In this document: positions 1 through 64,000 of the stretch, in pieces
How positions within the stretch are numbered: position 1 is the stretch's first letter
Layout: each line of letters begins with the position of its first letter
Assembly (NCBI GenBank): GCA_964526175.1
Contig: CAZGIV010000001.1
Location: 882 to 64,881 of the forward strand
Direction of reading: 5' to 3'
Origin: an uncultured Thermoplasmatales archaeon
Lineage (GTDB): Archaea; Thermoplasmatota; E2; DHVEG-1
Length of the DNA: 64,000 nt
Program-made: the position numbers and the translations under genes
Notes under the pieces: generated by a model
Seen by the model: only the letters and a program-made list of their open reading frames with translations
What the model was told of the DNA's origin: nothing
Database searches by the model: none

Positions 1-25
1 TCAACGGTTACCCATTGGTGTCGCG

Positions 26-532
26 TTGATTTCTGGTGCTTCTATCCAAATCCCAATTTTAGTTGAAATCAGAACCAGAGAGACCGATCATGGTGGGAAA
101 TCGGTCACCGTCTTCAAAGATATTGACCCATCCGAATATAAAGTGAAGATGCCAAAGATGCCTCCACCACCATCAAGACAGGAGGCAAAACCAGCGCAGA
201 AACCAGGAAATATCCAAAAGAATGTCACAGAGAAGGCAATAATGGTCAATCGGGTAGCAAAAAGACTTGGTTGGGTAAGTACTGATGATCCTGATGAGAC
301 CATAAAATTCCTTAGTGTAGAAGCAGAGGAAATGAAAGAGAATGTCTACAAGTATCTTGAGTCACTTGCACAACTCGGTGGTAACTTCTGTCATGAGGAA
401 AAACCAACCTGTCTGCAATGTCCAATGGCAAATGGCTGTCAATATCATATGTCTCATAATAAAAAGTCACGACATCAACTGCAGAAACAGGGGCTAGGGT
501 TATTTAAAAGAGATAAACAAAGGACCGTATGA
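26..532 (+). CDS. Probable 3' part of a longer gene: C-terminal endonuclease III/HhH-GPD-type [4Fe-4S] cluster loop (FCL) domain. The reading frame stays open back to position 2, so the true start is probably upstream of the window.
   Basis: C-terminal 85 aa match the EndoIII tail: VNRVAKRLGW...L...GNFC-HEEKPT-C-LQ-C-PMANG-C (C-x6-C-x2-C-x5-C). There are no stop codons between nt 2 and the TTG at 26. The preceding segment is Pro/Lys-rich and no HhH hairpin is seen. Confidence 0.35.
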   Translation: MISGASIQIPILVEIRTRETDHGGKSVTVFKDIDPSEYKVKMPKMPPPPSRQEAKPAQKPGNIQKNVTEKAIMVNRVAKRLGWVSTDDPDETIKFLSVEAEEMKENVYKYLESLAQLGGNFCHEEKPTCLQCPMANGCQYHMSHNKKSRHQLQKQGLGLFKRDKQRTV

Positions 533-1623
533 AAAAAAATACATGGTGGCTCTTCATCACCTGCATGCTTGTAGTAGTCGTTCTGTTATCTGGTTGTGAA
601 ATAATATATCCACCAGTCACCTACGAAGCTTCTCCAACTAGAATCAGCTATGATATTTCCTACGGATATCGAGTAAATAGTACTGGTAGGGGATTGTACG
701 AGATTACTTACTTTTGTGATACCCCTGAAGTTCTCATGGGATCTATTACGTATACGCTTCTCTATAATGATGAATACCAAACAAGAACCCTGTTGAATAA
801 TACCGTCATTCACTGGAACATTTCGAGTAAAGATGAAAAAACGTTTGAATTAGGAATAACGACACAGGTTGAAGCAGAAAGTTTTTTAGTCGCTGATCTG
901 AACGGAGAGGGTGCGTTAACAATTGGACAGATCAATGAGAGGTACCCTGAAATAATCAATCAATATACACGATTACAAGCCAATGAAACGATACGTTTTA
1001 TAGATCCCTACGATCCAGATATAACCACAATTGCTAATGAAGTTCTTTTAAACGCAAAGACGAACAATTCTTTTCTGTTAGCAAAATCATTGTTTTCCTG
1101 GCTGAAACAACATAATCAATACCAAACCCACCCTGATGAGAAAGTAGTACAATCAGCAGCGGTGACCTTAAGCAAAAAACAAGGGGATTGCGATGACCTC
1201 TCATTTCTTTACATTTCGCTTTGTAGAGCTCTTGGAATTCCTGCACGATTCATACAGGGATATCTATTAACAGAAAACATTGATGGATCTATCACTGCGG
1301 TTGCTCATGCATGGGTTGAGGTGTTTGTCGGTGGAACAGGCAGCCTTAACGGATGGATTCCTATAGAATGTGCTTGTTGTTCAAATTCTCTTAAGACCGA
1401 CGTCGATCAGAATTTTGGTCTTGAAAGTGCATTCCATCTGCGATTATTTACCGATGACGGGAGTAATGAATCGCTTGCATCCTCGCTTTCTGGAATCTCC
1501 TATATTTCATACTCACCTGATATAACCATTTCGCTTCAACCGTTTGTTGATATCCGTAACTATCAAGATCTTGAATCGAAAAAACTCGTCATTACAGAAA
1601 ATAACATACGGCATTACGAATAA
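529..1623 (+). CDS. Secreted or membrane-anchored transglutaminase-like cysteine protease fold protein
   Basis: N-terminal hydrophobic signal/TM (WWLFITCMLVVVVLLSGC). Transglutaminase-like core is present: QGDCDDLSFLYISLCRALGIPARF (catalytic Cys), then HAWVEVF (His) and a downstream Asp. Many N-x-S/T sequons. Confidence 0.6.
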   Translation: MKKNTWWLFITCMLVVVVLLSGCEIIYPPVTYEASPTRISYDISYGYRVNSTGRGLYEITYFCDTPEVLMGSITYTLLYNDEYQTRTLLNNTVIHWNISSKDEKTFELGITTQVEAESFLVADLNGEGALTIGQINERYPEIINQYTRLQANETIRFIDPYDPDITTIANEVLLNAKTNNSFLLAKSLFSWLKQHNQYQTHPDEKVVQSAAVTLSKKQGDCDDLSFLYISLCRALGIPARFIQGYLLTENIDGSITAVAHAWVEVFVGGTGSLNGWIPIECACCSNSLKTDVDQNFGLESAFHLRLFTDDGSNESLASSLSGISYISYSPDITISLQPFVDIRNYQDLESKKLVITENNIRHYE

Positions 1624-1667
1624 ATCTCAAAAACAAAAACATTATTTCTCAGTACGGGTTTCAGACA

Positions 1668-2327
1668 ATGCGTGGTTGTGATTTTTTGGTCGATGACGAA
1701 ACCGCAGAAGAATTTACCGTATACATGAAAAAATTCATGGATATGTACATTTTTCTTTCAAAAATCGTAAAAAATCATACAATAGCATCACACCCAATCA
1801 TTCTTGACCTTGGTTGCGGACCAGGATTACTTTCCATTGAAATACTAAAACAGATTACAGATGCTATAGTAATTGGTGTGGACCCACTGATAAAGATGTT
1901 ATCATTAGCAAGAGATAACAGAGATAGGTCTGGTGTTCAAATATTCGAACCCGTCCTTGGCCTCTCAGAAAAAATCCCTTTGAAAGATAGAAGTATCGAT
2001 ACAATTGTAAGTCGATTTAGTCTACCATACTGGAAACATCCAGAGGATAGTTTTTTGGAAATACACCGTGTGTTAAAACTAAATGGGAAAATCATAGTCG
2101 AAGCATTAAATCGGGATTTCCCGAAATGGAAACTCTTCTGTATTCGCATTGGTATGTTGCTCAATCGTGCGGGACGAGATGTTACCAAGTATCACGTTGA
2201 TGCCTATAAATCAGCACATACGCAGGAAGAAGTAGAGATGTTTCTTAAAAAATCAGGCTTTGTTATTGTTAATAAAGAAGGGAAGAAAAACGAATGGAAA
2301 TTTATCATGGTTGCCGAGAAAAAATAG
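1668..2327 (+). CDS. Class I SAM-dependent methyltransferase
   Basis: Motif I ILDLGCGPGLLS, post-I GVDP, motif II DTIVSRFSLPYW, motif III LKLNGKIIV. The real start may be the internal Met (MKKFMDMY). Confidence 0.6.
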   Translation: MRGCDFLVDDETAEEFTVYMKKFMDMYIFLSKIVKNHTIASHPIILDLGCGPGLLSIEILKQITDAIVIGVDPLIKMLSLARDNRDRSGVQIFEPVLGLSEKIPLKDRSIDTIVSRFSLPYWKHPEDSFLEIHRVLKLNGKIIVEALNRDFPKWKLFCIRIGMLLNRAGRDVTKYHVDAYKSAHTQEEVEMFLKKSGFVIVNKEGKKNEWKFIMVAEKK

Positions 2328-2376
2328 TCTTTTATTTATAATTATTACTATTATATATTATATTATTATATTTTAT

Positions 2377-2393
2377 ACAAAAGGTATAAATAG
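2377..2393 (+). promoter_or_regulatory. Archaeal BRE/TATA promoter element (aaaaGGTATAAATAG) about 30 nt upstream of the ATG at 2422
   Basis: Purine-rich BRE followed by the TATA box GTATAAAT at the expected distance from the start codon, in an AT-rich intergenic region. Confidence 0.45.
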
Positions 2394-2421
2394 TTTACAA
2401 ATGTAATATTTCAATAGATAT

Positions 2422-3735
2422 ATGAAAATCGATTCAAAAATAAAAATTCGCTCAAAGAAACTACTAGCAGTAAGTATAATTCTTATTTGTAGTTTACCTC
2501 TATCTTCTTTAGTAGGGACCAGTGTAAAAAGCCTTGAAAGTAATAAAAATAATGCACCTCTGAATATAGGAGAACAAGATCTTTATCTTCTCCGCGTCGA
2601 ACATTATTTATATGTCAATGCTTCAGATGATGTCGGGATTTTTCATATAAGATTTTCATTTCCACCAGATTATGCATATCAAGTTCCTTTGCTGTTAGAG
2701 CTCAACAATGATAGCACTCCGTTAGCAATAGTACATTATGATATCGAAAATGATACGTTACCACCAAATAAAATTATTAATTTTACTTTAAGCCCAATGA
2801 AAAAAGGCGACAGCGTTTTACTCCATTTCTCCTGTTGGGTTCTTTTGAAAAATCATGATTTCAGTGATCTCCCAGCCTATGTGAAAATCCCAAAAAAATA
2901 TCAATTACCAGAAGACACGAAACTATGGCTAGTCTCTACCAAAGAAGTTCAGCTCCATAGTCTCCTTATTCGAAATAAAGCACAACAATTACATGGATTG
3001 AGTGATAATCTTATTCGATATGCTGGTAGAATCGCACCTTTTATCAAAAACCATAGATATGTTTTCTTTGTCTTTGGACTACGAACCGGGTTGTTACTCT
3101 CTCAAGACGCACGAACAACGTTACTGATTAACGGAGAGAATGTTGGAAGATCCCACCTGGCATGTGCCTTTTTTAGAACATACCATATTCCAGCACGAGT
3201 TTTGCTTGTGAATAATGATCAAGGATTCTGGACACAAATGCATTACATGGTCGAATATTATTGTCCAGGATATGGATGGGTACTGCTGGAAACAACCAAA
3301 GGAATATCACCATACGCGACCTACCATCAGGTGATAAACAGAGTGTGTTACCCACAAGATGAGGAAGACACGAAAAATGACTATATTTTTCCGTTTATGA
3401 CTGGAGAAGAACGATGGTTATGGATAGATACTGAGTATGTTTTTCCCTATTATGTCGATTGTACTACTGGAAGCAAGAGTCAAATGTTCACTGAAATGCA
3501 CGTCTCCACAGATCAAATGATCGCAGATTATGCGTTTGTGTTGACTCAGATGGTGTTTCGTCAATATCAAGGATTTCTAGGGAGGAACTTTAGTAGTGAA
3601 AACCAAGAGCATTTCCAAAATGCCATTATGTATCAACAACAAGCGATCCTTACGTTAAAACAATCTCAGGACCTTGATGGCTACCTTACCTTTCTGAATA
3701 TGGCATACGATGAATATCAAGATATCCATAGGTAA
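2422..3735 (+). CDS. Secreted transglutaminase-like superfamily protein, paralog of the 529-1623 gene
   Basis: N-terminal signal peptide (LLAVSIILICSLPLSSLVG). Core GRSHLACAFFRTYHIPARVLLV...GWVLLE resembles the transglutaminase Cys/His core. A BRE/TATA promoter lies 30 nt upstream. Confidence 0.5.
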   Translation: MKIDSKIKIRSKKLLAVSIILICSLPLSSLVGTSVKSLESNKNNAPLNIGEQDLYLLRVEHYLYVNASDDVGIFHIRFSFPPDYAYQVPLLLELNNDSTPLAIVHYDIENDTLPPNKIINFTLSPMKKGDSVLLHFSCWVLLKNHDFSDLPAYVKIPKKYQLPEDTKLWLVSTKEVQLHSLLIRNKAQQLHGLSDNLIRYAGRIAPFIKNHRYVFFVFGLRTGLLLSQDARTTLLINGENVGRSHLACAFFRTYHIPARVLLVNNDQGFWTQMHYMVEYYCPGYGWVLLETTKGISPYATYHQVINRVCYPQDEEDTKNDYIFPFMTGEERWLWIDTEYVFPYYVDCTTGSKSQMFTEMHVSTDQMIADYAFVLTQMVFRQYQGFLGRNFSSENQEHFQNAIMYQQQAILTLKQSQDLDGYLTFLNMAYDEYQDIHR

Positions 3736-3913
3736 AAATTTTTTAATACTCGCCAATTAAAAACCCGAACGCATAATGTCTCTGTCGTTTCTCAGAAAAA
3801 CTAGGTTTTTTCGTTTGGCTATCTTTTACCTGTGTTTGTTTTTTGATATGCTTCTTTGCCATAGTGATTGTCTCCTATGATTTGTTGTTGTCAAGAGTAT
3901 ATATAAAGATACG

Positions 3914-4726
3914 GTGGGAGAATGTCAAAATGGAAAATACAATTCATCATTACATTTATTAGTCTCTGAAAGTATTGACATGCCCATGGTCGAAAATGAA
4001 CAGAAGCGAAAAAAAACACCACGACCGTTGCGGTCATATTTCTTCCCACTTATTTCTTCGATTATTTTTATCGTAGGACTCATTCCAGTAATGGTGGTGT
4101 TCTTTTTACTCCATCGTTTTTTCCATTATTTTGCGTTTAGTACATTTTGGCATTTTCTCCTACTGCCACTAATTGTTTATCTTGGAGCAATTCTTTTAAT
4201 CCTCTCTGAGCTCTATATCACCGGTGGTATCATACGGCTTTTCCAGATCACCTACCAACCAGGAACCCATGAGTATTCATTTAGAAATAAAAATACCAGC
4301 AAATGGACACTGATCTGTGTTCTATATACTCCCTTTAGAAAATTCCTTGAAATATTTCCTCTCGGCCGGATAAAACAATCTTATTTAAAACTTCTTGGTA
4401 TGAAAATCGGAAAAAACTCACTTGTTGGAGGCGTAATCAAAGACCCCTGTCTTACAGAATTTGGAAATAATGTTACCATGGGAGAATATGCAATCATCTA
4501 TGGTCATATTCACAACATGCAATTTGAGACTATTTTCATGGATAAAATACGGGTAGGTAACAATTGTGTGATCGGTGCCGGAGCCATCATTATGCCAGGA
4601 GCGATTCTTGAAGATGATGTCATTGTTGCAGCTGGTGCTGTAGTTACCAAAGGTCAATTACTAATAAAAGGTAAAACATATGGTGGAATACCCGCAAAGG
4701 AACTGACGAAAAAGGCCATGGAGTAA
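3914..4726 (+). CDS. Membrane-anchored hexapeptide-repeat (left-handed beta-helix) acyl/acetyltransferase
   Basis: N-terminal TM helices (FFPLISSIIFIVGLIPVMVVFFLL..., LLLPLIVYLGAILLILSELYI). C-terminal hexapeptide repeats: IGKNSLVGGVI...VGNNCVIGAGAIIMPGAILEDDVIVAAGAVV. The start is possibly at the internal MPMVENEQ. Confidence 0.55.
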   Translation: MGECQNGKYNSSLHLLVSESIDMPMVENEQKRKKTPRPLRSYFFPLISSIIFIVGLIPVMVVFFLLHRFFHYFAFSTFWHFLLLPLIVYLGAILLILSELYITGGIIRLFQITYQPGTHEYSFRNKNTSKWTLICVLYTPFRKFLEIFPLGRIKQSYLKLLGMKIGKNSLVGGVIKDPCLTEFGNNVTMGEYAIIYGHIHNMQFETIFMDKIRVGNNCVIGAGAIIMPGAILEDDVIVAAGAVVTKGQLLIKGKTYGGIPAKELTKKAME

Positions 4727-4777
4727 ATATTTAAATACATAACGTTTATATATTATTCTAATAAAAGGGGATATAAT

Positions 4778-5617
4778 ATGAAAAAAATAATAATACTTTC
4801 AATAGCGGCATTACTTTTTATTTCGCCGTTCGTAGCAGCTTCAACTATGACCACCCCACAGAAAACACAATCTCAAGGCCCAATAACAAGTGCAACAACA
4901 GACTTCACTCATACTGTTTTTATCGAAGAAGGAACGACGACCTGGTGCCCAAGCTGTCCAAATGCTGCAGAGGCGTTATATTCTTTATATAATTCCTCAG
5001 AATATCCCTTCTATTTTGTTGCGTTGGTATTGAATCAAAACCCGCTCGCACAAAATCGTTTTTGGGGACATTATCGAGGAACGGCGATTCCGACTATCTT
5101 TTTTGATGGTGGATTCAACCAAACAGTTGGCTCAGGAACAACTCCACAACAAACTGAGCAGATTTATCGTCCATTCATTGAAGGAGCTGGTGCAAGAGTA
5201 GCTCATCCCTTAGAACTGACCACGAATGTAACCGGTCATGGAGACGCAACGTTGGATATTACAGTAACAGTGAAAAACACTGGTTCCAAACCATATTTTG
5301 GATATGTCAGATCATACGTAACAGAGATAATCTCACGATGGACAAACTATCATGGAGACCCCTACCATTTCGGGTTCCTTGATTATGCGATAAAAAAAGT
5401 CGTGTTCCTTGCTCCACAAAAATCACGAACCTATACCATGACCTGGGATGGTGCAGCCCAACATGGAAATCTCACGTTCCTAGATATTACTGACAACAAC
5501 ATTATGGTGATAACAACCGTCGCTCACTGGCTACCTCATCTTGTCACTAAAGTCGAATACATTGGGACACATTTTGCGTTCTATATTGATCAAACCGCCG
5601 GAGCAACCGTAGAATAA
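4778..5617 (+). CDS. Secreted thioredoxin-fold protein with a WCPSCP redox motif
   Basis: Signal peptide (MKKIIILSIAALLFISPFVAAS), Thr-rich linker, thioredoxin-like CxxC (TWCPSCP). An SD-like aaaGGGGatataatATG precedes the start. Confidence 0.5.
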   Translation: MKKIIILSIAALLFISPFVAASTMTTPQKTQSQGPITSATTDFTHTVFIEEGTTTWCPSCPNAAEALYSLYNSSEYPFYFVALVLNQNPLAQNRFWGHYRGTAIPTIFFDGGFNQTVGSGTTPQQTEQIYRPFIEGAGARVAHPLELTTNVTGHGDATLDITVTVKNTGSKPYFGYVRSYVTEIISRWTNYHGDPYHFGFLDYAIKKVVFLAPQKSRTYTMTWDGAAQHGNLTFLDITDNNIMVITTVAHWLPHLVTKVEYIGTHFAFYIDQTAGATVE

Positions 5618-5736
5618 ACCAGGATGTTAACTGACGACTATAAGAATGCATTTTATCAATAGAAATAGCAGGGAATATATTTATAATCCATCTTTATTTT
5701 TGCCTATATACGAGTAGCTAGAATCCCGGTGAAATT

Positions 5737-6465
5737 ATGAGTATAGACCGATATAGAAGACAAACCCTAGTTGAGGAGTTAGGTCAGAAAGGTCAAGAAC
5801 TTCTAGCTAAAAAACATGCGATTGTCATTGGCGCTGGAGGACTAGGGAGCAACAGTGCAAATCTGCTTGTACGCATGGGCATCGGAAATATTGATATTAT
5901 TGATGACGACATCGTTGATATCACCAATCTTCATCGAACATCAGTGTTTTCAGAACATGATATTGGTAAGTCTAAAGCATTGATTGTTCAGGAGAAACTA
6001 CAACCAGTAAACACAATGGTACATGTGAAAGGAATTAACCAGAAAGTAACATCAGAAAACATTGATTCTCTCGTACGACACGCTGACGTGATAATTGATG
6101 GTACTGACAATATACCTCTTCGTTTACTTATCAACAAGGTATCAATACAATACAAAACACCATGGGTTTACGCAGGAGTGTATGGAACGGTTGGAATGGT
6201 GATGGGGATTCTTCCAAAAAAGACACCATGCTTCCAGTGCATCACCCAGGACACCCTGGATTTAAGTGCTCATGAGATACCGGTGCTTGGCAGTCTTCCA
6301 GCAACGATTGCAGCAATCCAAAGCAACGAGACAATAAAAGTACTTCTTGGGAGACAACCGTCTGGATTAATCATCTACGATGTATGGAATCAATGTTTTG
6401 ACACGCTGGATATTAAAAGAAACCCTAACTGTCCAATGTGTGGAAAAAAGAATAAAATGAATTAA
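5737..6465 (+). CDS. ThiF/MoeB/HesA-family E1-like adenylyltransferase with a C-terminal Zn ribbon
   Basis: VIGAGGLGSNSANLLVRMGIGNIDIIDDDIVDITNLHRT is the Rossmann/ATP motif of the ThiF/MoeB/E1 family. C-terminal CFQC...CPMC. The stop codon overlaps the start of the next gene (TAATG). Confidence 0.7.
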   Translation: MSIDRYRRQTLVEELGQKGQELLAKKHAIVIGAGGLGSNSANLLVRMGIGNIDIIDDDIVDITNLHRTSVFSEHDIGKSKALIVQEKLQPVNTMVHVKGINQKVTSENIDSLVRHADVIIDGTDNIPLRLLINKVSIQYKTPWVYAGVYGTVGMVMGILPKKTPCFQCITQDTLDLSAHEIPVLGSLPATIAAIQSNETIKVLLGRQPSGLIIYDVWNQCFDTLDIKRNPNCPMCGKKNKMN

Positions 6466-6731
6466 TGAAAAGAACGAATTCTATGAAAATAACCGTAAGA
6501 TTATTTGGACGATACAAAGACATCGCCGGTAAAGAAAAGATACACCTCGATATCACCGACGGTAACACCCTACGAGACGTTGTTGATGTTTTTGTGAGAC
6601 AATACCCGATGGTAGCAATAGATAAAAGTAGGATGATGATAACAAAAAACAAAATGTATGCTTCATTCGAAACCACTATTACTGAAGAAGACGAGATTAC
6701 TCTATCTCCGCCCGTGGTGTCTGGTGGATAA
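6465..6731 (+). CDS. ThiS/MoaD-like beta-grasp protein ending in Gly-Gly (small archaeal modifier protein or sulfur-carrier type)
   Basis: 88 aa, C-terminal ...PPVVSGG-stop. Translationally coupled to the upstream E1-like gene by a one-nucleotide TAATG overlap. Confidence 0.55.
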   Translation: MKRTNSMKITVRLFGRYKDIAGKEKIHLDITDGNTLRDVVDVFVRQYPMVAIDKSRMMITKNKMYASFETTITEEDEITLSPPVVSGG

Positions 6732-6736
6732 ACTTC

Positions 6737-7996
6737 ATGAAAAAGAATCAGTATTTAACAATGGGAATTTTCTTTTTTCTGCTTTTCCTCTTTACCACAT
6801 CGGTTGTGGCAGAAAATCAAGTGATAGTAGATTTTTATTATTCTGAGACCTGTGGTTCCTGTAAACCAGCGATTGCAATTATTAATAATATAACAGAGTA
6901 CTACGCGGAGAATTACATAGGAAAAGTAATCATCCAAAAAAAAGAGGTCAGCTCAAATGCAACCAACCGCAATGAAATGTATGCCAGAAAACTTAGCTTC
7001 CCCTCTGTGATAATCAACAACGAAACAAAAATCCCTAAAGCGAATATTACATACGAAAATATGGTAATCGTCATTGATGGATACATTACGGAGCTTGGTA
7101 TTGACCAACCATTTAATGAAATGATTCTGTATCTACCCATCATTGGAAGAGTCGATCTTTCCAGCCTCTCTTTACCAGTTCTAACGATTGTGCTTGGTGG
7201 ACTAGATAGCTTTAATCCTTGTTCCTTTTTTATCCTGATCTTTCTTCTGAACCTCTTATTATATCTGCGTTCAAAACGACGGATGTTACTGGTTGGCTGT
7301 ATTTTCATCTTCGTCTCAGGGTTTTTCTATTTCCTGTTTATGTTTGTCATGTTTAATATGCTGTTAATCACAGCTACGTATGTTAGTATAATTTCTTTTA
7401 TCGCAGGATTCATCGCACTTGCGATTGGTATTGTTAATATCAAAGACTTCTTTTTATTCAAAAAAGGACCTAGTTTGAGTATCCCTGAAGAAAAACGAGC
7501 GTTGACATTCAAGAGAATGCGAAACCTTGTGAAAGCACCGTCACTTTTCGCAATGCTTGGTGGAACGATCTTTCTTGCGGTTACCGTCAATTTCTATGAG
7601 CTGCTGTGTACCCTTGGCTTCCCTTTGATTTTTACCAGCAGATTAACTGAATTACAGCTTCCATTAGCTCAATACTATCTGTATATCTTTTTTTACAATG
7701 TGGTGTACGTAATTCCGCTTATCATCATTTTACTTATTTTCACATTCACGTTAGGGACCTTGAAGCTATCTGAATGGCAAGGCAAGAGACTGAAACTGCT
7801 CTCAGGGATAATGATCTTCTCGTTTGGATTATTTTTCATTATTGACTATCAGCTATTAGAAAATGTAACAACTCCAATCGCATTACTTGGACTAAGTATC
7901 CTCCTAACGATCGTGATTTCATATCTCTGGAAACGATATAAGAAAGAGTCAGAGGTACAACAATCAGAACAGCAATCCTCTAACGAAAACCCGTAA
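6737..7996 (+). CDS. Fusion of an N-terminal thioredoxin-like domain with a CcdA/DsbD-family transmembrane thiol-disulfide electron transporter
   Basis: Signal peptide followed by a CxxC (SETCGSCKPA). Polytopic membrane domain has two conserved TM cysteines in CcdA-like context (LGGLDSFNPCSF and ELLCTLGFPL). Confidence 0.55.
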   Translation: MKKNQYLTMGIFFFLLFLFTTSVVAENQVIVDFYYSETCGSCKPAIAIINNITEYYAENYIGKVIIQKKEVSSNATNRNEMYARKLSFPSVIINNETKIPKANITYENMVIVIDGYITELGIDQPFNEMILYLPIIGRVDLSSLSLPVLTIVLGGLDSFNPCSFFILIFLLNLLLYLRSKRRMLLVGCIFIFVSGFFYFLFMFVMFNMLLITATYVSIISFIAGFIALAIGIVNIKDFFLFKKGPSLSIPEEKRALTFKRMRNLVKAPSLFAMLGGTIFLAVTVNFYELLCTLGFPLIFTSRLTELQLPLAQYYLYIFFYNVVYVIPLIIILLIFTFTLGTLKLSEWQGKRLKLLSGIMIFSFGLFFIIDYQLLENVTTPIALLGLSILLTIVISYLWKRYKKESEVQQSEQQSSNENP

Positions 7997-8022
7997 TTTC
8001 TTCTCATCGTTAGTTACTCAAA

Positions 8023-8035
8023 TTTTTTTTATTTT
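8023..8035 (+). terminator. Oligo-T tract (T8 then ATTTT), an archaeal-type intrinsic terminator after the gene ending at 7996
   Basis: A T-run lies immediately downstream of the stop codon in a convergent intergenic region. The minus-strand gene ending at 8184 has its own T-run (A-run on the plus strand near 8140-8155). Confidence 0.35.
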
Positions 8036-8183
8036 AAAGACATACGACGCAGAGTATAGGTCGATATCTTACTTCGATAGAAAAAAACCATACTATTAAC
8101 TTACAAAGTTTCCCTATACAAAAATTTATTTGTTTTTGTAAAAATATAAAAAAGGGAAAAGAGAAGAAGAAGAGAGCGTATTT

Positions 8184-8906
8184 CTAAAGGTCCCCAGGAA
8201 ATGCTCCAGTTAACAAAGCGTACTCCTCGAAGTCTTCTACCCAGTCAAACTCTTTGTCAACATCGCTTTCAGAAATTTTCTTGGCATGCTCAGTAAAATG
8301 TTTTTCTTGCTCTTCGATTAATTTTTCCAGAGGAGCAAACCGTTTTGCTTTCACGACAGGATAGAAAAGAACTGAATCGGCTCCTTCCAGACTGCGTATT
8401 TTCTCCCGAACGAATTTATTCACGGTTTCCGGAGAGTCAGCACCGACATTCATCACAAGGTCTTCATCCCCTAAAGAATAGGAGATATAGATGGGGAAAA
8501 GATTGAACGAATATTTGTAGTCAATTAAATAATTATAGATCGATTTGTAATTTCTAGGATGAGTGTAGATACGAATCACATATCGATGAATGGTTGCTGG
8601 TTTCTTCTTGGGTATTGGGAAAAAAACGGGTTTCATAAGCGAGACAGTACTTGTGTGGTGACACTCTGAACATTTTGAGAGATCCTCAACAAGGAAATGC
8701 GCGATGTCATCTGGATCTTTGACTTCGAAAACAACAGCGACGCTCATCATTCCTTCTGCTTGCGTTGCATACAACGGTGTAATATATTTTGTTGTTTCTT
8801 CTTTCATGATATTGTTTTCTACATAGTTCCATATTTTGCTGAGATCGCTTCTTGGGGATAACCTTACAATTATCATCATAGAATATTCCTCCAAATATAA
8901 CCACAA
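8184..8906 (-). CDS. Stand-alone protein with two tandem Lrp/AsnC-type RAM (ligand-binding) domains, no HTH, and an acidic C-terminus
   Basis: Two segments each fit the RAM consensus, but only weakly: VIRIYTHPRN...LFPIYISYSLGDEDLVMNVGADSPETVNKFVREKIRSLEGADSVLFYPVV, and the earlier ...MSVAVVFEVKDPDDIAHFLVEDLSK.... No DNA-binding helix-turn-helix is seen. Confidence 0.3.
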   Translation of the reverse strand: MWLYLEEYSMMIIVRLSPRSDLSKIWNYVENNIMKEETTKYITPLYATQAEGMMSVAVVFEVKDPDDIAHFLVEDLSKCSECHHTSTVSLMKPVFFPIPKKKPATIHRYVIRIYTHPRNYKSIYNYLIDYKYSFNLFPIYISYSLGDEDLVMNVGADSPETVNKFVREKIRSLEGADSVLFYPVVKAKRFAPLEKLIEEQEKHFTEHAKKISESDVDKEFDWVEDFEEYALLTGAFPGDL

Positions 8907-8980
8907 ATTAATTTGAAACCGGTATAAGGGGTTATACTATAAATATCTTTGTAAAAATCTAATCTGTTTTTTCTTAAGAG

Positions 8981-9385
8981 TTACCGGTTCTTTTTAGGAG
9001 AAACAACGATTGATTTTCCACTTTTATTAACTGTTTTCGTTGCGAGGATATCTATGCCAATATGAGCAGCATTTTTAATGAGAATCTGCCCACATTTGAC
9101 AGGAGCCTCAATCGTTGTTTTTTGTAGTTCTTTTAACAAAGAAAAAATTTTTTCTTTAGGGACCGGCTGAGAGCTTTTCACACTCACCAGTGGCCATTCA
9201 CCATGCTTTAAGAGCAACGATGTCGTCAGCAATCGCCTCGGATCAAAAACCTCATTTCTTGCGTATTCCACCCCTTTTTTACATTTATTACCTTTTAAAG
9301 TTTCTACCTGTGTTCCATCTGAACGAACCAAAATTTTGCATCCTAATGGACACACAATACAGGTAATTTCTCTCTCAGTGGTCAC
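8981..9385 (-). CDS. DUF1667-family small Cys-rich protein, third gene of the GlpA-like oxidoreductase operon
   Basis: MTTEREITCIVCPLGCKILV...GNKCKKGVEYA...LLTTSLLLKHGEWPLVSVKSSQPVPKEKIF...EAPVKCGQ matches the conserved DUF1667 pattern. Start overlaps the upstream gene. Confidence 0.5.
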   Translation of the reverse strand: MTTEREITCIVCPLGCKILVRSDGTQVETLKGNKCKKGVEYARNEVFDPRRLLTTSLLLKHGEWPLVSVKSSQPVPKEKIFSLLKELQKTTIEAPVKCGQILIKNAAHIGIDILATKTVNKSGKSIVVSPKKNR

Positions 9386-10643
9386 TAATAATCACCTCGA
9401 TATTTTTACCAGACGTTATTACATCCTCTGGAATAGGAACATCAACGCTGATTAGATTCACTGGATTTATCCATGGGAGTTTTTTCTTCATCAGTTCTCT
9501 TGACCCTGAAAGTACTCGGAGTACCGCAACGTTACTTGGTCGCTGAACTCGTAATGTGAAACGTACGATACCGCCTTCGTTCACCTCTTGAGGAACAACG
9601 GATCTCACCGAAGCCCCAGCAATGACGTTCACACCGTGTGGTTTGGTTTTTCGGATGGCTGTGTTATGCGTTTGGACAACACGTATCGCTGCGTATCCTC
9701 CAGCTCGCTTTGCATCGACAGCTAGCATATCTACTGTGTCATAGACCTGAAGACTGTTTCCACAAGCAAATACACCAGGTAGCGTTGTCTCCAACCATTG
9801 ATTAACGACCGGTCCACCGGTACGATCATCAATTTCAATTCCAACCCTCTTTGCAAGTTCATTCTCTGGAATAAGACCAAGTGAGAGAAGAAGAGTATCA
9901 CACGAAATTTGTTTTTCAGTACCTGGAATTGGTATCCTTTGGTCATCAACCTGCTGGATAGTCACATGTTCTACACGTTCATTTCCCCCGATAGAAGTAA
10001 TAGTATGATTCAGAAAGAGCGGGATACCGTAATCATCTAAACATTGAACAATGTTTCTTGGTAGACCACTTGCATAAGGTAAGAGCTCTGCAACTGCTAA
10101 CACGTTTGCGTCTTCCAAAGTTAGTCGTCTTGCCATGATGAGTCCAACATCACCAGACCCAAGGATAACGATATTTTTCCCAGGCATGATATTATATAGG
10201 TTGATCAATGCCTGTGCTACACCGGCGGTATAGATACCGCTGGGTCGTGTACCAGGGATAAGTGCATGCCATCTTGTTTTTTCACGACAACCAGTTGCAA
10301 GAACAATAGCTCCTGCTCTGATTGTATATATATCTTTTTTATTAACAGCGATGATTTCTAAGTTCTTCTCAAATCGTAATACCATGGTTTCGGTCATGAA
10401 CCGTATTGCTTGCTGCATTCCCTTCTGGATATAGTTCTCGGCGTATTCGGGTCCAGTCATTGAAGTTCCTGTTTCCTCGACTCCAAACCCATCATGAATG
10501 CATTGTGGGAGAATACCACCAAGCCAACTATTTCTGTCTAGGACAAGAACACTTTCTGCCCCATGTTGTTTAGCAGATACAGCAGCGGCAAGACCTGCAG
10601 GTCCACCACCTATCACAACAACATCGAATCGCTCATTTATCAT
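9375..10643 (-). CDS. FAD/NAD(P)-binding pyridine-nucleotide-disulfide-type oxidoreductase, middle gene of the GlpA-like set
   Basis: N-terminal VVVIGGGPAGLAAAV dinucleotide fold. Second Rossmann ILGSGDVGLIMARRL. Overlaps both neighbouring genes. Confidence 0.55.
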   Translation of the reverse strand: MINERFDVVVIGGGPAGLAAAVSAKQHGAESVLVLDRNSWLGGILPQCIHDGFGVEETGTSMTGPEYAENYIQKGMQQAIRFMTETMVLRFEKNLEIIAVNKKDIYTIRAGAIVLATGCREKTRWHALIPGTRPSGIYTAGVAQALINLYNIMPGKNIVILGSGDVGLIMARRLTLEDANVLAVAELLPYASGLPRNIVQCLDDYGIPLFLNHTITSIGGNERVEHVTIQQVDDQRIPIPGTEKQISCDTLLLSLGLIPENELAKRVGIEIDDRTGGPVVNQWLETTLPGVFACGNSLQVYDTVDMLAVDAKRAGGYAAIRVVQTHNTAIRKTKPHGVNVIAGASVRSVVPQEVNEGGIVRFTLRVQRPSNVAVLRVLSGSRELMKKKLPWINPVNLISVDVPIPEDVITSGKNIEVIISDH

Positions 10644-12123
10644 TTGTATCCGTCCGAGTGTTACCTGTGAAGAGATTTGAGTTCGGTGAATGCATTTTTA
10701 ATTTTGTTACATCCATGTGAAATTGTTCGATCATAATCCTAGTAATATGTTGAGTACAAAAACCGCCTTGGCATCGTCCCATTCCTGCTCGACACCGATA
10801 TTTTACTGCAGAAAGGGTCTGCGCCCCCAATGGGTTTGAAAGCGCCTCAATGACTTCAGCCTCAGTTACATGTTCACATCGGCATATAATTCTTCCCCAT
10901 CGCTCGTCCTTTTTAATCAAAATGGATTGTTGTTCTACAGACAGCTCAGAGAATCGTGTTCTTCTCACTTTTTTTGGTTTGTAATTCTTTTTTTGTTCTA
11001 ATTTAATATGCTGAGAAATCATCGTTGTGACTTCTTTTGCAATAGCAGGGGCTGCCGTCAAGCCAGGTGATTCAATACCTAATAGGTGTATCAAATTAGG
11101 GTTTTGTTTGCTTTCTTCAATCCTAAAATCCATCCATCCCCCTGATTCGGGGGGCGCAAGTTTACAACGAATTCCTGAATAGGCATTGATAACCCCGTTT
11201 TCGGGTAACACGGGTATAATTTCTTTTGCTTCTTTAAGCAACGTCTTCATCTTTTCCCTAGTGGTTCGCTTATCCTCTGGGTCATCGATAAACTCTGCGC
11301 TGGGACCAAGGAGAATGTTTCCCTCGATGGTCGGGGTGATGTGAACACCCAAGACACCTAGTTCTTTTACCGGTACTGGATAAATCATCGAAGTGACCAG
11401 TGAACCATAATTCTTATCCAGGACCAGATACTCGCCTCGACAAGGATACACCTGGAAATCTGGTTTGTCTATAAAAGAAAAAATCTTTCTACAATTTAGA
11501 CCAGCGGCATTAACGACAACATCTGCCTGAAAGGCACCTCGGTTTGTCCCTATTAAAAAACGATTGTCATGTTGTTGCTTTAGACTGTTGACGGTTGTCT
11601 TAAGCAGAAATTTTATTCCATTTTCTGCAGCATGCTCAGCAAGTGCTATCGTGAGCTGATACGGGAGGACGATACCTGCAGTTGGTACCCATAATGCTGC
11701 AACGCAGGAAACATTCTGTTCTTTCTTTTTTACTTCGGATCCATCGACGATCTTTAGACCGGGTACACCGTTTTGAAGACCAATGTTTCTCAAACGTTCG
11801 AGTTCTTTGATTTCATTGTCGTTTTTCGCTATTACAAATTTTCCAATCCGTTTCAATGGAACTCCTAGTTCGTTTGTCAGTGTGGAGAACATGGTGTTCC
11901 CTTCAACACAAAAACGAGCTTTAAGAGATTGAGGCGGAGAATTAATACCGCTGTGGATAACACCGCTGTTTGCTTTACTGGTACCAGATGTAACATCGGT
12001 TCCTGCTTCAAAAACTACCGCATTTATCCTATACTTCGAAAGATTCCATGCGAGAGCTGAACCGATGACGCCACCGCCAATGATAGCAACCTGAAAATGT
12101 TTCATTTGCTGGAGAACAACCAT
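10633..12123 (-). CDS. GlpA-like FAD-dependent oxidoreductase (anaerobic glycerol-3-phosphate or 2-hydroxyacid dehydrogenase-like) with a C-terminal BFD-like [2Fe-2S] domain
   Basis: N-terminal VAIIGGGVIGSALAWNL FAD fold. C-terminal CRCEHVTEAEV...CRAGMGRCQGGFC (BFD-like 2Fe-2S). Confidence 0.55.
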   Translation of the reverse strand: MVVLQQMKHFQVAIIGGGVIGSALAWNLSKYRINAVVFEAGTDVTSGTSKANSGVIHSGINSPPQSLKARFCVEGNTMFSTLTNELGVPLKRIGKFVIAKNDNEIKELERLRNIGLQNGVPGLKIVDGSEVKKKEQNVSCVAALWVPTAGIVLPYQLTIALAEHAAENGIKFLLKTTVNSLKQQHDNRFLIGTNRGAFQADVVVNAAGLNCRKIFSFIDKPDFQVYPCRGEYLVLDKNYGSLVTSMIYPVPVKELGVLGVHITPTIEGNILLGPSAEFIDDPEDKRTTREKMKTLLKEAKEIIPVLPENGVINAYSGIRCKLAPPESGGWMDFRIEESKQNPNLIHLLGIESPGLTAAPAIAKEVTTMISQHIKLEQKKNYKPKKVRRTRFSELSVEQQSILIKKDERWGRIICRCEHVTEAEVIEALSNPLGAQTLSAVKYRCRAGMGRCQGGFCTQHITRIMIEQFHMDVTKLKMHSPNSNLFTGNTRTDTNDK

Positions 12124-12206
12124 GAATTATTTAAATATATTAGGCATAGAGTTTTTGAGGTACCAACTCCTTTTATGAAAGGAATGATAACTCAAAATAC
12201 TAAACG

Positions 12207-13475
12207 GTGAATTCCATGCATGTCGACATTCCATATGGGGAAGAAAAAGTCAAAGTGCATATCCCTGAACCGTATGAAATACTAGTTCCAAAAAAAGTGA
12301 AAATTAAAAACCAAAATGAAATTATTACGCAAGCGTTGAAACATCCTATCGGGAAAAAATCTTTTGAGGAATTTACTACAAACGCGAAGCGATTACTTGT
12401 CATCGTAAACGATGCGACACGACCAACCCCCACCGCTAAAATCCTTGAATCTATCTTCCCGGTTCTTTCCAATCACCCTGATGTTAAGTTCCTTGTTGCA
12501 ACAGGTGTCCATCGAGCCCCTACTCCTGAAGAATATCGGTTTATCTTTGGCAAGTTCTATGATACGTTCAAAGACCGGATATCTGCACATAACGCACGAA
12601 AAGAAGCTGATATGAAATATCTCGGGCGGTCAACGAATGGAACAGAGATGTATATCAACAAGATGGTCTCTGAGAGTGGAGCCGTTCTAGTAATTGGGAG
12701 TGTTGAACCCCATTATTTCGCAGGTTACACAGGCGGAAGAAAATCGTTTCTCCCTGGCGTCGCTTCCTATCGAACCATAGAGATGAACCATAAACTCGCT
12801 TTAAGTTCCCATGCATGTTCTCTTGCCTTGGAGGGCAATCCGGTTCATGAGGACATGGTAGATGCGATGAATGTGCTAAAGGATGTCGATGTTTTTTCCA
12901 TCCAAACAGTCCTAACGGGAGATCATAAAATCTATGCGGTGACCACCGGTGATTTACTGAAATCATTTGACGAAGCTATTCGCTATGCAAACGAGGTGTT
13001 TTGTGTTCCATTAGAAAAAAAAGGAAATATTGTCATAACGGTCGCCCCATATCCTATGGATATCGATCTCTATCAATCTCAAAAAGCGTTAGACAATGGG
13101 AAATTAGCGCTGGAAGACGATGGCATCATTCTGCTTGTATCAAAATGTCGGATGGGCGTAGGAGAAGAAGCATTTTTAGATCTTCTCTGCAAAGCAGGGA
13201 CACCACAAGAGGTACTAAAGATACTTGATGATGAATACAAACTTGGATACCATAAAGCTGCGAAAATGGCGCAGATTGGTGCACATGCTCATATGTGGGC
13301 TGTTACCGATCTTGATGATAATATTGTAAAAAAAGCGATGTTGAAGCCGTACCGAAACATACAGGAAGCAGTGGATGATGCGGTTAAAACCATAAAAGCA
13401 AAAGGGAGACAACCAAGAGTTGTAATAATGCCTTCCGGTAGCCTAACTATTCCATTCATAAAAGGAGGAAAATAA
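12207..13475 (+). CDS. larA: LarA-family (DUF2088) nickel-pincer-nucleotide-dependent 2-hydroxyacid (lactate) racemase-like protein
   Basis: About 420 aa. N-terminal ...IPYGEEKVKV.... Conserved VATGVHRAPTPEE and VEPHYFAGYTGGRKSFLPG...NH motifs recalled from LarA. No larBCE genes in the window. Confidence 0.45.
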   Translation: MNSMHVDIPYGEEKVKVHIPEPYEILVPKKVKIKNQNEIITQALKHPIGKKSFEEFTTNAKRLLVIVNDATRPTPTAKILESIFPVLSNHPDVKFLVATGVHRAPTPEEYRFIFGKFYDTFKDRISAHNARKEADMKYLGRSTNGTEMYINKMVSESGAVLVIGSVEPHYFAGYTGGRKSFLPGVASYRTIEMNHKLALSSHACSLALEGNPVHEDMVDAMNVLKDVDVFSIQTVLTGDHKIYAVTTGDLLKSFDEAIRYANEVFCVPLEKKGNIVITVAPYPMDIDLYQSQKALDNGKLALEDDGIILLVSKCRMGVGEEAFLDLLCKAGTPQEVLKILDDEYKLGYHKAAKMAQIGAHAHMWAVTDLDDNIVKKAMLKPYRNIQEAVDDAVKTIKAKGRQPRVVIMPSGSLTIPFIKGGK

Positions 13476-14684
13476 ATGGATTTCACATGGACTGAGGAGC
13501 AAGAACTTTGGAGGAAGACGGTACGGGAGTTCGCTCAGAAAAAGATTACACCCAAGGTTCGAGAGACTGATACCAATAAAAAAATCCCTGAACAGCTCAT
13601 TAAAGATATGGCACAGCTAGGATTACTTGCTCCGACCGTTTCAAAAGAATATGGGGGAGCTGATATTGATTGGACGATGGCATGTATCGCTGCGGAGGAG
13701 CTCGGACGTGCAGATATTAGCCTTGCCATTCCTGTACTATACCTCGTTGAATCAGCATGGGGCTATATCTTCAGTCGATATGGGACGCCTGAAGCAAAAG
13801 CGGAGTATCTCCCGCGAATAACATCTGGTGATGCGTTTTGTGGCATCGCGGTCACAGAAGCTCAGGGAGGTTCAGATATCGTTGGTGCGACCAAAACACA
13901 AGCTGAGAAAAAAGATGACCACTGGGTGTTAAATGGGGAGAAGATGTTTATTAGCGGTGTCTCTGAGTCAAAAAACTGGGGTGGTGTTCACCTAACCCTC
14001 GCTTGGACTGAGAAATCCAAAGGCCATAAAGGTTTTTCTTTCTTCGCAGTACCATTGAAAGATACCCCAGGTATTGAACCAACATTGTTAGAAGACATGG
14101 GGCGCATGGGTATCTCTACTGGTGGTTTTTCCATGGACGATGTAAAACTACCAAATCAGTATCTGATCGGAGAACAGAATAAAGGTTTTTATTACGCCAT
14201 GGATGGGTTCAATGCCGCTCGTGTTCTTATTGGTGCTACGTGTGTTGGTGCTGCAGAGGCAGCACTCGAACTTGGGAAAGACCACATCAAAACACGGAGG
14301 TCTTTCAGTCGTCCTCTTGCCACGTTTGAGGGGATACAATTTCCCTTGGTAGAGCACTATTGTAATATTGAAAGTGTGAAACTCCTTGCGTATAAAGCTG
14401 CATGGACAATGGATAAGATGTACAAGGAAAGCAAATGTACTCACCACGATGTTGCGCTTGCAGCAGCGATGTGTAAGCTTCTTGCCCCCATTCATGCATT
14501 CGATGTGATGAATGAGGTAGCGGACTGGCTTGGAGCTACAGGATATACCAAGGAGTATCCCATCGAGATGGGCATAAGGGGCGTCAGATCATATTCTATT
14601 GGTGCCGAGGGTACTATGAATATCATGAGAATCATTATCGCAAGAGAACTCTTAGGGAAAGAGTTTCTACCATACAAACAATGA
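13476..14684 (+). CDS. Acyl-CoA dehydrogenase family flavoprotein
   Basis: N-terminal MDFTWTEEQELWRKTVREFA..., the central FAD/substrate domain, and the C-terminal ...GVRSYSIGAEGTMNIMRIIIARELLG are typical of the ACAD fold. Confidence 0.7.
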   Translation: MDFTWTEEQELWRKTVREFAQKKITPKVRETDTNKKIPEQLIKDMAQLGLLAPTVSKEYGGADIDWTMACIAAEELGRADISLAIPVLYLVESAWGYIFSRYGTPEAKAEYLPRITSGDAFCGIAVTEAQGGSDIVGATKTQAEKKDDHWVLNGEKMFISGVSESKNWGGVHLTLAWTEKSKGHKGFSFFAVPLKDTPGIEPTLLEDMGRMGISTGGFSMDDVKLPNQYLIGEQNKGFYYAMDGFNAARVLIGATCVGAAEAALELGKDHIKTRRSFSRPLATFEGIQFPLVEHYCNIESVKLLAYKAAWTMDKMYKESKCTHHDVALAAAMCKLLAPIHAFDVMNEVADWLGATGYTKEYPIEMGIRGVRSYSIGAEGTMNIMRIIIARELLGKEFLPYKQ

Positions 14685-14723
14685 GTGCCATCGATGTCGG
14701 TCTATTAGAAAAGTGAGCATTTA

Positions 14724-14900
14724 TTATTGTTTAACATACATCGTTTGAATGTTGACAAATTCTTTTATTCCATGATGAGATAGCTCCCGACCATATCCTG
14801 AGTTTTTAATCCCTCCGAAAGGTACCCGGGGATTAGATTTTACGATCTCATTGACAAACACGCCACCAGATTGAATGCTTTTTGCTAGGTCCTTGCCTTG
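14724..14900 (-). pseudogene. Remnant of an aldehyde dehydrogenase gene (C-terminal ~58 codons only)
   Basis: Minus-strand translation gives ...AKSIQSGGVFVNEIVKSNPRVPFGGIKNSGYGRELSHHGIKEFVNIQTMYVKQ-stop. This is the canonical ALDH C-terminus (PFGG-x-K-x-SG-x-GRE). The frame is closed by an upstream TGA and no N-terminal ALDH sequence follows. Confidence 0.55.
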
Positions 14901-15170
14901 TCAGACCTCTTTTGATATCAATCTACGTTAAAACATCAAGGAAGAAGTATCAGTAACGGAAAAGTCATCTATATAACCGTAGATACTCCTGCAACACGTA
15001 TGTGGAGTATGATATTGTTTACCATAACAGAGCGTTCAGTATTTCGTCATTTTTTTGATTTTATTGAACATGGCAGTAGAGAAATTAATTGTCAAATGTT
15101 CAACGGAATATAGATAGAAAAACCTATAGAATAAAAATTCATATCAGGGTCACAGAAAAGGTGAAACCAG

Positions 15171-16031
15171 ATGAATAAGACGCGTATAGAAACCGGTATT
15201 ATCACACTTATTAAGAAAGCAGAAACGGAGTTACCAAAGGATGTTATAACGGCGTTGAAACATGCTTACGAAGTCGAGGAGGGTATTGCAAAAATACAGA
15301 TTGAAACTATACTGAAAACTGTAGAGTTAGCAAAAAAATCAGGACGCCCGATGTGCCAGGATACCGGTACTCAAACGTTCTTTGTACGTGTTGGTAATGA
15401 TTCCCCATTCATTACTACAATAAAAAAACTGATAATCGATGGTGTGAAGCAAGCCACCCTTGAGATTCCTCTCCGCCCAAACACGGTTGATCCCTTTACG
15501 GGAAAAAATCATGGGGATAACACCGGTGATGGTATTCCCTCTATTACGTGGGATATTTATGAAGGAAACGAGATACAAATAACGGCTCTTCCCAAAGGCG
15601 GTGGGAGTGAAAATATGAGTAAACTGGGAATGCTAAAACCTGGCGTTGGTATCGAAGGAGTTAAGAAATTTGTCGTTGACGAAATGATCAAAGCAGGAGG
15701 GAACCCCTGCCCACCGACCGTAGTTGGCATTGGTATCGGTGGTGGTGCTGATGTCTCAATGAAGCTTGCGAAAACAGCTCTTCTTAGACCGATTGGGAAA
15801 CGGCATCAGGAACAAATCATTGCTGACATCGAAAGAGAATTAATTGAAAGAATAAACAAAAGCGGTATCGGCCCAATGGGCTTGGGGGGAAAAACTACCG
15901 TCCTTGACGTCCACATTGAAAAAGCACATCGACATCCAGCAAGCCTCCCTGTTGGAATTGCAGTACAATGTTGGGCTGATCGACGTTCAACCATGGTGAT
16001 TCATGCCGATGGAACTTGGGAGGTGCAATAA
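15171..16031 (+). CDS. fumA: Class I (Fe-S) fumarate hydratase / tartrate dehydratase alpha subunit
   Basis: Signature MCQDTGTQTFF. Length and arrangement match the alpha subunit followed by the beta subunit. SD aaaaGGTGAaaccagATG. Confidence 0.7.
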   Translation: MNKTRIETGIITLIKKAETELPKDVITALKHAYEVEEGIAKIQIETILKTVELAKKSGRPMCQDTGTQTFFVRVGNDSPFITTIKKLIIDGVKQATLEIPLRPNTVDPFTGKNHGDNTGDGIPSITWDIYEGNEIQITALPKGGGSENMSKLGMLKPGVGIEGVKKFVVDEMIKAGGNPCPPTVVGIGIGGGADVSMKLAKTALLRPIGKRHQEQIIADIERELIERINKSGIGPMGLGGKTTVLDVHIEKAHRHPASLPVGIAVQCWADRRSTMVIHADGTWEVQ

Positions 16032-16577
16032 ATGGAATATCATCTTACTATACCGGTCTCATCTGAAACCATAAAAAAATTACATATTGGGGACATTATC
16101 TATATCACAGGGAATATTTTCACTGCACGGGACGAAGCTCATAAAACCTTACTTGAGAAAGAAAAAAACACGCTCCCGTTCAACCCCTCAGAGATGGCAC
16201 TGTATCATTGTGGACCACTTATGAAAAAAATAAAGAACGGTTGGCAGGTTGTCTCAGCTGGACCTACTACAAGTGGGAGGATGGAGCTCTTCGAAGATAA
16301 GTTTATAGAAAAATTTGGGGTAAATATTATTATCGGAAAGGGGGGCATGGGCGAAAGAACCATGAAGGCATTACAGAAGTACAGTGCGGTCTACACCACG
16401 TACACTGGAGGTGCAGGTGCTTTAGCAGCGGAACTCATCGAAGAAACACCAATGGTGTATTGGCTTGAAGAATTCGGGATGCCAGAAGCAGTCTGGATTT
16501 TTAAAGTAAAAGATTTCGGCCCACTCATCGTTGCTATGGATGCCTATGGGAAATCACTATATAGACAACCGGAATAG
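16032..16577 (+). CDS. fumB: Class I fumarate hydratase beta subunit
   Basis: Immediately follows fumA with a one-nt spacer. Conserved ...IIIGKGGMGERT...YTGGAGALAAE... beta-region features. Confidence 0.65.
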   Translation: MEYHLTIPVSSETIKKLHIGDIIYITGNIFTARDEAHKTLLEKEKNTLPFNPSEMALYHCGPLMKKIKNGWQVVSAGPTTSGRMELFEDKFIEKFGVNIIIGKGGMGERTMKALQKYSAVYTTYTGGAGALAAELIEETPMVYWLEEFGMPEAVWIFKVKDFGPLIVAMDAYGKSLYRQPE

Positions 16578-16592
16578 GCACAATTTGGGATA

Positions 16593-16820
16593 TTAATGTT
16601 CTATTTCAAATGATATTTTCATTTCAGCGCGGTACAACGCCAATGTATCATTTTCTATCTTTACATCAAATTTTGTGACCTCTGCTCGTCGTATCTTTCG
16701 TACGGTTTTTGTTGCTTCGATTACGGCGTTTTTTGCTGCGTCTGAAAAGCTTTTTGATGATGTGCCAATAATATCTATTATCTTATATACGACCATTTTA
16801 TAAAGCTCCTTTGTAATCAA
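16593..16820 (-). CDS. Dodecin (small flavin-binding/storage protein). The likely true start is the internal Met, giving a 67-aa product (16593-16796).
   Basis: ...MVVYKIIDIIGTSSKSFSDAAKNAVIEATKTVRKIRRAEVTKFDVKIENDTLALYRAEMKISFEIEH matches the dodecin consensus (KVIE..G.S..S...A...A...A.KT.R.I.W.EV...). Confidence 0.55.
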   Translation of the reverse strand: MITKELYKMVVYKIIDIIGTSSKSFSDAAKNAVIEATKTVRKIRRAEVTKFDVKIENDTLALYRAEMKISFEIEH

Positions 16821-16962
16821 TAGGTTTTGTACCCTACTTAACCTTTTTTATCCTGACGCATTTTTGATGTAAAACAGGTTGTGTTAGAAATATCAATGAT
16901 TCAGCTAAAATAAATAATTCACACATTAAAGAAAGGGTGATGTGGCAAATAAAACTGATCTA

Positions 16963-17397
16963 CTATTTCTTCTTTTTTTCCGCGTCTTCTATTTCTTTTT
17001 TTACCCAAGGTTCAACTTGCGTTCCATGGAAAAGGTGTGGTAACTCTTCGTTAATTTTTGAGGGTTTCACCACCATGATCCACCCTTTCCCATAAGGACT
17101 TTTATTAATCAATGTGCAATCATCTTCAAGTTCGTTATTTATCTTAACGATCTGACCAGAGATAGGCGAGACAAATTTCCCTACCCATTTGGCGGATTGG
17201 ATCTTTCCACAGGTCTCTCCTTGTGTAACCTCATCACCTTCAAAGGGGAGATCAATATAAGTAGTATCCCCTGCGCTCTTTTGATAGAAATCGTTCATTC
17301 CTATACGCGCAGTGCCATCAGATTCCATTCGTACCCATGCATGTTCCTTATGATAATAAAGCTCTTCTGGAAAGGTATACCCTTTAATTTCATTCAT
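16963..17397 (-). CDS. gcvH: Glycine-cleavage H-protein family lipoyl-carrier protein (GcvH-like), not linked to gcvT/gcvP in this window
   Basis: ...YHKEHAWVRMESDGTARIGMNDFYQKSAGDTTYIDLPFEGDEVTQGETCGKIQSAKWVGKFVSPISGQIVKINNEL...TLINKSPYGKGWIMVV matches the H-protein fold, including the lipoyl-lysine position (..QSAK..). Confidence 0.65.
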   Translation of the reverse strand: MNEIKGYTFPEELYYHKEHAWVRMESDGTARIGMNDFYQKSAGDTTYIDLPFEGDEVTQGETCGKIQSAKWVGKFVSPISGQIVKINNELEDDCTLINKSPYGKGWIMVVKPSKINEELPHLFHGTQVEPWVKKEIEDAEKKKK

Positions 17398-17470
17398 AGT
17401 TCTCAGGCCTCCATTTTTCTTCTCAGATTATCTTAAATTAATTCTATACCAATCTTCTGGTTTTTTTTTA

Positions 17471-17893
17471 TCATTTCAGTATCTTCAATGCTTCTTCCAT
17501 AAGATGTTTCGAATCAATGACTTTAATACTTGGACTATCAGTTGCATCAGCTAAAATTTTTTCAGCTTCGCTCTTTACTTCTTCAGGAGCAAGGAGTAGA
17601 ATTGGTATATTATGAATAATACCAGGGGTTAACAATTCTTTCAGAGAATTTGTAACCGTTGGATGAGGAGATACTTTATGAAAATATCCCACAATAAGGT
17701 CAATTTCGTCTGCCACCGAAATATAGGCAATGTATTTTCCTCGACCATCAGCCTTGTTACCAATCGGTAACGTTCTGTAACCTCTACATACAAGTTTAGT
17801 TAAAAACTCAGGGTCTGTTCCTTCCAAATATGCAATTGTTTTCATAATCTCCTCCGTAAGTCTACGAGTTTCATAAACAAAATGTTTTTCCAT
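17471..17893 (-). CDS. Hypothetical protein downstream of and co-oriented with sucCD
   Basis: A 140-aa ORF with no motif I can assign. The start is possibly at MKTIAYLEG. Confidence 0.3.
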   Translation of the reverse strand: MEKHFVYETRRLTEEIMKTIAYLEGTDPEFLTKLVCRGYRTLPIGNKADGRGKYIAYISVADEIDLIVGYFHKVSPHPTVTNSLKELLTPGIIHNIPILLLAPEEVKSEAEKILADATDSPSIKVIDSKHLMEEALKILK

Positions 17894-18057
17894 TATAAAA
17901 GATTATGCTTAATATTTCTTTTTCTGAAGAGAAGTTGTCGGGTATTTACCTTAGAAAAAAATTTTATCTCTTAGATATAAAATGAATATCCAATATATTA
18001 TATACAATATGTTGATAACAAACTACTTTCAAGAGCATACTTTATGAAATTCTATGA

Positions 18058-18927
18058 TTAACTATATTTCTCAACAAGATCAGCGATCTCCGTAGGAAAT
18101 CGAGCGAGTTTCACCCCTGCCTTTTCAAACGCTTTTATCTTTGACTCTGCGGTTCCTTTTCCACGGGCGATAATTGCACCAGCATGACCCATTCGTTTCC
18201 CAGGAGGAGCGGTTCTTCCGGCAATAAACGCAAATACGGGTTTGTTGATATGTTGGGTGATATACTCAGCTGCATCCTCCTCAGCAGTACCACCAATTTC
18301 ACCAACAAGGACTATGGCTTTGGTCTCTTTATCTGTTTCAAACGCTTCTAAGGCATCGATGAACGTAGTTCCAATAATCGGGTCACCACCAAGCCCAACA
18401 CAAGTACTCTGACCAATCTTTTGCTCGCTTAGCGAGTTCACAATCTCATACGTTAACGTACCTGATCGACTCGCGACACCGACATGACCTTTGATAAAAA
18501 TACCGCTGGGAAGGATACCGACTTTTACGTTCTTCCCCGGACTTGCAATCCCTGGACAATTCGGACCTATTATGACAGCATTATTATATTTCCCATAATG
18601 GATAAACTCCATGGCGTCATGGAAAGGAATATTCTCAGTAATCACGACAATTGTTTTTATACCTGCGTCAAGTGCTTCAAAAACAGCATCCTTGGCAAAT
18701 CGGGCTGGGACTAGCACTAACGATGTATTCGCATGAGTCGTTGTAACTGCATCTCCCATGGTATTAAAAATCGGAACGCCATGGACCGCCTCCCTATGTT
18801 TTCCTGGGGTGACCCCTGCGACAACCTTAGTTCCAAAACGAAGCATTTCCCCGATATGAAACTGACCTTGATGACCAGTTGCGCCTTGAACAACTACTTG
18901 TGTTTTTCCATCTATAAAAATCGACAT
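18058..18927 (-). CDS. sucD: Succinyl-CoA synthetase (ADP/GDP-forming) alpha subunit
   Basis: CoA-binding N-terminus MSIFIDGKTQVVVQGATGHQG. Conserved ...GPNCPGI... and the phosphohistidine region ...GHAGAII. Confidence 0.8.
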   Translation of the reverse strand: MSIFIDGKTQVVVQGATGHQGQFHIGEMLRFGTKVVAGVTPGKHREAVHGVPIFNTMGDAVTTTHANTSLVLVPARFAKDAVFEALDAGIKTIVVITENIPFHDAMEFIHYGKYNNAVIIGPNCPGIASPGKNVKVGILPSGIFIKGHVGVASRSGTLTYEIVNSLSEQKIGQSTCVGLGGDPIIGTTFIDALEAFETDKETKAIVLVGEIGGTAEEDAAEYITQHINKPVFAFIAGRTAPPGKRMGHAGAIIARGKGTAESKIKAFEKAGVKLARFPTEIADLVEKYS

Positions 18928-18931
18928 ATCT

Positions 18932-20056
18932 TCATCTCCCCGCTAAATCAGATGATCGCTTCGCAGCAATCTGAAGGGTCTCCGCAGTGATCAACCCAGC
19001 ATCCTTCAATATATCTTTTGCAATCTCTTCATTACATCCTTTGATACGAGTAATGACCGGACAGTGAATGCCTTCCTGAGAAATAACAGCACTAACTCCT
19101 TTTGCTACCGTATCGCATTTTGTAATGCCACCGAATAGGTTCAACAAAATCACCTTTGGTTTTGCTTTCTTCATCAATTCAAACGCTTGTTTGACCTTCT
19201 CGGGGTCATCAGTACCCCCTAAATCAAGGAATACGCCTCCCTTTCCCTTGTAATGGGTGAGAGCATCTAGTGTCGCCATCGTCAATCCCGCGCCATTCGC
19301 GATTACGCCAATGTTTCCCTCAAGTTGAATAAATGCGATGCCTTTTTCTTTTGCTTCCTGCTCCAACACCGTTAAATCCTCATGCTCAGCGATGACATCA
19401 GGATGTCGATACAATGCATCGTCGTTTATGATCATCTTTGCATCCAAGGCAATTACCTGTCCATTCGTTGAAATGACAAGGGGGTTAATCTCGACAAGTT
19501 CACAATCATAGTCTCGGAATAGTTTGTAGAGTTTCGAGATAATTTGTCCTATCTTTTTTTCTTCGTCAGTTTCAAGTTTAAGTTTGGGGAGAATCCCTCG
19601 GATGTGGAACGATTGAATGCCAATGAGTGGATTAATCCATTCTTTAAAAATAAGGTCATCAGCAACACTTTCGATATCCATACCGCCTTTACCACTCATC
19701 ATGAGCAAGGGCATCCGCTGAGAACGATCCAAGGTGATACTTAGATACAACTCTTTTCGGACTCCAATTTTTTCCTCAACAAGAATCTTTCGAACAGGGA
19801 ATCCTCCAATCTTCAACTTAAGAATTTGCGATAAGACCTCTTTTGCTTTTTCTTTGGCCTCAACCAGTTGTATCCCACCAGCTTTTCCCCTACCCCCAAC
19901 AGGAACTTGTGCCTTGAAAACACAGGGATACGTAAGACTAGAGAGATCATTTTCTTTCTCAATTAACTTACTTTTCGGAACTGAAATTCCAACCTTTTCA
20001 AAAAATTGCTTCCCCTGATACTCAAAAAGTTTCATAATAAAGGCATGCAAGTTCAA
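18932..20056 (-). CDS. sucC: Succinyl-CoA synthetase beta subunit (ATP-grasp)
   Basis: MNLHAFIMKLFEYQGKQFFEKVGISVP... ATP-grasp N-terminus. Lies 4 nt upstream of sucD in the same orientation. Confidence 0.75.
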   Translation of the reverse strand: MNLHAFIMKLFEYQGKQFFEKVGISVPKSKLIEKENDLSSLTYPCVFKAQVPVGGRGKAGGIQLVEAKEKAKEVLSQILKLKIGGFPVRKILVEEKIGVRKELYLSITLDRSQRMPLLMMSGKGGMDIESVADDLIFKEWINPLIGIQSFHIRGILPKLKLETDEEKKIGQIISKLYKLFRDYDCELVEINPLVISTNGQVIALDAKMIINDDALYRHPDVIAEHEDLTVLEQEAKEKGIAFIQLEGNIGVIANGAGLTMATLDALTHYKGKGGVFLDLGGTDDPEKVKQAFELMKKAKPKVILLNLFGGITKCDTVAKGVSAVISQEGIHCPVITRIKGCNEEIAKDILKDAGLITAETLQIAAKRSSDLAGR

Positions 20057-21141
20057 ATATTTAAGAGCTTTTTAATCCAAAAATCACATCCAACAATCTT
20101 ATGAGTAATCGGAGCAAACTTAAAATCTTTGATATAGACTAAAGTATTAAGCCCGTATGTTCGAATAATTGGATCTTGAGCAATCCATCGATTCTCTTTT
20201 AAAATCTGCATGATCTTCATCATATCGGTCTTGTAATCATCATAATTTTGATACACTGAAATCATGACTGCTTCAAACATTCTGCATGAAAAAAAAACAG
20301 TTGAATCACTCATTAAAAATTCTGCTTCATTGTTTTCAATATGAGGAGGATTGCGAGGATCAAAACGAATATGATAAAAAGCCAATATTTCAAAACCAAG
20401 TTTTTTGAGATTTGGGAGATAAATTTTTCCGACTAAATCACGGTCTTCAAAACCACGCCGCAAACGCGAGACCGTGTGTCGTGAAACACCGATTTCTCTT
20501 CCGATGTCACTATCAGACATTTCTGGATAACTTACCATCATACAAAACACATTTTTTTCCGTATCTGAAACAGTGATATTACCGGTATGAAGGAAGTTTA
20601 AACGTTTTTCAGTTTCGATCTCATCAACTGATAGCCCGAAATTTTTTCGAAGCAACGGTGCAAAATCAAAAAACCGATAAATCTTGCTGATATCAAAGGG
20701 GAATACCACCATGACAGGGTATTGTTCTTCTAATAATCCTCTGCTACCAAAGGTCTGTGTTCGGATATCATTAATACGACCGACTGTTGCATAATCATGT
20801 GAAAAACTAAGGGAAAAACCTTTGTCTTGTTCACCTACTGAAAAAAAGATTTCTTCAAAAATTTCTATAGTTTTTCCGGTAATTTCTATTCTTTCCTGGA
20901 GTGGAATTAACGGACTAAAGTTTGTATAGATCACGACAATCATCTGACAGTTGATATTTTGAAGATGAGGAATAATGAGTTTTCGTATGAGTCCATCTTT
21001 TTTTAATCGATGTCGTATTGAGGTTACGGTCGAATGTTTTAGGTCTAATTTTTCAGACAGTTCTTTGTCCGTAAGTTGGGGATAGCTTACGATACCGTAA
21101 AGCATTGTTTTTTCTTTTGAAGTTAATTCATACTTCTTCAT
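20053..21141 (-). CDS. Transcriptional regulator with two tandem winged-helix HTH modules (internally duplicated)
   Basis: Two similar segments: ...YGIVSYPQLTDKELSEKLDLKHSTVTSIRHRLKKDGLIRK... and ...CMMVSYPEMSDSDIGREIGVSRHTVSRLRRGFEDRDLVGK.... Divergently oriented from the 21.4-52.5 kb array. Confidence 0.4.
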   Translation of the reverse strand: MKKYELTSKEKTMLYGIVSYPQLTDKELSEKLDLKHSTVTSIRHRLKKDGLIRKLIIPHLQNINCQMIVVIYTNFSPLIPLQERIEITGKTIEIFEEIFFSVGEQDKGFSLSFSHDYATVGRINDIRTQTFGSRGLLEEQYPVMVVFPFDISKIYRFFDFAPLLRKNFGLSVDEIETEKRLNFLHTGNITVSDTEKNVFCMMVSYPEMSDSDIGREIGVSRHTVSRLRRGFEDRDLVGKIYLPNLKKLGFEILAFYHIRFDPRNPPHIENNEAEFLMSDSTVFFSCRMFEAVMISVYQNYDDYKTDMMKIMQILKENRWIAQDPIIRTYGLNTLVYIKDFKFAPITHKIVGCDFWIKKLLNI

Positions 21142-21447
21142 TTGATTAATAAGAAGGCAAATTTGTATATAAAACTTATTATCATTTAATTAAAAGAAAA
21201 ATTAATAATTGATAATATGTTAAAAAAATTTTATTAATTTGACCTAAAACATAAATATTGGCGTAATCTTTAGAATTATGATAATACGTCAAAAACGTTA
21301 TAACGGACGACTTCTATATGAATTCTTAATTGTGGGTCGAGGTTTGTTGTCAAATGGCAGTAAACGCCATAAACAGGGATCCAATAAAAAAATCAAACTA
21401 TTTCAAGAATGGAATAATTATTTTTTTTATTTTATGGGGAAGGCACC

Positions 21448-22221
21448 ATGAATAAAAGTCGTCAAATTGTTATTGAGAAGCCTAAAAACAATACAAAAAA
21501 ATCAAAAAATGGAAAATTAAAAACTGGGGAAGTTGAAGTTTTTATTATGGGTAAAAGCTACAAAGTTCCGGCGGGCCTTACAATTATGAAAGCATTAGAA
21601 TTTGCTGGCTATCGATTTATCCGTGGCTGTGGTTGTCGTGCAGGGTTCTGTGGTGCATGCTCTACGGTGTATCGTATCGAGGATGAACAGAAACTAGGAT
21701 TTGATCTTGCCTGCCAGAAAGTTGTTGAAGATAAAATGTATCTTGTTCAACTCCCGTTTGTCCCCGCCTCAAAAGCAGAATATGATATCGAAAAACTTGA
21801 ACCGTCGGACATAACACTTATCACGATGTACCCAGAAATTGCTCGTTGTGTATCATGTAACACGTGTACAAAATCATGCCCTCAGGATATCGAAGTGATG
21901 AAATATATTCAATGTGCCATCAGAGGAGATATTGCCAAATGTGCTGAGATCTCATTTGATTGTATTCAATGTGGACTTTGTGCGATGAGATGTCCTGCGG
22001 ATATAAAACATTACCATGTCTCCCAACTCGCTCGACGCCTTCGCGGGAAATATATTGATCCAAAATCAAATAATCTTGCAAAACGGCTAAAGGAAATAGA
22101 AGATAGAAAATACGATAATGAAATTGATGGGCTTATAAAAATGGAGAAAAAAGAAATCACAGAGTTATACAAAAAACGTAAAATAGAAGCTGAAGAAGCA
22201 GTAGCTCAGGGGGGAGACTAA
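21448..22221 (+). CDS. frdB: Succinate dehydrogenase/fumarate reductase iron-sulfur subunit-like protein, lacking a CCG thiol-oxidation domain
   Basis: 2Fe-2S motif CGCRAGFCGACS. 4Fe-4S/3Fe-4S motifs CVSCNTCTKSCP and CIQCGLCAMRCP. SD GGGGAAGG precedes the start. Confidence 0.6.
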   Translation: MNKSRQIVIEKPKNNTKKSKNGKLKTGEVEVFIMGKSYKVPAGLTIMKALEFAGYRFIRGCGCRAGFCGACSTVYRIEDEQKLGFDLACQKVVEDKMYLVQLPFVPASKAEYDIEKLEPSDITLITMYPEIARCVSCNTCTKSCPQDIEVMKYIQCAIRGDIAKCAEISFDCIQCGLCAMRCPADIKHYHVSQLARRLRGKYIDPKSNNLAKRLKEIEDRKYDNEIDGLIKMEKKEITELYKKRKIEAEEAVAQGGD

Positions 22222-22223
22222 TC

Positions 22224-23870
22224 ATGAAATTAATTGATGGGTACCCGGAGTACATGTTAAAATCGATTGCCCTTGTCGAACAAAAACGAAAACGGAATAT
22301 GTCACATCCAGTAAAACCAATGAGTATGAAGGAACGGGAGGAAAATCTCTCAAAATACCATCCTGATTATATGGATGGAACACGAAGGAAACTCAGATTG
22401 GGTGCTGATAAAGGCAAAGAGTTCTATAATGGTATAGCTGATCTTTTAGAAGCAAGACTAGTACTGAATGCAAATGACGTTGATCTCAGTAAAATCGATT
22501 ATGATGTTGATATATTAATTATTGGGGGTGGCGGTGCTGGAACTGTTGCTGCTTTGTTTGCATATGAATCTGGCATTGCATGTGATAAAATTTTAATTGT
22601 GACAAAGCTTCGTCATGGTGATGCAAATTCGATGATGGCTCAAGGCGGGATTCAGGCAGCAGATCGACCGCAGGATAGTCCTGCCCTTCATTATCTTGAT
22701 ATTTATGGCGGTGGCCATTTTACCAATAAACCTGAGCTAGCAAGGGCACTTGCACTAGACGCACCAGGGATTATCAAATGGCATGAAGAACTTGGAGTTA
22801 TGTATGATCGTCAAGATGACGGTGAATTTCAGGAGCTATCTGGTGGTGGGACCTGTCGGAACCGTATGCATAGCGCTAAGGATTACACAGGCATGGAACT
22901 GTTACGAAATATTCGAGACAATGCGAGAAATCTTGAATTACCAGTTCTTGAGTTCTGCCCTATTGTCGAGCTGCTAATGGATAACAAAGGAAAGGTTGCA
23001 GGTGGTGTTGCCTTCAACCTTGAAACTTTTGAATATTATGTGATTCGTGCAAAAGCAACAATCCTTGCCACCGGTGGATCCGGTCGTCTGCATTTATCAA
23101 ACTACCCAACCACGAACCATTATGGTGCCACAGGTGATGGGCTTGTTATGGCGTATCATGTAGGAGCAAACCTTCGCGATCTTGATACCATCCAGATTCA
23201 TCCGACTGGTGATGCATACCCCGAGCCGATCGTTGGAATTCTATCCACAGAAAAAATCAGAGGACTCGGCGCTATCCCGGTCAATGCTAATGGTGACCCA
23301 TTTGTATTCCCCTTGGAGCCTCGTGATGTAGAATCAGCTGCCTTTATTAAAGAATGCAAAGAAGGCCATGGAATAATCACTCCAACCGGCATGCCCGGTG
23401 TTTGGCTTGACACCCCTATGATAGATATCATACATGGTGAGGGAACCTGTGCATTAAAATTATCTGGTGAAGTACGGAAATTCAAACGATTTGATATCGA
23501 CATGGCAAAACATCCCATTCTTGTGTACCCCACGCTTCATTATCAGAATGGCGGCGTTGAAATCAACGAAAAAACTGAGACAAAAATCCCTGGTCTTTTT
23601 GCTGCGGGTGAGGTGACGGGAGGAGTCCATGGTAAAAACAGATTGATGGGGAATTCTCTTCTTGATTACAACGTGTTTGGTCGTCGGGCAGGTATCTATG
23701 CTGCAAAATATGTTAAAAAAGTAAAAATTGGGAAATTAACACTTAGTCATTTAGATAAATACAAAAAAATGATTGAACAAGCAGGTATTGATTCGAAAAA
23801 AACTGCGCCTATTCTTCTTCCTGAATATCGGGGTGAAAAAGCAATCTCTCGCGCACTCGATATCTTCTGA
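22224..23870 (+). CDS. frdA: Fumarate reductase/succinate dehydrogenase flavoprotein subunit (thiol:fumarate reductase TfrA-like)
   Basis: FAD fold DILIIGGGGAGTVAAL. RHGDANSMMAQGGIQA (covalent-FAD His-region analogue). HPTG and LHYQNGGVEIN motifs. Confidence 0.65.
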   Translation: MKLIDGYPEYMLKSIALVEQKRKRNMSHPVKPMSMKEREENLSKYHPDYMDGTRRKLRLGADKGKEFYNGIADLLEARLVLNANDVDLSKIDYDVDILIIGGGGAGTVAALFAYESGIACDKILIVTKLRHGDANSMMAQGGIQAADRPQDSPALHYLDIYGGGHFTNKPELARALALDAPGIIKWHEELGVMYDRQDDGEFQELSGGGTCRNRMHSAKDYTGMELLRNIRDNARNLELPVLEFCPIVELLMDNKGKVAGGVAFNLETFEYYVIRAKATILATGGSGRLHLSNYPTTNHYGATGDGLVMAYHVGANLRDLDTIQIHPTGDAYPEPIVGILSTEKIRGLGAIPVNANGDPFVFPLEPRDVESAAFIKECKEGHGIITPTGMPGVWLDTPMIDIIHGEGTCALKLSGEVRKFKRFDIDMAKHPILVYPTLHYQNGGVEINEKTETKIPGLFAAGEVTGGVHGKNRLMGNSLLDYNVFGRRAGIYAAKYVKKVKIGKLTLSHLDKYKKMIEQAGIDSKKTAPILLPEYRGEKAISRALDIF

Positions 23871-23879
23871 GGTTCTCAT

Positions 23880-24134
23880 ATGATAGAAGTAAATGAAGAT
23901 TGGTGTAAAGGCTGCAACATCTGCATTGAACGATGCCCTGTTGCAGCATTAGAAGAATCAGACACATTAAATAAAAGAGGGATACGCCCACCGAAATTAA
24001 AAAAAGTTAATGAATGTAATGATTGTCGTCTCTGTGAACTCCTTTGCCCTGACATGGCAATCATGGTAGTTCGTGGAGAAAAAAAGAAACAGCAAAAAAA
24101 GAGTTTATTACGACCAGTTGGAGGACGAAGGTAA
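23880..24134 (+). CDS. korD: 2-oxoacid:ferredoxin oxidoreductase delta subunit (2x[4Fe-4S] ferredoxin)
   Basis: CKGCNICIERCP and CNDCRLCELLCP. Immediately precedes the alpha/beta/gamma subunits. Confidence 0.65.
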   Translation: MIEVNEDWCKGCNICIERCPVAALEESDTLNKRGIRPPKLKKVNECNDCRLCELLCPDMAIMVVRGEKKKQQKKSLLRPVGGRR

Positions 24135-25316
24135 ATGATCTATAAACGAGATCCGATACGAATACGTGGTGTCTTAGGTAATAACAAACAATTTATTCTT
24201 GGTGATATGGCCTGTGTCTATGGCGGTATCCTTGCCGGATGTTCATTTTTTGGGGGGTACCCAATAACGCCTGCATCAGAAATCGCTGAGGGAATGGCTC
24301 GATTGCTTCCACGCGTTGGAGGAACATATATCCAAATGGAAGATGAAATTGGAAGTATCGCTGCAGTCATTGGAGCGTCATGGGGTGGCTCAAAATCTAT
24401 GACCGCGACATCAGGTCCTGGTTTTTCACTCATGATGGAAAACTATGGGTATGCAGTGATGACCGAAACCCCCTGTGTTATTGTAAATGTGCAAAGAACT
24501 GGACCATCAACGGGACAACCGACGCTTGGCGCTCAGGGTGATATGATGCAAGTTCGATGGGGAACCCATGGAGACATTGAGGCAATAGCTCTTGCCCCCA
24601 GTACTGTTCAAGAATGCTTAGATTTCACCATTGAAGCGTTTAACCTTGCAGAAAAATATCGCAATCCTGTCTGCGTCATGACTGACGGAGAAGTCGGTCA
24701 TCTGAGAGAACGAATAATCATCCCAGATGAAAAAGATCTAAAGATAGTGAATCGACATCCCGCAACAATCGATAAGAAGAAGTTCATTCCGTTCAGTGAG
24801 TCACAAACCCGAAAAAGCAAGGTGCCTGATTTTCCTACCTTTGGAACCGGGTACCGAACGTATGTGACTGGACTGACTCATAATGAAAAAGGATTCCCAG
24901 CAACAGATAAACAAAAAGATCATGAGAAACTCATTAAAAGAATTACCTCAAAAATATCTGATGACATAGAGAAACTTACCATGGTTGAAAAAACTAATTT
25001 AGAGGATGCAAACATCGCATTTGTCACCTATGGTGCTTCAGCACGACCTGCAGAAACTGCAATGGAACTCGGTAGGCAGAAGGGAATCAAAGTTGGATTG
25101 CTCCGTCTGAAAATGGTCTGGCCGTTTCCAGAAAAAGTCATCCATAAACTCGCAAAAGATGTTGATACCATCATTGTTCCAGAGATGAATCTTGGACAGA
25201 TTGTTCATCCTGTTCGAGAAGCTGCTTGTGGACAATGTGAGGTTATCAGTGCACCAAAAGTCGGTGGAGAAATCCATCTCCCCGATGAATTATTGCAATA
25301 CTTAGGGGGAAAATAA
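24135..25316 (+). CDS. korA: 2-oxoacid (2-oxoglutarate/pyruvate):ferredoxin oxidoreductase alpha subunit
   Basis: ...GDMACVYGGILAGCSFFGGYPITPASEI... is the typical OFOR alpha N-terminus. Contiguous with delta and beta. Confidence 0.7.
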   Translation: MIYKRDPIRIRGVLGNNKQFILGDMACVYGGILAGCSFFGGYPITPASEIAEGMARLLPRVGGTYIQMEDEIGSIAAVIGASWGGSKSMTATSGPGFSLMMENYGYAVMTETPCVIVNVQRTGPSTGQPTLGAQGDMMQVRWGTHGDIEAIALAPSTVQECLDFTIEAFNLAEKYRNPVCVMTDGEVGHLRERIIIPDEKDLKIVNRHPATIDKKKFIPFSESQTRKSKVPDFPTFGTGYRTYVTGLTHNEKGFPATDKQKDHEKLIKRITSKISDDIEKLTMVEKTNLEDANIAFVTYGASARPAETAMELGRQKGIKVGLLRLKMVWPFPEKVIHKLAKDVDTIIVPEMNLGQIVHPVREAACGQCEVISAPKVGGEIHLPDELLQYLGGK

Positions 25317-25317
25317 C

Positions 25318-26205
25318 ATGGTTGAAATGAAAAACGCTGAGGATCTAAATAAAAAATTTCTCCGCGATGGCATGTGGCCAACAATATTTTGTAATGGATG
25401 CGGTGACGGGGTTGTCTTAGAATACACTTTATGGGCGCTTGAAGAACTGGGTTGGGACATGGACAAGGTAGTGTTTGCCTCTGGTATCGGATGTTCCTCA
25501 CGGTTACCAGGGTACATCAACGCCGATGGATTACATACCACCCATGGAAGGGCGCTTGCATTTGCCACAGGGATAAAGGCAGCAAACCCTGAACTCAAAC
25601 TTATTATTTTTACAGGAGATGGTGACTGCGCAGGGATCGGAGGGAACCATTTCATCCATGCGGCACGACGAAATATCGACATGACCGTCATTATGATCAA
25701 TAATTTTATTTATGGAATGACCGGGGGACAACTCTCACCGACGACACCGCTGGGAAGTATAGCGACAACCGCACCCCACGGGAATATCGAACCACCGTTT
25801 GATATCTGTAATTTAGCAAAAGCATTAGGAGCAAATTATGTTGCCCGCTGGACAGTTACTCATCCATATCAACCAATTAAATCAGTGAAAGCTGCCCTTG
25901 AGAAAAAAGGATTTTCCCTTGTTGAATTCCTTGCTCCATGCCCGACGGCGTATGGGCGAAGAAACAAATTAGGTGATATCCAGAAACTCTGGGAATGGTA
26001 TGATAACAACACGATTTTAATTGAGGATTATGAACGAATAATGAATTATGGTACTGATGAGGAGAAAAAACAAATGCGTCATATGTTTCCTATCGGGGTG
26101 TTCCAAGATTTTGATAAACCAGGGTTTTTTGAGGAATATGGAAAACTTGTGAATCGACTCATGGATTCTTCTTCCAGAAAAGAAAAGGTGGTGGTGCAAG
26201 AATGA
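25318..26205 (+). CDS. korB: 2-oxoacid:ferredoxin oxidoreductase beta subunit (TPP-binding)
   Basis: ...FCNGCGDG..., GIGCSSRLPGY, and GDGDCAGIGGNHF (TPP/Mg and [4Fe-4S] ligands). Confidence 0.7.
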   Translation: MVEMKNAEDLNKKFLRDGMWPTIFCNGCGDGVVLEYTLWALEELGWDMDKVVFASGIGCSSRLPGYINADGLHTTHGRALAFATGIKAANPELKLIIFTGDGDCAGIGGNHFIHAARRNIDMTVIMINNFIYGMTGGQLSPTTPLGSIATTAPHGNIEPPFDICNLAKALGANYVARWTVTHPYQPIKSVKAALEKKGFSLVEFLAPCPTAYGRRNKLGDIQKLWEWYDNNTILIEDYERIMNYGTDEEKKQMRHMFPIGVFQDFDKPGFFEEYGKLVNRLMDSSSRKEKVVVQE

Positions 26206-26744
26206 AGAAAGAAATCCGAATCTGTGGTTTTGGTGGTCAGGGTGTTATTTTAGCTGGTTTTATCATTGGAAAAGCAGCAACGGTATTCATGGATTATAAT
26301 GCAGTACAAAGTCAATCCTATGGCCCAGAGGCCCGGGGAGGCGCGGCTCGCTCTGAAGTGATCATTTCTGATGAAAAAATCGGTTACCCACGTCCAATAA
26401 GCGTTGATGTGTTCGTCGCCATGTCCCAGGAGTCATTTGATGCATATCGCAATGATATCCGGGATGATACTCGTATCGTGATTGATCCTGAGCTAGTGAC
26501 GAAACATAATATTGGCCGACCCGTCTACAAAGTACATGCACAGCAAATCGCTGAGAAACTCGGTAACAAAATTGTGACCAATATCGTGATGGTCGGAGCA
26601 GCAACAAGCATCATTGATTTATTGGAGCCTGAAGCAGTGAAAAAGGCTGTCATCGACAGTGTCCCAAGTAGGTTTAAAGAAATGAATGTCATGGCATTTG
26701 AAAAGGGATTAGAGGCAGGGAACAATGCCCTCAAAGAAAAATAA
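26202..26744 (+). CDS. korC: 2-oxoacid:ferredoxin oxidoreductase gamma subunit
   Basis: ICGFGGQGVILAGFIIG is the gamma-subunit signature. Overlaps korB by 4 nt. Confidence 0.7.
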   Translation: MKKEIRICGFGGQGVILAGFIIGKAATVFMDYNAVQSQSYGPEARGGAARSEVIISDEKIGYPRPISVDVFVAMSQESFDAYRNDIRDDTRIVIDPELVTKHNIGRPVYKVHAQQIAEKLGNKIVTNIVMVGAATSIIDLLEPEAVKKAVIDSVPSRFKEMNVMAFEKGLEAGNNALKEK

Positions 26745-29700
26745 TCAAAAAATGGATCATGATTTAGGGATACCCCTTTGCGATGATTATTTCTTCGATG
26801 AACCAGAAGCAATCGAACAAGAAGAAAAAATGCCTGAGCCAGCCAGTACTATCCAAAAAATCTCAGAGGTTGTAACACGGAAGAAAAAACGGATTATCTA
26901 CGGGGATGTACTCATTGTTGGAGCGGGAATCTCAGGAATGCAATCCGCTCTGGATATCGCAGACAAAGGATACAAAGTCGTTATCATTGATAAAACATCT
27001 ACGATCGGCGGGGCGATGGTAAAACTTGATAAAACATTTCCCACGAATGACTGCTCGATTTGTACCGCTGCCCCAAAAATGGTTGAGCTCGCTCGTCATC
27101 CAAATATTGAACTTATTACCTATGCTGAGATGAATAAACTTGTTGGTAAAAAAGGTGACTTTACCGCACAGATCTGGAAAAAAAGTAAATATGTTGACCC
27201 GGATAAGTGCACGGGATGCGGTGATTGCGCCGAAGTCTGTCCCGTTGAAATCATAAGTCCGTTTGATGAAAAAATATCGACACGAAAAGCTGTCTACATT
27301 GAATTTCCACAAGCAGTTCCAATCGTGTATACGGTCGATATCGAAAAGTGCGTTGGTTGTGGTTCTTGCGACAGGGTCTGCGAACCAGCAGCGATTAGTT
27401 TTTTAGAAAAATCAGAAGAAATTGAAGTTCATGCAGGAAGCATTATCATCGCGACCGGTTTTGAGGTCTTTGAACCAACAGAAATTCGAAAAGAATACGG
27501 ATACGGGAAATACGAAAACGTCCTCACCGCAATGCAAATCGAACGACTGCTTTCTTCGTTTGGACCAACCAGTGGTAAGGTCCTACGTCCCTCAGATTAT
27601 AAAAAACCAAAAAAAATCGGATGGATTCAATGTGTCGGCTCACGAAGCGAACAACAAGGGTACCCATATTGTTCACGTGTGTGCTGCATGTACGCAACCA
27701 AGGAAGCATCCATTGTCAAAGAATCAAATCCAGAGATAAACATCACTATTTATTATATGGATATCCGTGCCTATGGAAAGGATTTTCAACAATACTATGA
27801 TCATGCGAAAAAACTTGGAGTCAAATATGTTCGTGGACGACCATCCTCAGTATATGAGAATAAGAATAAGAGTCTGATAGTACGGTATAAGGATACCCTC
27901 ACAGGAAAAATCAAAGAGGATACGGTTGATCTGTTAGTCTTATCAACATCCATTATTCCTGCGAAAGGAAATAAGAAACTTGCAGAAATCATTGGCTTAG
28001 AAGTCGATGAAAATGGTTTTTTCAAACAGGAGTCTCTCCTTGAGAACCCAGTAGAATCCTCTAAAGAAGGCGTGTATCTGGCAGGATGTATCCAAGGACC
28101 AAAAGATATCCCGGATAGTGTTTCCATGGCCAGTGGGGCTGCTGCAAAAGCGGTTGCTCCGATTAAAGATCGACAACGACATATCGGCAAGGAATTTCCT
28201 CCTGAAAAAGACATTTCCAAAGAAGAGCCACGCATTGGTGTATTTGTGTGTCATTGTGGGAAAAACATTGCTGGGTATCTCGATGTTGAGAAAGTCACTG
28301 AGGAAGTAAAAAAACTTCCGAATGTTACTCATGCTGAACATGTCATGTTTGCCTGTTCACAGGATAGCGGTAAAAAAATCAAAGCTCTCATCAAAGAAAA
28401 AAACCTGAATCGTATTATTGTTGCAGCGTGCTCACCCCGGACCCATGGAGGGTTATTCCAAGATACCTTACTTGAAGCAGGGTTGAATAAATATTTGTTT
28501 GAAATGGCGAACATTCGAAATCAATGCTCATGGGTTCATTCGGATGATTGGGAGAAAGCAACCATAAAAGCTATTGATTTAGTAAAAGCATCTGTCGCAA
28601 AAGTATCTCTTCTTGAACCTCTCAGTGAGGAAGAGTTTTCCATTCTTCCAAGTGTGCTTGTCATCGGCGGGGGAATTTCAGGGATGAAAGCAGCACTGGC
28701 ACTTGCTGAGATGAATGTGAAATCCTATCTTATTGAACGAGAAAAAGAACTCGGTGGCCGCCTCAAACAACTCAATACGATGTTTCCTACAGATAAAAAA
28801 GCCCAGGACATCATCGATCCGTTAATTAAAAAAGTCACGACGAATAAATTGATAACGGTAATGACGGGTGCCGAGCTTGTTAGCATTGAAGGATTTATCG
28901 GGAATTATAAAGGGACAATTAAACAGAAAGGAAAAAAGAAACAGCTTGGCATTGGAACAATTATTGTCGCAACCGGTTTTCGAGAAATTGATCTTAAAGG
29001 AGAATATCAACATAAAATAAATGAAAATATTTTATCTCAGACAGAGCTTGAGGAAAAAATTAAAAAAGGGACATTGAAAAAACCCAAAAATGTCGTCATC
29101 ATCAATTGCGCAGGAGCAATGGATGAACAACGACCGTATTGTTGCCGTATTGGGTGTGGAGTTGCGATTAAAAACGCAAAAGTAATTAGTGAAAAGTACC
29201 CCGGCTCAAAAATCTATCTCTTATATCGTGACATGAGGGTGTTTGGGAAAGAGGAAGAAGAATATTATTCGAACGTTATTAAAAATCATCATGTGACGGT
29301 TATTCGCTATCCCGGTGAGAAAAAACCAGAGGTTATTCTTGATAAAAAAGATCCGAAAAAGGGTCCGATGAAGATTAAAGTCTATGATGATATCCTTGAA
29401 GAGGAGCTGACGCTTCCTGCAGATCTCGTTGTTCTTACCGTGAACACTGAAGGTGAGGTGCTGACAGAGTCGCTGAAGAACATGCTGAAGATACCAGCTG
29501 ATTCCGCAGGATTCTTTTTAGAGGCCCATGCAAAAATCCGTCCGTTGGATTTCGCAACCGATGGGATTTACCTTTGCGGAGCGGCCCATTACCCGAAGAA
29601 TCTCGTTGATTCTATTGCTCAAGCAGAAGGTGCTGCATCCCGTGCAGCAATCCCGATTATGCAGGAGAAAATGAAAGGAGAAGGCCAAGTTGCAGAAGTC

Positions 29701-29940
29701 AATGAAGAGTTGTGTAGTGGCTGTAAGACCTGTGAACAACTGTGTGCCTATTCTGCCATTGAGATAAAACCACGGCAGAATGACCCTGAACATTTTGTTG
29801 CTACGGTAAATAAAGCACTTTGTAAGGGATGCGGCTCATGCGCAGGAGCGTGCCCGTCCGGTGCGATCGAACAGAAAGGGTTCCGGAGTAAACAAATCCA
29901 AGTCATGCTTGAAGCACTCCTTGGGGCAGGTAAAAAATGA
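26725..29940 (+). CDS. hdrA: Tandem double-HdrA fusion: an N-terminal HdrA-like FAD/ferredoxin module lacking the CHCG N-domain, joined to a complete canonical HdrA. The start may be the Met at 26752, just after the korC stop.
   Basis: First FAD fold VLIVGAGISGMQSALDIADKGY with inserted ferredoxins CTGCGDCAEVCP and CVGCGSCDRVCEP plus YCSRVCCMYA. Then the canonical HdrA N-domain RIGVFVCHCGKNI...ACSPRTH...ANIRNQCSWVH. Second FAD fold VLVIGGGISGMKAALALAEMN. C-terminal CSGCKTCEQLC...CKGCGSCAGACPSGAI. Confidence 0.7.
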   Translation: MPSKKNNQKMDHDLGIPLCDDYFFDEPEAIEQEEKMPEPASTIQKISEVVTRKKKRIIYGDVLIVGAGISGMQSALDIADKGYKVVIIDKTSTIGGAMVKLDKTFPTNDCSICTAAPKMVELARHPNIELITYAEMNKLVGKKGDFTAQIWKKSKYVDPDKCTGCGDCAEVCPVEIISPFDEKISTRKAVYIEFPQAVPIVYTVDIEKCVGCGSCDRVCEPAAISFLEKSEEIEVHAGSIIIATGFEVFEPTEIRKEYGYGKYENVLTAMQIERLLSSFGPTSGKVLRPSDYKKPKKIGWIQCVGSRSEQQGYPYCSRVCCMYATKEASIVKESNPEINITIYYMDIRAYGKDFQQYYDHAKKLGVKYVRGRPSSVYENKNKSLIVRYKDTLTGKIKEDTVDLLVLSTSIIPAKGNKKLAEIIGLEVDENGFFKQESLLENPVESSKEGVYLAGCIQGPKDIPDSVSMASGAAAKAVAPIKDRQRHIGKEFPPEKDISKEEPRIGVFVCHCGKNIAGYLDVEKVTEEVKKLPNVTHAEHVMFACSQDSGKKIKALIKEKNLNRIIVAACSPRTHGGLFQDTLLEAGLNKYLFEMANIRNQCSWVHSDDWEKATIKAIDLVKASVAKVSLLEPLSEEEFSILPSVLVIGGGISGMKAALALAEMNVKSYLIEREKELGGRLKQLNTMFPTDKKAQDIIDPLIKKVTTNKLITVMTGAELVSIEGFIGNYKGTIKQKGKKKQLGIGTIIVATGFREIDLKGEYQHKINENILSQTELEEKIKKGTLKKPKNVVIINCAGAMDEQRPYCCRIGCGVAIKNAKVISEKYPGSKIYLLYRDMRVFGKEEEEYYSNVIKNHHVTVIRYPGEKKPEVILDKKDPKKGPMKIKVYDDILEEELTLPADLVVLTVNTEGEVLTESLKNMLKIPADSAGFFLEAHAKIRPLDFATDGIYLCGAAHYPKNLVDSIAQAEGAASRAAIPIMQEKMKGEGQVAEVNEELCSGCKTCEQLCAYSAIEIKPRQNDPEHFVATVNKALCKGCGSCAGACPSGAIEQKGFRSKQIQVMLEALLGAGKK

Positions 29941-30362
29941 AGAAGAAAATTGAGAAAAACAAAAAGTTTAGTAAGATCGTATTCAAAAAAGGAGGCCTTG
30001 CCAAGGAAGTTGAAGACCTCTGTGGAGAAAATCTGTTCGGGTGCTACCAATGCGGAACATGCTCCGCGGGATGTCCCTTTGTTGATGACATGGATCTCGC
30101 ACCCGATGAAGTCATCCGATATGTTGTTCTTGATCGGTCAGAGGTCCTGAGTTCAAAGACCATTTGGTTGTGTTCCTCATGTTTCACCTGTGCTGAACGA
30201 TGTCCACGTGACATTAATATTACAAAAATTATGGAGGCACTTCGTCAGATAATTCTTCGAAAAAAAATTGATCAGAGTAATCCAATAAAAATATCAAAAA
30301 AAGAGCGAGAATCTATTCCTCAGCTCGCCTTTGTAAGCTTGTTTAGAAAAAATGTTGGATAA
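29937..30362 (+). CDS. hdrC: Heterodisulfide reductase subunit C-like (2x[4Fe-4S])
   Basis: CYQCGTCSAGCP...CSSCFTCAERCP. Overlaps the hdrA stop by 4 nt. Confidence 0.7.
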   Translation: MKKKIEKNKKFSKIVFKKGGLAKEVEDLCGENLFGCYQCGTCSAGCPFVDDMDLAPDEVIRYVVLDRSEVLSSKTIWLCSSCFTCAERCPRDINITKIMEALRQIILRKKIDQSNPIKISKKERESIPQLAFVSLFRKNVG

Positions 30363-30376
30363 AAGAACAATAAAAA

Positions 30377-31282
30377 GTGAGTAGCATGAAACTGCTCTAT
30401 TACCCCGGATGTACCCTAAAAACCTCTGCAAAAAACCTTGAGAAGACAGCAATCGAAGTCACCAAGGCTCTTGGTCATGAACTAGTGGAAATGAAAGATT
30501 GGAATTGTTGTGGCGTAGTCGCTTCACTTACTAGCGATGATCTGATGCGTCACCTTGCCCCCTTACGGAATTTAATTCACGTGGAGGACGAAGGGGAAAA
30601 CAAGGTAATAACACTGTGTGATATGTGTTGTAACACATTAAAACAAACAAATCTTCGTGTGAAAGAAAAACCTGAGGACCTCAAGACGCTTAATGCGTTT
30701 ATGGACCGGGAGAATGACTATAAAGGAACTGTTTCCGTGCTTCACTTTCTTGAATTTCTCCGAGATGAAATCGGATTTGCCACGTTGAAAAAAAAGGTAA
30801 AAAATCCTTTAAAAGGGATAAAAATAATGCCCTATTACGGGTGCATGCTACTTCGTCCACGGGAAGTAAGTATCGATGACCCAGAAGAACCAACAATTCT
30901 CAGTGACCTGCTCAGATCCCTTGGCGCTGAGACTGTCGATAATCCGTTTAAAATAGAATGTTGTGGGTCGTACAATACCGTTGAGCAAAAAGAAATTGTT
31001 TCCCGAAGAGCACATCGAATCACAAGCTTTGCACTCGACCAAGGTGCTGATGCCATCGTACTCTCCTGTCCGTTATGCCGGTTTAATCTTGACATGAGAG
31101 GAAAAGAAGCAGAGAAACTTTTCAAGGGATACAAACAAATACCGGTCTATTATTACACCCAACTAATCGCAGTTTCATTAGGGCTTGACCATAGTGTCTA
31201 TGGTTTCGACCAGCATGTGGTTGATCCAACTCTATTGTTGAAAAAAAAGGGGATTTTAGAGAGTAGAAGGATAAAAATCTAA
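30377..31282 (+). CDS. hdrB: Heterodisulfide reductase subunit B-like (two CCG domains)
   Basis: LLYYPGCTLKTSAK...NCCGVV and ...ECCGSYN... are CCG-domain signatures. Confidence 0.7.
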   Translation: MSSMKLLYYPGCTLKTSAKNLEKTAIEVTKALGHELVEMKDWNCCGVVASLTSDDLMRHLAPLRNLIHVEDEGENKVITLCDMCCNTLKQTNLRVKEKPEDLKTLNAFMDRENDYKGTVSVLHFLEFLRDEIGFATLKKKVKNPLKGIKIMPYYGCMLLRPREVSIDDPEEPTILSDLLRSLGAETVDNPFKIECCGSYNTVEQKEIVSRRAHRITSFALDQGADAIVLSCPLCRFNLDMRGKEAEKLFKGYKQIPVYYYTQLIAVSLGLDHSVYGFDQHVVDPTLLLKKKGILESRRIKI

Positions 31283-31289
31283 AAAAAAC

Positions 31290-32309
31290 ATGGTGAATGG
31301 TATGAGTAAAGAAGAAAAGAAATCTCAATCAAAAGAAACAAAGAAATTACAGCTTGCGTTTTATTGGGCAGCGAGTTGCGGGGGATGCGAAATTGCGGTG
31401 CTCGATATTAATGAAAAAATTCTTGATGTCATCGCAATTGCAGACATCCTCTTTTGGCCGGTTGCGATAGATACAAAATACAAAGACGTCGAAGCAATGG
31501 CAGATAAAAGCATTGACGTCTGTTTCTTTAATGGTGCGATTCGAACAACAGAACAAGAACATCTTGCCAACCTCCTTAGGAAAAAAGCAAAGGTGCTCGT
31601 TGCGTTTGGCGCCTGTGCAGTCAACGGGGGCATCCCTGGTCTTGCCAATGTAGCAAACAGAGAGGAAGTATTCAAGGTCGCTTATCTCGATAACCCTTCG
31701 ACAGAGAATCCAAAGAAAATCACTCCGAAAACATCTGTGAAAGTCAAGGAAGGAACATTGACTCTTCCTGAATTTTATGACACGGTAAAAAGTCTCAATC
31801 AAGTAGTTGATGTTGATTACTATCTGACTGGTTGTCCACCAACACCGGATATGATTATGACTGCTGTCGGTGCAATTGTTGAAAATAAACTTCCACCAAA
31901 AGGTTCGATTATTGCTCCCTTGAAATCGGTATGCGATGAATGTCGGTTTGAAAAATCTGAAAAGAAAATCAAGCAAATCAAACGAGTCTATGAACTCGAA
32001 AAATTCGAGGAGAAATGCCTGCTTGAACAAGGAGTCATCTGCATGGGACCTGCCACACGAGGTGGATGTAGTGCACGCTGTTTAGATGCCAATATGCCCT
32101 GCACCGGATGCGGTGGCCCAACACCTAATTCTCTTGACCAAGGAGCAAAAATGATCTCAGCACTTGCCTCGATTCTTGGGTTGGAAGGTGAAGAAAAAAT
32201 GAGCGATGAAGAGGTTGATAAATTGATTGATCAAGTCGTTGATGTCACGGGAACGTTTTATAAGTATACGTTACCAACCTCTCTTATTAACCGGAAGGTG
32301 ATAAAATGA
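31290..32309 (+). CDS. mvhG: [NiFe] hydrogenase small subunit (F420-non-reducing Mvh-type, MvhG-like)
   Basis: AASCGGCEIAVLDINEKILD is the proximal-cluster motif. C-terminal Cys clusters. Precedes the large-subunit gene with a 4-nt overlap. Confidence 0.65.
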   Translation: MVNGMSKEEKKSQSKETKKLQLAFYWAASCGGCEIAVLDINEKILDVIAIADILFWPVAIDTKYKDVEAMADKSIDVCFFNGAIRTTEQEHLANLLRKKAKVLVAFGACAVNGGIPGLANVANREEVFKVAYLDNPSTENPKKITPKTSVKVKEGTLTLPEFYDTVKSLNQVVDVDYYLTGCPPTPDMIMTAVGAIVENKLPPKGSIIAPLKSVCDECRFEKSEKKIKQIKRVYELEKFEEKCLLEQGVICMGPATRGGCSARCLDANMPCTGCGGPTPNSLDQGAKMISALASILGLEGEEKMSDEEVDKLIDQVVDVTGTFYKYTLPTSLINRKVIK

Positions 32310-33763
32310 AAACAATAACAATTGATCCAATCACACGATTGGAAGGACATGGAAAGATCAGTATCTTCCTTAATGACGAAGGAGATGTTGAAAATGCCTA
32401 TCTTCAGATCCCGGAGCTTCGGGGGTTTGAGCGGTTTTCCCAAGGACGCCGCGCAGAGGATATGCCTCAGATAACCTCTCGAATCTGCGGGGTGTGCCCT
32501 GTCGCTCATCATTTTGCTGCAACAAAAGCTCTTGATGCAGCATTTCATGTTGATCCACCCTCCGCGGCAAAGAAACTCCGAGAATTAATGTATGCCGGAT
32601 ATTTTATCTATGATCATATCCTTCATTTCTACTACTTGGGCGGACCAGATTTCGTTGTTGGACCGGATGCACCACCAGCGAAACGTAATATTATCGGTGT
32701 TATTGAGAAAGCAGGGGTAGAAATCGGAAAAGAAGTCATAAAACATCGCGCGTACGGCCAGAAAATAACAGCCATCCTTGGAGGAAAAGCGACCCATCCT
32801 GTGTGTGGTCTTCCTGGTGGTGTATCAAAATCACTGTCAAAGGAGGAAGTAAAAGACATTGAGACGATGGCAAAATCCTGTGTTGAATTCGCTAAGTTTT
32901 CCTTAAAATTATTTGATGATATCGTACTGAAAAACAAAACCTATGTTGATTTAATTCTCAGTGACCCGTATCAACTTGCGACCTACAACATGGGAATGGT
33001 CGATAAAAACAACAAAATCAATTTCTATGACGGAACCGTGCGGGTCACCGACCAAAAAGGAAAAGAGATCGTAAGATTCAACCCAGAAGAATACACTAAA
33101 CATATCGTTGAACATGTTGAAGAATGGAGTTATATAAAATTCCCCTATCTTAAGAAAATCGGATGGAAAGGCTTTATCGATGGAAAAGACAGCGGCATTT
33201 ATCGCGTTGGCCCGCTTGGTCGTTTGAACGCTTCTGAGGGAATGGCAACACCGCTTGCAGATAAGGAGTACAAAAAAATGTTTGAGACTCTTGGCGGAAA
33301 GGCAGTGAACTCAACGCTAGCGTTTCACTGGGCACGGCTCATTGAACTACTCTATGCAACGGAGCGATCTATGGAGCTGATTCAGGATCCTGAAATCACA
33401 TCGGATAAGATCCGTAACCCAGTTGGCGAACCAGGGGAAGGGGTTGGTATTGTGGAAGCAGCCCGTGGAACCCTTATTCATCATTACAAGCTTGATAAAA
33501 AAGGGTTAATCGAAAAAGCAAACCTTATTGTTGCTACCACGAACAACGCAGGTGCCATTAACATGTCGGTCAGAAACGCAGCAAAGGGAGTAATTAAGAA
33601 AGGAAACGTGAGTAACGGTATCCTCAACATGGTGGAAATGGCGTTCCGTGCCTATGATCCTTGCTTTGCGTGTGCAACCCATACACTTCCTGGTGGAATG
33701 CCCCTTGAAGTCAACATCTATGACCATAAGAAAAGTTTGTATAAGACATTTAAAAGGATGTAG
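32306..33763 (+). CDS. mvhA: [NiFe] hydrogenase large subunit (MvhA-like)
   Basis: N-terminal RLEGHGKI. RICGVCPVAHHFAA. C-terminal DPCFACATH Ni-binding motif. Confidence 0.75.
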   Translation: MKTITIDPITRLEGHGKISIFLNDEGDVENAYLQIPELRGFERFSQGRRAEDMPQITSRICGVCPVAHHFAATKALDAAFHVDPPSAAKKLRELMYAGYFIYDHILHFYYLGGPDFVVGPDAPPAKRNIIGVIEKAGVEIGKEVIKHRAYGQKITAILGGKATHPVCGLPGGVSKSLSKEEVKDIETMAKSCVEFAKFSLKLFDDIVLKNKTYVDLILSDPYQLATYNMGMVDKNNKINFYDGTVRVTDQKGKEIVRFNPEEYTKHIVEHVEEWSYIKFPYLKKIGWKGFIDGKDSGIYRVGPLGRLNASEGMATPLADKEYKKMFETLGGKAVNSTLAFHWARLIELLYATERSMELIQDPEITSDKIRNPVGEPGEGVGIVEAARGTLIHHYKLDKKGLIEKANLIVATTNNAGAINMSVRNAAKGVIKKGNVSNGILNMVEMAFRAYDPCFACATHTLPGGMPLEVNIYDHKKSLYKTFKRM

Positions 33764-33775
33764 AGGAAAACAGAG

Positions 33776-34267
33776 ATGAAGACCATTGTCTTAGGGATCG
33801 GAAATCCAATTCTTCGTGATGATGGGGCCGGGATTCATGTTGCCCATCAGCTGAAACACTACATAACAGACCAAAAAGTTACCATTGACGAGGCATACAC
33901 CGGTGGGATGAATCTTCTTGATATGATGATTGGCTACGACAAAGCAATTCTTATCGATACCGTCAACATTGCAGATGCAAAGAATGGTGAAGTAAAACGA
34001 TTGACGCTTCAGAACTCCAGTGCTACGTGTCACTCCTGCAATCCCCATGACGTCTCTCTTCAGGAAGCCCTCAGACTTGCAGAAAAACTTGGTGAAAAGA
34101 ATATTCCAAAGGAGATTATCGTAATTGGTATTGTTGTAAAAGAAATACCGATTCAGTTTGGGGAACAATTAAGTAAAAACATCCAAGCGGCAGTACCAAA
34201 AGCTGTTGAAATGACATTACTTGAATTAAAAAAAATCCAACGAAGGAGGAAAAAAGAACTAACATAA
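33776..34267 (+). CDS. Hydrogenase maturation endopeptidase (HycI/HybD/FrhD family)
   Basis: MKTIVLGIGNPILRDDGAGIHVA is the N-terminal signature of the family. Confidence 0.65.
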   Translation: MKTIVLGIGNPILRDDGAGIHVAHQLKHYITDQKVTIDEAYTGGMNLLDMMIGYDKAILIDTVNIADAKNGEVKRLTLQNSSATCHSCNPHDVSLQEALRLAEKLGEKNIPKEIIVIGIVVKEIPIQFGEQLSKNIQAAVPKAVEMTLLELKKIQRRRKKELT

Positions 34268-34291
34268 AAAAATTTGAGGTGAGCACAGAAG

Positions 34292-34723
34292 ATGAAAAAA
34301 GAATTTGAACCAAACATCATAGGCTTTCTCTGTAACTGGTGTAGTTATGCAGGAGCAGACCTTGCAGGAACCAGTCGACTGAAATACCCTTCGAATATTA
34401 AATCGATTCGGGTCATGTGTTCAGGTAGAGTCGACCCTATCTTTATTCTGGAAGCGTTAAAAAAAGGTGCTGATGGTGTTCTTGTCGCAGGATGTCATCC
34501 CGGAGATTGTCATTATCAATCAGGTAATTATAAGACAAATCGGCGAATAAAACTATTAAAGAAACTTCTTGGGGAACTCGGGGTTGAACCCGAGCGAGTA
34601 CGTTTTGAATATATCTCAGCATCAGAAGGACAGAAATTCGCTCAAGTTGTCACTGATTTTGTTGCTGAGTTAAAAAAACTTGGACCAAATCCAATTAAGG
34701 AAGAAACATGCATATCGATATAA
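34292..34723 (+). CDS. mvhD: MvhD-like hydrogenase/Hdr-associated [2Fe-2S] subunit
   Basis: IGFLCNWCSYAGADLAGTSR...IRVMCSGRVDP...GCHPGDCHY is the MvhD/FlpD signature. Confidence 0.7.
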   Translation: MKKEFEPNIIGFLCNWCSYAGADLAGTSRLKYPSNIKSIRVMCSGRVDPIFILEALKKGADGVLVAGCHPGDCHYQSGNYKTNRRIKLLKKLLGELGVEPERVRFEYISASEGQKFAQVVTDFVAELKKLGPNPIKEETCISI

Positions 34724-36138
34724 AAAAATTACAAGAAATTGTTGGGGTAGAAAACGTTCGTGATAATATCGCTGATCGCTATGTCTATGCTTCTGATGCC
34801 TCTGTTCACCGTCATCTCCCTGACATTGTTGTAAGACCAAGCACTATCGAAGAAGTCCAACATATTCTTCGCTATGCGAACGACAATAAAATCCCTGTTG
34901 TTCCCCGAGGGGCAGGATCAGGGATGTCCGGACAGACCGTCCCAATTGCAGGTGGCATTGTTCTTGATATGAAGCGAATGAACAGAATTATCGAGATACG
35001 ACCAGAAGATGTTCTCTGTAAAGTAGAACCCGGTGTGATTAACGATGAGTTAAACCGGGTGCTCAAGCCATCTGGGTTTTTCTTTCCTCCGACACCATCC
35101 TCAGGAATGATTTGTACAATCGGAGGAATGATTGGTACAAACGCGTCAGGAAACCGCTCGGTGAAATACGGTGCAACTCGCGATGCTATCTTAGGGATGA
35201 AAGTTGTTCTTGCAAACGGTGAACTCGTGACCCTTGGCTCAAATACCAGGGTTGATTCATCAGGTTATCAACTCGCCAAACTCATGGTTGGCTCCGAAGG
35301 GACGCTAGGGATTGTCGTAGAAGCGACATTATTAATATCTCCGATACCGAAATACCGGGCGATGGGAGTAGCGAATTTTTCAAGCCTTGAAGACGCAGGA
35401 CGAATGATCTCAGATACAATTGCATCAGGTATCACTCCATCCATGCTTGAACTTATGGACAATGTCGCAATCACTGCGGTGAATAACGCTCAGCATCTCG
35501 GCTTACCAGATGTTGCAGCGATCGTCATCTTTGAATGCAATGGAATGGTCAAAGAAGCAGTAGACCATGAGATGAAACGGATTTCAGAAATATGTGAAAA
35601 GCATCAGGGAACTGGAGTGAAGATAAGTGACGATCCAAAAGAGATGAAACGGATTTATGAAGGAAGACAGAAGTTGTTCCCTTCCCTTTCCCGCTACGGG
35701 GAAGGCATGGTGTCCACTGCTCTTGCAGATGATATGGCGGTCCCTATGTCAAAAATTGCTGATGCAGTTCATGAAATTCACGAGATTGCGAAACGTAATA
35801 ATGTTGTGATGAGCGCGTACGGTCATTGTGGAGCAGGATTGATTCATACAAAAATTTTGATGGATACTAATAAAAAATCCCAGTGGCAGGATGCAAAAAA
35901 AGCAGTAAAAGAAGTCTATGAGTACATCCAGGCACTCGGGGGGACCACCTCTGGTGAACATGGAATAGGGATTTCAAAAGCACCATCTTGGAAAGAAGAA
36001 AAAAAAGATTCATTAGCATTAATGAAAGCCATTAAAAAAACATTTGACCCAAATAACATCCTGAATCCTCAAAAACTTATGGATGCACCAGAAGACTGGT
36101 TGACAGCAACACCACTTCGTTATCACATGTCCGCCTAA
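34708..36138 (+). CDS. glcD: FAD-linked oxidase (GlcD/D-lactate dehydrogenase-like, PCMH-type FAD-binding)
   Basis: ...PVVPRGAGSGMSGQTVPIAGGIVLDMKRMNRIIE... is the FAD-binding PCMH domain. C-terminal GlcD-like domain. Paired with an HdrD-like CCG protein downstream. Confidence 0.65.
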   Translation: MHIDIKKLQEIVGVENVRDNIADRYVYASDASVHRHLPDIVVRPSTIEEVQHILRYANDNKIPVVPRGAGSGMSGQTVPIAGGIVLDMKRMNRIIEIRPEDVLCKVEPGVINDELNRVLKPSGFFFPPTPSSGMICTIGGMIGTNASGNRSVKYGATRDAILGMKVVLANGELVTLGSNTRVDSSGYQLAKLMVGSEGTLGIVVEATLLISPIPKYRAMGVANFSSLEDAGRMISDTIASGITPSMLELMDNVAITAVNNAQHLGLPDVAAIVIFECNGMVKEAVDHEMKRISEICEKHQGTGVKISDDPKEMKRIYEGRQKLFPSLSRYGEGMVSTALADDMAVPMSKIADAVHEIHEIAKRNNVVMSAYGHCGAGLIHTKILMDTNKKSQWQDAKKAVKEVYEYIQALGGTTSGEHGIGISKAPSWKEEKKDSLALMKAIKKTFDPNNILNPQKLMDAPEDWLTATPLRYHMSA

Positions 36139-36163
36139 ACGATCTTGTTATGAGGGAGTAATT

Positions 36164-37267
36164 GTGACAACAACAAAGAAAACATCTCATCTTCAAAAAC
36201 ATGAACAAGAAATGAACGTATGCATCAGATGCGCGTATTGTTTTGAACAATGTCCCGTTATCAGAGAAGTGCAATGGGATACTGAAGGCGCTCGTGGGAA
36301 AGTGATTCTTGCCTATGGGATTCTGACTGGTGAAATTGAACCGTCTCAGTATATCGCTGACAAGCTGTTCCGGTGCACATTCTGCCGTGATTGTTTAGAG
36401 CGATGTCCGTCAAAAGTGAAGATCCTTGAAATTATTTCCTCCGCTCGGGCGGACATGGTAGAAGCAGGATTTGCTTCTGATATACAAAATCATGTTGTTC
36501 AGAACATTCATACCACCGGGAATATCTATGGCGACAAAGAGGTCGTTTCACAAGAACGAGAAGGAAAAACTCCCTTGTTCATTGGATGTCAATATCTCGG
36601 ACGACCCAATAAAACAAAAAAATACATTAAAATCTTAGAGGAAATCGGAATCTCTCCTGTTGTGAAAAAGGAAGTGTGCTGCGGATACCCTCTAGAAGTC
36701 CTTGGGTTCAAAAAAGAGTTTACCATCCATAAAGAGCAATTCCAGAAATCTTTCCCATTTAAAGAAGCGATGACATTATGCCCAACATGCACCATATTTT
36801 TACACGAAGGACATAACATTAACGCGAAACATGTTCTACAGGTAATCAGCGAAAAAATCCCTTCTGCACACCTGAATATGAAAGTGACCTATCATGATCC
36901 CTGTGATTTTTCACGAGGGTTAAAACTTATTGAAGAACCACGAAAGATACTCAAAAAACTTGGTGTTGACGTTGTTGAGATGGAGACAAATAAGCAAAAT
37001 TCCCGGTGTTGTGGTGGAGGAGGCGGCATCCTCATGTCTGATCAATCTCTTTCAAATGATATTGCAAAAAAACGAATTCATGAAGCCTTGGACACCGGGA
37101 CAGAAATCCTTGTAACTTCCTGTCCAACGTGTGAACAGGTCCTTAAAAAAGCTGCTCAGGAAATCGGTGAAGCAGAAGGGAAGACAATGATCATTCGCAG
37201 CATTGAAGATATCATCTGGCAAGGAATTCAGGAGGCGAAAAAAAGTGCTGAAGCTACTAAAGCTTGA
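36164..37267 (+). CDS. HdrD/GlcF-like Fe-S oxidoreductase (two ferredoxin-type 4Fe-4S motifs plus two CCG domains)
   Basis: CIRCAYCFEQCP and CTFCRDCLERCP, followed by ...CCGYP... and ...CCGGGGGILM... (CCG domains). Confidence 0.65.
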   Translation: MTTTKKTSHLQKHEQEMNVCIRCAYCFEQCPVIREVQWDTEGARGKVILAYGILTGEIEPSQYIADKLFRCTFCRDCLERCPSKVKILEIISSARADMVEAGFASDIQNHVVQNIHTTGNIYGDKEVVSQEREGKTPLFIGCQYLGRPNKTKKYIKILEEIGISPVVKKEVCCGYPLEVLGFKKEFTIHKEQFQKSFPFKEAMTLCPTCTIFLHEGHNINAKHVLQVISEKIPSAHLNMKVTYHDPCDFSRGLKLIEEPRKILKKLGVDVVEMETNKQNSRCCGGGGGILMSDQSLSNDIAKKRIHEALDTGTEILVTSCPTCEQVLKKAAQEIGEAEGKTMIIRSIEDIIWQGIQEAKKSAEATKA

Positions 37268-38306
37268 TCATCTTCAAGGCCAGCAATCCATGCTTATTTT
37301 CCATGCACTCGCGCGTCTCGGGTTCGAAGGACTAGTACTAGTGTCTCCAGATATACCGTTAGCATCGATAGGATATTTCCAGGATGCAGAAAAAGAAATT
37401 GATCTTGCAGCCTGTAAAAAACTAGGGATTCCAGTGATGCGGCGGGAAGTTGGTGGTGGAGCAACCTATCTTGATCATAACCAAGTATTTTATCAACTGA
37501 TTTGGCGAAAGGGACACCTGGCGTTCCCAACTCGGGTAAAAGACATCTTCTCCGTGCTCTCACAACCAGTATGTGATACGTACCATGACTTCGGCATTGA
37601 AACACACTTCAGAGCAGAAAATGACATCATCACAAAAAACCAGCGGAAGATTGCTGGTGAAGGCGGTGGAGATATAGGCGAAAACATAGTGTTTGTTGGC
37701 GGTATTCTTCTGGATTTTGATTTTTCAACGATGAGTAAAATCCTTAAAGTTCCTGATGAAAAATTCAGGGATAAAATCTATAAAAGCATGGAAGAAAACC
37801 TTACGACGATGAAACGAGAATTAGGATACTTACCTGCTCGAGAGGAGGTAGTAACTTCTCTGGTTACAAATTTTGAACACCTTCTTGGGCCTTTGCAACC
37901 GATGATTCTTACCTCAGATGTTTTTGATAAAATGATCGAGCTTGAGCAACTATTCACCTCTGATAGATTCTTGTTTAAAAAAACCCCACGAATCCCTAAC
38001 GGTGTTAAAATCCGCGAAGGAGTCGAACTGCTCTATAGCACCTATAAAGCACGAGGAGGGTTAATTCGAACGTCCCAGGAGATTAAAGATAATATGATCC
38101 AAACAATAGGAATCTCAGGTGATTTTCAGTTCTATCCTAAATCAGAGCTGAGTGGATTGGAACAAAACCTTCAACAAACCAAACGAAAAGAACACGAATT
38201 GATTTCCAAAGTTGAGGATTTCTATCATGAAAACAAAATAGAAAGCCCAGGAGTAGAACCTGAGGATGTTTCTGATGCAATCATGGAGGCAAAAAAAAAT
38301 GATTGA
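37245..38306 (+). CDS. lplA: Lipoate-protein ligase A-like enzyme (BPL/LplA/LipB catalytic domain plus C-terminal domain). Probable GTG start at 37245 with a GGAGG SD, which overlaps the upstream gene.
   Basis: Catalytic motifs MRREVGGGATYLDHNQVF (RRxxGGGAVxHD-type) and KNQRKIAGEGGGDIGENIVFVGGILLDFD (lysine motif RK-x-AG). Confidence 0.65.
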   Translation: MLKLLKLDHLQGQQSMLIFHALARLGFEGLVLVSPDIPLASIGYFQDAEKEIDLAACKKLGIPVMRREVGGGATYLDHNQVFYQLIWRKGHLAFPTRVKDIFSVLSQPVCDTYHDFGIETHFRAENDIITKNQRKIAGEGGGDIGENIVFVGGILLDFDFSTMSKILKVPDEKFRDKIYKSMEENLTTMKRELGYLPAREEVVTSLVTNFEHLLGPLQPMILTSDVFDKMIELEQLFTSDRFLFKKTPRIPNGVKIREGVELLYSTYKARGGLIRTSQEIKDNMIQTIGISGDFQFYPKSELSGLEQNLQQTKRKEHELISKVEDFYHENKIESPGVEPEDVSDAIMEAKKND

Positions 38307-38787
38307 TTCAAAAAAATTAGATCCGAATTTTAAATATGAAGTATCTGCAGAAATTGGTGGAACAAATATTAATCGATGTTTCGCCTGTGGAACCTGTACC
38401 GCAGGATGCCCCGTCCGTGAGATTGATGAAAAATATAATCCACGAAAAATCATCCACATGGTATTGCTTGGGATGAGAGAACGTGTATTAAAAAGTGATT
38501 TCATCTGGCTCTGTTCTACCTGTTACACTTGTTATGATCGATGCCCGCAGGATGTACAATTAACCAGCATTATGACCGCATTAAAAAACATCGCGGCGCG
38601 TGAGGGATATATCCATCCGTCCTTTAAGGAACAAAACCGTCTTGTAAGCACCTTTGGACGATTATATGAAGTCGAAGATTTTGATAATAAAAAACGAGAG
38701 AAACTAGGTCTACCCCCTATACAAAAGACATTTGAAGATCTCACAAAACTTATGCATGATATGCTACCAAAAGAGGTGACGAAATGA
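38299..38787 (+). CDS. hdrC: Heterodisulfide reductase subunit C-like
   Basis: CFACGTCTAGCP...CSTCYTCYDRCP. The likely start is ATG 38299 (SD GGAGG 8 nt upstream), overlapping the lplA-like stop by 8 nt. The ORF track begins at 38266. Confidence 0.65.
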   Translation: MIDSKKLDPNFKYEVSAEIGGTNINRCFACGTCTAGCPVREIDEKYNPRKIIHMVLLGMRERVLKSDFIWLCSTCYTCYDRCPQDVQLTSIMTALKNIAAREGYIHPSFKEQNRLVSTFGRLYEVEDFDNKKREKLGLPPIQKTFEDLTKLMHDMLPKEVTK

Positions 38788-39665
38788 GATATGCACTATT
38801 CCTTGGATGTACAATCCCGGTTCGAGGGCAGAACTATGAACTGTCAGCACGTGAGGTTGCAAAAAAACTTGACATTGATTTTCTTGATGTCCCAGAATTC
38901 TCCTGCTGCGGGTTTCCCGTAAAATCATCCAATTATGAGGCGTCATTATTAATTGCAGCACGGAATTTAGCGATCGCTGCTGAAAAAAAAGAAAAAATCT
39001 GTACGTTATGTAACGCATGCACCTCGGTTCTGACTGAGGCGAATAAGGAATTGACAAAAAATAAAGAACTCAGAGAAAAAATCAACAAGGAACTTGCAAC
39101 AGTTGATAAAGAATTCAAACCAGGAGTCGAAATTAAACATTTCTCACGGATTCTTTATGAGGACATCGGCATGGATGCCATTCGAGAAAAAATTAAAACA
39201 GATCTGAGCAAACTCAGTATGTCGATTCATTACGGGTGCCATTACCTCAGACCCTCAGAATTATATGATTGTTTCGATGATGCAGAAAACCCATCGACGG
39301 TCGAAAACCTTGTGGCAGTGACGGGAGCCGCAGTCGTTGATTATAAAAACAAGTTAGATTGTTGTGGAGGAGCGATTCTTGGTGTAGAAGAAGACATCGC
39401 GTTGTCCATGGCGAAACAGAAACTCGATCATATCACCGCAAACAAGGTTGATGCATTAGTCACCATTTGTCCGTTTTGTTCAATTATGTATGAGGATAAC
39501 CAGAAGAAAATTGAAACAAAATTCAATGTGAATTATAACCTGCCGGTGTTGTATTATCCACAGGTACTTGGTCTTGCGTTAGGAGTTGATCCAAAACAAC
39601 TCGGGTTCCGACTCAATAAAGTTCGACCAACAGCAATTCTTGAAAAACTCGGGGTGACCCTGTAA
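38784..39665 (+). CDS. hdrB: Heterodisulfide reductase subunit B-like
   Basis: ALFLGCTIPVRGQNYE...SCCGFP...CCGGAILG is the CCG signature. Overlaps hdrC by 4 nt. Confidence 0.7.
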   Translation: MRYALFLGCTIPVRGQNYELSAREVAKKLDIDFLDVPEFSCCGFPVKSSNYEASLLIAARNLAIAAEKKEKICTLCNACTSVLTEANKELTKNKELREKINKELATVDKEFKPGVEIKHFSRILYEDIGMDAIREKIKTDLSKLSMSIHYGCHYLRPSELYDCFDDAENPSTVENLVAVTGAAVVDYKNKLDCCGGAILGVEEDIALSMAKQKLDHITANKVDALVTICPFCSIMYEDNQKKIETKFNVNYNLPVLYYPQVLGLALGVDPKQLGFRLNKVRPTAILEKLGVTL

Positions 39666-42600
39666 TGAAAAACTCTTCGAAATCTGGTAAAATAGGCTCA
39701 GTTCTCGTAGTTGGCGGCGGTATTGGAGGCATGCAAGCTGCCCTTGATCTCGCTGACTCCGGGTTTAAAACCTATCTGTTAGAGGAAAAACCAGCGATTG
39801 GTGGAGTCATGGCCCAACTCGATAAAACATTTCCAACCAATGATTGTTCTATGTGCATTCTTTCCCCGAAACTCGTAGATGTGGGCCGACACCCAAATAT
39901 CGATTTAATTACATATGCTGATTTGCAAGAAATCACAGGGAACAGCGGGAATTTTCAAGTGAAAATTCGTAAGAAAGCAAGTTATGTAGACTCTGAGAAA
40001 TGCACAGGGTGCGGTGAATGTGCAGAAGTCTGCCCGGTAGTTCTTGAGTCTGAGTTTGATGAAGGCTTATCCGATCGTCATGCAATCTATAAAATGTATC
40101 CTCAAGCTATTCCTAATGTCTTTACTATTGATAAAATCGGGATCCCGCCGTGCATGAATGCATGTCCGGCGAATGTGAATGTTCAGGGATACGTTGCATT
40201 GATTCGGGAGGGAAAATTCCAGGAAGCCGCGGATCTTATCCGTGAACGTAATCCATTCCCGGGAGTCTGCGGAAGGATTTGTACCCACGTCTGCGAGGAG
40301 AACTGTAATCGGAAGGAAATTGATGAAGCAGTCGCTGTTCGAGCCTTGAAACGATTTGCTGTTGATTATGAACGGCTCCATGGCCGTAAAGAGACAAAGA
40401 AAAAGAAAAAACAGGTTGAATTACGTGGACAAAACCGTAAAATAGCAGTAATCGGCTCTGGTCCTGCTGGGTTAACGGTTGCATATGATCTTGCGAGAAT
40501 GGGGTATCACCCAACTGTTTTTGAGGCACTCTCACAAGCAGGGGGAATGCTTCGGGTTGGTGTTCCGAATTATCGTTTACCACCAGAAGTCCTTGATTAT
40601 GATATTAAAATAATTCAGGAGGAAGGAGTAGAAATTCGAACGAATACTCCGATAGGTCCTGATCTGACGTTAAATGATTTACATAATGCAGGATATGAAG
40701 CTGTTTTTATTGCGATTGGGACGCATAAAAGCAAGAAACTCGGGATCGATGGTGAAGAATTAGATGGTGTTGTGCACGCAGCAGGATTCTTGCATGATCT
40801 GGGAAGTGGAAAAAAGGTTGATTACGAGGGAAAAATTGTTGCGGTTATCGGCGGAGGAAATGTTGCGATTGATTCGGTCCGAACCGCACTCCGACTGGGA
40901 GCAAAAACAGCATTTGTTATTTATCGTCGTTCTCGTACTGAAATTCCTGCGAATAAAGAGGAATTAGAAGAATGCGAGCGTGAAGGTATTTCGTTCTATT
41001 ATCTAGCTGCACCAACAAAAATCCTGGGTAAAAAAGGGAAGGTAACTGGGTTAGAATGTGTCCGAATGAAACTTGGTGAGCCTGATGATACTGGTCGGAG
41101 ACAAGCCATACCAATAGAAGGCTCAACGTTTACTCTTGATGCTGATGTGGTGATCTCAGCAATTGGCCAAGCACCGCTCTTATCCCCGCTTGCGGAAGCG
41201 GAAGTTGAGTTAGGGTTAAACAAAGAAGGTATCGTTTCTGTTCCTATTCAGAACCTTGAATTAGAAGGCGTCTATGGTTTCACCGCTTTTCTACGTGCCC
41301 TTAGCATGGGTCAGAAAATCGAAATTGGGAAAAAAGTTATTGTTGTCGGAGGGGGAAACGTTGCAATTGATGTTGCTCGGTCAGCACGACGTATCGGAGC
41401 AAAGGAAATCCACCTCATGTGCGTTGAATCCCATGAGGAGATGCCTGCATTTGATTATGAAATTGAAGAAGCAGAACAAGAAGGAATCATTATTCATACG
41501 AGACGGATGCCAAAACGAATCATCGGAGTCGGTGGTCGTGCAATTGGCGTCGAAACCCTCCAGTGTACGTCTGTGTTTGATGAAAAAGGGCGGTTTAACC
41601 CTCAGATCCGACCAAATACTGAATCAGTTATTGAAGCAGATACCATCATCGTTGCTATCGGTCAGGAAGTTGACTATACACTTCTAAAAGCAGCAGATGG
41701 TGTCCTGGTCACAAAACGTGGGTTACTCCAAGTCGATAATTTAACGTATCAAACGAATATCCCCTGGATTTTTGCTGCTGGTGATGCAGTGGTTGGACCA
41801 GGGCTTGTCATTGAAGCAATCGCGCAGGGCCATGAGGCAGCAATCTCCATTGATCGACATCTCAATGGGGAAGAACTATATGAGGGAAGACCCGGAAAAG
41901 AACATATTGTAGCCCCGAAACCTGATAAAAAATTTGAAAAAAAACCTCGGGTGACAATCCCTAAACTTGATGTTGAGAAACGTGTCGAATCTTTTGAAGA
42001 AGTAGAACTTCCGTTAACAGAGGAACAGGCTCGTCTAGAAGCTCAACGGTGTTTAAGTTGTAATTTCTGCTCAATTTGTAAACAATGTGTTGAAGCATGT
42101 GAAGCAGACGCAATCGATCATGATATGAGTGAAAAAATCATTGAACTGAATGTTGGATCAGTGATTTTTGCACCAGGATATGAATTATTTGATGCAACAT
42201 TGAAAAGCGAATATGGGTATGGACGATATAGAAACGTGCTCACATCACTTGAGTTTGAACGAATCCTGTCTGCATCAGGACCATACGCTGGCCATGTGGT
42301 CCGACCGTCTGACCAGAAAGAACCACGAAAAATAGCGTGGATACAATGCGTTGGATCACGTGATAACGCTTGTGGGAAAAATTATTGTTCATCGGTCTGT
42401 TGTACATACGCGATTAAAGAAGCAGTCATAGCAAAAGAACACGCACCCAACATTCAACCAACCATTTTTTATATGGATATGCGCACCTACGGGAAAGGCT
42501 TTGAATCATACTATAATCGCGCGGAAAAAGAATACGGTGTCAGATTTGTCCGATGTCGTATCTCCTCAGTCGAAGAGGATAAAAAAACCAAGAATCTCTC

Positions 42601-44632
42601 AATCAAATATGAAACAGAGGAAGGAACCCTGAAAAAAGAGGACTTTGACCTGGTGATTCTCTCGGTTGGTTTTACCTCCAAAGAGACCATGAAGGATTTA
42701 GCAAAAAAAGTAGGGATATCCCTTAATGAGTTTGGGTTTTGTCAAACCCCTGAGTTTGAACCGCTTGATACCGCACGTCGAGGTGTGTTTGTTTGTGGTG
42801 CTTTTTCAGGTCCAAAAGATATCCCTGAAACAGTCATGGAAGCATCAGGTGCTGCAGCAAAAGCAAGTAGTGTGATCGCTTCAGAACGAAACACGCTTGT
42901 TGAAAAGAAAGAATACCCGCTCGAGCGAGATGTCTCCGGCGAAGACCCAAGGATTGGGGTGTTCATTTGTCATTGTGGGATAAACATTGGAGCATATGTG
43001 AATGTTGAATCAGTGGTTGATTACGTAAAATCGCTGCCAAATGTGATGTATGCTGAAGAGAACCTCTACACATGCTCAGAGGATACGCAACGCAAGATTA
43101 TAGAAAAAATTAAGGAACATAAGTTAAACAGAGTCATTGTTGCTTCGTGTACTCCGCGGACCCATGAACCATTATTCCAAGAAACAATTCGGGAAGCAGG
43201 ATTAAATCCTCATCTTTTTGAGATGGCAAACATCCGAGATCAGTGCTCCTGGGTGCATATGAAGGAGCCAAAAGAGGCAACAGAGAAAGCAAAAGGGATT
43301 GTGAGAATGGCAGTCTCAAAAGCGCGCCTGCTTGAACCGATACAGACGATTGAATTGAATGTGACGCAGAAAGCATTAGTAATTGGTGGTGGACTTGCTG
43401 GGATGATAGCAGCACTCACAATTGCTGACCAAGGCTTTGAAGTGTTCCTTGTTGAAAAAGAAAAAGAACTGGGGGGCAATCTTCAGAATATTTCATGGAC
43501 TCTTGAGGATCATGATGTCAGGCCATACATGAGATCAATCGTTGAAAAAGTAGAGAAACACCCAAAAATCAAGGTGTTTAAAAAAGCAACGGTCGATAAG
43601 GTCGATGGATATGTTGGGAATTATACGACAACGCTGAAGAATGGTGCGACAAAAGTCAAAATTGAACATGGTATAATCATTGTCGCAACAGGAGCCGAAG
43701 AGTATAAACCAACAGAATATTTGTATGGGAAAAACAATCATGTCATGACACAGTTAGAGCTCGAGAAACATCTTGCTACTGGTACCGGGTTTGGCAAAAA
43801 TACTATTGTGATGATTCAATGTGTCGGTTCCCGGGAAGAAAACCGACCGTATTGTAGTAGAATCTGTTGCACTGATGCGATTAAAAATGCGTTGAAAATT
43901 AAAGAACGGCACCCAGATACAGAAATTTTCATTTTATATCGTGATATGCGAACCTATGCGTTCCGGGAAACATACTATGAGAAAGCACGTGACAAGGGTG
44001 TTCTTTTTATTCGTTTTGATAAAGATCAGAAACCAATAGTGAAAAAAGGAAAAGATGGTCTGGAAATCGAAACACGAGATATCATCCTTGGAGAAAAACT
44101 GTTGATTCATGCGGATTATCTGATTCTGAGCTCTGCGATTATTCCTGCAACGGATAATGAGCAGCTGGCAAAAAAACTGAAGGTTCCTCTGAATGAAGAT
44201 GGATTCTTTTTAGAGGCGCATGTGAAACTTCGACCTGTTGATTTTGCAACAGAAGGTATTTTCCTAACCGGTATGGCACATTCTCCAAAATCGATTACGG
44301 AAACAATTGCGCAATCCTATGGCGCAGCAGCTCGAGCGTTAACGATCATTTCGAAAGATAAATATTACACGGATGCACCCATCGCATGCGTCAGTGAAGA
44401 CCTGTGTAGTGGTTGTGGTGTCTGTGAGAAGATATGTCCATATAATGCGATAGAGATGGTTGCTGTTTCCAAGGATGGAAAAGAGGGGAGAGTGTCCCGT
44501 GTTATTGAAGCAGTATGTAAGGGTTGTGGGAGTTGTATTGCAGCGTGTCCGTCAGGTGCGATAGATCAGAAAGGATTCAAGCGGGAGCAAATCATTTCTA
44601 TGGTTGATGCAGCGGCAGAACAGGGTACATAA
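39665..44632 (+). CDS. hdrA: Giant HdrA fusion (1655 aa): an N-terminal HdrA-like FAD/ferredoxin module containing an inserted GltD/NfnB-like NAD(P)H-binding module, followed by a complete canonical HdrA
   Basis: VLVVGGGIGGMQAALDLADSGF...DKTFPTNDCSMC...CTGCGECAEVCP. GltD-like N-domain ...CPANVNVQGYVALI...NPFPGVCGRICTHVCEENC.... Rossmann folds KIAVIGSGPAGLTVAYDLARMGY and VIGGGNVAIDSVRTALRLGAK. Then ...YCSSVCCTYA.... Canonical N-domain RIGVFICHCGINI...CTPRTH...ANIRDQCSWVH. ALVIGGGLAGMIAALTIADQGF. C-terminal CSGCGVCEKICP...CKGCGSCIAACPSGAI. Confidence 0.7.
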   Translation: MKNSSKSGKIGSVLVVGGGIGGMQAALDLADSGFKTYLLEEKPAIGGVMAQLDKTFPTNDCSMCILSPKLVDVGRHPNIDLITYADLQEITGNSGNFQVKIRKKASYVDSEKCTGCGECAEVCPVVLESEFDEGLSDRHAIYKMYPQAIPNVFTIDKIGIPPCMNACPANVNVQGYVALIREGKFQEAADLIRERNPFPGVCGRICTHVCEENCNRKEIDEAVAVRALKRFAVDYERLHGRKETKKKKKQVELRGQNRKIAVIGSGPAGLTVAYDLARMGYHPTVFEALSQAGGMLRVGVPNYRLPPEVLDYDIKIIQEEGVEIRTNTPIGPDLTLNDLHNAGYEAVFIAIGTHKSKKLGIDGEELDGVVHAAGFLHDLGSGKKVDYEGKIVAVIGGGNVAIDSVRTALRLGAKTAFVIYRRSRTEIPANKEELEECEREGISFYYLAAPTKILGKKGKVTGLECVRMKLGEPDDTGRRQAIPIEGSTFTLDADVVISAIGQAPLLSPLAEAEVELGLNKEGIVSVPIQNLELEGVYGFTAFLRALSMGQKIEIGKKVIVVGGGNVAIDVARSARRIGAKEIHLMCVESHEEMPAFDYEIEEAEQEGIIIHTRRMPKRIIGVGGRAIGVETLQCTSVFDEKGRFNPQIRPNTESVIEADTIIVAIGQEVDYTLLKAADGVLVTKRGLLQVDNLTYQTNIPWIFAAGDAVVGPGLVIEAIAQGHEAAISIDRHLNGEELYEGRPGKEHIVAPKPDKKFEKKPRVTIPKLDVEKRVESFEEVELPLTEEQARLEAQRCLSCNFCSICKQCVEACEADAIDHDMSEKIIELNVGSVIFAPGYELFDATLKSEYGYGRYRNVLTSLEFERILSASGPYAGHVVRPSDQKEPRKIAWIQCVGSRDNACGKNYCSSVCCTYAIKEAVIAKEHAPNIQPTIFYMDMRTYGKGFESYYNRAEKEYGVRFVRCRISSVEEDKKTKNLSIKYETEEGTLKKEDFDLVILSVGFTSKETMKDLAKKVGISLNEFGFCQTPEFEPLDTARRGVFVCGAFSGPKDIPETVMEASGAAAKASSVIASERNTLVEKKEYPLERDVSGEDPRIGVFICHCGINIGAYVNVESVVDYVKSLPNVMYAEENLYTCSEDTQRKIIEKIKEHKLNRVIVASCTPRTHEPLFQETIREAGLNPHLFEMANIRDQCSWVHMKEPKEATEKAKGIVRMAVSKARLLEPIQTIELNVTQKALVIGGGLAGMIAALTIADQGFEVFLVEKEKELGGNLQNISWTLEDHDVRPYMRSIVEKVEKHPKIKVFKKATVDKVDGYVGNYTTTLKNGATKVKIEHGIIIVATGAEEYKPTEYLYGKNNHVMTQLELEKHLATGTGFGKNTIVMIQCVGSREENRPYCSRICCTDAIKNALKIKERHPDTEIFILYRDMRTYAFRETYYEKARDKGVLFIRFDKDQKPIVKKGKDGLEIETRDIILGEKLLIHADYLILSSAIIPATDNEQLAKKLKVPLNEDGFFLEAHVKLRPVDFATEGIFLTGMAHSPKSITETIAQSYGAAARALTIISKDKYYTDAPIACVSEDLCSGCGVCEKICPYNAIEMVAVSKDGKEGRVSRVIEAVCKGCGSCIAACPSGAIDQKGFKREQIISMVDAAAEQGT
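42251..42654 (+). repeat. Gene-conversion tract shared with the paralogous hdrA at 50095-50498. The core 42395-42654 is 100% identical at nucleotide level. A ~58-nt divergent patch at 42337-42394 interrupts it.
   Basis: Direct comparison of the two copies: 260 consecutive identical nucleotides, flanked by only protein-level similarity. The encoded peptides are identical (...CCTYAIKEAVIAKEHAPNIQPTIFYMDMRTYGKGFESYYNRAEKEYGVRFVRCRISSVEEDKKTKNLSIKYETEEGTLKKEDFDLV). Confidence 0.8.
43163..43293 (+). repeat. Second gene-conversion tract: 131 nt identical to 51007-51137 in the paralogous giant hdrA
   Basis: Identical nucleotide string encoding ...HEPLFQETIREAGLNPHLFEMANIRDQCSWVHMKEPKEATEKAK in both genes. 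Flanks differ. Confidence 0.8.
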
Positions 44633-44701
44633 AAAAAAAATATATGCGTCTCATAGTTCTACATGCATGACATAATGGGGTGCTGAGCGGATGGCGAAGG
44701 T

Positions 44702-45130
44702 ATGACTGAGCGATTTGAACCATCGATTCTTGCATTTTTGTGTAACTGGTGCAGTTATGCAGGAGCAGATCTTGCTGGTACTAGCCGGATGCAGTACCCG
44801 ACGAATGTGAAAATAATTCGGGTGATGTGCTCTGGTCGGGTGAATCCTTCCTTTGTGTTAAATGCGATGCAGAGTGGTATTGATGGTGTTATTATTGGAG
44901 GATGTCATCCAGGGGAATGTCACTACAACCAGGGGAATTATCTCACACGACGTCGTATTACTCTGCTCAAACTGCTCCTAGAATACGTCGGGATTGACCC
45001 TCGTCGTGTTCAAATGACCTGGGTGTCTGCTTCCGAAGGTGGTAAATTTGCTGAGGTGATGAAAAAGGTTACTGAGGAGATTCGAAAGCTTGGTCCCATT
45101 CAGCAAATAAAAAGGAGTAATGAATGGTAG
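44702..45130 (+). CDS. mvhD: MvhD-like [2Fe-2S] subunit (second copy)
   Basis: ILAFLCNWCSYAGADLAGTSR...IRVMCSGRVNP...GCHPGECHY. Confidence 0.7.
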   Translation: MTERFEPSILAFLCNWCSYAGADLAGTSRMQYPTNVKIIRVMCSGRVNPSFVLNAMQSGIDGVIIGGCHPGECHYNQGNYLTRRRITLLKLLLEYVGIDPRRVQMTWVSASEGGKFAEVMKKVTEEIRKLGPIQQIKRSNEW

Positions 45131-46077
45131 AGATTTCGCAAATTCAAGCAGAAGCAAGAAAAATTTTTGATACCTATGACGTGCAATATATTTTAGGGTA
45201 TTCAAACGAATCGTTCGGGATTCAGCCTGTACCGTTTTTTGCGAAAAAGAAACCGGATGTCAACCATCTTATTTTCTCTCCGTTTTGTGTGAATAATCTT
45301 ACGATGTATCTGAAAAATTATGAGGGAAATGAAAAAATTGGTATTGTCGTGAAAGGTTGTGATAGCCGCTCATTAATCCAATTAATTATAGAAAAGAGGA
45401 TACCTCGTGAAAATCTTGTCATTATTGGAATCTCTTGCGGTGGCGTTATCGATCAGAAAAAATTTCAAACCAAGTTCCCCGATGTTATCGGCTCAGTAGA
45501 TGTTGTAGAAAAAGATGACCTGTTTATTTTCACCATTGCTGGAAAGAAGCATCAGGTTTCAAAGAAAGAAGTTCTGTTAGAGAAATGCATCCATTGTGAG
45601 TACCCTACTCCGTTGCTGTATGATGTTCTTCTGGGAGAAAAAAAACAGCCTTTTAAATCGGAGAGTTATTCTGATGTGAAACAAATTGAGGCAAAATCCC
45701 TTCAGGAGAAATGGAATTTTTGGGAAAAACAGTTTAGTCGTTGTATCCGATGTTATGCGTGTCGAAATATCTGTCCAGTCTGTTTTTGTAAAGAGTGTTC
45801 AGCTGAGCAGTTAAACCCGCAATGGCTGAGACGGTCAGTAACAATTTCAGAAAACACGGTATGGCATTTGACAAGAGCGTTACATGTTGCTGGACGCTGT
45901 ACAGGATGTGGTGAATGCGAACGCGTTTGTCCAATGAGTATCCCATTAATGTTGCTCAATAAGAAAATGCTCAAAGAGGTAAAAGATTTATTTGAGTATA
46001 CGCCAGGAATATCTGTTGATGCTAAACCTCTTCTCGCTGCCTATAAACCCGATGACCCAGAGGATTGTATCATTTAG
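45124..46077 (+). CDS. FrhB/FdhB-family-like Fe-S (flavo)protein
   Basis: The N-terminal region (...KIGIVVKGCDSRSLIQLI...ISCGGVIDQ...) resembles the FrhB-type fold. C-terminal Cys clusters CIRCYACRNICPVCFC and CTGCGECERVCP. The call rests on recalled family features only. Confidence 0.35.
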   Translation: MVEISQIQAEARKIFDTYDVQYILGYSNESFGIQPVPFFAKKKPDVNHLIFSPFCVNNLTMYLKNYEGNEKIGIVVKGCDSRSLIQLIIEKRIPRENLVIIGISCGGVIDQKKFQTKFPDVIGSVDVVEKDDLFIFTIAGKKHQVSKKEVLLEKCIHCEYPTPLLYDVLLGEKKQPFKSESYSDVKQIEAKSLQEKWNFWEKQFSRCIRCYACRNICPVCFCKECSAEQLNPQWLRRSVTISENTVWHLTRALHVAGRCTGCGECERVCPMSIPLMLLNKKMLKEVKDLFEYTPGISVDAKPLLAAYKPDDPEDCII

Positions 46078-46085
46078 GTGAATGA

Positions 46086-47108
46086 ATGAAAAGCTATACG
46101 ATAAAAAAAGATAAAGTATCTGATTTTATTTCACATCTGATAAAGAAGAATATTGTCTGGGGGCCAGTAAAGCAAGACGATACCATTATCTATAAACAAA
46201 TCAACACACCTCAGGAGATAACCCTTGATTTTTTAAAGGTAAAAATACCACCGAAAACAATTGTTTTTCCTCAAACAGAGACGTTAGTACGCTTTCATAA
46301 AGAAAAAGACGTCACGACTGAGACACCATCACCCGAAAAAAAGGACGCCATTATCTTTGGAGTTAGACCCTGCGACGCAAAAAGCTTCCTTCTTTTTGAT
46401 GCAGTGTTCAAAGGTGATTGCGAAGACCCGTTTTATTGCTCAAAAAGAGCTACGACAATTTTGATTGGTCTAACATGTATAAACCCACCAATGAATTGTT
46501 TTTGTTCAAGCGTTGGAGGAAACCCTGATGATCCAAGCGGGCTTGACATTCTCCTCACTGATATGACAGATTCATATTATATGGAGATTATTACTGAACG
46601 AGGAGAACACCTCCTAAAGGATTTTATCGGACGTACAGAAGCAACTCAACAAGATACGAAAAAGAGAGACACCATCTGTACGCAAGCCAAAAAAAGTATC
46701 AAACGTCAGGTTTCTGTTGAACGTATCGATTCAATTCTTGATGCAATCTTTGACTCGCCATACTGGGAAACCATAGCACAACGATGCATTGGATGTGGAA
46801 TCTGTACGTTTCTATGCCCAACCTGTCATTGTTTCGACATCCAGGATGAATCATCACAAAACAAAGGGGCACGTGTTCGCATCTGGGACTCCTGTATGTT
46901 CTCAGAATACTCGTGCCATGCCTCTGGGTATAACCCACGAGCGACACAAATGAACCGAGTGCGAAATCGGATCTATCATAAATTTAATTATCTTCTTAAA
47001 AACAATCAGGTTCTAGGTTGTGTAGGATGCGGAAGGTGTATTGACGAATGCCCTGTTCATATTGATATTGTAGAAATTATCAAGAATGCACGGGGGGTGA
47101 AACAGTAA
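46086..47108 (+). CDS. Sulfhydrogenase/anaerobic sulfite reductase beta (HydB/AsrA-like) Fe-S subunit
   Basis: CIGCGICTFLCPTCHCFD and CVGCGRCIDECPVH. Paralog of the minus-strand gene 55411-56451. Confidence 0.55.
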   Translation: MKSYTIKKDKVSDFISHLIKKNIVWGPVKQDDTIIYKQINTPQEITLDFLKVKIPPKTIVFPQTETLVRFHKEKDVTTETPSPEKKDAIIFGVRPCDAKSFLLFDAVFKGDCEDPFYCSKRATTILIGLTCINPPMNCFCSSVGGNPDDPSGLDILLTDMTDSYYMEIITERGEHLLKDFIGRTEATQQDTKKRDTICTQAKKSIKRQVSVERIDSILDAIFDSPYWETIAQRCIGCGICTFLCPTCHCFDIQDESSQNKGARVRIWDSCMFSEYSCHASGYNPRATQMNRVRNRIYHKFNYLLKNNQVLGCVGCGRCIDECPVHIDIVEIIKNARGVKQ

Positions 47109-47941
47109 AAAACCCGTACCTACCTCTCCCGGCAACCATTGAACATATCGTTGAAGAAGTTGGTGGGCAACGAGCGATTAAAACATTCCGGTTAGTTTTT
47201 ACAAATGTAAAAAACAAGCAGGAGTTTGCCTTTCGTCCAGGTCAATGTGTCATGGTTGGTCTTTTAGGAATCGGAGAATGTATGTTTGCGATCTCATCGT
47301 CTCCGACAAAGAAAGAGTTTGTTGAAATAAGTGTCATGAGACATGGGAAAGTTACCAATGCATTGCATAATTGTAAACCAGGGGATTCTGTTGGAATCCG
47401 CGGCCCCTATGGCAATGGCTTTCCTGTTGACAACTGGAGGGGAAAAAACCTCGTATTTATCGGTGGAGGAATCGGCCAAGCACCACTCCGGCCAGTCATT
47501 CAATATGTGATTAATAATCGAAAACAGTATGGAACTATCGATATTTTTTATGGTGCAAGAACCTCGCAAGAGCTTTGTTATAAAAATGAATTTATTGAAT
47601 TAGAAAAACATACTGATTTAAACGTTCATCTCTCAGTTGACAGCGAAGAAAAAGAATGGAAGGGGTTCACAGGGTTTGTTCCTGAAAATCTTAGAAGGAT
47701 AAAACCAGCAGCAAAAAACAGTATTGCAATTACCTGTGGCCCTCCTATAATGATTAAAATCGTTATCGATAATCTCATTCACCTTGGTTTTCCTGAGACG
47801 AATATTTTTACCACGTTGGAAATGAGGATGAAATGCGGTATCGGGAAATGCGGCCGATGTAATGTTGGTCCATTGTATGTCTGTAAGGACGGACCAGTGT
47901 TTTCCTATGATCAATTACACCATATCAAGGGAGAACGATGA
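47105..47941 (+). CDS. Sulfhydrogenase gamma / AsrB / PyrK-like FAD-NAD(P)H oxidoreductase subunit with a C-terminal [2Fe-2S]. The 5' boundary is unresolved: the conserved N-terminus has no canonical start codon.
   Basis: Homology to the paralog (MKNEYQFYPAIIKKIVKE...) begins at (V)KNPYLPLPATIEHIVEEV, encoded from 47105. The codon there is GTA and overlaps the upstream TAA stop. There is no in-frame ATG/GTG/TTG until Met 47252. NAD/FAD motifs GGGIGQAPLRPV. C-terminal CGIGKCGRCNVGPLYVCKDGPVF. Confidence 0.5.
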   Translation, partial: VKNPYLPLPATIEHIVEEVGGQRAIKTFRLVFTNVKNKQEFAFRPGQCVMVGLLGIGECMFAISSSPTKKEFVEISVMRHGKVTNALHNCKPGDSVGIRGPYGNGFPVDNWRGKNLVFIGGGIGQAPLRPVIQYVINNRKQYGTIDIFYGARTSQELCYKNEFIELEKHTDLNVHLSVDSEEKEWKGFTGFVPENLRRIKPAAKNSIAITCGPPIMIKIVIDNLIHLGFPETNIFTTLEMRMKCGIGKCGRCNVGPLYVCKDGPVFSYDQLHHIKGER

Positions 47942-50900
47942 ACGAATCTCAACGAAATGCCAACGGAAAAAAACCTGTGGAAAAACCATCTAAGGTCGTT
48001 TCACAAGTACTTGTCGTCGGGGGCGGGATTTCCGGCATCCAAAGTGCTCTTGATTTAGCGAATTCGGGTTTTAAAGTATATCTTGTTGAAAAGAAGCCAA
48101 GTATTGGGGGAGTCATGGCGCAACTGGATAAAACATTTCCTACCAATGATTGTTCCATGTGCATTCTTTCTCCTAAGCTTGTTGAATCTGGACGACATCC
48201 GAATATTGAAATATTAACAGGTTCAAATGTCGAGCAGGTGAACGGACAAGCAGGTCATTTTCAGGTCACCATACGAAAACACTCCCGGTTTGTAGATATT
48301 GAAAAATGTAAAAGTTGTGGGGATTGTCGTGATGTGTGCCCGGTCATTCAGTCGAATGTGTTTGAAGAAAAGTTGTGTAACCGGAATGCAATCTATCAAT
48401 TGTTTCCTCAGGCAAACCCAAGTGCATATGTGATTGAAAAACAAGGGGTTTCTCCGTGTCGGATAGCTTGCCCAGCTGGACTAAATGCGCATGCATTCAT
48501 CGCGCTTGCATCACAAGAAAAATACGCAGAAGCATATGAACTTATCAAAGAGACCATACCGCTCCCAGGTTCACTTGGTAGAATCTGCTATCATCCTTGT
48601 GAAACTGAATGCAACCGAAAAGATATCGAAGAACCACTCTCCATATGTCGGATTAGACGATTTATTGCTGATTACATGTATGAACATCCAGAGACACTTT
48701 CTGACTATCAAAAAAATAAAAACGAAAAACAACTAGAAAGAAATCAAAAAGGAAGGGGCAACGATCAGAAGGTGGCAATAGTAGGTTCTGGTCCTGCTGG
48801 TATTACTGCTGCGTATGACCTCTCCAAATTAGGATATAAACCTACTATTTTCGAAGCAGAAAAATACAATGGAGGAATGCTCCACTACGGAGTACCAGAC
48901 TACCGACTCCCAAAAGAATATCTTCATAAAGAAATCGACCTCCTCTGTCAAGATCAGCAAATTGAGCTAAAAAACAATCAAAAACTCGGCAGAGACTTCA
49001 CCTTACAAGACCTAAAAAAACAAGGATATAAAGCAATCTTCCTTGCCATCGGTGCTCATAAAAGCCGTAGTGCAGGAATCGAAGGTTGCACTGGAACCGA
49101 CACCTGTGCCCTCGAAGGAGTCGAATATCTCAAGCAACTCAATCGAAATATGATCACCCTAGATTACTTCAAAGGAAAAAAAATCCTTATAATCGGCGGT
49201 GGAAACGTTGCGATGGATTCCGCACGAACCGCCCGGCGACTCGGAGGAAACGTTACTGTCGTCTATAGACGAACCATCAAAGAAATGCCCGCGCACCAGG
49301 AAGAAATCAACCAAGCGGAAGAAGAAGGTATCGAGTTTATCTTTCTTACCGCTCCAACACAACTTCAAAAAAGAGAAAAAGAAACATGTCTCCAGTGCGT
49401 GCGAATGGAACTCGGGGAACCAGATGCTTCTGGACGACGTCGTCCTAAAAAAATTCCAGAATCAGAATTTGACATTTCATGCGATTTTACTATCTTTGCC
49501 ATCGGACAGGAACTTGACACAAAACTCATGGAAGAAAACAAAATTGATATTGGCGAAAACAGGTTCATCAAGGTTGACCCTATCACCTTGCTAACATCAC
49601 AAGACGGGGTCTTTGCTGGTGGAGACGCCGTCACCGGACCAGCATCAGCAGTTGAAGCTATTGCTGCAGGTCACCAAGCCGCGATCTCCATCGACCGCTA
49701 CCTCCACGATGAAGATCAGAAAAAAGGACGAGAACCTCAACCACAAAAGAAAGCTGATATTCCGAAACAAACAATCCATATCCATTCCTCCAGAGAAACT
49801 CCCCTTTTTTTATCCCCTGAAGAACGGATAAAATCCTTTGTCGAAATCGATCAAGGATTCACCAAAGAACAATTCCAACGCGAAGTAAAACGATGCCTCA
49901 ATTGCGCAGGATGCTGCGAATGCTTCCAATGTGTTCAGCATTGTGAACCTGATGCCATTGATCATACTATGAAAGATAAAACAATAACCTTAGATGTCGG
50001 ATCGATTATTCTTTCTCCAGGTTTCGATGAATTTCAACCTGAAATAAAACGGGAGTACGGTTATCGTCGTTTTCCAAATGTTATCACAAGTATCGAGTTT
50101 GAACGAATCCTGTCTGCATCAGGACCATACGCTGGTCATGTGGTCCGACCGTCTGACCAGAAAGAACCACGAAAAATAGCATGGATACAATGTGTCGGAT
50201 CAAGAGATGTGAAATTGAATAAAAATTATTGTTCATCAGTCTGTTGTACATACGCGATTAAAGAAGCAGTCATAGCAAAAGAACACGCACCCAACATTCA
50301 ACCAACCATTTTTTATATGGATATGCGCACCTACGGGAAAGGCTTTGAATCATACTATAATCGCGCGGAAAAAGAATACGGTGTCAGATTTGTCCGATGT
50401 CGTATCTCCTCAGTCGAAGAGGATAAAAAAACCAAGAATCTCTCAATCAAATATGAAACAGAGGAAGGAACCCTGAAAAAAGAGGACTTTGACCTGGTTG
50501 TGTTATCTGTCGGCCTTAGTTCCCCTGATGATGCTGAAAGTCTTTCCACTGTTTTTGGGGTTAAACTCAATCAGTATAATTTTGCTTCAACAACCTCATT
50601 CGAACCATTCCATACCACCACATCAGGTATTTATGTCGCTGGAGCGTTTTCCGGTCCGAAGGATATTCCCGAGACAGTCACCCAAGCGAGTGGCGCAGCA
50701 GCTTTAGCATCCGCTCTTCTTTCAAAAGCCAGAGGGGATTGTGTGACAGTGAAACAATATCCTCCATTAAAAGACGTACAATATTCAACACCCCGAGTTG
50801 GTGTGTTCATTTGCCACTGTGGAAGCAACATTGGAGGGTTCCTTGATGTCTCTTCGATTACTGAATATTCAAAAAACCTTCCTTTTGTCGTCTATGCGGA

Positions 50901-52473
50901 AAATAACTTATTTACTTGTTCTCAGGATACACAGACCCATATCAAGGACATCATTAATGAGTATGATATTAACCGGGTCGTTGTTGCTTCATGTACACCA
51001 CGAACTCATGAACCATTATTCCAAGAAACAATTCGGGAAGCAGGATTAAATCCTCATCTTTTTGAGATGGCAAACATCCGAGATCAGTGCTCCTGGGTGC
51101 ATATGAAGGAGCCAAAAGAGGCAACAGAGAAAGCAAAGGATCTTCTTCGAATGGCGGTTTCAAAAGCAGCATTATTACAACCGTTACCAATCGTAACACT
51201 GCCCGTGAATCAAAATGCGTTGGTGATCGGTGGTGGACTTACTGGATTAATCGCTTCAGTCAAGTTAGCTGAAGAAGGTTTCCCCGTGTATTTAGTTGAG
51301 AAAGAAAAAGAACTTGGTGGGAACCTCCGACATATTTATTCGACAATTAATGGAGGAGATGTACAATCATTCCTTCATAATTTAATTCAGAAAGTTAAGG
51401 ATAATTCCCACATTCATGTTTTCACAGACACACAAATCGATTCTCTCAACGGCTATGTCGGCAATTTTACAACCGTTATTAAGAATAGGAATGATACCAA
51501 GGAATTGCACCATGGAATTATCCTAGTAGCAACCGGTGCACAAGAATATCAGCCCTCTGAGTATCTTTATGGCAAAGATACACGAGTCCTTACGCAACGT
51601 GAATTTGAACAACTGTTGACAAAAAAAGAAGTTCCTGTACAAAAACCAGAAACCATTGTGATGATTCAATGCGTTGGCTCCCGAGATGAGCAACGACCGT
51701 ATTGTAGTAGAATCTGTTGTACAGAGGCAATAAAGAACGCATTAAATTACTCAGATCAAAACAAAAACGCTGCTATTTACGTGTTATATCAAGATATCCG
51801 GACATATGGGTTCAGAGAGGAATATTATCAAAAGGCACGAGAAAAAGGGATTGTCTTTCTTCATTATACCCCTGAGAAAAAACCAATCGTGCAGAATACG
51901 AATGGAAAGCTAACGATACGTATATACGATGTTATTTTAGGTGAGGATGTTCTCATTGACGCTGATTATTTGGTGTTAAGCACAGGAATAATTCCCCTGC
52001 CCGAGAATCAGTTGTTATCAAAGCTTCTTAAAGTTCCATTGAATGAAGATGGATTCTTCTTAGAAGCACATGTGAAACTCCGACCAGTGGATTTTGCAAC
52101 GGATGGGATCTTTCTTGCGGGTTTTGCGCATTCTCCAATGTTTATTGAAGAAAGTATTGCACAAGCCTGCGCTGCTGTCTCTCGTGCTTGTACGATTTTA
52201 AGTAAAGAATCACTGAAGCTTCCTGGAACAATCGCTAAGGTCAATGAAGAGCGATGTGCCGGTTGTGGGTTATGCGAACAGGTTTGTGTCTACAAGGCCA
52301 TTGAACTGGTAAAAAAGAAGATAAAAGGTAAAGAGCAGTTAGTCGCGATCGTCAATGAGGGGATATGTAAAGGGTGCGGGGTATGTGCAGGTGCCTGTTT
52401 TTCAGGAGCAATCACCCATAGAGGGTATAAAGATGAACAAATCCTTGCTATGATACACTCAATGGAAAAATAA
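47938..52473 (+). CDS. hdrA: Second giant HdrA-GltD fusion (1511 aa). It has the same architecture as 39665-44632 and carries two tracts converted against that gene.
   Basis: VLVVGGGISGIQSALDLANSGF...NDCSMC.... GltD-like KVAIVGSGPAGITAAYDLSKLGY and IIGGGNVAMDSARTARRLGG. ...YCSSVCCTYA.... N-domain RVGVFICHCGSNI...CTPRTH...ANIRDQCSWVH. ALVIGGGLTGLIASVKLAEEGF. C-terminal CAGCGLCEQVC...CKGCGVCAGACFSGAI. Confidence 0.7.
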   Translation: MNESQRNANGKKPVEKPSKVVSQVLVVGGGISGIQSALDLANSGFKVYLVEKKPSIGGVMAQLDKTFPTNDCSMCILSPKLVESGRHPNIEILTGSNVEQVNGQAGHFQVTIRKHSRFVDIEKCKSCGDCRDVCPVIQSNVFEEKLCNRNAIYQLFPQANPSAYVIEKQGVSPCRIACPAGLNAHAFIALASQEKYAEAYELIKETIPLPGSLGRICYHPCETECNRKDIEEPLSICRIRRFIADYMYEHPETLSDYQKNKNEKQLERNQKGRGNDQKVAIVGSGPAGITAAYDLSKLGYKPTIFEAEKYNGGMLHYGVPDYRLPKEYLHKEIDLLCQDQQIELKNNQKLGRDFTLQDLKKQGYKAIFLAIGAHKSRSAGIEGCTGTDTCALEGVEYLKQLNRNMITLDYFKGKKILIIGGGNVAMDSARTARRLGGNVTVVYRRTIKEMPAHQEEINQAEEEGIEFIFLTAPTQLQKREKETCLQCVRMELGEPDASGRRRPKKIPESEFDISCDFTIFAIGQELDTKLMEENKIDIGENRFIKVDPITLLTSQDGVFAGGDAVTGPASAVEAIAAGHQAAISIDRYLHDEDQKKGREPQPQKKADIPKQTIHIHSSRETPLFLSPEERIKSFVEIDQGFTKEQFQREVKRCLNCAGCCECFQCVQHCEPDAIDHTMKDKTITLDVGSIILSPGFDEFQPEIKREYGYRRFPNVITSIEFERILSASGPYAGHVVRPSDQKEPRKIAWIQCVGSRDVKLNKNYCSSVCCTYAIKEAVIAKEHAPNIQPTIFYMDMRTYGKGFESYYNRAEKEYGVRFVRCRISSVEEDKKTKNLSIKYETEEGTLKKEDFDLVVLSVGLSSPDDAESLSTVFGVKLNQYNFASTTSFEPFHTTTSGIYVAGAFSGPKDIPETVTQASGAAALASALLSKARGDCVTVKQYPPLKDVQYSTPRVGVFICHCGSNIGGFLDVSSITEYSKNLPFVVYAENNLFTCSQDTQTHIKDIINEYDINRVVVASCTPRTHEPLFQETIREAGLNPHLFEMANIRDQCSWVHMKEPKEATEKAKDLLRMAVSKAALLQPLPIVTLPVNQNALVIGGGLTGLIASVKLAEEGFPVYLVEKEKELGGNLRHIYSTINGGDVQSFLHNLIQKVKDNSHIHVFTDTQIDSLNGYVGNFTTVIKNRNDTKELHHGIILVATGAQEYQPSEYLYGKDTRVLTQREFEQLLTKKEVPVQKPETIVMIQCVGSRDEQRPYCSRICCTEAIKNALNYSDQNKNAAIYVLYQDIRTYGFREEYYQKAREKGIVFLHYTPEKKPIVQNTNGKLTIRIYDVILGEDVLIDADYLVLSTGIIPLPENQLLSKLLKVPLNEDGFFLEAHVKLRPVDFATDGIFLAGFAHSPMFIEESIAQACAAVSRACTILSKESLKLPGTIAKVNEERCAGCGLCEQVCVYKAIELVKKKIKGKEQLVAIVNEGICKGCGVCAGACFSGAITHRGYKDEQILAMIHSMEK

Positions 52474-52483
52474 TATCCTCTTT

Positions 52484-53782
52484 TTAATGTGTTGAACAGG
52501 AGATACATGGGTCGTATGCGCGAACAAGCATTTCACATTTCAGTTTGATTTCTTCAACTGGTTCATCAAGCATTGTACCTAAAAACTCATGCATATCTTT
52601 CTCAACGTTGTTTGCATTGTGTGCTGTTGGAGGAACGAGGTCCGCTTTTCGTATGATACCATTGTTATCTAGTACATAACTATGGTAGAGGCTTCCTCGT
52701 GGTGCCTCAGTGATTGCAGCACCAAATCCTGCGCGACATCCGATGTCCCAATGTTCTTCTTTGAGGGGGACGCGATCGATGATGTCTATAGATTCGTCGA
52801 TACTATCAACGAGTTCGATGGCACGTGCAAGATGTGAGACGAATGGATTGTAATTAGGGAATTTCACCCCACTTTTCTTTGCTGCCTCCTTCGCATCCGA
52901 TGAAAGTTGCCCAAAGTTCAAGTTCACTCTGGGAAGAGGCCCAACCATGAATGAACCTTTTGTTTTCAATTGAGAGTGAAGCGCTGTCGAATAAGGGACT
53001 TGTTTTTCAGAAATATAGTCACGGTATTCAGACTCATGAATGTTTAATCCTTCTGTGGATCGTAAACGACCGATGTTTATGGCATATGATTTTGGATTAG
53101 AAATCGCGATGTGCTCACATTTACGAACAAATTGAGGTATTTTTAATTTGGAGAAAAGATCTACGGTCTCAAACGCATCATTTTTTGCTTCAACCAAACG
53201 TTTACGTATTGCCTGGAGTTTGTTTTTGTTTGGTAGAGCAGTAAATCCTCCGACGACAGCAGTCACAGGGTGTACCGCCCGGCCACCAATCAAATCAGAG
53301 AGGTCATTTCCAAGTTTTTTCAGTTTGAGTCCTCTTTTTATGACATCCAGATGATCCTTCGTCATCGCAAGAGTACTCTCATAGCCGAGAAGATCAGGAA
53401 GTGAAAGGAAATACATGCTAAGCACATGACTTTGAATGTGCGCACTGAGTGCAAGTAGTTTTCGTAAATCCTTTGTTTGCTCACTTGGTTCTAAGCCTAT
53501 CGCATTTTCCACAGCTCGTAACGCAGTGATTTGATGAGCAACAGGACAAATACCGCATAGACGAGAGGTTAACTCCATCATTTCCGTATAACGTCGTCCA
53601 ATAAGGAAAGCTTCAAAGAATCGCGGTGGCTCATGTATTCGAAATTGTAAATCCTGTATCTTTCCTTCTTTTGAAATACTTATATTTAAAGCACCCCGTC
53701 CTTCCACTCGGGCGATGTAGTTCACTTCGATTGTTTTTGTTTTCGGTGTAGATTCTTTAAGGGTCATAGAATTTTCGGTCAT
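52484..53782 (-). CDS. [NiFe] hydrogenase large (alpha) subunit, group 3b/sulfhydrogenase-like
   Basis: ...ARVEGRGALNI..., RLCGICPVAHQITA, C-terminal DPCISCSTH. Last gene of the minus-strand beta-gamma-delta-alpha operon. Confidence 0.7.
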   Translation of the reverse strand: MTENSMTLKESTPKTKTIEVNYIARVEGRGALNISISKEGKIQDLQFRIHEPPRFFEAFLIGRRYTEMMELTSRLCGICPVAHQITALRAVENAIGLEPSEQTKDLRKLLALSAHIQSHVLSMYFLSLPDLLGYESTLAMTKDHLDVIKRGLKLKKLGNDLSDLIGGRAVHPVTAVVGGFTALPNKNKLQAIRKRLVEAKNDAFETVDLFSKLKIPQFVRKCEHIAISNPKSYAINIGRLRSTEGLNIHESEYRDYISEKQVPYSTALHSQLKTKGSFMVGPLPRVNLNFGQLSSDAKEAAKKSGVKFPNYNPFVSHLARAIELVDSIDESIDIIDRVPLKEEHWDIGCRAGFGAAITEAPRGSLYHSYVLDNNGIIRKADLVPPTAHNANNVEKDMHEFLGTMLDEPVEEIKLKCEMLVRAYDPCISCSTH

Positions 53783-54544
53783 TTAATGTCCTGCCTCCTT
53801 GCGAAAATCTGCAGTCATCCCAGCATATTTCCTGAACTTGCGTTGTATGTCATCTTCGTGAACTCCTATTTCTTTAAAGATAGCAGCGAGTGCAGCAGCA
53901 TTTGGATTGCTCATTGGTCCATAACAGCCCTCGCATTCTCTACCAAGAGACGGACATATCGCACCGCATCCTGCGCTTGTCACAGGTCCCATACACGGTA
54001 TTTTTTTACTTGTTATGAGACATTCATTATCTCTAAATTTACACTCAACGCAGACCGGATGTTGACGGAGGCGTGGTCTGATGTTGAGCAGCGATGCTTT
54101 CACAAACTCAAGGATGGTGTTACGATGAGGAGGACAGCCTCTCAACTCGGTATCCACTTTTATATATTCTCCGATTCCCATCACTTTCATTGAATGAATC
54201 GTTGATGTATCCGGATATACTCTATTTTCTGCTTCCATCTGTGGAATCCAATTTCGAATGGAAGGAATGCACCCGGCTATTGCACAGTCACCGAATGCCA
54301 CAACAATCTTGGATTTTTTCCGTATCTGCTTGATTTCTTCAATTTCTTCAGGTGTTGAAATCCCACCCTCGACAAGGCTGATATCCCATGGCCCGTCAAT
54401 GTTGTCACGTTTCACCATCATCCAGTAGGTGATGTCAATCACATCAAGAAGTTTTAGAAAAACGTCTTCTAAATGCAAGAGTTCTAATTGACATCCTGCG
54501 CATCCGGTGAACTTGAAGATTCCAACTTTTGGTTTCGTGCTCAT
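53783..54544 (-). CDS. [NiFe] hydrogenase small (delta) subunit, group 3-like
   Basis: FKFTGCAGCQLELLHL is the proximal-cluster motif. Multiple C-terminal Cys ligands. Abuts the large-subunit gene with no gap. Confidence 0.6.
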   Translation of the reverse strand: MSTKPKVGIFKFTGCAGCQLELLHLEDVFLKLLDVIDITYWMMVKRDNIDGPWDISLVEGGISTPEEIEEIKQIRKKSKIVVAFGDCAIAGCIPSIRNWIPQMEAENRVYPDTSTIHSMKVMGIGEYIKVDTELRGCPPHRNTILEFVKASLLNIRPRLRQHPVCVECKFRDNECLITSKKIPCMGPVTSAGCGAICPSLGRECEGCYGPMSNPNAAALAAIFKEIGVHEDDIQRKFRKYAGMTADFRKEAGH

Positions 54545-54561
54545 AGTGTTATTTCAACCTC

Positions 54562-55392
54562 TTATAAAGGACGGATAAACGGACGTATCTCATCGTAGTT
54601 GAATACTGGCCCATCTTTACAGACGTACTTTGAGCCTATCTGGCAATGTCCACATTTGCCAAAACCGCATTTCATGCGACGTTCGAGTGAAAGAAAAATT
54701 TGATTATCTTTAAATCCAATCGTCTCCAAACATTTTGTCGCGTATCGCATCATGATTTCCGGACCGCAAATGAGAGCAACTGAGTTATGTGGTCGAGTCT
54801 TCATACTTGGAAAACAAGAAGTAACTAAACCAACTTTACACTCCCACCGTGAACCAAGAGAAAGAGAATCGACGGTTAAATCAAACCTGGAATTTTTTAT
54901 TTCACGCCATCGTCCAAATTCATATTTAAAGACCATATCATCAGGAGTTCGAGAGCCATAAATGATTTCAAGATGACCATACTGATTCCTATTTTTATTC
55001 ACATGATCAATAACTCCTCGAAGAGGAGGAAGCCCAATTCCACCTGCTATAAGTAAAATATCTTTTCCTTTCATTTCTTCTAAAGGCCAGCCTATACCAT
55101 AGGGACCACGTACGCCTAGAATATCTCCTTCTTTACGATTAAAAATTGAGTTTGTGACATTTCCGACGTTACGAATGGTTGTTGAAAAAGTCCCATCGTC
55201 TTCTATTTTTGAAATAGATAATGCTGCTTCTCCGACTCCTATGATTCCGATCATCATAAATTGACCGGGGACACAAGTAAATTCCTTTTGTTTCTCTTTA
55301 TCAACATAAGCAAGCGTATATGTAGCAGTGTTTACGGTTTCTTTAACAATTTTTTTAATAATTGCTGGATAAAATTGATATTCATTTTTCAT
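54562..55392 (-). CDS. Sulfhydrogenase gamma / AsrB-like FAD-NAD(P)H subunit with [2Fe-2S]
   Basis: LIAGGIGLPPLRGVI. C-terminal CGFGKCGHCQIGSKYVCKDGPVF. N-terminus MKNEYQFYPAII.... Confidence 0.6.
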   Translation of the reverse strand: MKNEYQFYPAIIKKIVKETVNTATYTLAYVDKEKQKEFTCVPGQFMMIGIIGVGEAALSISKIEDDGTFSTTIRNVGNVTNSIFNRKEGDILGVRGPYGIGWPLEEMKGKDILLIAGGIGLPPLRGVIDHVNKNRNQYGHLEIIYGSRTPDDMVFKYEFGRWREIKNSRFDLTVDSLSLGSRWECKVGLVTSCFPSMKTRPHNSVALICGPEIMMRYATKCLETIGFKDNQIFLSLERRMKCGFGKCGHCQIGSKYVCKDGPVFNYDEIRPFIRPL

Positions 55393-55410
55393 GGTTGCCT
55401 GTTGTATAGG

Positions 55411-56451
55411 TTAATCCCCCCTTATGATTTTTGCAACTTGGGTGATGTCAATTTTTGAGGGACAGATACGAATACAACGTCCACATCCAACGCAACTTGA
55501 ATTTATTCCACCAGCTGCAGCGCCAAATTTACAGAGCATCCAATGGCGTATTCTATCTTTTCGATCACTACGGAAGTTCCCATGCATGGCAACTTCGCCG
55601 TACTCTAGGAGTTGGCAAGAGTCAAGTTCTCGAATCCGTGTCCCTTCTTTAAGACCAATATCGATAGTATCATACAAATCATAACAATAACACGTTGGAC
55701 AGACCAAAGAACAAGAACCACAGGAAAGGCATGGATATGAGCCAGCAACGCCGCCTCGTTCTCCTAAATCGACCCATACTTCATGATTAAGACTCTCAGA
55801 TGCGATGCGAGGTAGCCAAGAAGTATTCATGTGTTTCTTGAATTTTTTCTCCGTCAATTTCAATCGTCTTTCTTTTTCTATCATATCAGATTCTGTTGCA
55901 TGTTCAAGAACATTGTTACCAAGAAGTTTTTTTCCATCCTCCGTTCCAATCTCTACAAGATATTTTGTTCCGATATCCGTTAGGAGCAAATCATATCCTT
56001 CCGTTAGAAAAGGACCCGCCCCAAGGGAGAAACAAAAACAGTTTTCTTGGGGTTCAACACAATTCAGAGCAATAATTTTTGTATTTTTCCTTCTTTTTTG
56101 GTAATAGATATCTGAGAAATCCCCGGAAAAAAATTTATCTAATCGCAGGATTCCATGGACATCACAGGGATGAATGCCTATAAGAATAATTTTTTCTTCG
56201 TGATTAATTTCCTTTGTAGAAAATGTGTGATCATTTTTGGAAAATGAAAAGAGTTGGTCTTTTGGAGGGTGAAAGAATTTTTTGGGGGGTAAAACGGTAG
56301 AGTGGTAATCAAGATGAAGTTGATCAATGGAACTGATTTCATCAAATGTTGATTCATAACCTGGTTTTGTCGGGCCGATGATTTTGTATTCTTTTGGTAA
56401 GTTTTTTAAGAAAAGATTCATATCTTTTTTTCCGATAACGAACGCGTTCAT
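55411..56451 (-). CDS. Sulfhydrogenase beta / AsrA-like Fe-S subunit
   Basis: CLSCGSCSLVCPTCYCYD and CVGCGRCIRICP. First gene of the four-gene hydrogenase operon. Confidence 0.6.
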   Translation of the reverse strand: MNAFVIGKKDMNLFLKNLPKEYKIIGPTKPGYESTFDEISSIDQLHLDYHSTVLPPKKFFHPPKDQLFSFSKNDHTFSTKEINHEEKIILIGIHPCDVHGILRLDKFFSGDFSDIYYQKRRKNTKIIALNCVEPQENCFCFSLGAGPFLTEGYDLLLTDIGTKYLVEIGTEDGKKLLGNNVLEHATESDMIEKERRLKLTEKKFKKHMNTSWLPRIASESLNHEVWVDLGERGGVAGSYPCLSCGSCSLVCPTCYCYDLYDTIDIGLKEGTRIRELDSCQLLEYGEVAMHGNFRSDRKDRIRHWMLCKFGAAAGGINSSCVGCGRCIRICPSKIDITQVAKIIRGD

Positions 56452-56642
56452 GACGATCCTTTTTTCCTATAACAAAGGGCGAACCATAATCTATCTTAAG
56501 TACTTTAATGTATTTATTCAATCGTGTATTTTACAGTGGTGAAAGGAAAAATTATTTTTAAATTATAGAGGATTATTAGGTTGTTTTTATTGATAAGTTT
56601 AAATATGATATATGGATAAACGATGTGCAGAAAAGCTAGAAA

Positions 56643-56667
56643 AGTATATATAGTTAACGATTGTTAA
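56643..56667 (+). promoter_or_regulatory. Promoter of the hdrCBA operon: TATA-like AGTATATATAG, followed by a perfect inverted repeat TTAAC-gatt-GTTAA between the TATA box and the start codon (candidate operator)
   Basis: TATA ~40 nt upstream of ATG 56689. The inverted repeat sits at 56654-56667. SD GGAAGGGAG at 56676-56684. Confidence 0.4.
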
Positions 56668-56688
56668 TTTAATTGGAAGGGAGATTTA

Positions 56689-57216
56689 ATGAGCATCATC
56701 GATTTAACATCAATGGGAGCGTCACAGTCAGACCTCAGAAACGAAATCAATAATCGATTATCGAAACTACAGGATGAGATCTCAGAGTACTGTTATCAAT
56801 GCGCGAAATGCACCTCTGGATGCGAAGCCCATAAACTACTGGAATTAGAGCCACATAAAATAGTTGCACTTCTGAAAAGAGGCTTGATTAATGAACTTGT
56901 TAACAGTGATGTCATCTGGACATGCATGACTTGTTTGAAATGCAGGGAGCGATGCCCACAACGAGTTGCTCCTGTTGAAGTCCTCTTCGCACTGAAAAAC
57001 ATGGCAGTCGCCAGCGGGAAACAAATTCCTGGGAAATACACTGCAATGCTCCAATCCATTCTTACTATGGGTCTCATCCAGGACATTCAGCAAATTTCGA
57101 CCAGAAGTAACACAACGGTGAAACGAGAAGACCTTAATCTTCCACCCCTTTCAAAACCTGTTGACGCTACGAAATTTCAAGCAGGAATAATGAAAATCGC
57201 TATGGAGAAGATTTAG
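56689..57216 (+). CDS. hdrC: Heterodisulfide reductase subunit C-like (third copy)
   Basis: CYQCAKCTSGCE...CMTCLKCRERCP. Confidence 0.7.
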   Translation: MSIIDLTSMGASQSDLRNEINNRLSKLQDEISEYCYQCAKCTSGCEAHKLLELEPHKIVALLKRGLINELVNSDVIWTCMTCLKCRERCPQRVAPVEVLFALKNMAVASGKQIPGKYTAMLQSILTMGLIQDIQQISTRSNTTVKREDLNLPPLSKPVDATKFQAGIMKIAMEKI

Positions 57217-57221
57217 ACATC

Positions 57222-58103
57222 ATGAAGAAAAAATACGCATTGTTCCCCGGTTGTCTGATGCCTACTGAGCAATATGCCTATGAACTCTCCATACGAGAAA
57301 CCCTACCGCTTCTTGGTGTGGACCTAGTTGATGTAGAAGGATTCTCTTGCTGTGGAGAACCTATGAAAAGTGTCAATCAACTGCTGACGCTTTATCTTTC
57401 TGCACGAAATCTTGCAATCGCAGAGAAACACCATCTCGATCTGTTTGCCCCATGCGCGATGTGTCATATGTCACTAAGCGAAACCCACTATATCCTCCAA
57501 AAAAATCCATCCATGAAAGAACGTGTCAATAGCATGCTTGCTGCAGAAGGACTCAGTTATACAGGTACTGGGCAGATTGTCCATACCGTCGATTTATTAC
57601 ATGATCACATTGGTATTGAAACGATCAAACAGCATGTGAAGAAACCATTAACTAATCTGAAAATCGCTGCTCATTACGGTTGCCACCTCATCCGTCCGAG
57701 CGAAATCGGACGGCCAGTGAATTCAGAAGACCCACAGAAGATTGAAAAACTGCTTAAAGCATTCGGTGCAGAACCGGTTCAGGATTATCCACAGAAACTT
57801 GATTGCTGCGGAGCACCTCTCCTTGCGAATCTCCCGGAGTCGGCGCTCACAAAAACCGGGCAGAAACTCCAAGCCATTCAAGAGCAAGGAATCCAAGCTC
57901 TTGTAGACGTATGCCCCTGGTGTCATAAGATGTTTGACAGCAAGCAAACCAAGGCAGGGGAAACCGTTGCTGCAAAGCTAGACATCCCTGTAGTGTATCT
58001 GACACAACTTCTTGGTTTGGCACTTGGTCTGAATGCCGATAAACTTGGATTACACTTGAATCTAAGTCCTGTGGAAAAACTTGGGCTCAAGGAGGGAAAG
58101 TAA
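57222..58103 (+). CDS. hdrB: Heterodisulfide reductase subunit B-like (third copy)
   Basis: ALFPGCLMPTEQYAYE...SCCGEP...CCGAPLL. Confidence 0.7.
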   Translation: MKKKYALFPGCLMPTEQYAYELSIRETLPLLGVDLVDVEGFSCCGEPMKSVNQLLTLYLSARNLAIAEKHHLDLFAPCAMCHMSLSETHYILQKNPSMKERVNSMLAAEGLSYTGTGQIVHTVDLLHDHIGIETIKQHVKKPLTNLKIAAHYGCHLIRPSEIGRPVNSEDPQKIEKLLKAFGAEPVQDYPQKLDCCGAPLLANLPESALTKTGQKLQAIQEQGIQALVDVCPWCHKMFDSKQTKAGETVAAKLDIPVVYLTQLLGLALGLNADKLGLHLNLSPVEKLGLKEGK

Positions 58104-58107
58104 GCAC

Positions 58108-60102
58108 ATGCGACGAATCGGTGTGTTTGTTTGCTATTGTGGTATCAACATTGCTCAAATGGTTGATGTCGAAGCAGTCACGGAATATGCGAAAACACTT
58201 GATAGTGTTGCTGTTGCAAAACAATACAAGTATATGTGCTCGGATGTGGGTGCGACATTAATTAAGGATACCATTAAACAACATTCCCTTGATGCTGTTG
58301 TGATTGCAGCGTGTTCTCCGCGTATGCATGAGCAAACGTTTCAGCGGGTGGTACGCGATGGTGGGTTGAATCCCTATCTTTTAGAGATCGTGAATATCCG
58401 GGAACAATGCTCCTGGTCTCACAGTGACAGGGAAAAGGCAACAGAGAAAACAAAATCCCTTATCAGAAGCGCGGTCTCAAAAGCGAAGTTACTCGAACCG
58501 TTACAGTCTTCGACGATTACTATCATCCCTGAAGCAGTTGTGATTGGTGGTGGGATTGCAGGTATTCAAACATCCCTGGATCTGGCCAATGCTGGGTTCA
58601 AAGTACATCTAGTTGAGCGAACACCGAGCATCGGTGGACATATGGCACAGCTGGATAAGACATTCCCCACGCTGGATTGTTCCTCGTGTATTCTAACACC
58701 GAAGATGATGGAGGTTGCGAATCATGAAAACATTGAGCTGTTCACATACGCAGAAGTTACAGGTGTACAGGGGAGCATTGGGAACTATACGGTGAAAATC
58801 CGTAAGAAACCACGATACATCGATATGGAAAAATGCACCGGATGTGGTGATTGCGCATCTGCTTGTCGTTTAAAAGACCGGATAACCAGTGAGTTTAATC
58901 AAGGCATGGGGAAACGTGGAGCTGTCTACATGCCGTTCCCACAGGCAGTACCATTGAAGTACTGTATTGATGCATCAACATGTTTATTCCTAACACGAGG
59001 GAAATGCGGGGATGAACCTCTCTGTAAAAAAGCCTGTGCGCAGGGTGCTATTGATTTTGATCAGAAAGAGGAAATCGTGGAGCGGAAGGTAGGTGTACTC
59101 ATTATCGCTACGGGGTATGACCTACTCAACCCAGCACGTGTATATGAGTACGGATATAAGACTTCACCTGATGTGATTACGACCCTTGAACTTGAACGAT
59201 TGATTAGTTCATCTGGGCCTACAGTAGGAGAGATTCTCCGACCGTCCAATCAGCAGAAACCAAAGAGTGTTACCTTCATCCTCTGTGTTGGATCAAGGGA
59301 TGAAACACAGTGTACCTGGTGCTGTCGCATTGGGTGTATGAGTGCGTTAAAACACGTGTACCTGCTTCGAGAGAAACTTGGTGAGGATGTAGAAGTTAAC
59401 ATTTGTTATCAGGATGTGCGTTCCTACGGGAAAGGGTACGAGGAGTTCTACCGCACGGTTCGTGGGTTACAGGTAAATATGTTCCGTGGTCGTCCCTCTG
59501 AAGTTCGAGCCATGAACGATCATCTGAAAATTGATGTTTTTGACACTATAACGAACAAGCTGTTTGAAATTAAAACAGATCTAGTGGTGCTAGTGCCGGC
59601 GATAACGCCGCAGGCGGATACTCCAGAGTTTGCTCGTCTGCTTCGTTTGACGTTAAGTGGTGACGGATTCTTCCTTGAGGCTCATCCGAAGCTTAGACCG
59701 ATGGATACGTTTGTTGGTGGGGTTTTTATCGCAGGATGTTGTCAAGGCCCGAAGGATATACAGGATACGGTATCCCAGGCGAGTGGTGCCGCGGCTCGTG
59801 CCGCAACAATCCTATCAAAACCCACACTCCAAGCTGAACCGAATGTTGCTTTTATTGATGAGGAATTCTGCAGTGGGTGCGGGTTGTGTCTTTCTGTCTG
59901 TCCCTATAATGCAATTGAACGAGTGGAGGAAGAAATCAACGGGAAGCTCATCGTTCATGCGAAGATCAATGAAGGGTTGTGCCAGGGATGTGGTGCATGT
60001 GTTAGTACATGCCCAAGTAGGGCGATTCAGCAGCGAGGGTTTAAGGATACACAGCTTCTATCCATGATTGATGAAATCGCAGTAAATAAACAGACGGATT
60101 GA
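58108..60102 (+). CDS. hdrA: Canonical-length HdrA (about 665 aa). The likely start is ATG 58108 with SD AAGGAGGGA. The ORF track begins at 58081, inside the SD and the hdrB 3' end.
   Basis: MRRIGVFVCYCGINI...ACSPRMH...VNIREQCSWSH N-domain. VVIGGGIAGIQTSLDLANAGF. CTGCGDCASAC. ...WCCRIGCMSA.... C-terminal CSGCGLCLSVCP...CQGCGACVSTCPSRAI. Confidence 0.75.
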   Translation: MRRIGVFVCYCGINIAQMVDVEAVTEYAKTLDSVAVAKQYKYMCSDVGATLIKDTIKQHSLDAVVIAACSPRMHEQTFQRVVRDGGLNPYLLEIVNIREQCSWSHSDREKATEKTKSLIRSAVSKAKLLEPLQSSTITIIPEAVVIGGGIAGIQTSLDLANAGFKVHLVERTPSIGGHMAQLDKTFPTLDCSSCILTPKMMEVANHENIELFTYAEVTGVQGSIGNYTVKIRKKPRYIDMEKCTGCGDCASACRLKDRITSEFNQGMGKRGAVYMPFPQAVPLKYCIDASTCLFLTRGKCGDEPLCKKACAQGAIDFDQKEEIVERKVGVLIIATGYDLLNPARVYEYGYKTSPDVITTLELERLISSSGPTVGEILRPSNQQKPKSVTFILCVGSRDETQCTWCCRIGCMSALKHVYLLREKLGEDVEVNICYQDVRSYGKGYEEFYRTVRGLQVNMFRGRPSEVRAMNDHLKIDVFDTITNKLFEIKTDLVVLVPAITPQADTPEFARLLRLTLSGDGFFLEAHPKLRPMDTFVGGVFIAGCCQGPKDIQDTVSQASGAAARAATILSKPTLQAEPNVAFIDEEFCSGCGLCLSVCPYNAIERVEEEINGKLIVHAKINEGLCQGCGACVSTCPSRAIQQRGFKDTQLLSMIDEIAVNKQTD

Positions 60103-60147
60103 ACAGCAACTCAGAAGGATATACAATATTGATAGGAGGATGATTAT

Positions 60148-60543
60148 ATGGATATGGAAATTACGTTTCCTGGTGGAAAAAAAGTCGATGCGTCATACAA
60201 GGGATTTACGATAAAAACCGATCAGCCAGTTGACGAAGGCGGCCAGGGTTCTGCCCCTGAGCCGTTCTCCTTGTTTCTGGCCTCGATCGGAACATGCGTG
60301 GGGATTTATGTGCTCAGTTTCTGTCAGAGAAACGAGATCCCGACACCTGACATGAAACTGGTGCTTTCATTTGAAAAAGATCTGGTAACACATATGATTG
60401 AGAACATTCATATTAACATGTTTCTTCCAAAGGAGTTTCCAGAGAAATACAGGAATGCGGTGATGAAAACAGCAGAGGCATGCGCAGTGAAACGTCATTT
60501 GGAGAAACCACCAAAATTCACTATCTCGGTTTCGAAATTATAG
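60148..60543 (+). CDS. OsmC/Ohr-family peroxiredoxin-like protein
   Basis: ...GGQGSAPEPFSLFLASIGTCVGIYVLSFC... with the two conserved Cys of the OsmC fold. SD ATAGGAGGA. Confidence 0.55.
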   Translation: MDMEITFPGGKKVDASYKGFTIKTDQPVDEGGQGSAPEPFSLFLASIGTCVGIYVLSFCQRNEIPTPDMKLVLSFEKDLVTHMIENIHINMFLPKEFPEKYRNAVMKTAEACAVKRHLEKPPKFTISVSKL

Positions 60544-60577
60544 TCAGTATGTTTATTTATCTGTTTTCTATTGCCAG

Positions 60578-61858
60578 GTGAGGGAGAACATGACCGTAAC
60601 TTTAGTGATCGGGACGCAATGGGGCGATGAAGGGAAAGGAAAAGTTGTTGACTACTACTCAAAGAACGCGGATTACGTGGTACGATTCCAGGGCGGTAAC
60701 AATGCAGGACATACCATCAAAGTCGGGGAGGAAGTCTACAAACTCCATGTTGTCCCTTCTGGCGTCATCCAAGGGAAAACCGGTGTCATCGGGAATGGCG
60801 TTGTCATAGACCCAGAGATTCTTCTTACTGAAATCGATGAACTCATAAACCGGGGAATCAAACCACACCTTTTAATTAGTGAGCGAGCAAACATCATCAT
60901 GCCCTATCATAAAATTCTGGATGGAGCCGAAGAACAGTATCTTGGTGATAAAAAAATAGGGACCACAAAGCGTGGCATCGGACCTTGTTATAGCGACAAG
61001 GTGGCACGCAACGGAATCAGAGCAATCGATCTCACAGATAAGGAAAGATTGCGTAAGTTATTGGAACGTATCCTTCCGATCAAACAAAAAATGATCGACA
61101 TCTATGATATTAAAACCAAATTTGATGAAAAAGAAATCCTTGAAACCTACAGCGCCTATGGCGCTCGATTACAGGAATACATCACAACCACTCATGTTGA
61201 GCTTAATAACGCGATACAGAAAAAGAAACAGATTCTGCTTGAAGGCGCGCAGGGTACTATGCTCGATGTTGATTTCGGTACCTACCCGTATACAACATCT
61301 TCAAATACCATCGCAGGTGGATCGACAACTGGTGTTGGTATTGGACCAAAACATATTGATGAAATCATAGGAATCGTTAAGGCATATACCACAAGGGTTG
61401 GTGAAGGACCACTCCCAACAGAGCTTCTTGATAAGACAGGACAACATCTGCAACAAATCGGCCATGAATATGGAACAACAACGAGCAGACCACGTCGATG
61501 CGGCTGGCTTGACCTAGTTGTCGTGAAACATGCTTGTATGATTTCTGGGATTACGAAACTTGCGATTACGAAACTTGATGTGCTAAATGGGTTATCACAA
61601 GTCTACATATGCACACAATATCAACTTGAGGGAAAAAGAATCGATTACATCCCCGCAAACATCGATGTTTTTACAGCCTGTAAACCTGTGTATAAAGAAT
61701 TTAAAGGTTGGGAGACCATAGACCAAAATACCAAAACCTTTGAAGAACTCCCGAAAGAAGCACAAACATACCTTAAATTCATCGAAAAAGAGGCTGGTGT
61801 ACCTATCAGTCTTGTCTCAATCGGGCCAGGAAGAACCGAGACGATTGAAGTCCCTTAA
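60578..61858 (+). CDS. purA: Adenylosuccinate synthetase
   Basis: N-terminal VIGTQWGDEGKGK P-loop. ...GGNNAGHT.... GIGP/TTTSRPRRCGWLD motifs. Confidence 0.85.
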   Translation: MRENMTVTLVIGTQWGDEGKGKVVDYYSKNADYVVRFQGGNNAGHTIKVGEEVYKLHVVPSGVIQGKTGVIGNGVVIDPEILLTEIDELINRGIKPHLLISERANIIMPYHKILDGAEEQYLGDKKIGTTKRGIGPCYSDKVARNGIRAIDLTDKERLRKLLERILPIKQKMIDIYDIKTKFDEKEILETYSAYGARLQEYITTTHVELNNAIQKKKQILLEGAQGTMLDVDFGTYPYTTSSNTIAGGSTTGVGIGPKHIDEIIGIVKAYTTRVGEGPLPTELLDKTGQHLQQIGHEYGTTTSRPRRCGWLDLVVVKHACMISGITKLAITKLDVLNGLSQVYICTQYQLEGKRIDYIPANIDVFTACKPVYKEFKGWETIDQNTKTFEELPKEAQTYLKFIEKEAGVPISLVSIGPGRTETIEVP

Positions 61859-62094
61859 ATAAGCTCTTTTACAGCAAATGCAGTCTGAATCCACCGTAGA
61901 TAAGAGTTACATGCTGCTCTCAGAGAACTGATATCATCGGATTTAATGGTGACCTCAAGGGTTTTCTCATGAACAGAAAAAGTAACATTTGATTTCGGAA
62001 TCTTATGCTGTATCTCCGGTGAAAGTGATTGAGCAATGATACGCGCATCTTTTCCTGAAGGAAAATCGATGAGGAATCTTACTTGGTTCGTCAT
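61855..62094 (-). CDS. pcc1: KEOPS complex subunit Pcc1-like small protein (exosome/RNA-polymerase superoperon member)
   Basis: 79 aa. ...KDARIIAQSL.PE......EVTIKSDDISSLRAACNSYLRWI... fits the Pcc1 pattern. Its ATG overlaps the rpoP stop (ATGA). Its stop overlaps the purA stop on the opposite strand (TTAA). Confidence 0.45.
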   Translation of the reverse strand: MTNQVRFLIDFPSGKDARIIAQSLSPEIQHKIPKSNVTFSVHEKTLEVTIKSDDISSLRAACNSYLRWIQTAFAVKELI

Positions 62095-62231
62095 ACGCTT
62101 TTAATGCGTTTTGCTACCGTCGGCCGTTCCTTATAAAAGACCTTGCTACCGCAGTATGGACATTGCATCCCGATGTTTTTCACATCGAACTGTACCGCTT
62201 TTTTACACAAACCACATTTATACCGGGTCAC
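62091..62231 (-). CDS. rpoP: DNA-directed RNA polymerase subunit P (RpoP / Rpb12 homolog), a 46-aa zinc ribbon absent from the ORF track
   Basis: Minus-strand translation from GTG 62231 (SD GGAGG 7 nt upstream) gives VTRYKCGLCKKAVQFDVKNIGMQCPYCGSKVFYKERPTVAKRIKSV-stop. This is the C-x2-C...C-x2-C RpoP pattern. The GTG start overlaps the L37ae stop (GTGA). Confidence 0.7.
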   Translation of the reverse strand: MTRYKCGLCKKAVQFDVKNIGMQCPYCGSKVFYKERPTVAKRIKSV

Positions 62232-62509
62232 GGTGATTCCTCCTCAGCAGGGAGCCCTTTGAGGATTTTCTCAGCAGCCACACCAGAAGGCGTTGAGGGA
62301 AGGTATGCACCACCAGCAAAGACATTTCCGCATTTCTTGCATTCCCAGATACTAGTGCTTGTGCGTTTCACCGCTTTCTGACCGCACCGTGGGCAGGCAT
62401 GTCGGAGTTTCTGCTGGCTTTCAACCTCACGAATCATGGTTCGTGATTTCACACCGTATCGTTCTGCGAAGCGACCGGATGTGCCGACTTTCTTGGTTCG
62501 TTTTGACAT
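62228..62509 (-). CDS. rpl37ae: Ribosomal protein L37Ae (C4 zinc ribbon). The start is probably at the internal Met MSKRTKKVG (62509), not the track's 62563.
   Basis: MSKRTKKVGTSGRFAERYG...CPRCGQKAVKRTSTSIWECKKCGNVFAGGAY is the L37ae signature. Using 62509 avoids overlap with rrp42. Confidence 0.8.
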   Translation of the reverse strand: MSKRTKKVGTSGRFAERYGVKSRTMIREVESQQKLRHACPRCGQKAVKRTSTSIWECKKCGNVFAGGAYLPSTPSGVAAEKILKGLPAEEESP

Positions 62510-62510
62510 G

Positions 62511-63314
62511 TTATTTCCCTGTACTTTGATATAATTTCTTCCGTATTTCTTGCCCGTTATCAAGAGCTCCTTTTATAACTTTTTGTATCTCCTCCCTAGT
62601 AAAGCTTCCGGAAAGCCCTTTCTGCATCGCTCGAATATCACCGTTATGGTCTGTTGCGACTGTTAAACGGGCATCGGCGATGATCTCTTCATCAAAACAG
62701 GAGTCAAAGAGCACATAATCGTTGATTTTCACGGCGGTGCAAGAAATCGGTGGCTCTGACATTGGTAAGGGGAAATCTTCCTTTGGATATCCCTCAGGAA
62801 GCTCCTTTTCAAATCGCTTTGCAGGGATAACGGTTGTTGACAACGCAGCAAGAGCACCCAGGGATGCTGCATCAAAAAGATTTCCATCGTAATCAAGGAC
62901 ATGGATATCGATGAAGACAATCCAGACTTTCTCACCGGCTGTGACGACTAATTTTTCGACATCCACAACCTGGGATTCTCGAACACCTCTATCGACAACT
63001 CTGGCAAGCTCAATAGCGTTTTCTCGAGGAGGACCGGACTCAAAATCAGGTGAAGCAAGAGGAATAAGTTCAGCAGCGGTGCTTAAGACACCCATATTGG
63101 GAGAATCATCGAAAGGTTCACCAAGACCAATTTTGATACCAACAAGGACCTGGGTATTTCCAATTTTTACCCGCGCGGATCCTTCTGCCTTGTTGACGAC
63201 CTTTGTCTCAATCTCGATATTCCGATACTGATCAAAGTTACGGCCGTCTATACGTTTACCCTGTTCAGCAAGTTTTGTGATATAATCACGTTTGATAACT
63301 GGAACAATGGTCAT
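62511..63314 (-). CDS. rrp42: Exosome complex RNase PH-like subunit Rrp42
   Basis: RNase PH-like domain, co-operonic with Rrp41 and L37ae. Start overlaps the rrp41 stop. Confidence 0.65.
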
Positions 63315-64000
63315 TCTTGCACCTCCGCTGCAACAGACTGATACTTATGCATAATAGCTTTCTTCTGAATTTCTGACACGGTGTGACATCCTTTCACTGC
63401 AAGATCAAATGCTTGATTAAACTCATCAACGGTAAGATGACCATCCATTTGCAATAAAAGGACTTCTCCAGTTCTTGGCGAAATTGAAATCGGGAGATCA
63501 GCATCACCAAAGTTATCCTCTTCTTTTCCAAGATCAAGGACCACCTGACCATTTATTTTCCCTGCAGCACAGGCGACCGGGATGTCACGCATAGGGATGC
63601 CGGCATCAACCAATGCAACAGCAGCAGCAGTCAACCCAGCACAACGAGTTCCAGCCTCTGCATCAAGCACCTCGATGTTCACATCGATGCTCGCTCGAGG
63701 GAACTGCTCTGTGAGGATCACTTTCTCCAATGCCTCTGATATGACTTTCGAGATCTCGACGCTACGTCGGTCTGGGCCGGGACGTTTTCGATCCTCAACA
63801 CTAAACGCAGCCATATTATATCGTGCTTGCACAATTGCTCTGAGAGGATTCTGTGTATGTCGTGGAACAGCTTCACGAGGACCGTAGACCGCTGCGAGGA
63901 CCTTATTGCCACCCCATTCGAGGTAACAGGAACCATCTGCACGATGAAGCACACCGGCCTCGATTTTAACTTTACGTAAATCGTGCGGGCCTCTTCCATC
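63311..64000 (-). CDS. rrp41: Exosome complex exonuclease Rrp41 (RNase PH domain). The 5' end is truncated by the window edge.
   Basis: ...[43 protein letters not shown]... is the Rrp41 N-terminal consensus. The reading frame continues past position 64000. Confidence 0.7.

Follow-up and report, generated by a model that had tools for sequence, protein, structure and literature searches.

A probable Flx-Hdr gene cluster with two giant HdrA proteins in a Thermoplasmatales archaeon

Four plus-strand genes at 44702–47941 of the window (the whole 64,000-nt stretch of DNA that was analysed) are very probably flxD, flxC, flxB and flxA, the Flx (Flox) module of a Thermoplasmatota Flx-Hdr complex. The gene order equals the hdrCBA-flxDCBA order published for Desulfovibrio. 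The hydrogenase-less beta/gamma pair in this stretch is the archaeal counterpart of bacterial FlxABCD and belongs to a kind of system already described; this FlxABCD-HdrABC (Flox-Hdr) identity is what the sequence-only reading had not recognised. The layout that it described is nevertheless in place: a complete group-3b-like beta-gamma-delta-alpha operon on the minus strand (52484–56451), a second beta/gamma pair on the plus strand with HydB-like and HydG-like matches and no hydrogenase subunit in its unit, and the location of this pair between mvhD (44702–45130) and the second giant hdrA (47938–52473).

Gene content of the flx/hdr unit

The features discussed are as follows.

38266–38787, plus strand: hdrC-like gene, 173 aa, 2×[4Fe-4S] dicluster protein (Pfam Fer4_8/9/17)
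38784–39665, plus strand: hdrB-like gene, 293 aa, two CCG domains (Pfam CCG, 2e-26, two stretches)
39665–44632, plus strand: giant HdrA no. 1, 1655 aa (Pfam Pyr_redox_2 in five stretches, Fer4_20, FAD_oxidored)
44702–45130, plus strand: probable flxD, MvhD-like [2Fe-2S] connector, 142 aa (PF02662, 3e-57)
45124–46077, plus strand: probable flxC, FdhB/ElpB-like poly-Fe-S protein, 317 aa (PDB matches, Foldseek, conserved Cys)
46086–47108, plus strand: probable flxB ('beta2'), 340 aa, HydB/ShyB/AsrA-family Fe-S protein (Fer4_22, 6e-33; 9nez_B, 2e-44)
47092–47108, plus strand: flxB/flxA junction, SD-like GGGGGTGA then GTAA (read from the sequence)
47105–47941, plus strand: probable flxA ('gamma2'), 278 aa from its most likely start, HydG/PyrK/NfnA-like FAD, NAD(P)H and [2Fe-2S] subunit
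47938–52473, plus strand: giant HdrA no. 2, 1511 aa, with GltD-like insert (Pfam)
52484–56451, minus strand: complete group-3b-like [NiFe] hydrogenase operon, beta-gamma-delta-alpha, convergent to the flx/hdr unit

The nine-gene unit (38266–52473) is tightly packed and runs in one direction. Its gene content is hdrC, hdrB, hdrA, flxDCBA and hdrA and nothing else, and neither a large nor a small hydrogenase catalytic subunit was found in this transcription unit. The order hdrC-hdrB-hdrA-mvhD-flxC-beta-gamma comes with overlaps of 1–7 nt; hdrB overlaps hdrC by 4 nt, and flxA overlaps the gene of giant HdrA no. 2 by the same length. The product of the hdrB-like gene is presumed to be the disulfide-reducing subunit. 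GlcD-like, GlcF-like and LplA genes are the upstream neighbours (there is no adh neighbour), the lipoate-protein ligase gene lying directly upstream of hdrCB in a conserved position. Elsewhere in the window there is a GcvH-like gene (16963–17397).

Both giant HdrAs, which flank the complete flxDCBA set, carry a GltD-like insert. Giant HdrA no. 1 consists of an HdrA, a GltD/NfnB-like NAD(P)H-FAD insert and a second HdrA-like half, as its Pfam domains and a BLAST comparison, segment by segment, with an ordinary HdrA of 655 aa indicate. In domain make-up it appears HdrL-like or like a 'type III' HdrA: the HdrL of sulfate reducers is an HdrA carrying a GltD-like insert (PMC5947623), and type III HdrA with a GltD-like NAD(P)H domain is known from ANME-1 and Bathyarchaeota (PMC12054007), so that the insert is common to both window giants and these proteins.

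The best PDB matches of FlxC are 9t1s_M (8e-30), 7bkb_E (5e-26) and 8rvu_E (3e-25), the last two also being its best Foldseek matches, and the protein has a dicluster domain with 16 family-conserved Cys. The FrhB_FdhB_C match in FlxC is weak (E = 0.009) and covers profile positions 2–113 of 150, and the domain profile search did not find FrhB_FdhB_N in the protein. As this is a partial match in a 317-aa protein, the earlier description of an FrhB-like Fe-S protein beside the pair was a fair one; as about three quarters of FrhB_FdhB_C is kept, FlxC may carry a flavin or F420 site. FlxA has the Pfam domains NAD_binding_1, DHODB_Fe-S_bind and FAD_binding_6, and is HydG-like (9nez_C, 4e-63). Among 87 homologues, at least 90% keep its motifs RGPYG, GGGIG, CGP and C244/C249/C252/C260, and cofactor motifs are likewise conserved in FlxB and FlxC.

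Linkage, phylogeny and known systems

Linkage was sampled in 80 GTDB loci, one per species genome, found with a beta-family probe (at least 80 such loci exist). An MvhD and/or FlxC-like gene lies directly upstream of beta-gamma in 66 of them, and 60 of these 66 Flx-context loci, from highly diverse bacteria and archaea, have an HdrA in the fetched stretch. Hydrogenase delta/alpha genes (HydD/HydA) follow downstream instead in 11 of the 80. The hdrCBA-flxDCBA order is also found in L021, L025, L033, L041, L051, L069 and L082. The nine-gene arrangement recurs in three relatives (L005, L007 and L008, 54–72% identical), all with giant HdrA no. 2 at the same position, and a variant of it occurs in Thermoplasmatales SG8-52-1 (L009). 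A giant HdrA (at least 900 aa) is present in 18 of the 66 Flx-context loci, so its combination with flx is not unique to this genome.

A distance-based neighbour-joining (NJ) tree of the betas was built from sampled loci among the matches listed, with no AsrA or Pyrococcus sequences in it. It separates Flx-context from hydrogenase-context sequences with 98–99 of 100 bootstraps; beta2 belongs to the Flx clade, which contains none of the 15 hydrogenase-context betas, and beta1, from the minus-strand operon, belongs to the hydrogenase clade. The gamma tree shows the same split with the exception of one Altiarchaeales sequence. The sequence-only reading had proposed that the pair might be a point of NAD(P)H entry or exit for the Hdr module and not for a hydrogenase, and synteny, phylogeny and gamma motifs support this: HdrA accompanies the MvhD-FlxC-beta-gamma set as counted above, gamma2 retains its FAD, NAD(P)H and [2Fe-2S] motifs, and beta2 is on the Hdr-linked side of the tree and not with hydrogenase HydBG, the grouping named beforehand as contrary to the proposal.

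The Flx-Hdr of Desulfovibrio was reportedly described by Ramos et al. in 2015. In PMC10084766 and PMC12125255, which cite that work, FlxABCD-HdrABC (Flox-Hdr) is an NADH dehydrogenase/heterodisulfide reductase known from Desulfovibrio (Nitratidesulfovibrio) vulgaris and from further anaerobic bacteria; in the former, the Flx subunits are homologues of Pyrococcus soluble-hydrogenase subunits without the catalytic subunit, and the complex couples NADH oxidation to reduction of ferredoxin and DsrC, while the latter gives the gene order hdrCBA-flxDCBA. The window agrees in having four Flx proteins, this order, no hydrogenase catalytic subunit and a beta in the same Flx clade. It differs in its archaeal host, in that HdrA is a 1655-aa GltD-bearing tandem HdrA, in the second giant HdrA (1511 aa) after flxA and in the missing adh neighbour. 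For Desulfovibrionaceae the comparison was made with a Humidesulfovibrio cluster (L058). Its order is Fe-ADH, HdrC, HdrB, HdrA, MvhD, FlxC, FlxB, FlxA, AOR, and this adh-hdrCBA-flxDCBA-aor cluster matches all four window Flx proteins at 34–52% identity (FlxC 34% over its full length, FlxD 52% to the MvhD-like protein); the HdrC proteins are 34% identical. The bit scores of its FlxB are 238 to window beta2 and 147 to beta1, and those of its FlxA are 274 to gamma2 and 228 to gamma1. Judged by sequence, the window flx/hdr genes are orthologous to this cluster.

FlxABCD-HdrABC has also been reported from Asgard archaea (Imachi et al., bioRxiv 10.1101/726976), which are archaeal like the window's host although of another phylum. 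Heimdallarchaeota L010 and Promethearchaeota L032 have MvhD-FlxC-beta-gamma-HdrA, and L010 is the closest GTDB match to beta2 among the matches listed (44% identity); unlike the window it has an ordinary 667-aa HdrA, then HdrC and HdrB, after flxA. Among methanogen systems, FdhAB-MvhD-HdrABC (7BKB) and ElpABC-HdrABC (8RVU) resemble the window in placing an FdhB/ElpB-type poly-[4Fe-4S] subunit beside an MvhD-type connector. FdhB and ElpB lie between the electron-donor site and the MvhD/ElpC on HdrA, and F420H2 is oxidised at their FAD, the electrons passing to MvhD/ElpC and then HdrA (PMC12350162). These structures are the best template for the FlxC-FlxD-HdrA part, but their donor is formate or F420H2, whereas the window has a HydB/HydG-type NAD(P)H module upstream of FlxC, and its FlxC is shorter, with a partial FrhB_FdhB_C.

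Alternative readings of the pair and the start of flxA

It is extremely unlikely that beta2/gamma2 is a spare HydBG for a [NiFe] hydrogenase, whether the adjacent group-3b enzyme or one with alpha/delta elsewhere in the genome. The best NCBIfam and PDB matches of the pair are indeed sulfhydrogenase beta and gamma; the Pyrococcus furiosus group 3b sulfhydrogenase HydBG/ShyBC (9NEZ; its sulfhydrogenase I beta matches FlxB at 2e-44) has homologous folds and cofactor motifs and gives the best solved-structure matches. The group-3b operon lies 10 nt downstream of the flx/hdr cluster on the other strand, and its alpha subunit shows the two Ni-binding motifs, RLCGIC and DPCISC. However, that operon owns beta1 and gamma1, and it is these, not beta2/gamma2, that HydD/HydA follow. 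With only 31% identity between beta2 and beta1 and 41% between gamma2 and gamma1, the two pairs are, on sequence, old paralogues. NCBIfam scores are far under the equivalog cut-offs (beta2 210 vs 690 for ShyB, gamma2 221 vs 650 for HydG; beta2 is under every equivalog cut-off), beta2 is in a separate clade (above), and MvhD-FlxC-beta-gamma occurs in many sampled genomes without a nearby hydrogenase. A stand-alone NAD(P)H:sulfite, polysulfide or ferredoxin oxidoreductase of the AsrAB or sulfide dehydrogenase kind, unwired to Hdr, is very unlikely as well. Beta/gamma-type modules are versatile, and the significant NCBIfam matches include AsrA and AsrB (TIGR02910, 170.6 bits; TIGR02911, 193.7 bits), but these scores fall short of their cut-offs (323 and 289 bits), AsrC or a siroheme subunit is absent from the operon, and the MvhD and FlxC genes are immediate neighbours of the pair, an association kept across phyla, with gene starts overlapping adjoining stops.

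Equally improbable is an Elp/Fdh-like arrangement in which FlxC is the site of hydride entry (from F420H2 or another deazaflavin or flavin) and FlxAB an NAD(P)+-reducing side branch. The closest structures to FlxC, FdhB and ElpB, are F420H2 oxidisers (PMC12350162), and there is the partial FrhB_FdhB_C match; against this are the weakness of that match, the missing FrhB_FdhB_N and the length of FlxC, 60–100 aa shorter than ElpB and FdhB. The domain search of the window genes found no FdhA/ElpA-like gene in the operon. In the sampled loci the FlxC family is present in Desulfovibrionaceae, Clostridia and Syntrophales, groups that are not known to use F420, which also argues against this arrangement.

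The ATG-based gamma ORF (47252–47941, 229 aa) is missing 49 conserved N-terminal codons. No ATG, GTG or TTG occurs between the in-frame stop at 47063–47065 and 47252, leaving no canonical flxA start in this genome; the most likely start, judged from the sequence, is a non-canonical GTA at 47105 giving a 278-aa product and overlapping the TAA stop of flxB. The homologous position reads ATGA in L009, GTGA in L007 and ATAA in L005 and L008, and the homologue P0245 begins MKNPYLP there. The missing canonical codon, and the 219–248 aa products that gene callers give for flxA in the clade, might suggest a gene decaying to a pseudogene after loss of its start, in a module no longer functional in this lineage. 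This is highly unlikely: across four lineages the 49 codons are conserved with pN/pS of 0.2–0.45, with synonymous sites up to about 80% diverged, a strong SD-like sequence lies 4 nt upstream of the homologous start in all four, and the gamma frame is intact to its normal C-terminus. The corrected start is still within the range 45124–47941 given earlier for the pair and its neighbour.

Proposed electron path and its meaning

By analogy with the known systems we infer a physical Flx-Hdr complex, and likewise its direction of electron flow, its preference for NADH or NADPH and its disulfide substrate. By homology, the FAD of FlxA (FNR/PyrK-like, with a C-terminal [2Fe-2S]) would accept hydride from NAD(P)H, and single electrons would pass through the [4Fe-4S] chain of the HydB-like FlxB and the FdhB/ElpB-like FlxC to the [2Fe-2S] of the MvhD-like FlxD. 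From there HdrA would send one electron uphill to ferredoxin and the other downhill via HdrC and HdrB to a thiol/disulfide couple; the whole reaction should also be able to run in reverse (confurcation). Two points speak against this reading: the partner proposed for the bacterial system, DsrC, would not be expected in this lineage, and both flanking HdrAs already have a GltD-like NAD(P)H site of their own, so that a second entry point for pyridine nucleotide, through Flx, is not obviously needed. We also considered a composite 'Nfn-Hdr hybrid', an unlikely reading in which the nine-gene unit is one machine coupling NADH, NADPH, ferredoxin and disulfide in two linked bifurcations. The NfnA/PyrK-like FlxA and the NfnB-like GltD inserts would then supply two pyridine-nucleotide sites (NADH and NADPH), and the two tandem-HdrA giants a scaffold carrying as many as four HdrA-type flavins. 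A lipoylated carrier of the GcvH kind might then provide the disulfide, an idea prompted by the conserved lipoate-protein ligase gene and the GcvH-like gene.

On the preferred identification as the Flx module of an Flx-Hdr complex, benthic Thermoplasmatota proteins that are named 'sulfhydrogenase beta/gamma' or 'formate dehydrogenase beta' automatically present an annotation trap: they are probably not parts of a hydrogenase or Fdh but the Flx module that feeds a heterodisulfide-reductase complex. Metabolic reconstructions would accordingly gain NAD(P)H-linked bifurcation or confurcation, not additional H2 or formate metabolism. The range of Flx-Hdr would now include Thermoplasmatota, and in bacteria and archaea alike it is often joined with GltD-bearing giant HdrAs.

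Gene content of the hdr-flx region

ORF listing together with Pfam, NCBIfam and PDB sequence searches gave a run of nine co-directional plus-strand genes, and the spacing within the hdr-flx run is tight, with overlaps of 1-7 nt or gaps of no more than 69 nt. The features concerned are as follows.

38266-38787, plus strand: hdrC-like gene
38784-39665, plus strand: hdrB-like gene, two CCG domains
39665-44632, plus strand: giant HdrA no. 1, 1655 aa, carrying a GltD-like insert and also a second half that is HdrA-like
44702-45130, plus strand: MvhD (FlxD; PF02662, 3e-57)
45124-46077, plus strand: 317-aa Fe-S protein (FlxC)
46086-47108, plus strand: HydB-like beta (FlxB), Fer4_22; matches Pyrococcus furiosus sulfhydrogenase I beta (9nez_B, 2e-44)
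ending at 47941, plus strand: HydG-like gamma (FlxA; 9nez_C, 4e-63)
47938-52473, plus strand: giant HdrA no. 2, 1511 aa
52484-56451, minus strand: group-3b-like [NiFe] hydrogenase (beta, gamma, delta and alpha), convergent to the hdr-flx run

Both Ni-binding motifs of the hydrogenase are intact. The gene content of the plus-strand run and the complete operon convergent to it thus confirm the observation, made in the sequence-only reading, that a second beta/gamma pair (beta2/gamma2) lies beside Hdr genes without hydrogenase subunits. The two giant HdrAs have GltD-type nucleotide sites of their own, as do HdrL (PMC5947623) and type III HdrA (PMC12054007). Their genes share two tracts of about 250 and 110 nt with ~100% DNA identity (about 42390-42640 against 50234-50484 and about 43160-43270 against 51004-51114), flanked by sequence of 50-65% identity, which looks like gene conversion; the independent assemblies L001 and L002 start at about 42528, within the first tract, which fits a break made by assemblers at this repeat.

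The relatives of FlxC are the FdhB/ElpB subunits of Fdh-Hdr and Elp-Hdr complexes (PDB matches 9t1s_M, 8e-30; 7bkb_E; 8rvu_E). Foldseek likewise placed FdhB (7bkb_E) and ElpB (8rvu_E) chains first for the predicted AlphaFold2 structure (mean pLDDT 62.9; C-terminal Fe-S half below 50), which is adequate for such a fold match and too poor for judging a flavin site. Given these relatives and a weak, partial FrhB_FdhB_C signature, the earlier label 'FrhB-like' is acceptable. The 16 conserved cysteines kept in FlxC are sufficient for four [4Fe-4S] clusters, as reported for ElpB and FdhB (PMC12350162). A 95%-identical homologue carries the name 'Candidatus Thermoplasmatota archaeon'.

Other Hdr-related genes are present, bringing the window totals to four for HdrA, three for the HdrBC pair and two for MvhD. 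A second Hdr block (24135-37267) comprises, in sequence, the alpha, beta and gamma subunits of 2-oxoacid:ferredoxin oxidoreductase, a tandem HdrA of 1071 aa, HdrC, HdrB, MvhG, MvhA (group 3c-like), HycI protease and MvhD; after these come an FAD oxidase (GlcD-like) and an Fe-S and CCG protein (GlcF/HdrD-like). A third hdrC-hdrB-hdrA set (56689-60102; 175, 293 and 673 aa), with an HdrA of ordinary size, lies just beyond the hydrogenase operon and is followed by OsmC and purA. A lipoate-protein ligase gene (LplA, 37203-38306) lies immediately upstream of hdrC and overlaps it, a position kept in the related loci L005, L007 and L008, and a GcvH-like lipoyl-carrier gene (16963-17397, minus strand) is found 20 kb upstream; these recall the lipoate-binding proteins of the sHdr of sulfur oxidisers and might indicate the disulfide partner. 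The window also has a lactate racemase gene (LarA, 12207-13475), archaeal exosome genes and a minus-strand unit of three genes (8981-12123), which encode an FAD oxidoreductase of the DAO type that carries a BFD [2Fe-2S] domain, a Pyr_redox_2 protein and DUF1667. The ORFs at 26-532, 4778-5617, 6737-7996, 8184-8906 (minus) and 17471-17893 (minus), 140-419 aa long, had no Pfam match at E <= 1e-5.

Relationship and genomic context of the two beta/gamma pairs

Judged by sequence, the two pairs in the window are not the same thing: beta2 is 31% identical to beta1 of the hydrogenase operon and gamma2 41% identical to gamma1. In a neighbour-joining tree of 90 betas (100 bootstrap replicates) from Flx- and hydrogenase-context loci among the matches listed, all hydrogenase-context sequences fall with beta1 on one side and all Flx-context sequences with beta2 on the other (bootstrap 98-99/100), and the gamma tree splits in the same way except for one Altiarchaeales sequence. 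Comparison with AsrA, PyrK and Pyrococcus sequences was by NCBIfam and PDB scores only. The plus-strand pair thus stands apart from hydrogenase-associated HydBG. A 68%-identical gamma homologue bears the NCBI name 'heterodisulfide reductase subunit F'.

Genomic context was surveyed with the beta-family alignment (A1) as probe and one genome per GTDB species, all ORFs of the 80 loci among the matches listed being compared with the window proteins. MvhD and/or an FlxC-like gene lies directly upstream of beta-gamma in 66 of these 80 loci, and hydrogenase delta/alpha lies downstream in only 11; L053 carries betas of both types, and the remaining four are unclassifiable, L024 ending at a contig edge. 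HdrA was found inside the fetched stretch at 60 of the 66 Flx-context loci listed (giant, at least 900 aa, in 18), with an HdrB/CCG protein also present in 40. Sources of these Flx-context matches are bacterial (Desulfovibrionaceae, Syntrophales, Desulfobacterales, Desulforudis, Pelotomaculum, Heliorestis, Chloroflexota, Aminicenantes and Planctomycetota) and archaeal (Heimdallarchaeota, Promethearchaeota and Thermoplasmata).

Several JGI metagenome contigs of independent origin (L001-L004) encode a beta identical to beta2. L005, L007 and L008 (betas 72%, 65% and 54% identical to beta2) keep the whole window arrangement, with the order GlcD-like, GlcF-like, LplA, HdrC, HdrB, giant HdrA, MvhD, FlxC-like, beta, gamma, giant HdrA, and in Thermoplasmatales SG8-52-1 (L009) the genes for MvhD, FlxC-like, beta and gamma precede those for HdrAs of 647 and 1212 aa. 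Five Syntrophaceae/Smithella loci (L020, L027, L028, L029 and L061) show a variant order, MvhD-FlxC-HdrC-HdrB-FlxB-FlxA, with hdrCB between flxC and flxB and often a giant HdrA in front; L029 and L061 have two flx sets per contig. At L008 the hydrogenase-linked beta and gamma form a single fused 646-aa protein (17099-19039; Fer4_22, FAD_binding_6, NAD_binding_1 and DHODB_Fe-S_bind), encoded upstream of HydD and HydA and sharing a strand with the flx genes.

The start of flxA

The gamma frame is open from 47066 and its earliest ATG, GTG or TTG is at 47252; gene callers shorten FlxA to 229 aa. The 49 codons ahead of 47252 encode a conserved N-terminus (VKNPYLPLPATIEH...FRPGQCV), and their pN/pS of 0.2-0.45 (pS up to 0.85) against L005, L007 and L008 indicates purifying selection, which contradicts the idea that the gene is undergoing pseudogenisation. 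In the window, L005, L007, L008 and L009 alike, the codon at the putative gamma start overlaps the beta stop codon and a GGAGGTGA-like sequence lies 4 nt ahead of it; this position reads GTAA in the window, ATGA in L009, GTGA in L007 and ATAA in L005 and L008. The window GTA lies 4 nt past GGGGGTGA and overlaps the flxB TAA stop (47092-47251 region), and a related protein (P0245) begins MKNPYLP at the homologous point. By this comparison the beta stop has shifted from TGA to TAA, so that the overlapping gamma start became ATA or GTA. We infer that the gamma gene is 47105-47941 (278 aa), with initiation or re-initiation at a non-canonical codon, and that the predicted N-terminus is M/V-KNPYLPLPATIEH from codon 47105.

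Other explanations were rejected. A sequencing error in the G6 run is at odds with four independent assemblies that are identical there and with relatives that have the same start problem without a G run. A programmed -1 frameshift fusing beta and gamma is possible on the G6 run and on an A run in L008, but L005 has no slippery site and frameshifting is therefore not the shared explanation. For the window, a TGA (47063-65) shuts off the upstream in-frame ATG chosen by gene callers in the homologues P0241 and P0243, and recoding of TGA was rejected because this codon terminates 16 of the 54 window genes.

Identification as Flx-Hdr and proposed electron path

In published accounts, the Desulfovibrio cluster has the order hdrCBA-flxDCBA (PMC12125255), adjoins adh, and encodes Flx subunits homologous to those of the Pyrococcus soluble hydrogenase without the catalytic subunit, NADH oxidation being coupled to reduction of ferredoxin and DsrC (PMC10084766; also PMC4287179, PMC5947623). 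The Humidesulfovibrio (Desulfovibrionaceae) locus L058 has this arrangement (Fe-ADH, HdrC, HdrB, HdrA, MvhD, FlxC, FlxB, FlxA, aldehyde:ferredoxin oxidoreductase), and its proteins match those of the window: MvhD at 52% identity (157 bits), FlxC at 34% over its full length (200 bits), FlxB at 36% (238 bits to beta2 vs 147 to beta1) and FlxA at 45% (274 bits to gamma2 vs 228 to gamma1). An occurrence of FlxABCD-HdrABC in Asgard archaea has already been reported (bioRxiv 10.1101/726976). On the published order, the L058 matches and the Asgard precedent, the window genes are assigned as the Flx module of an Flx-Hdr system in a Thermoplasmatota genome.

The proposal that the pair serves the Hdr module and not a hydrogenase is supported by synteny and phylogeny, which contradict its being a spare hydrogenase beta/gamma. 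An AsrAB-like stand-alone reductase is a further, unlikely possibility, as the operon has no AsrC and NCBIfam scores are under the family cut-offs. Entry of F420 at FlxC, as in Elp, is unlikely: its FrhB domains are incomplete, and the FlxC family is common in bacteria that are not known to have F420.

In sequence, FlxA retains an FAD motif (RGPYG), the conserved NAD(P)H-binding motifs GGGIG and CGP and four [2Fe-2S] cysteines, and FlxB about 14 conserved cysteines. By homology to the structures of Mvh-Hdr, Fdh-Hdr and Elp-Hdr and to the Desulfovibrio work, NAD(P)H would give hydride to the FlxA flavin, and single electrons would pass via FlxB and FlxC to the FlxD [2Fe-2S] cluster and on to HdrA's bifurcating FAD, from which one would go to ferredoxin and the other, by way of HdrC and HdrB, to a disulfide; the whole reaction would be reversible. 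The system is the previously described Flx-Hdr, and the value of the finding is that it corrects the annotation and widens both the range of hosts and the variety of architectures known for Flx-Hdr.
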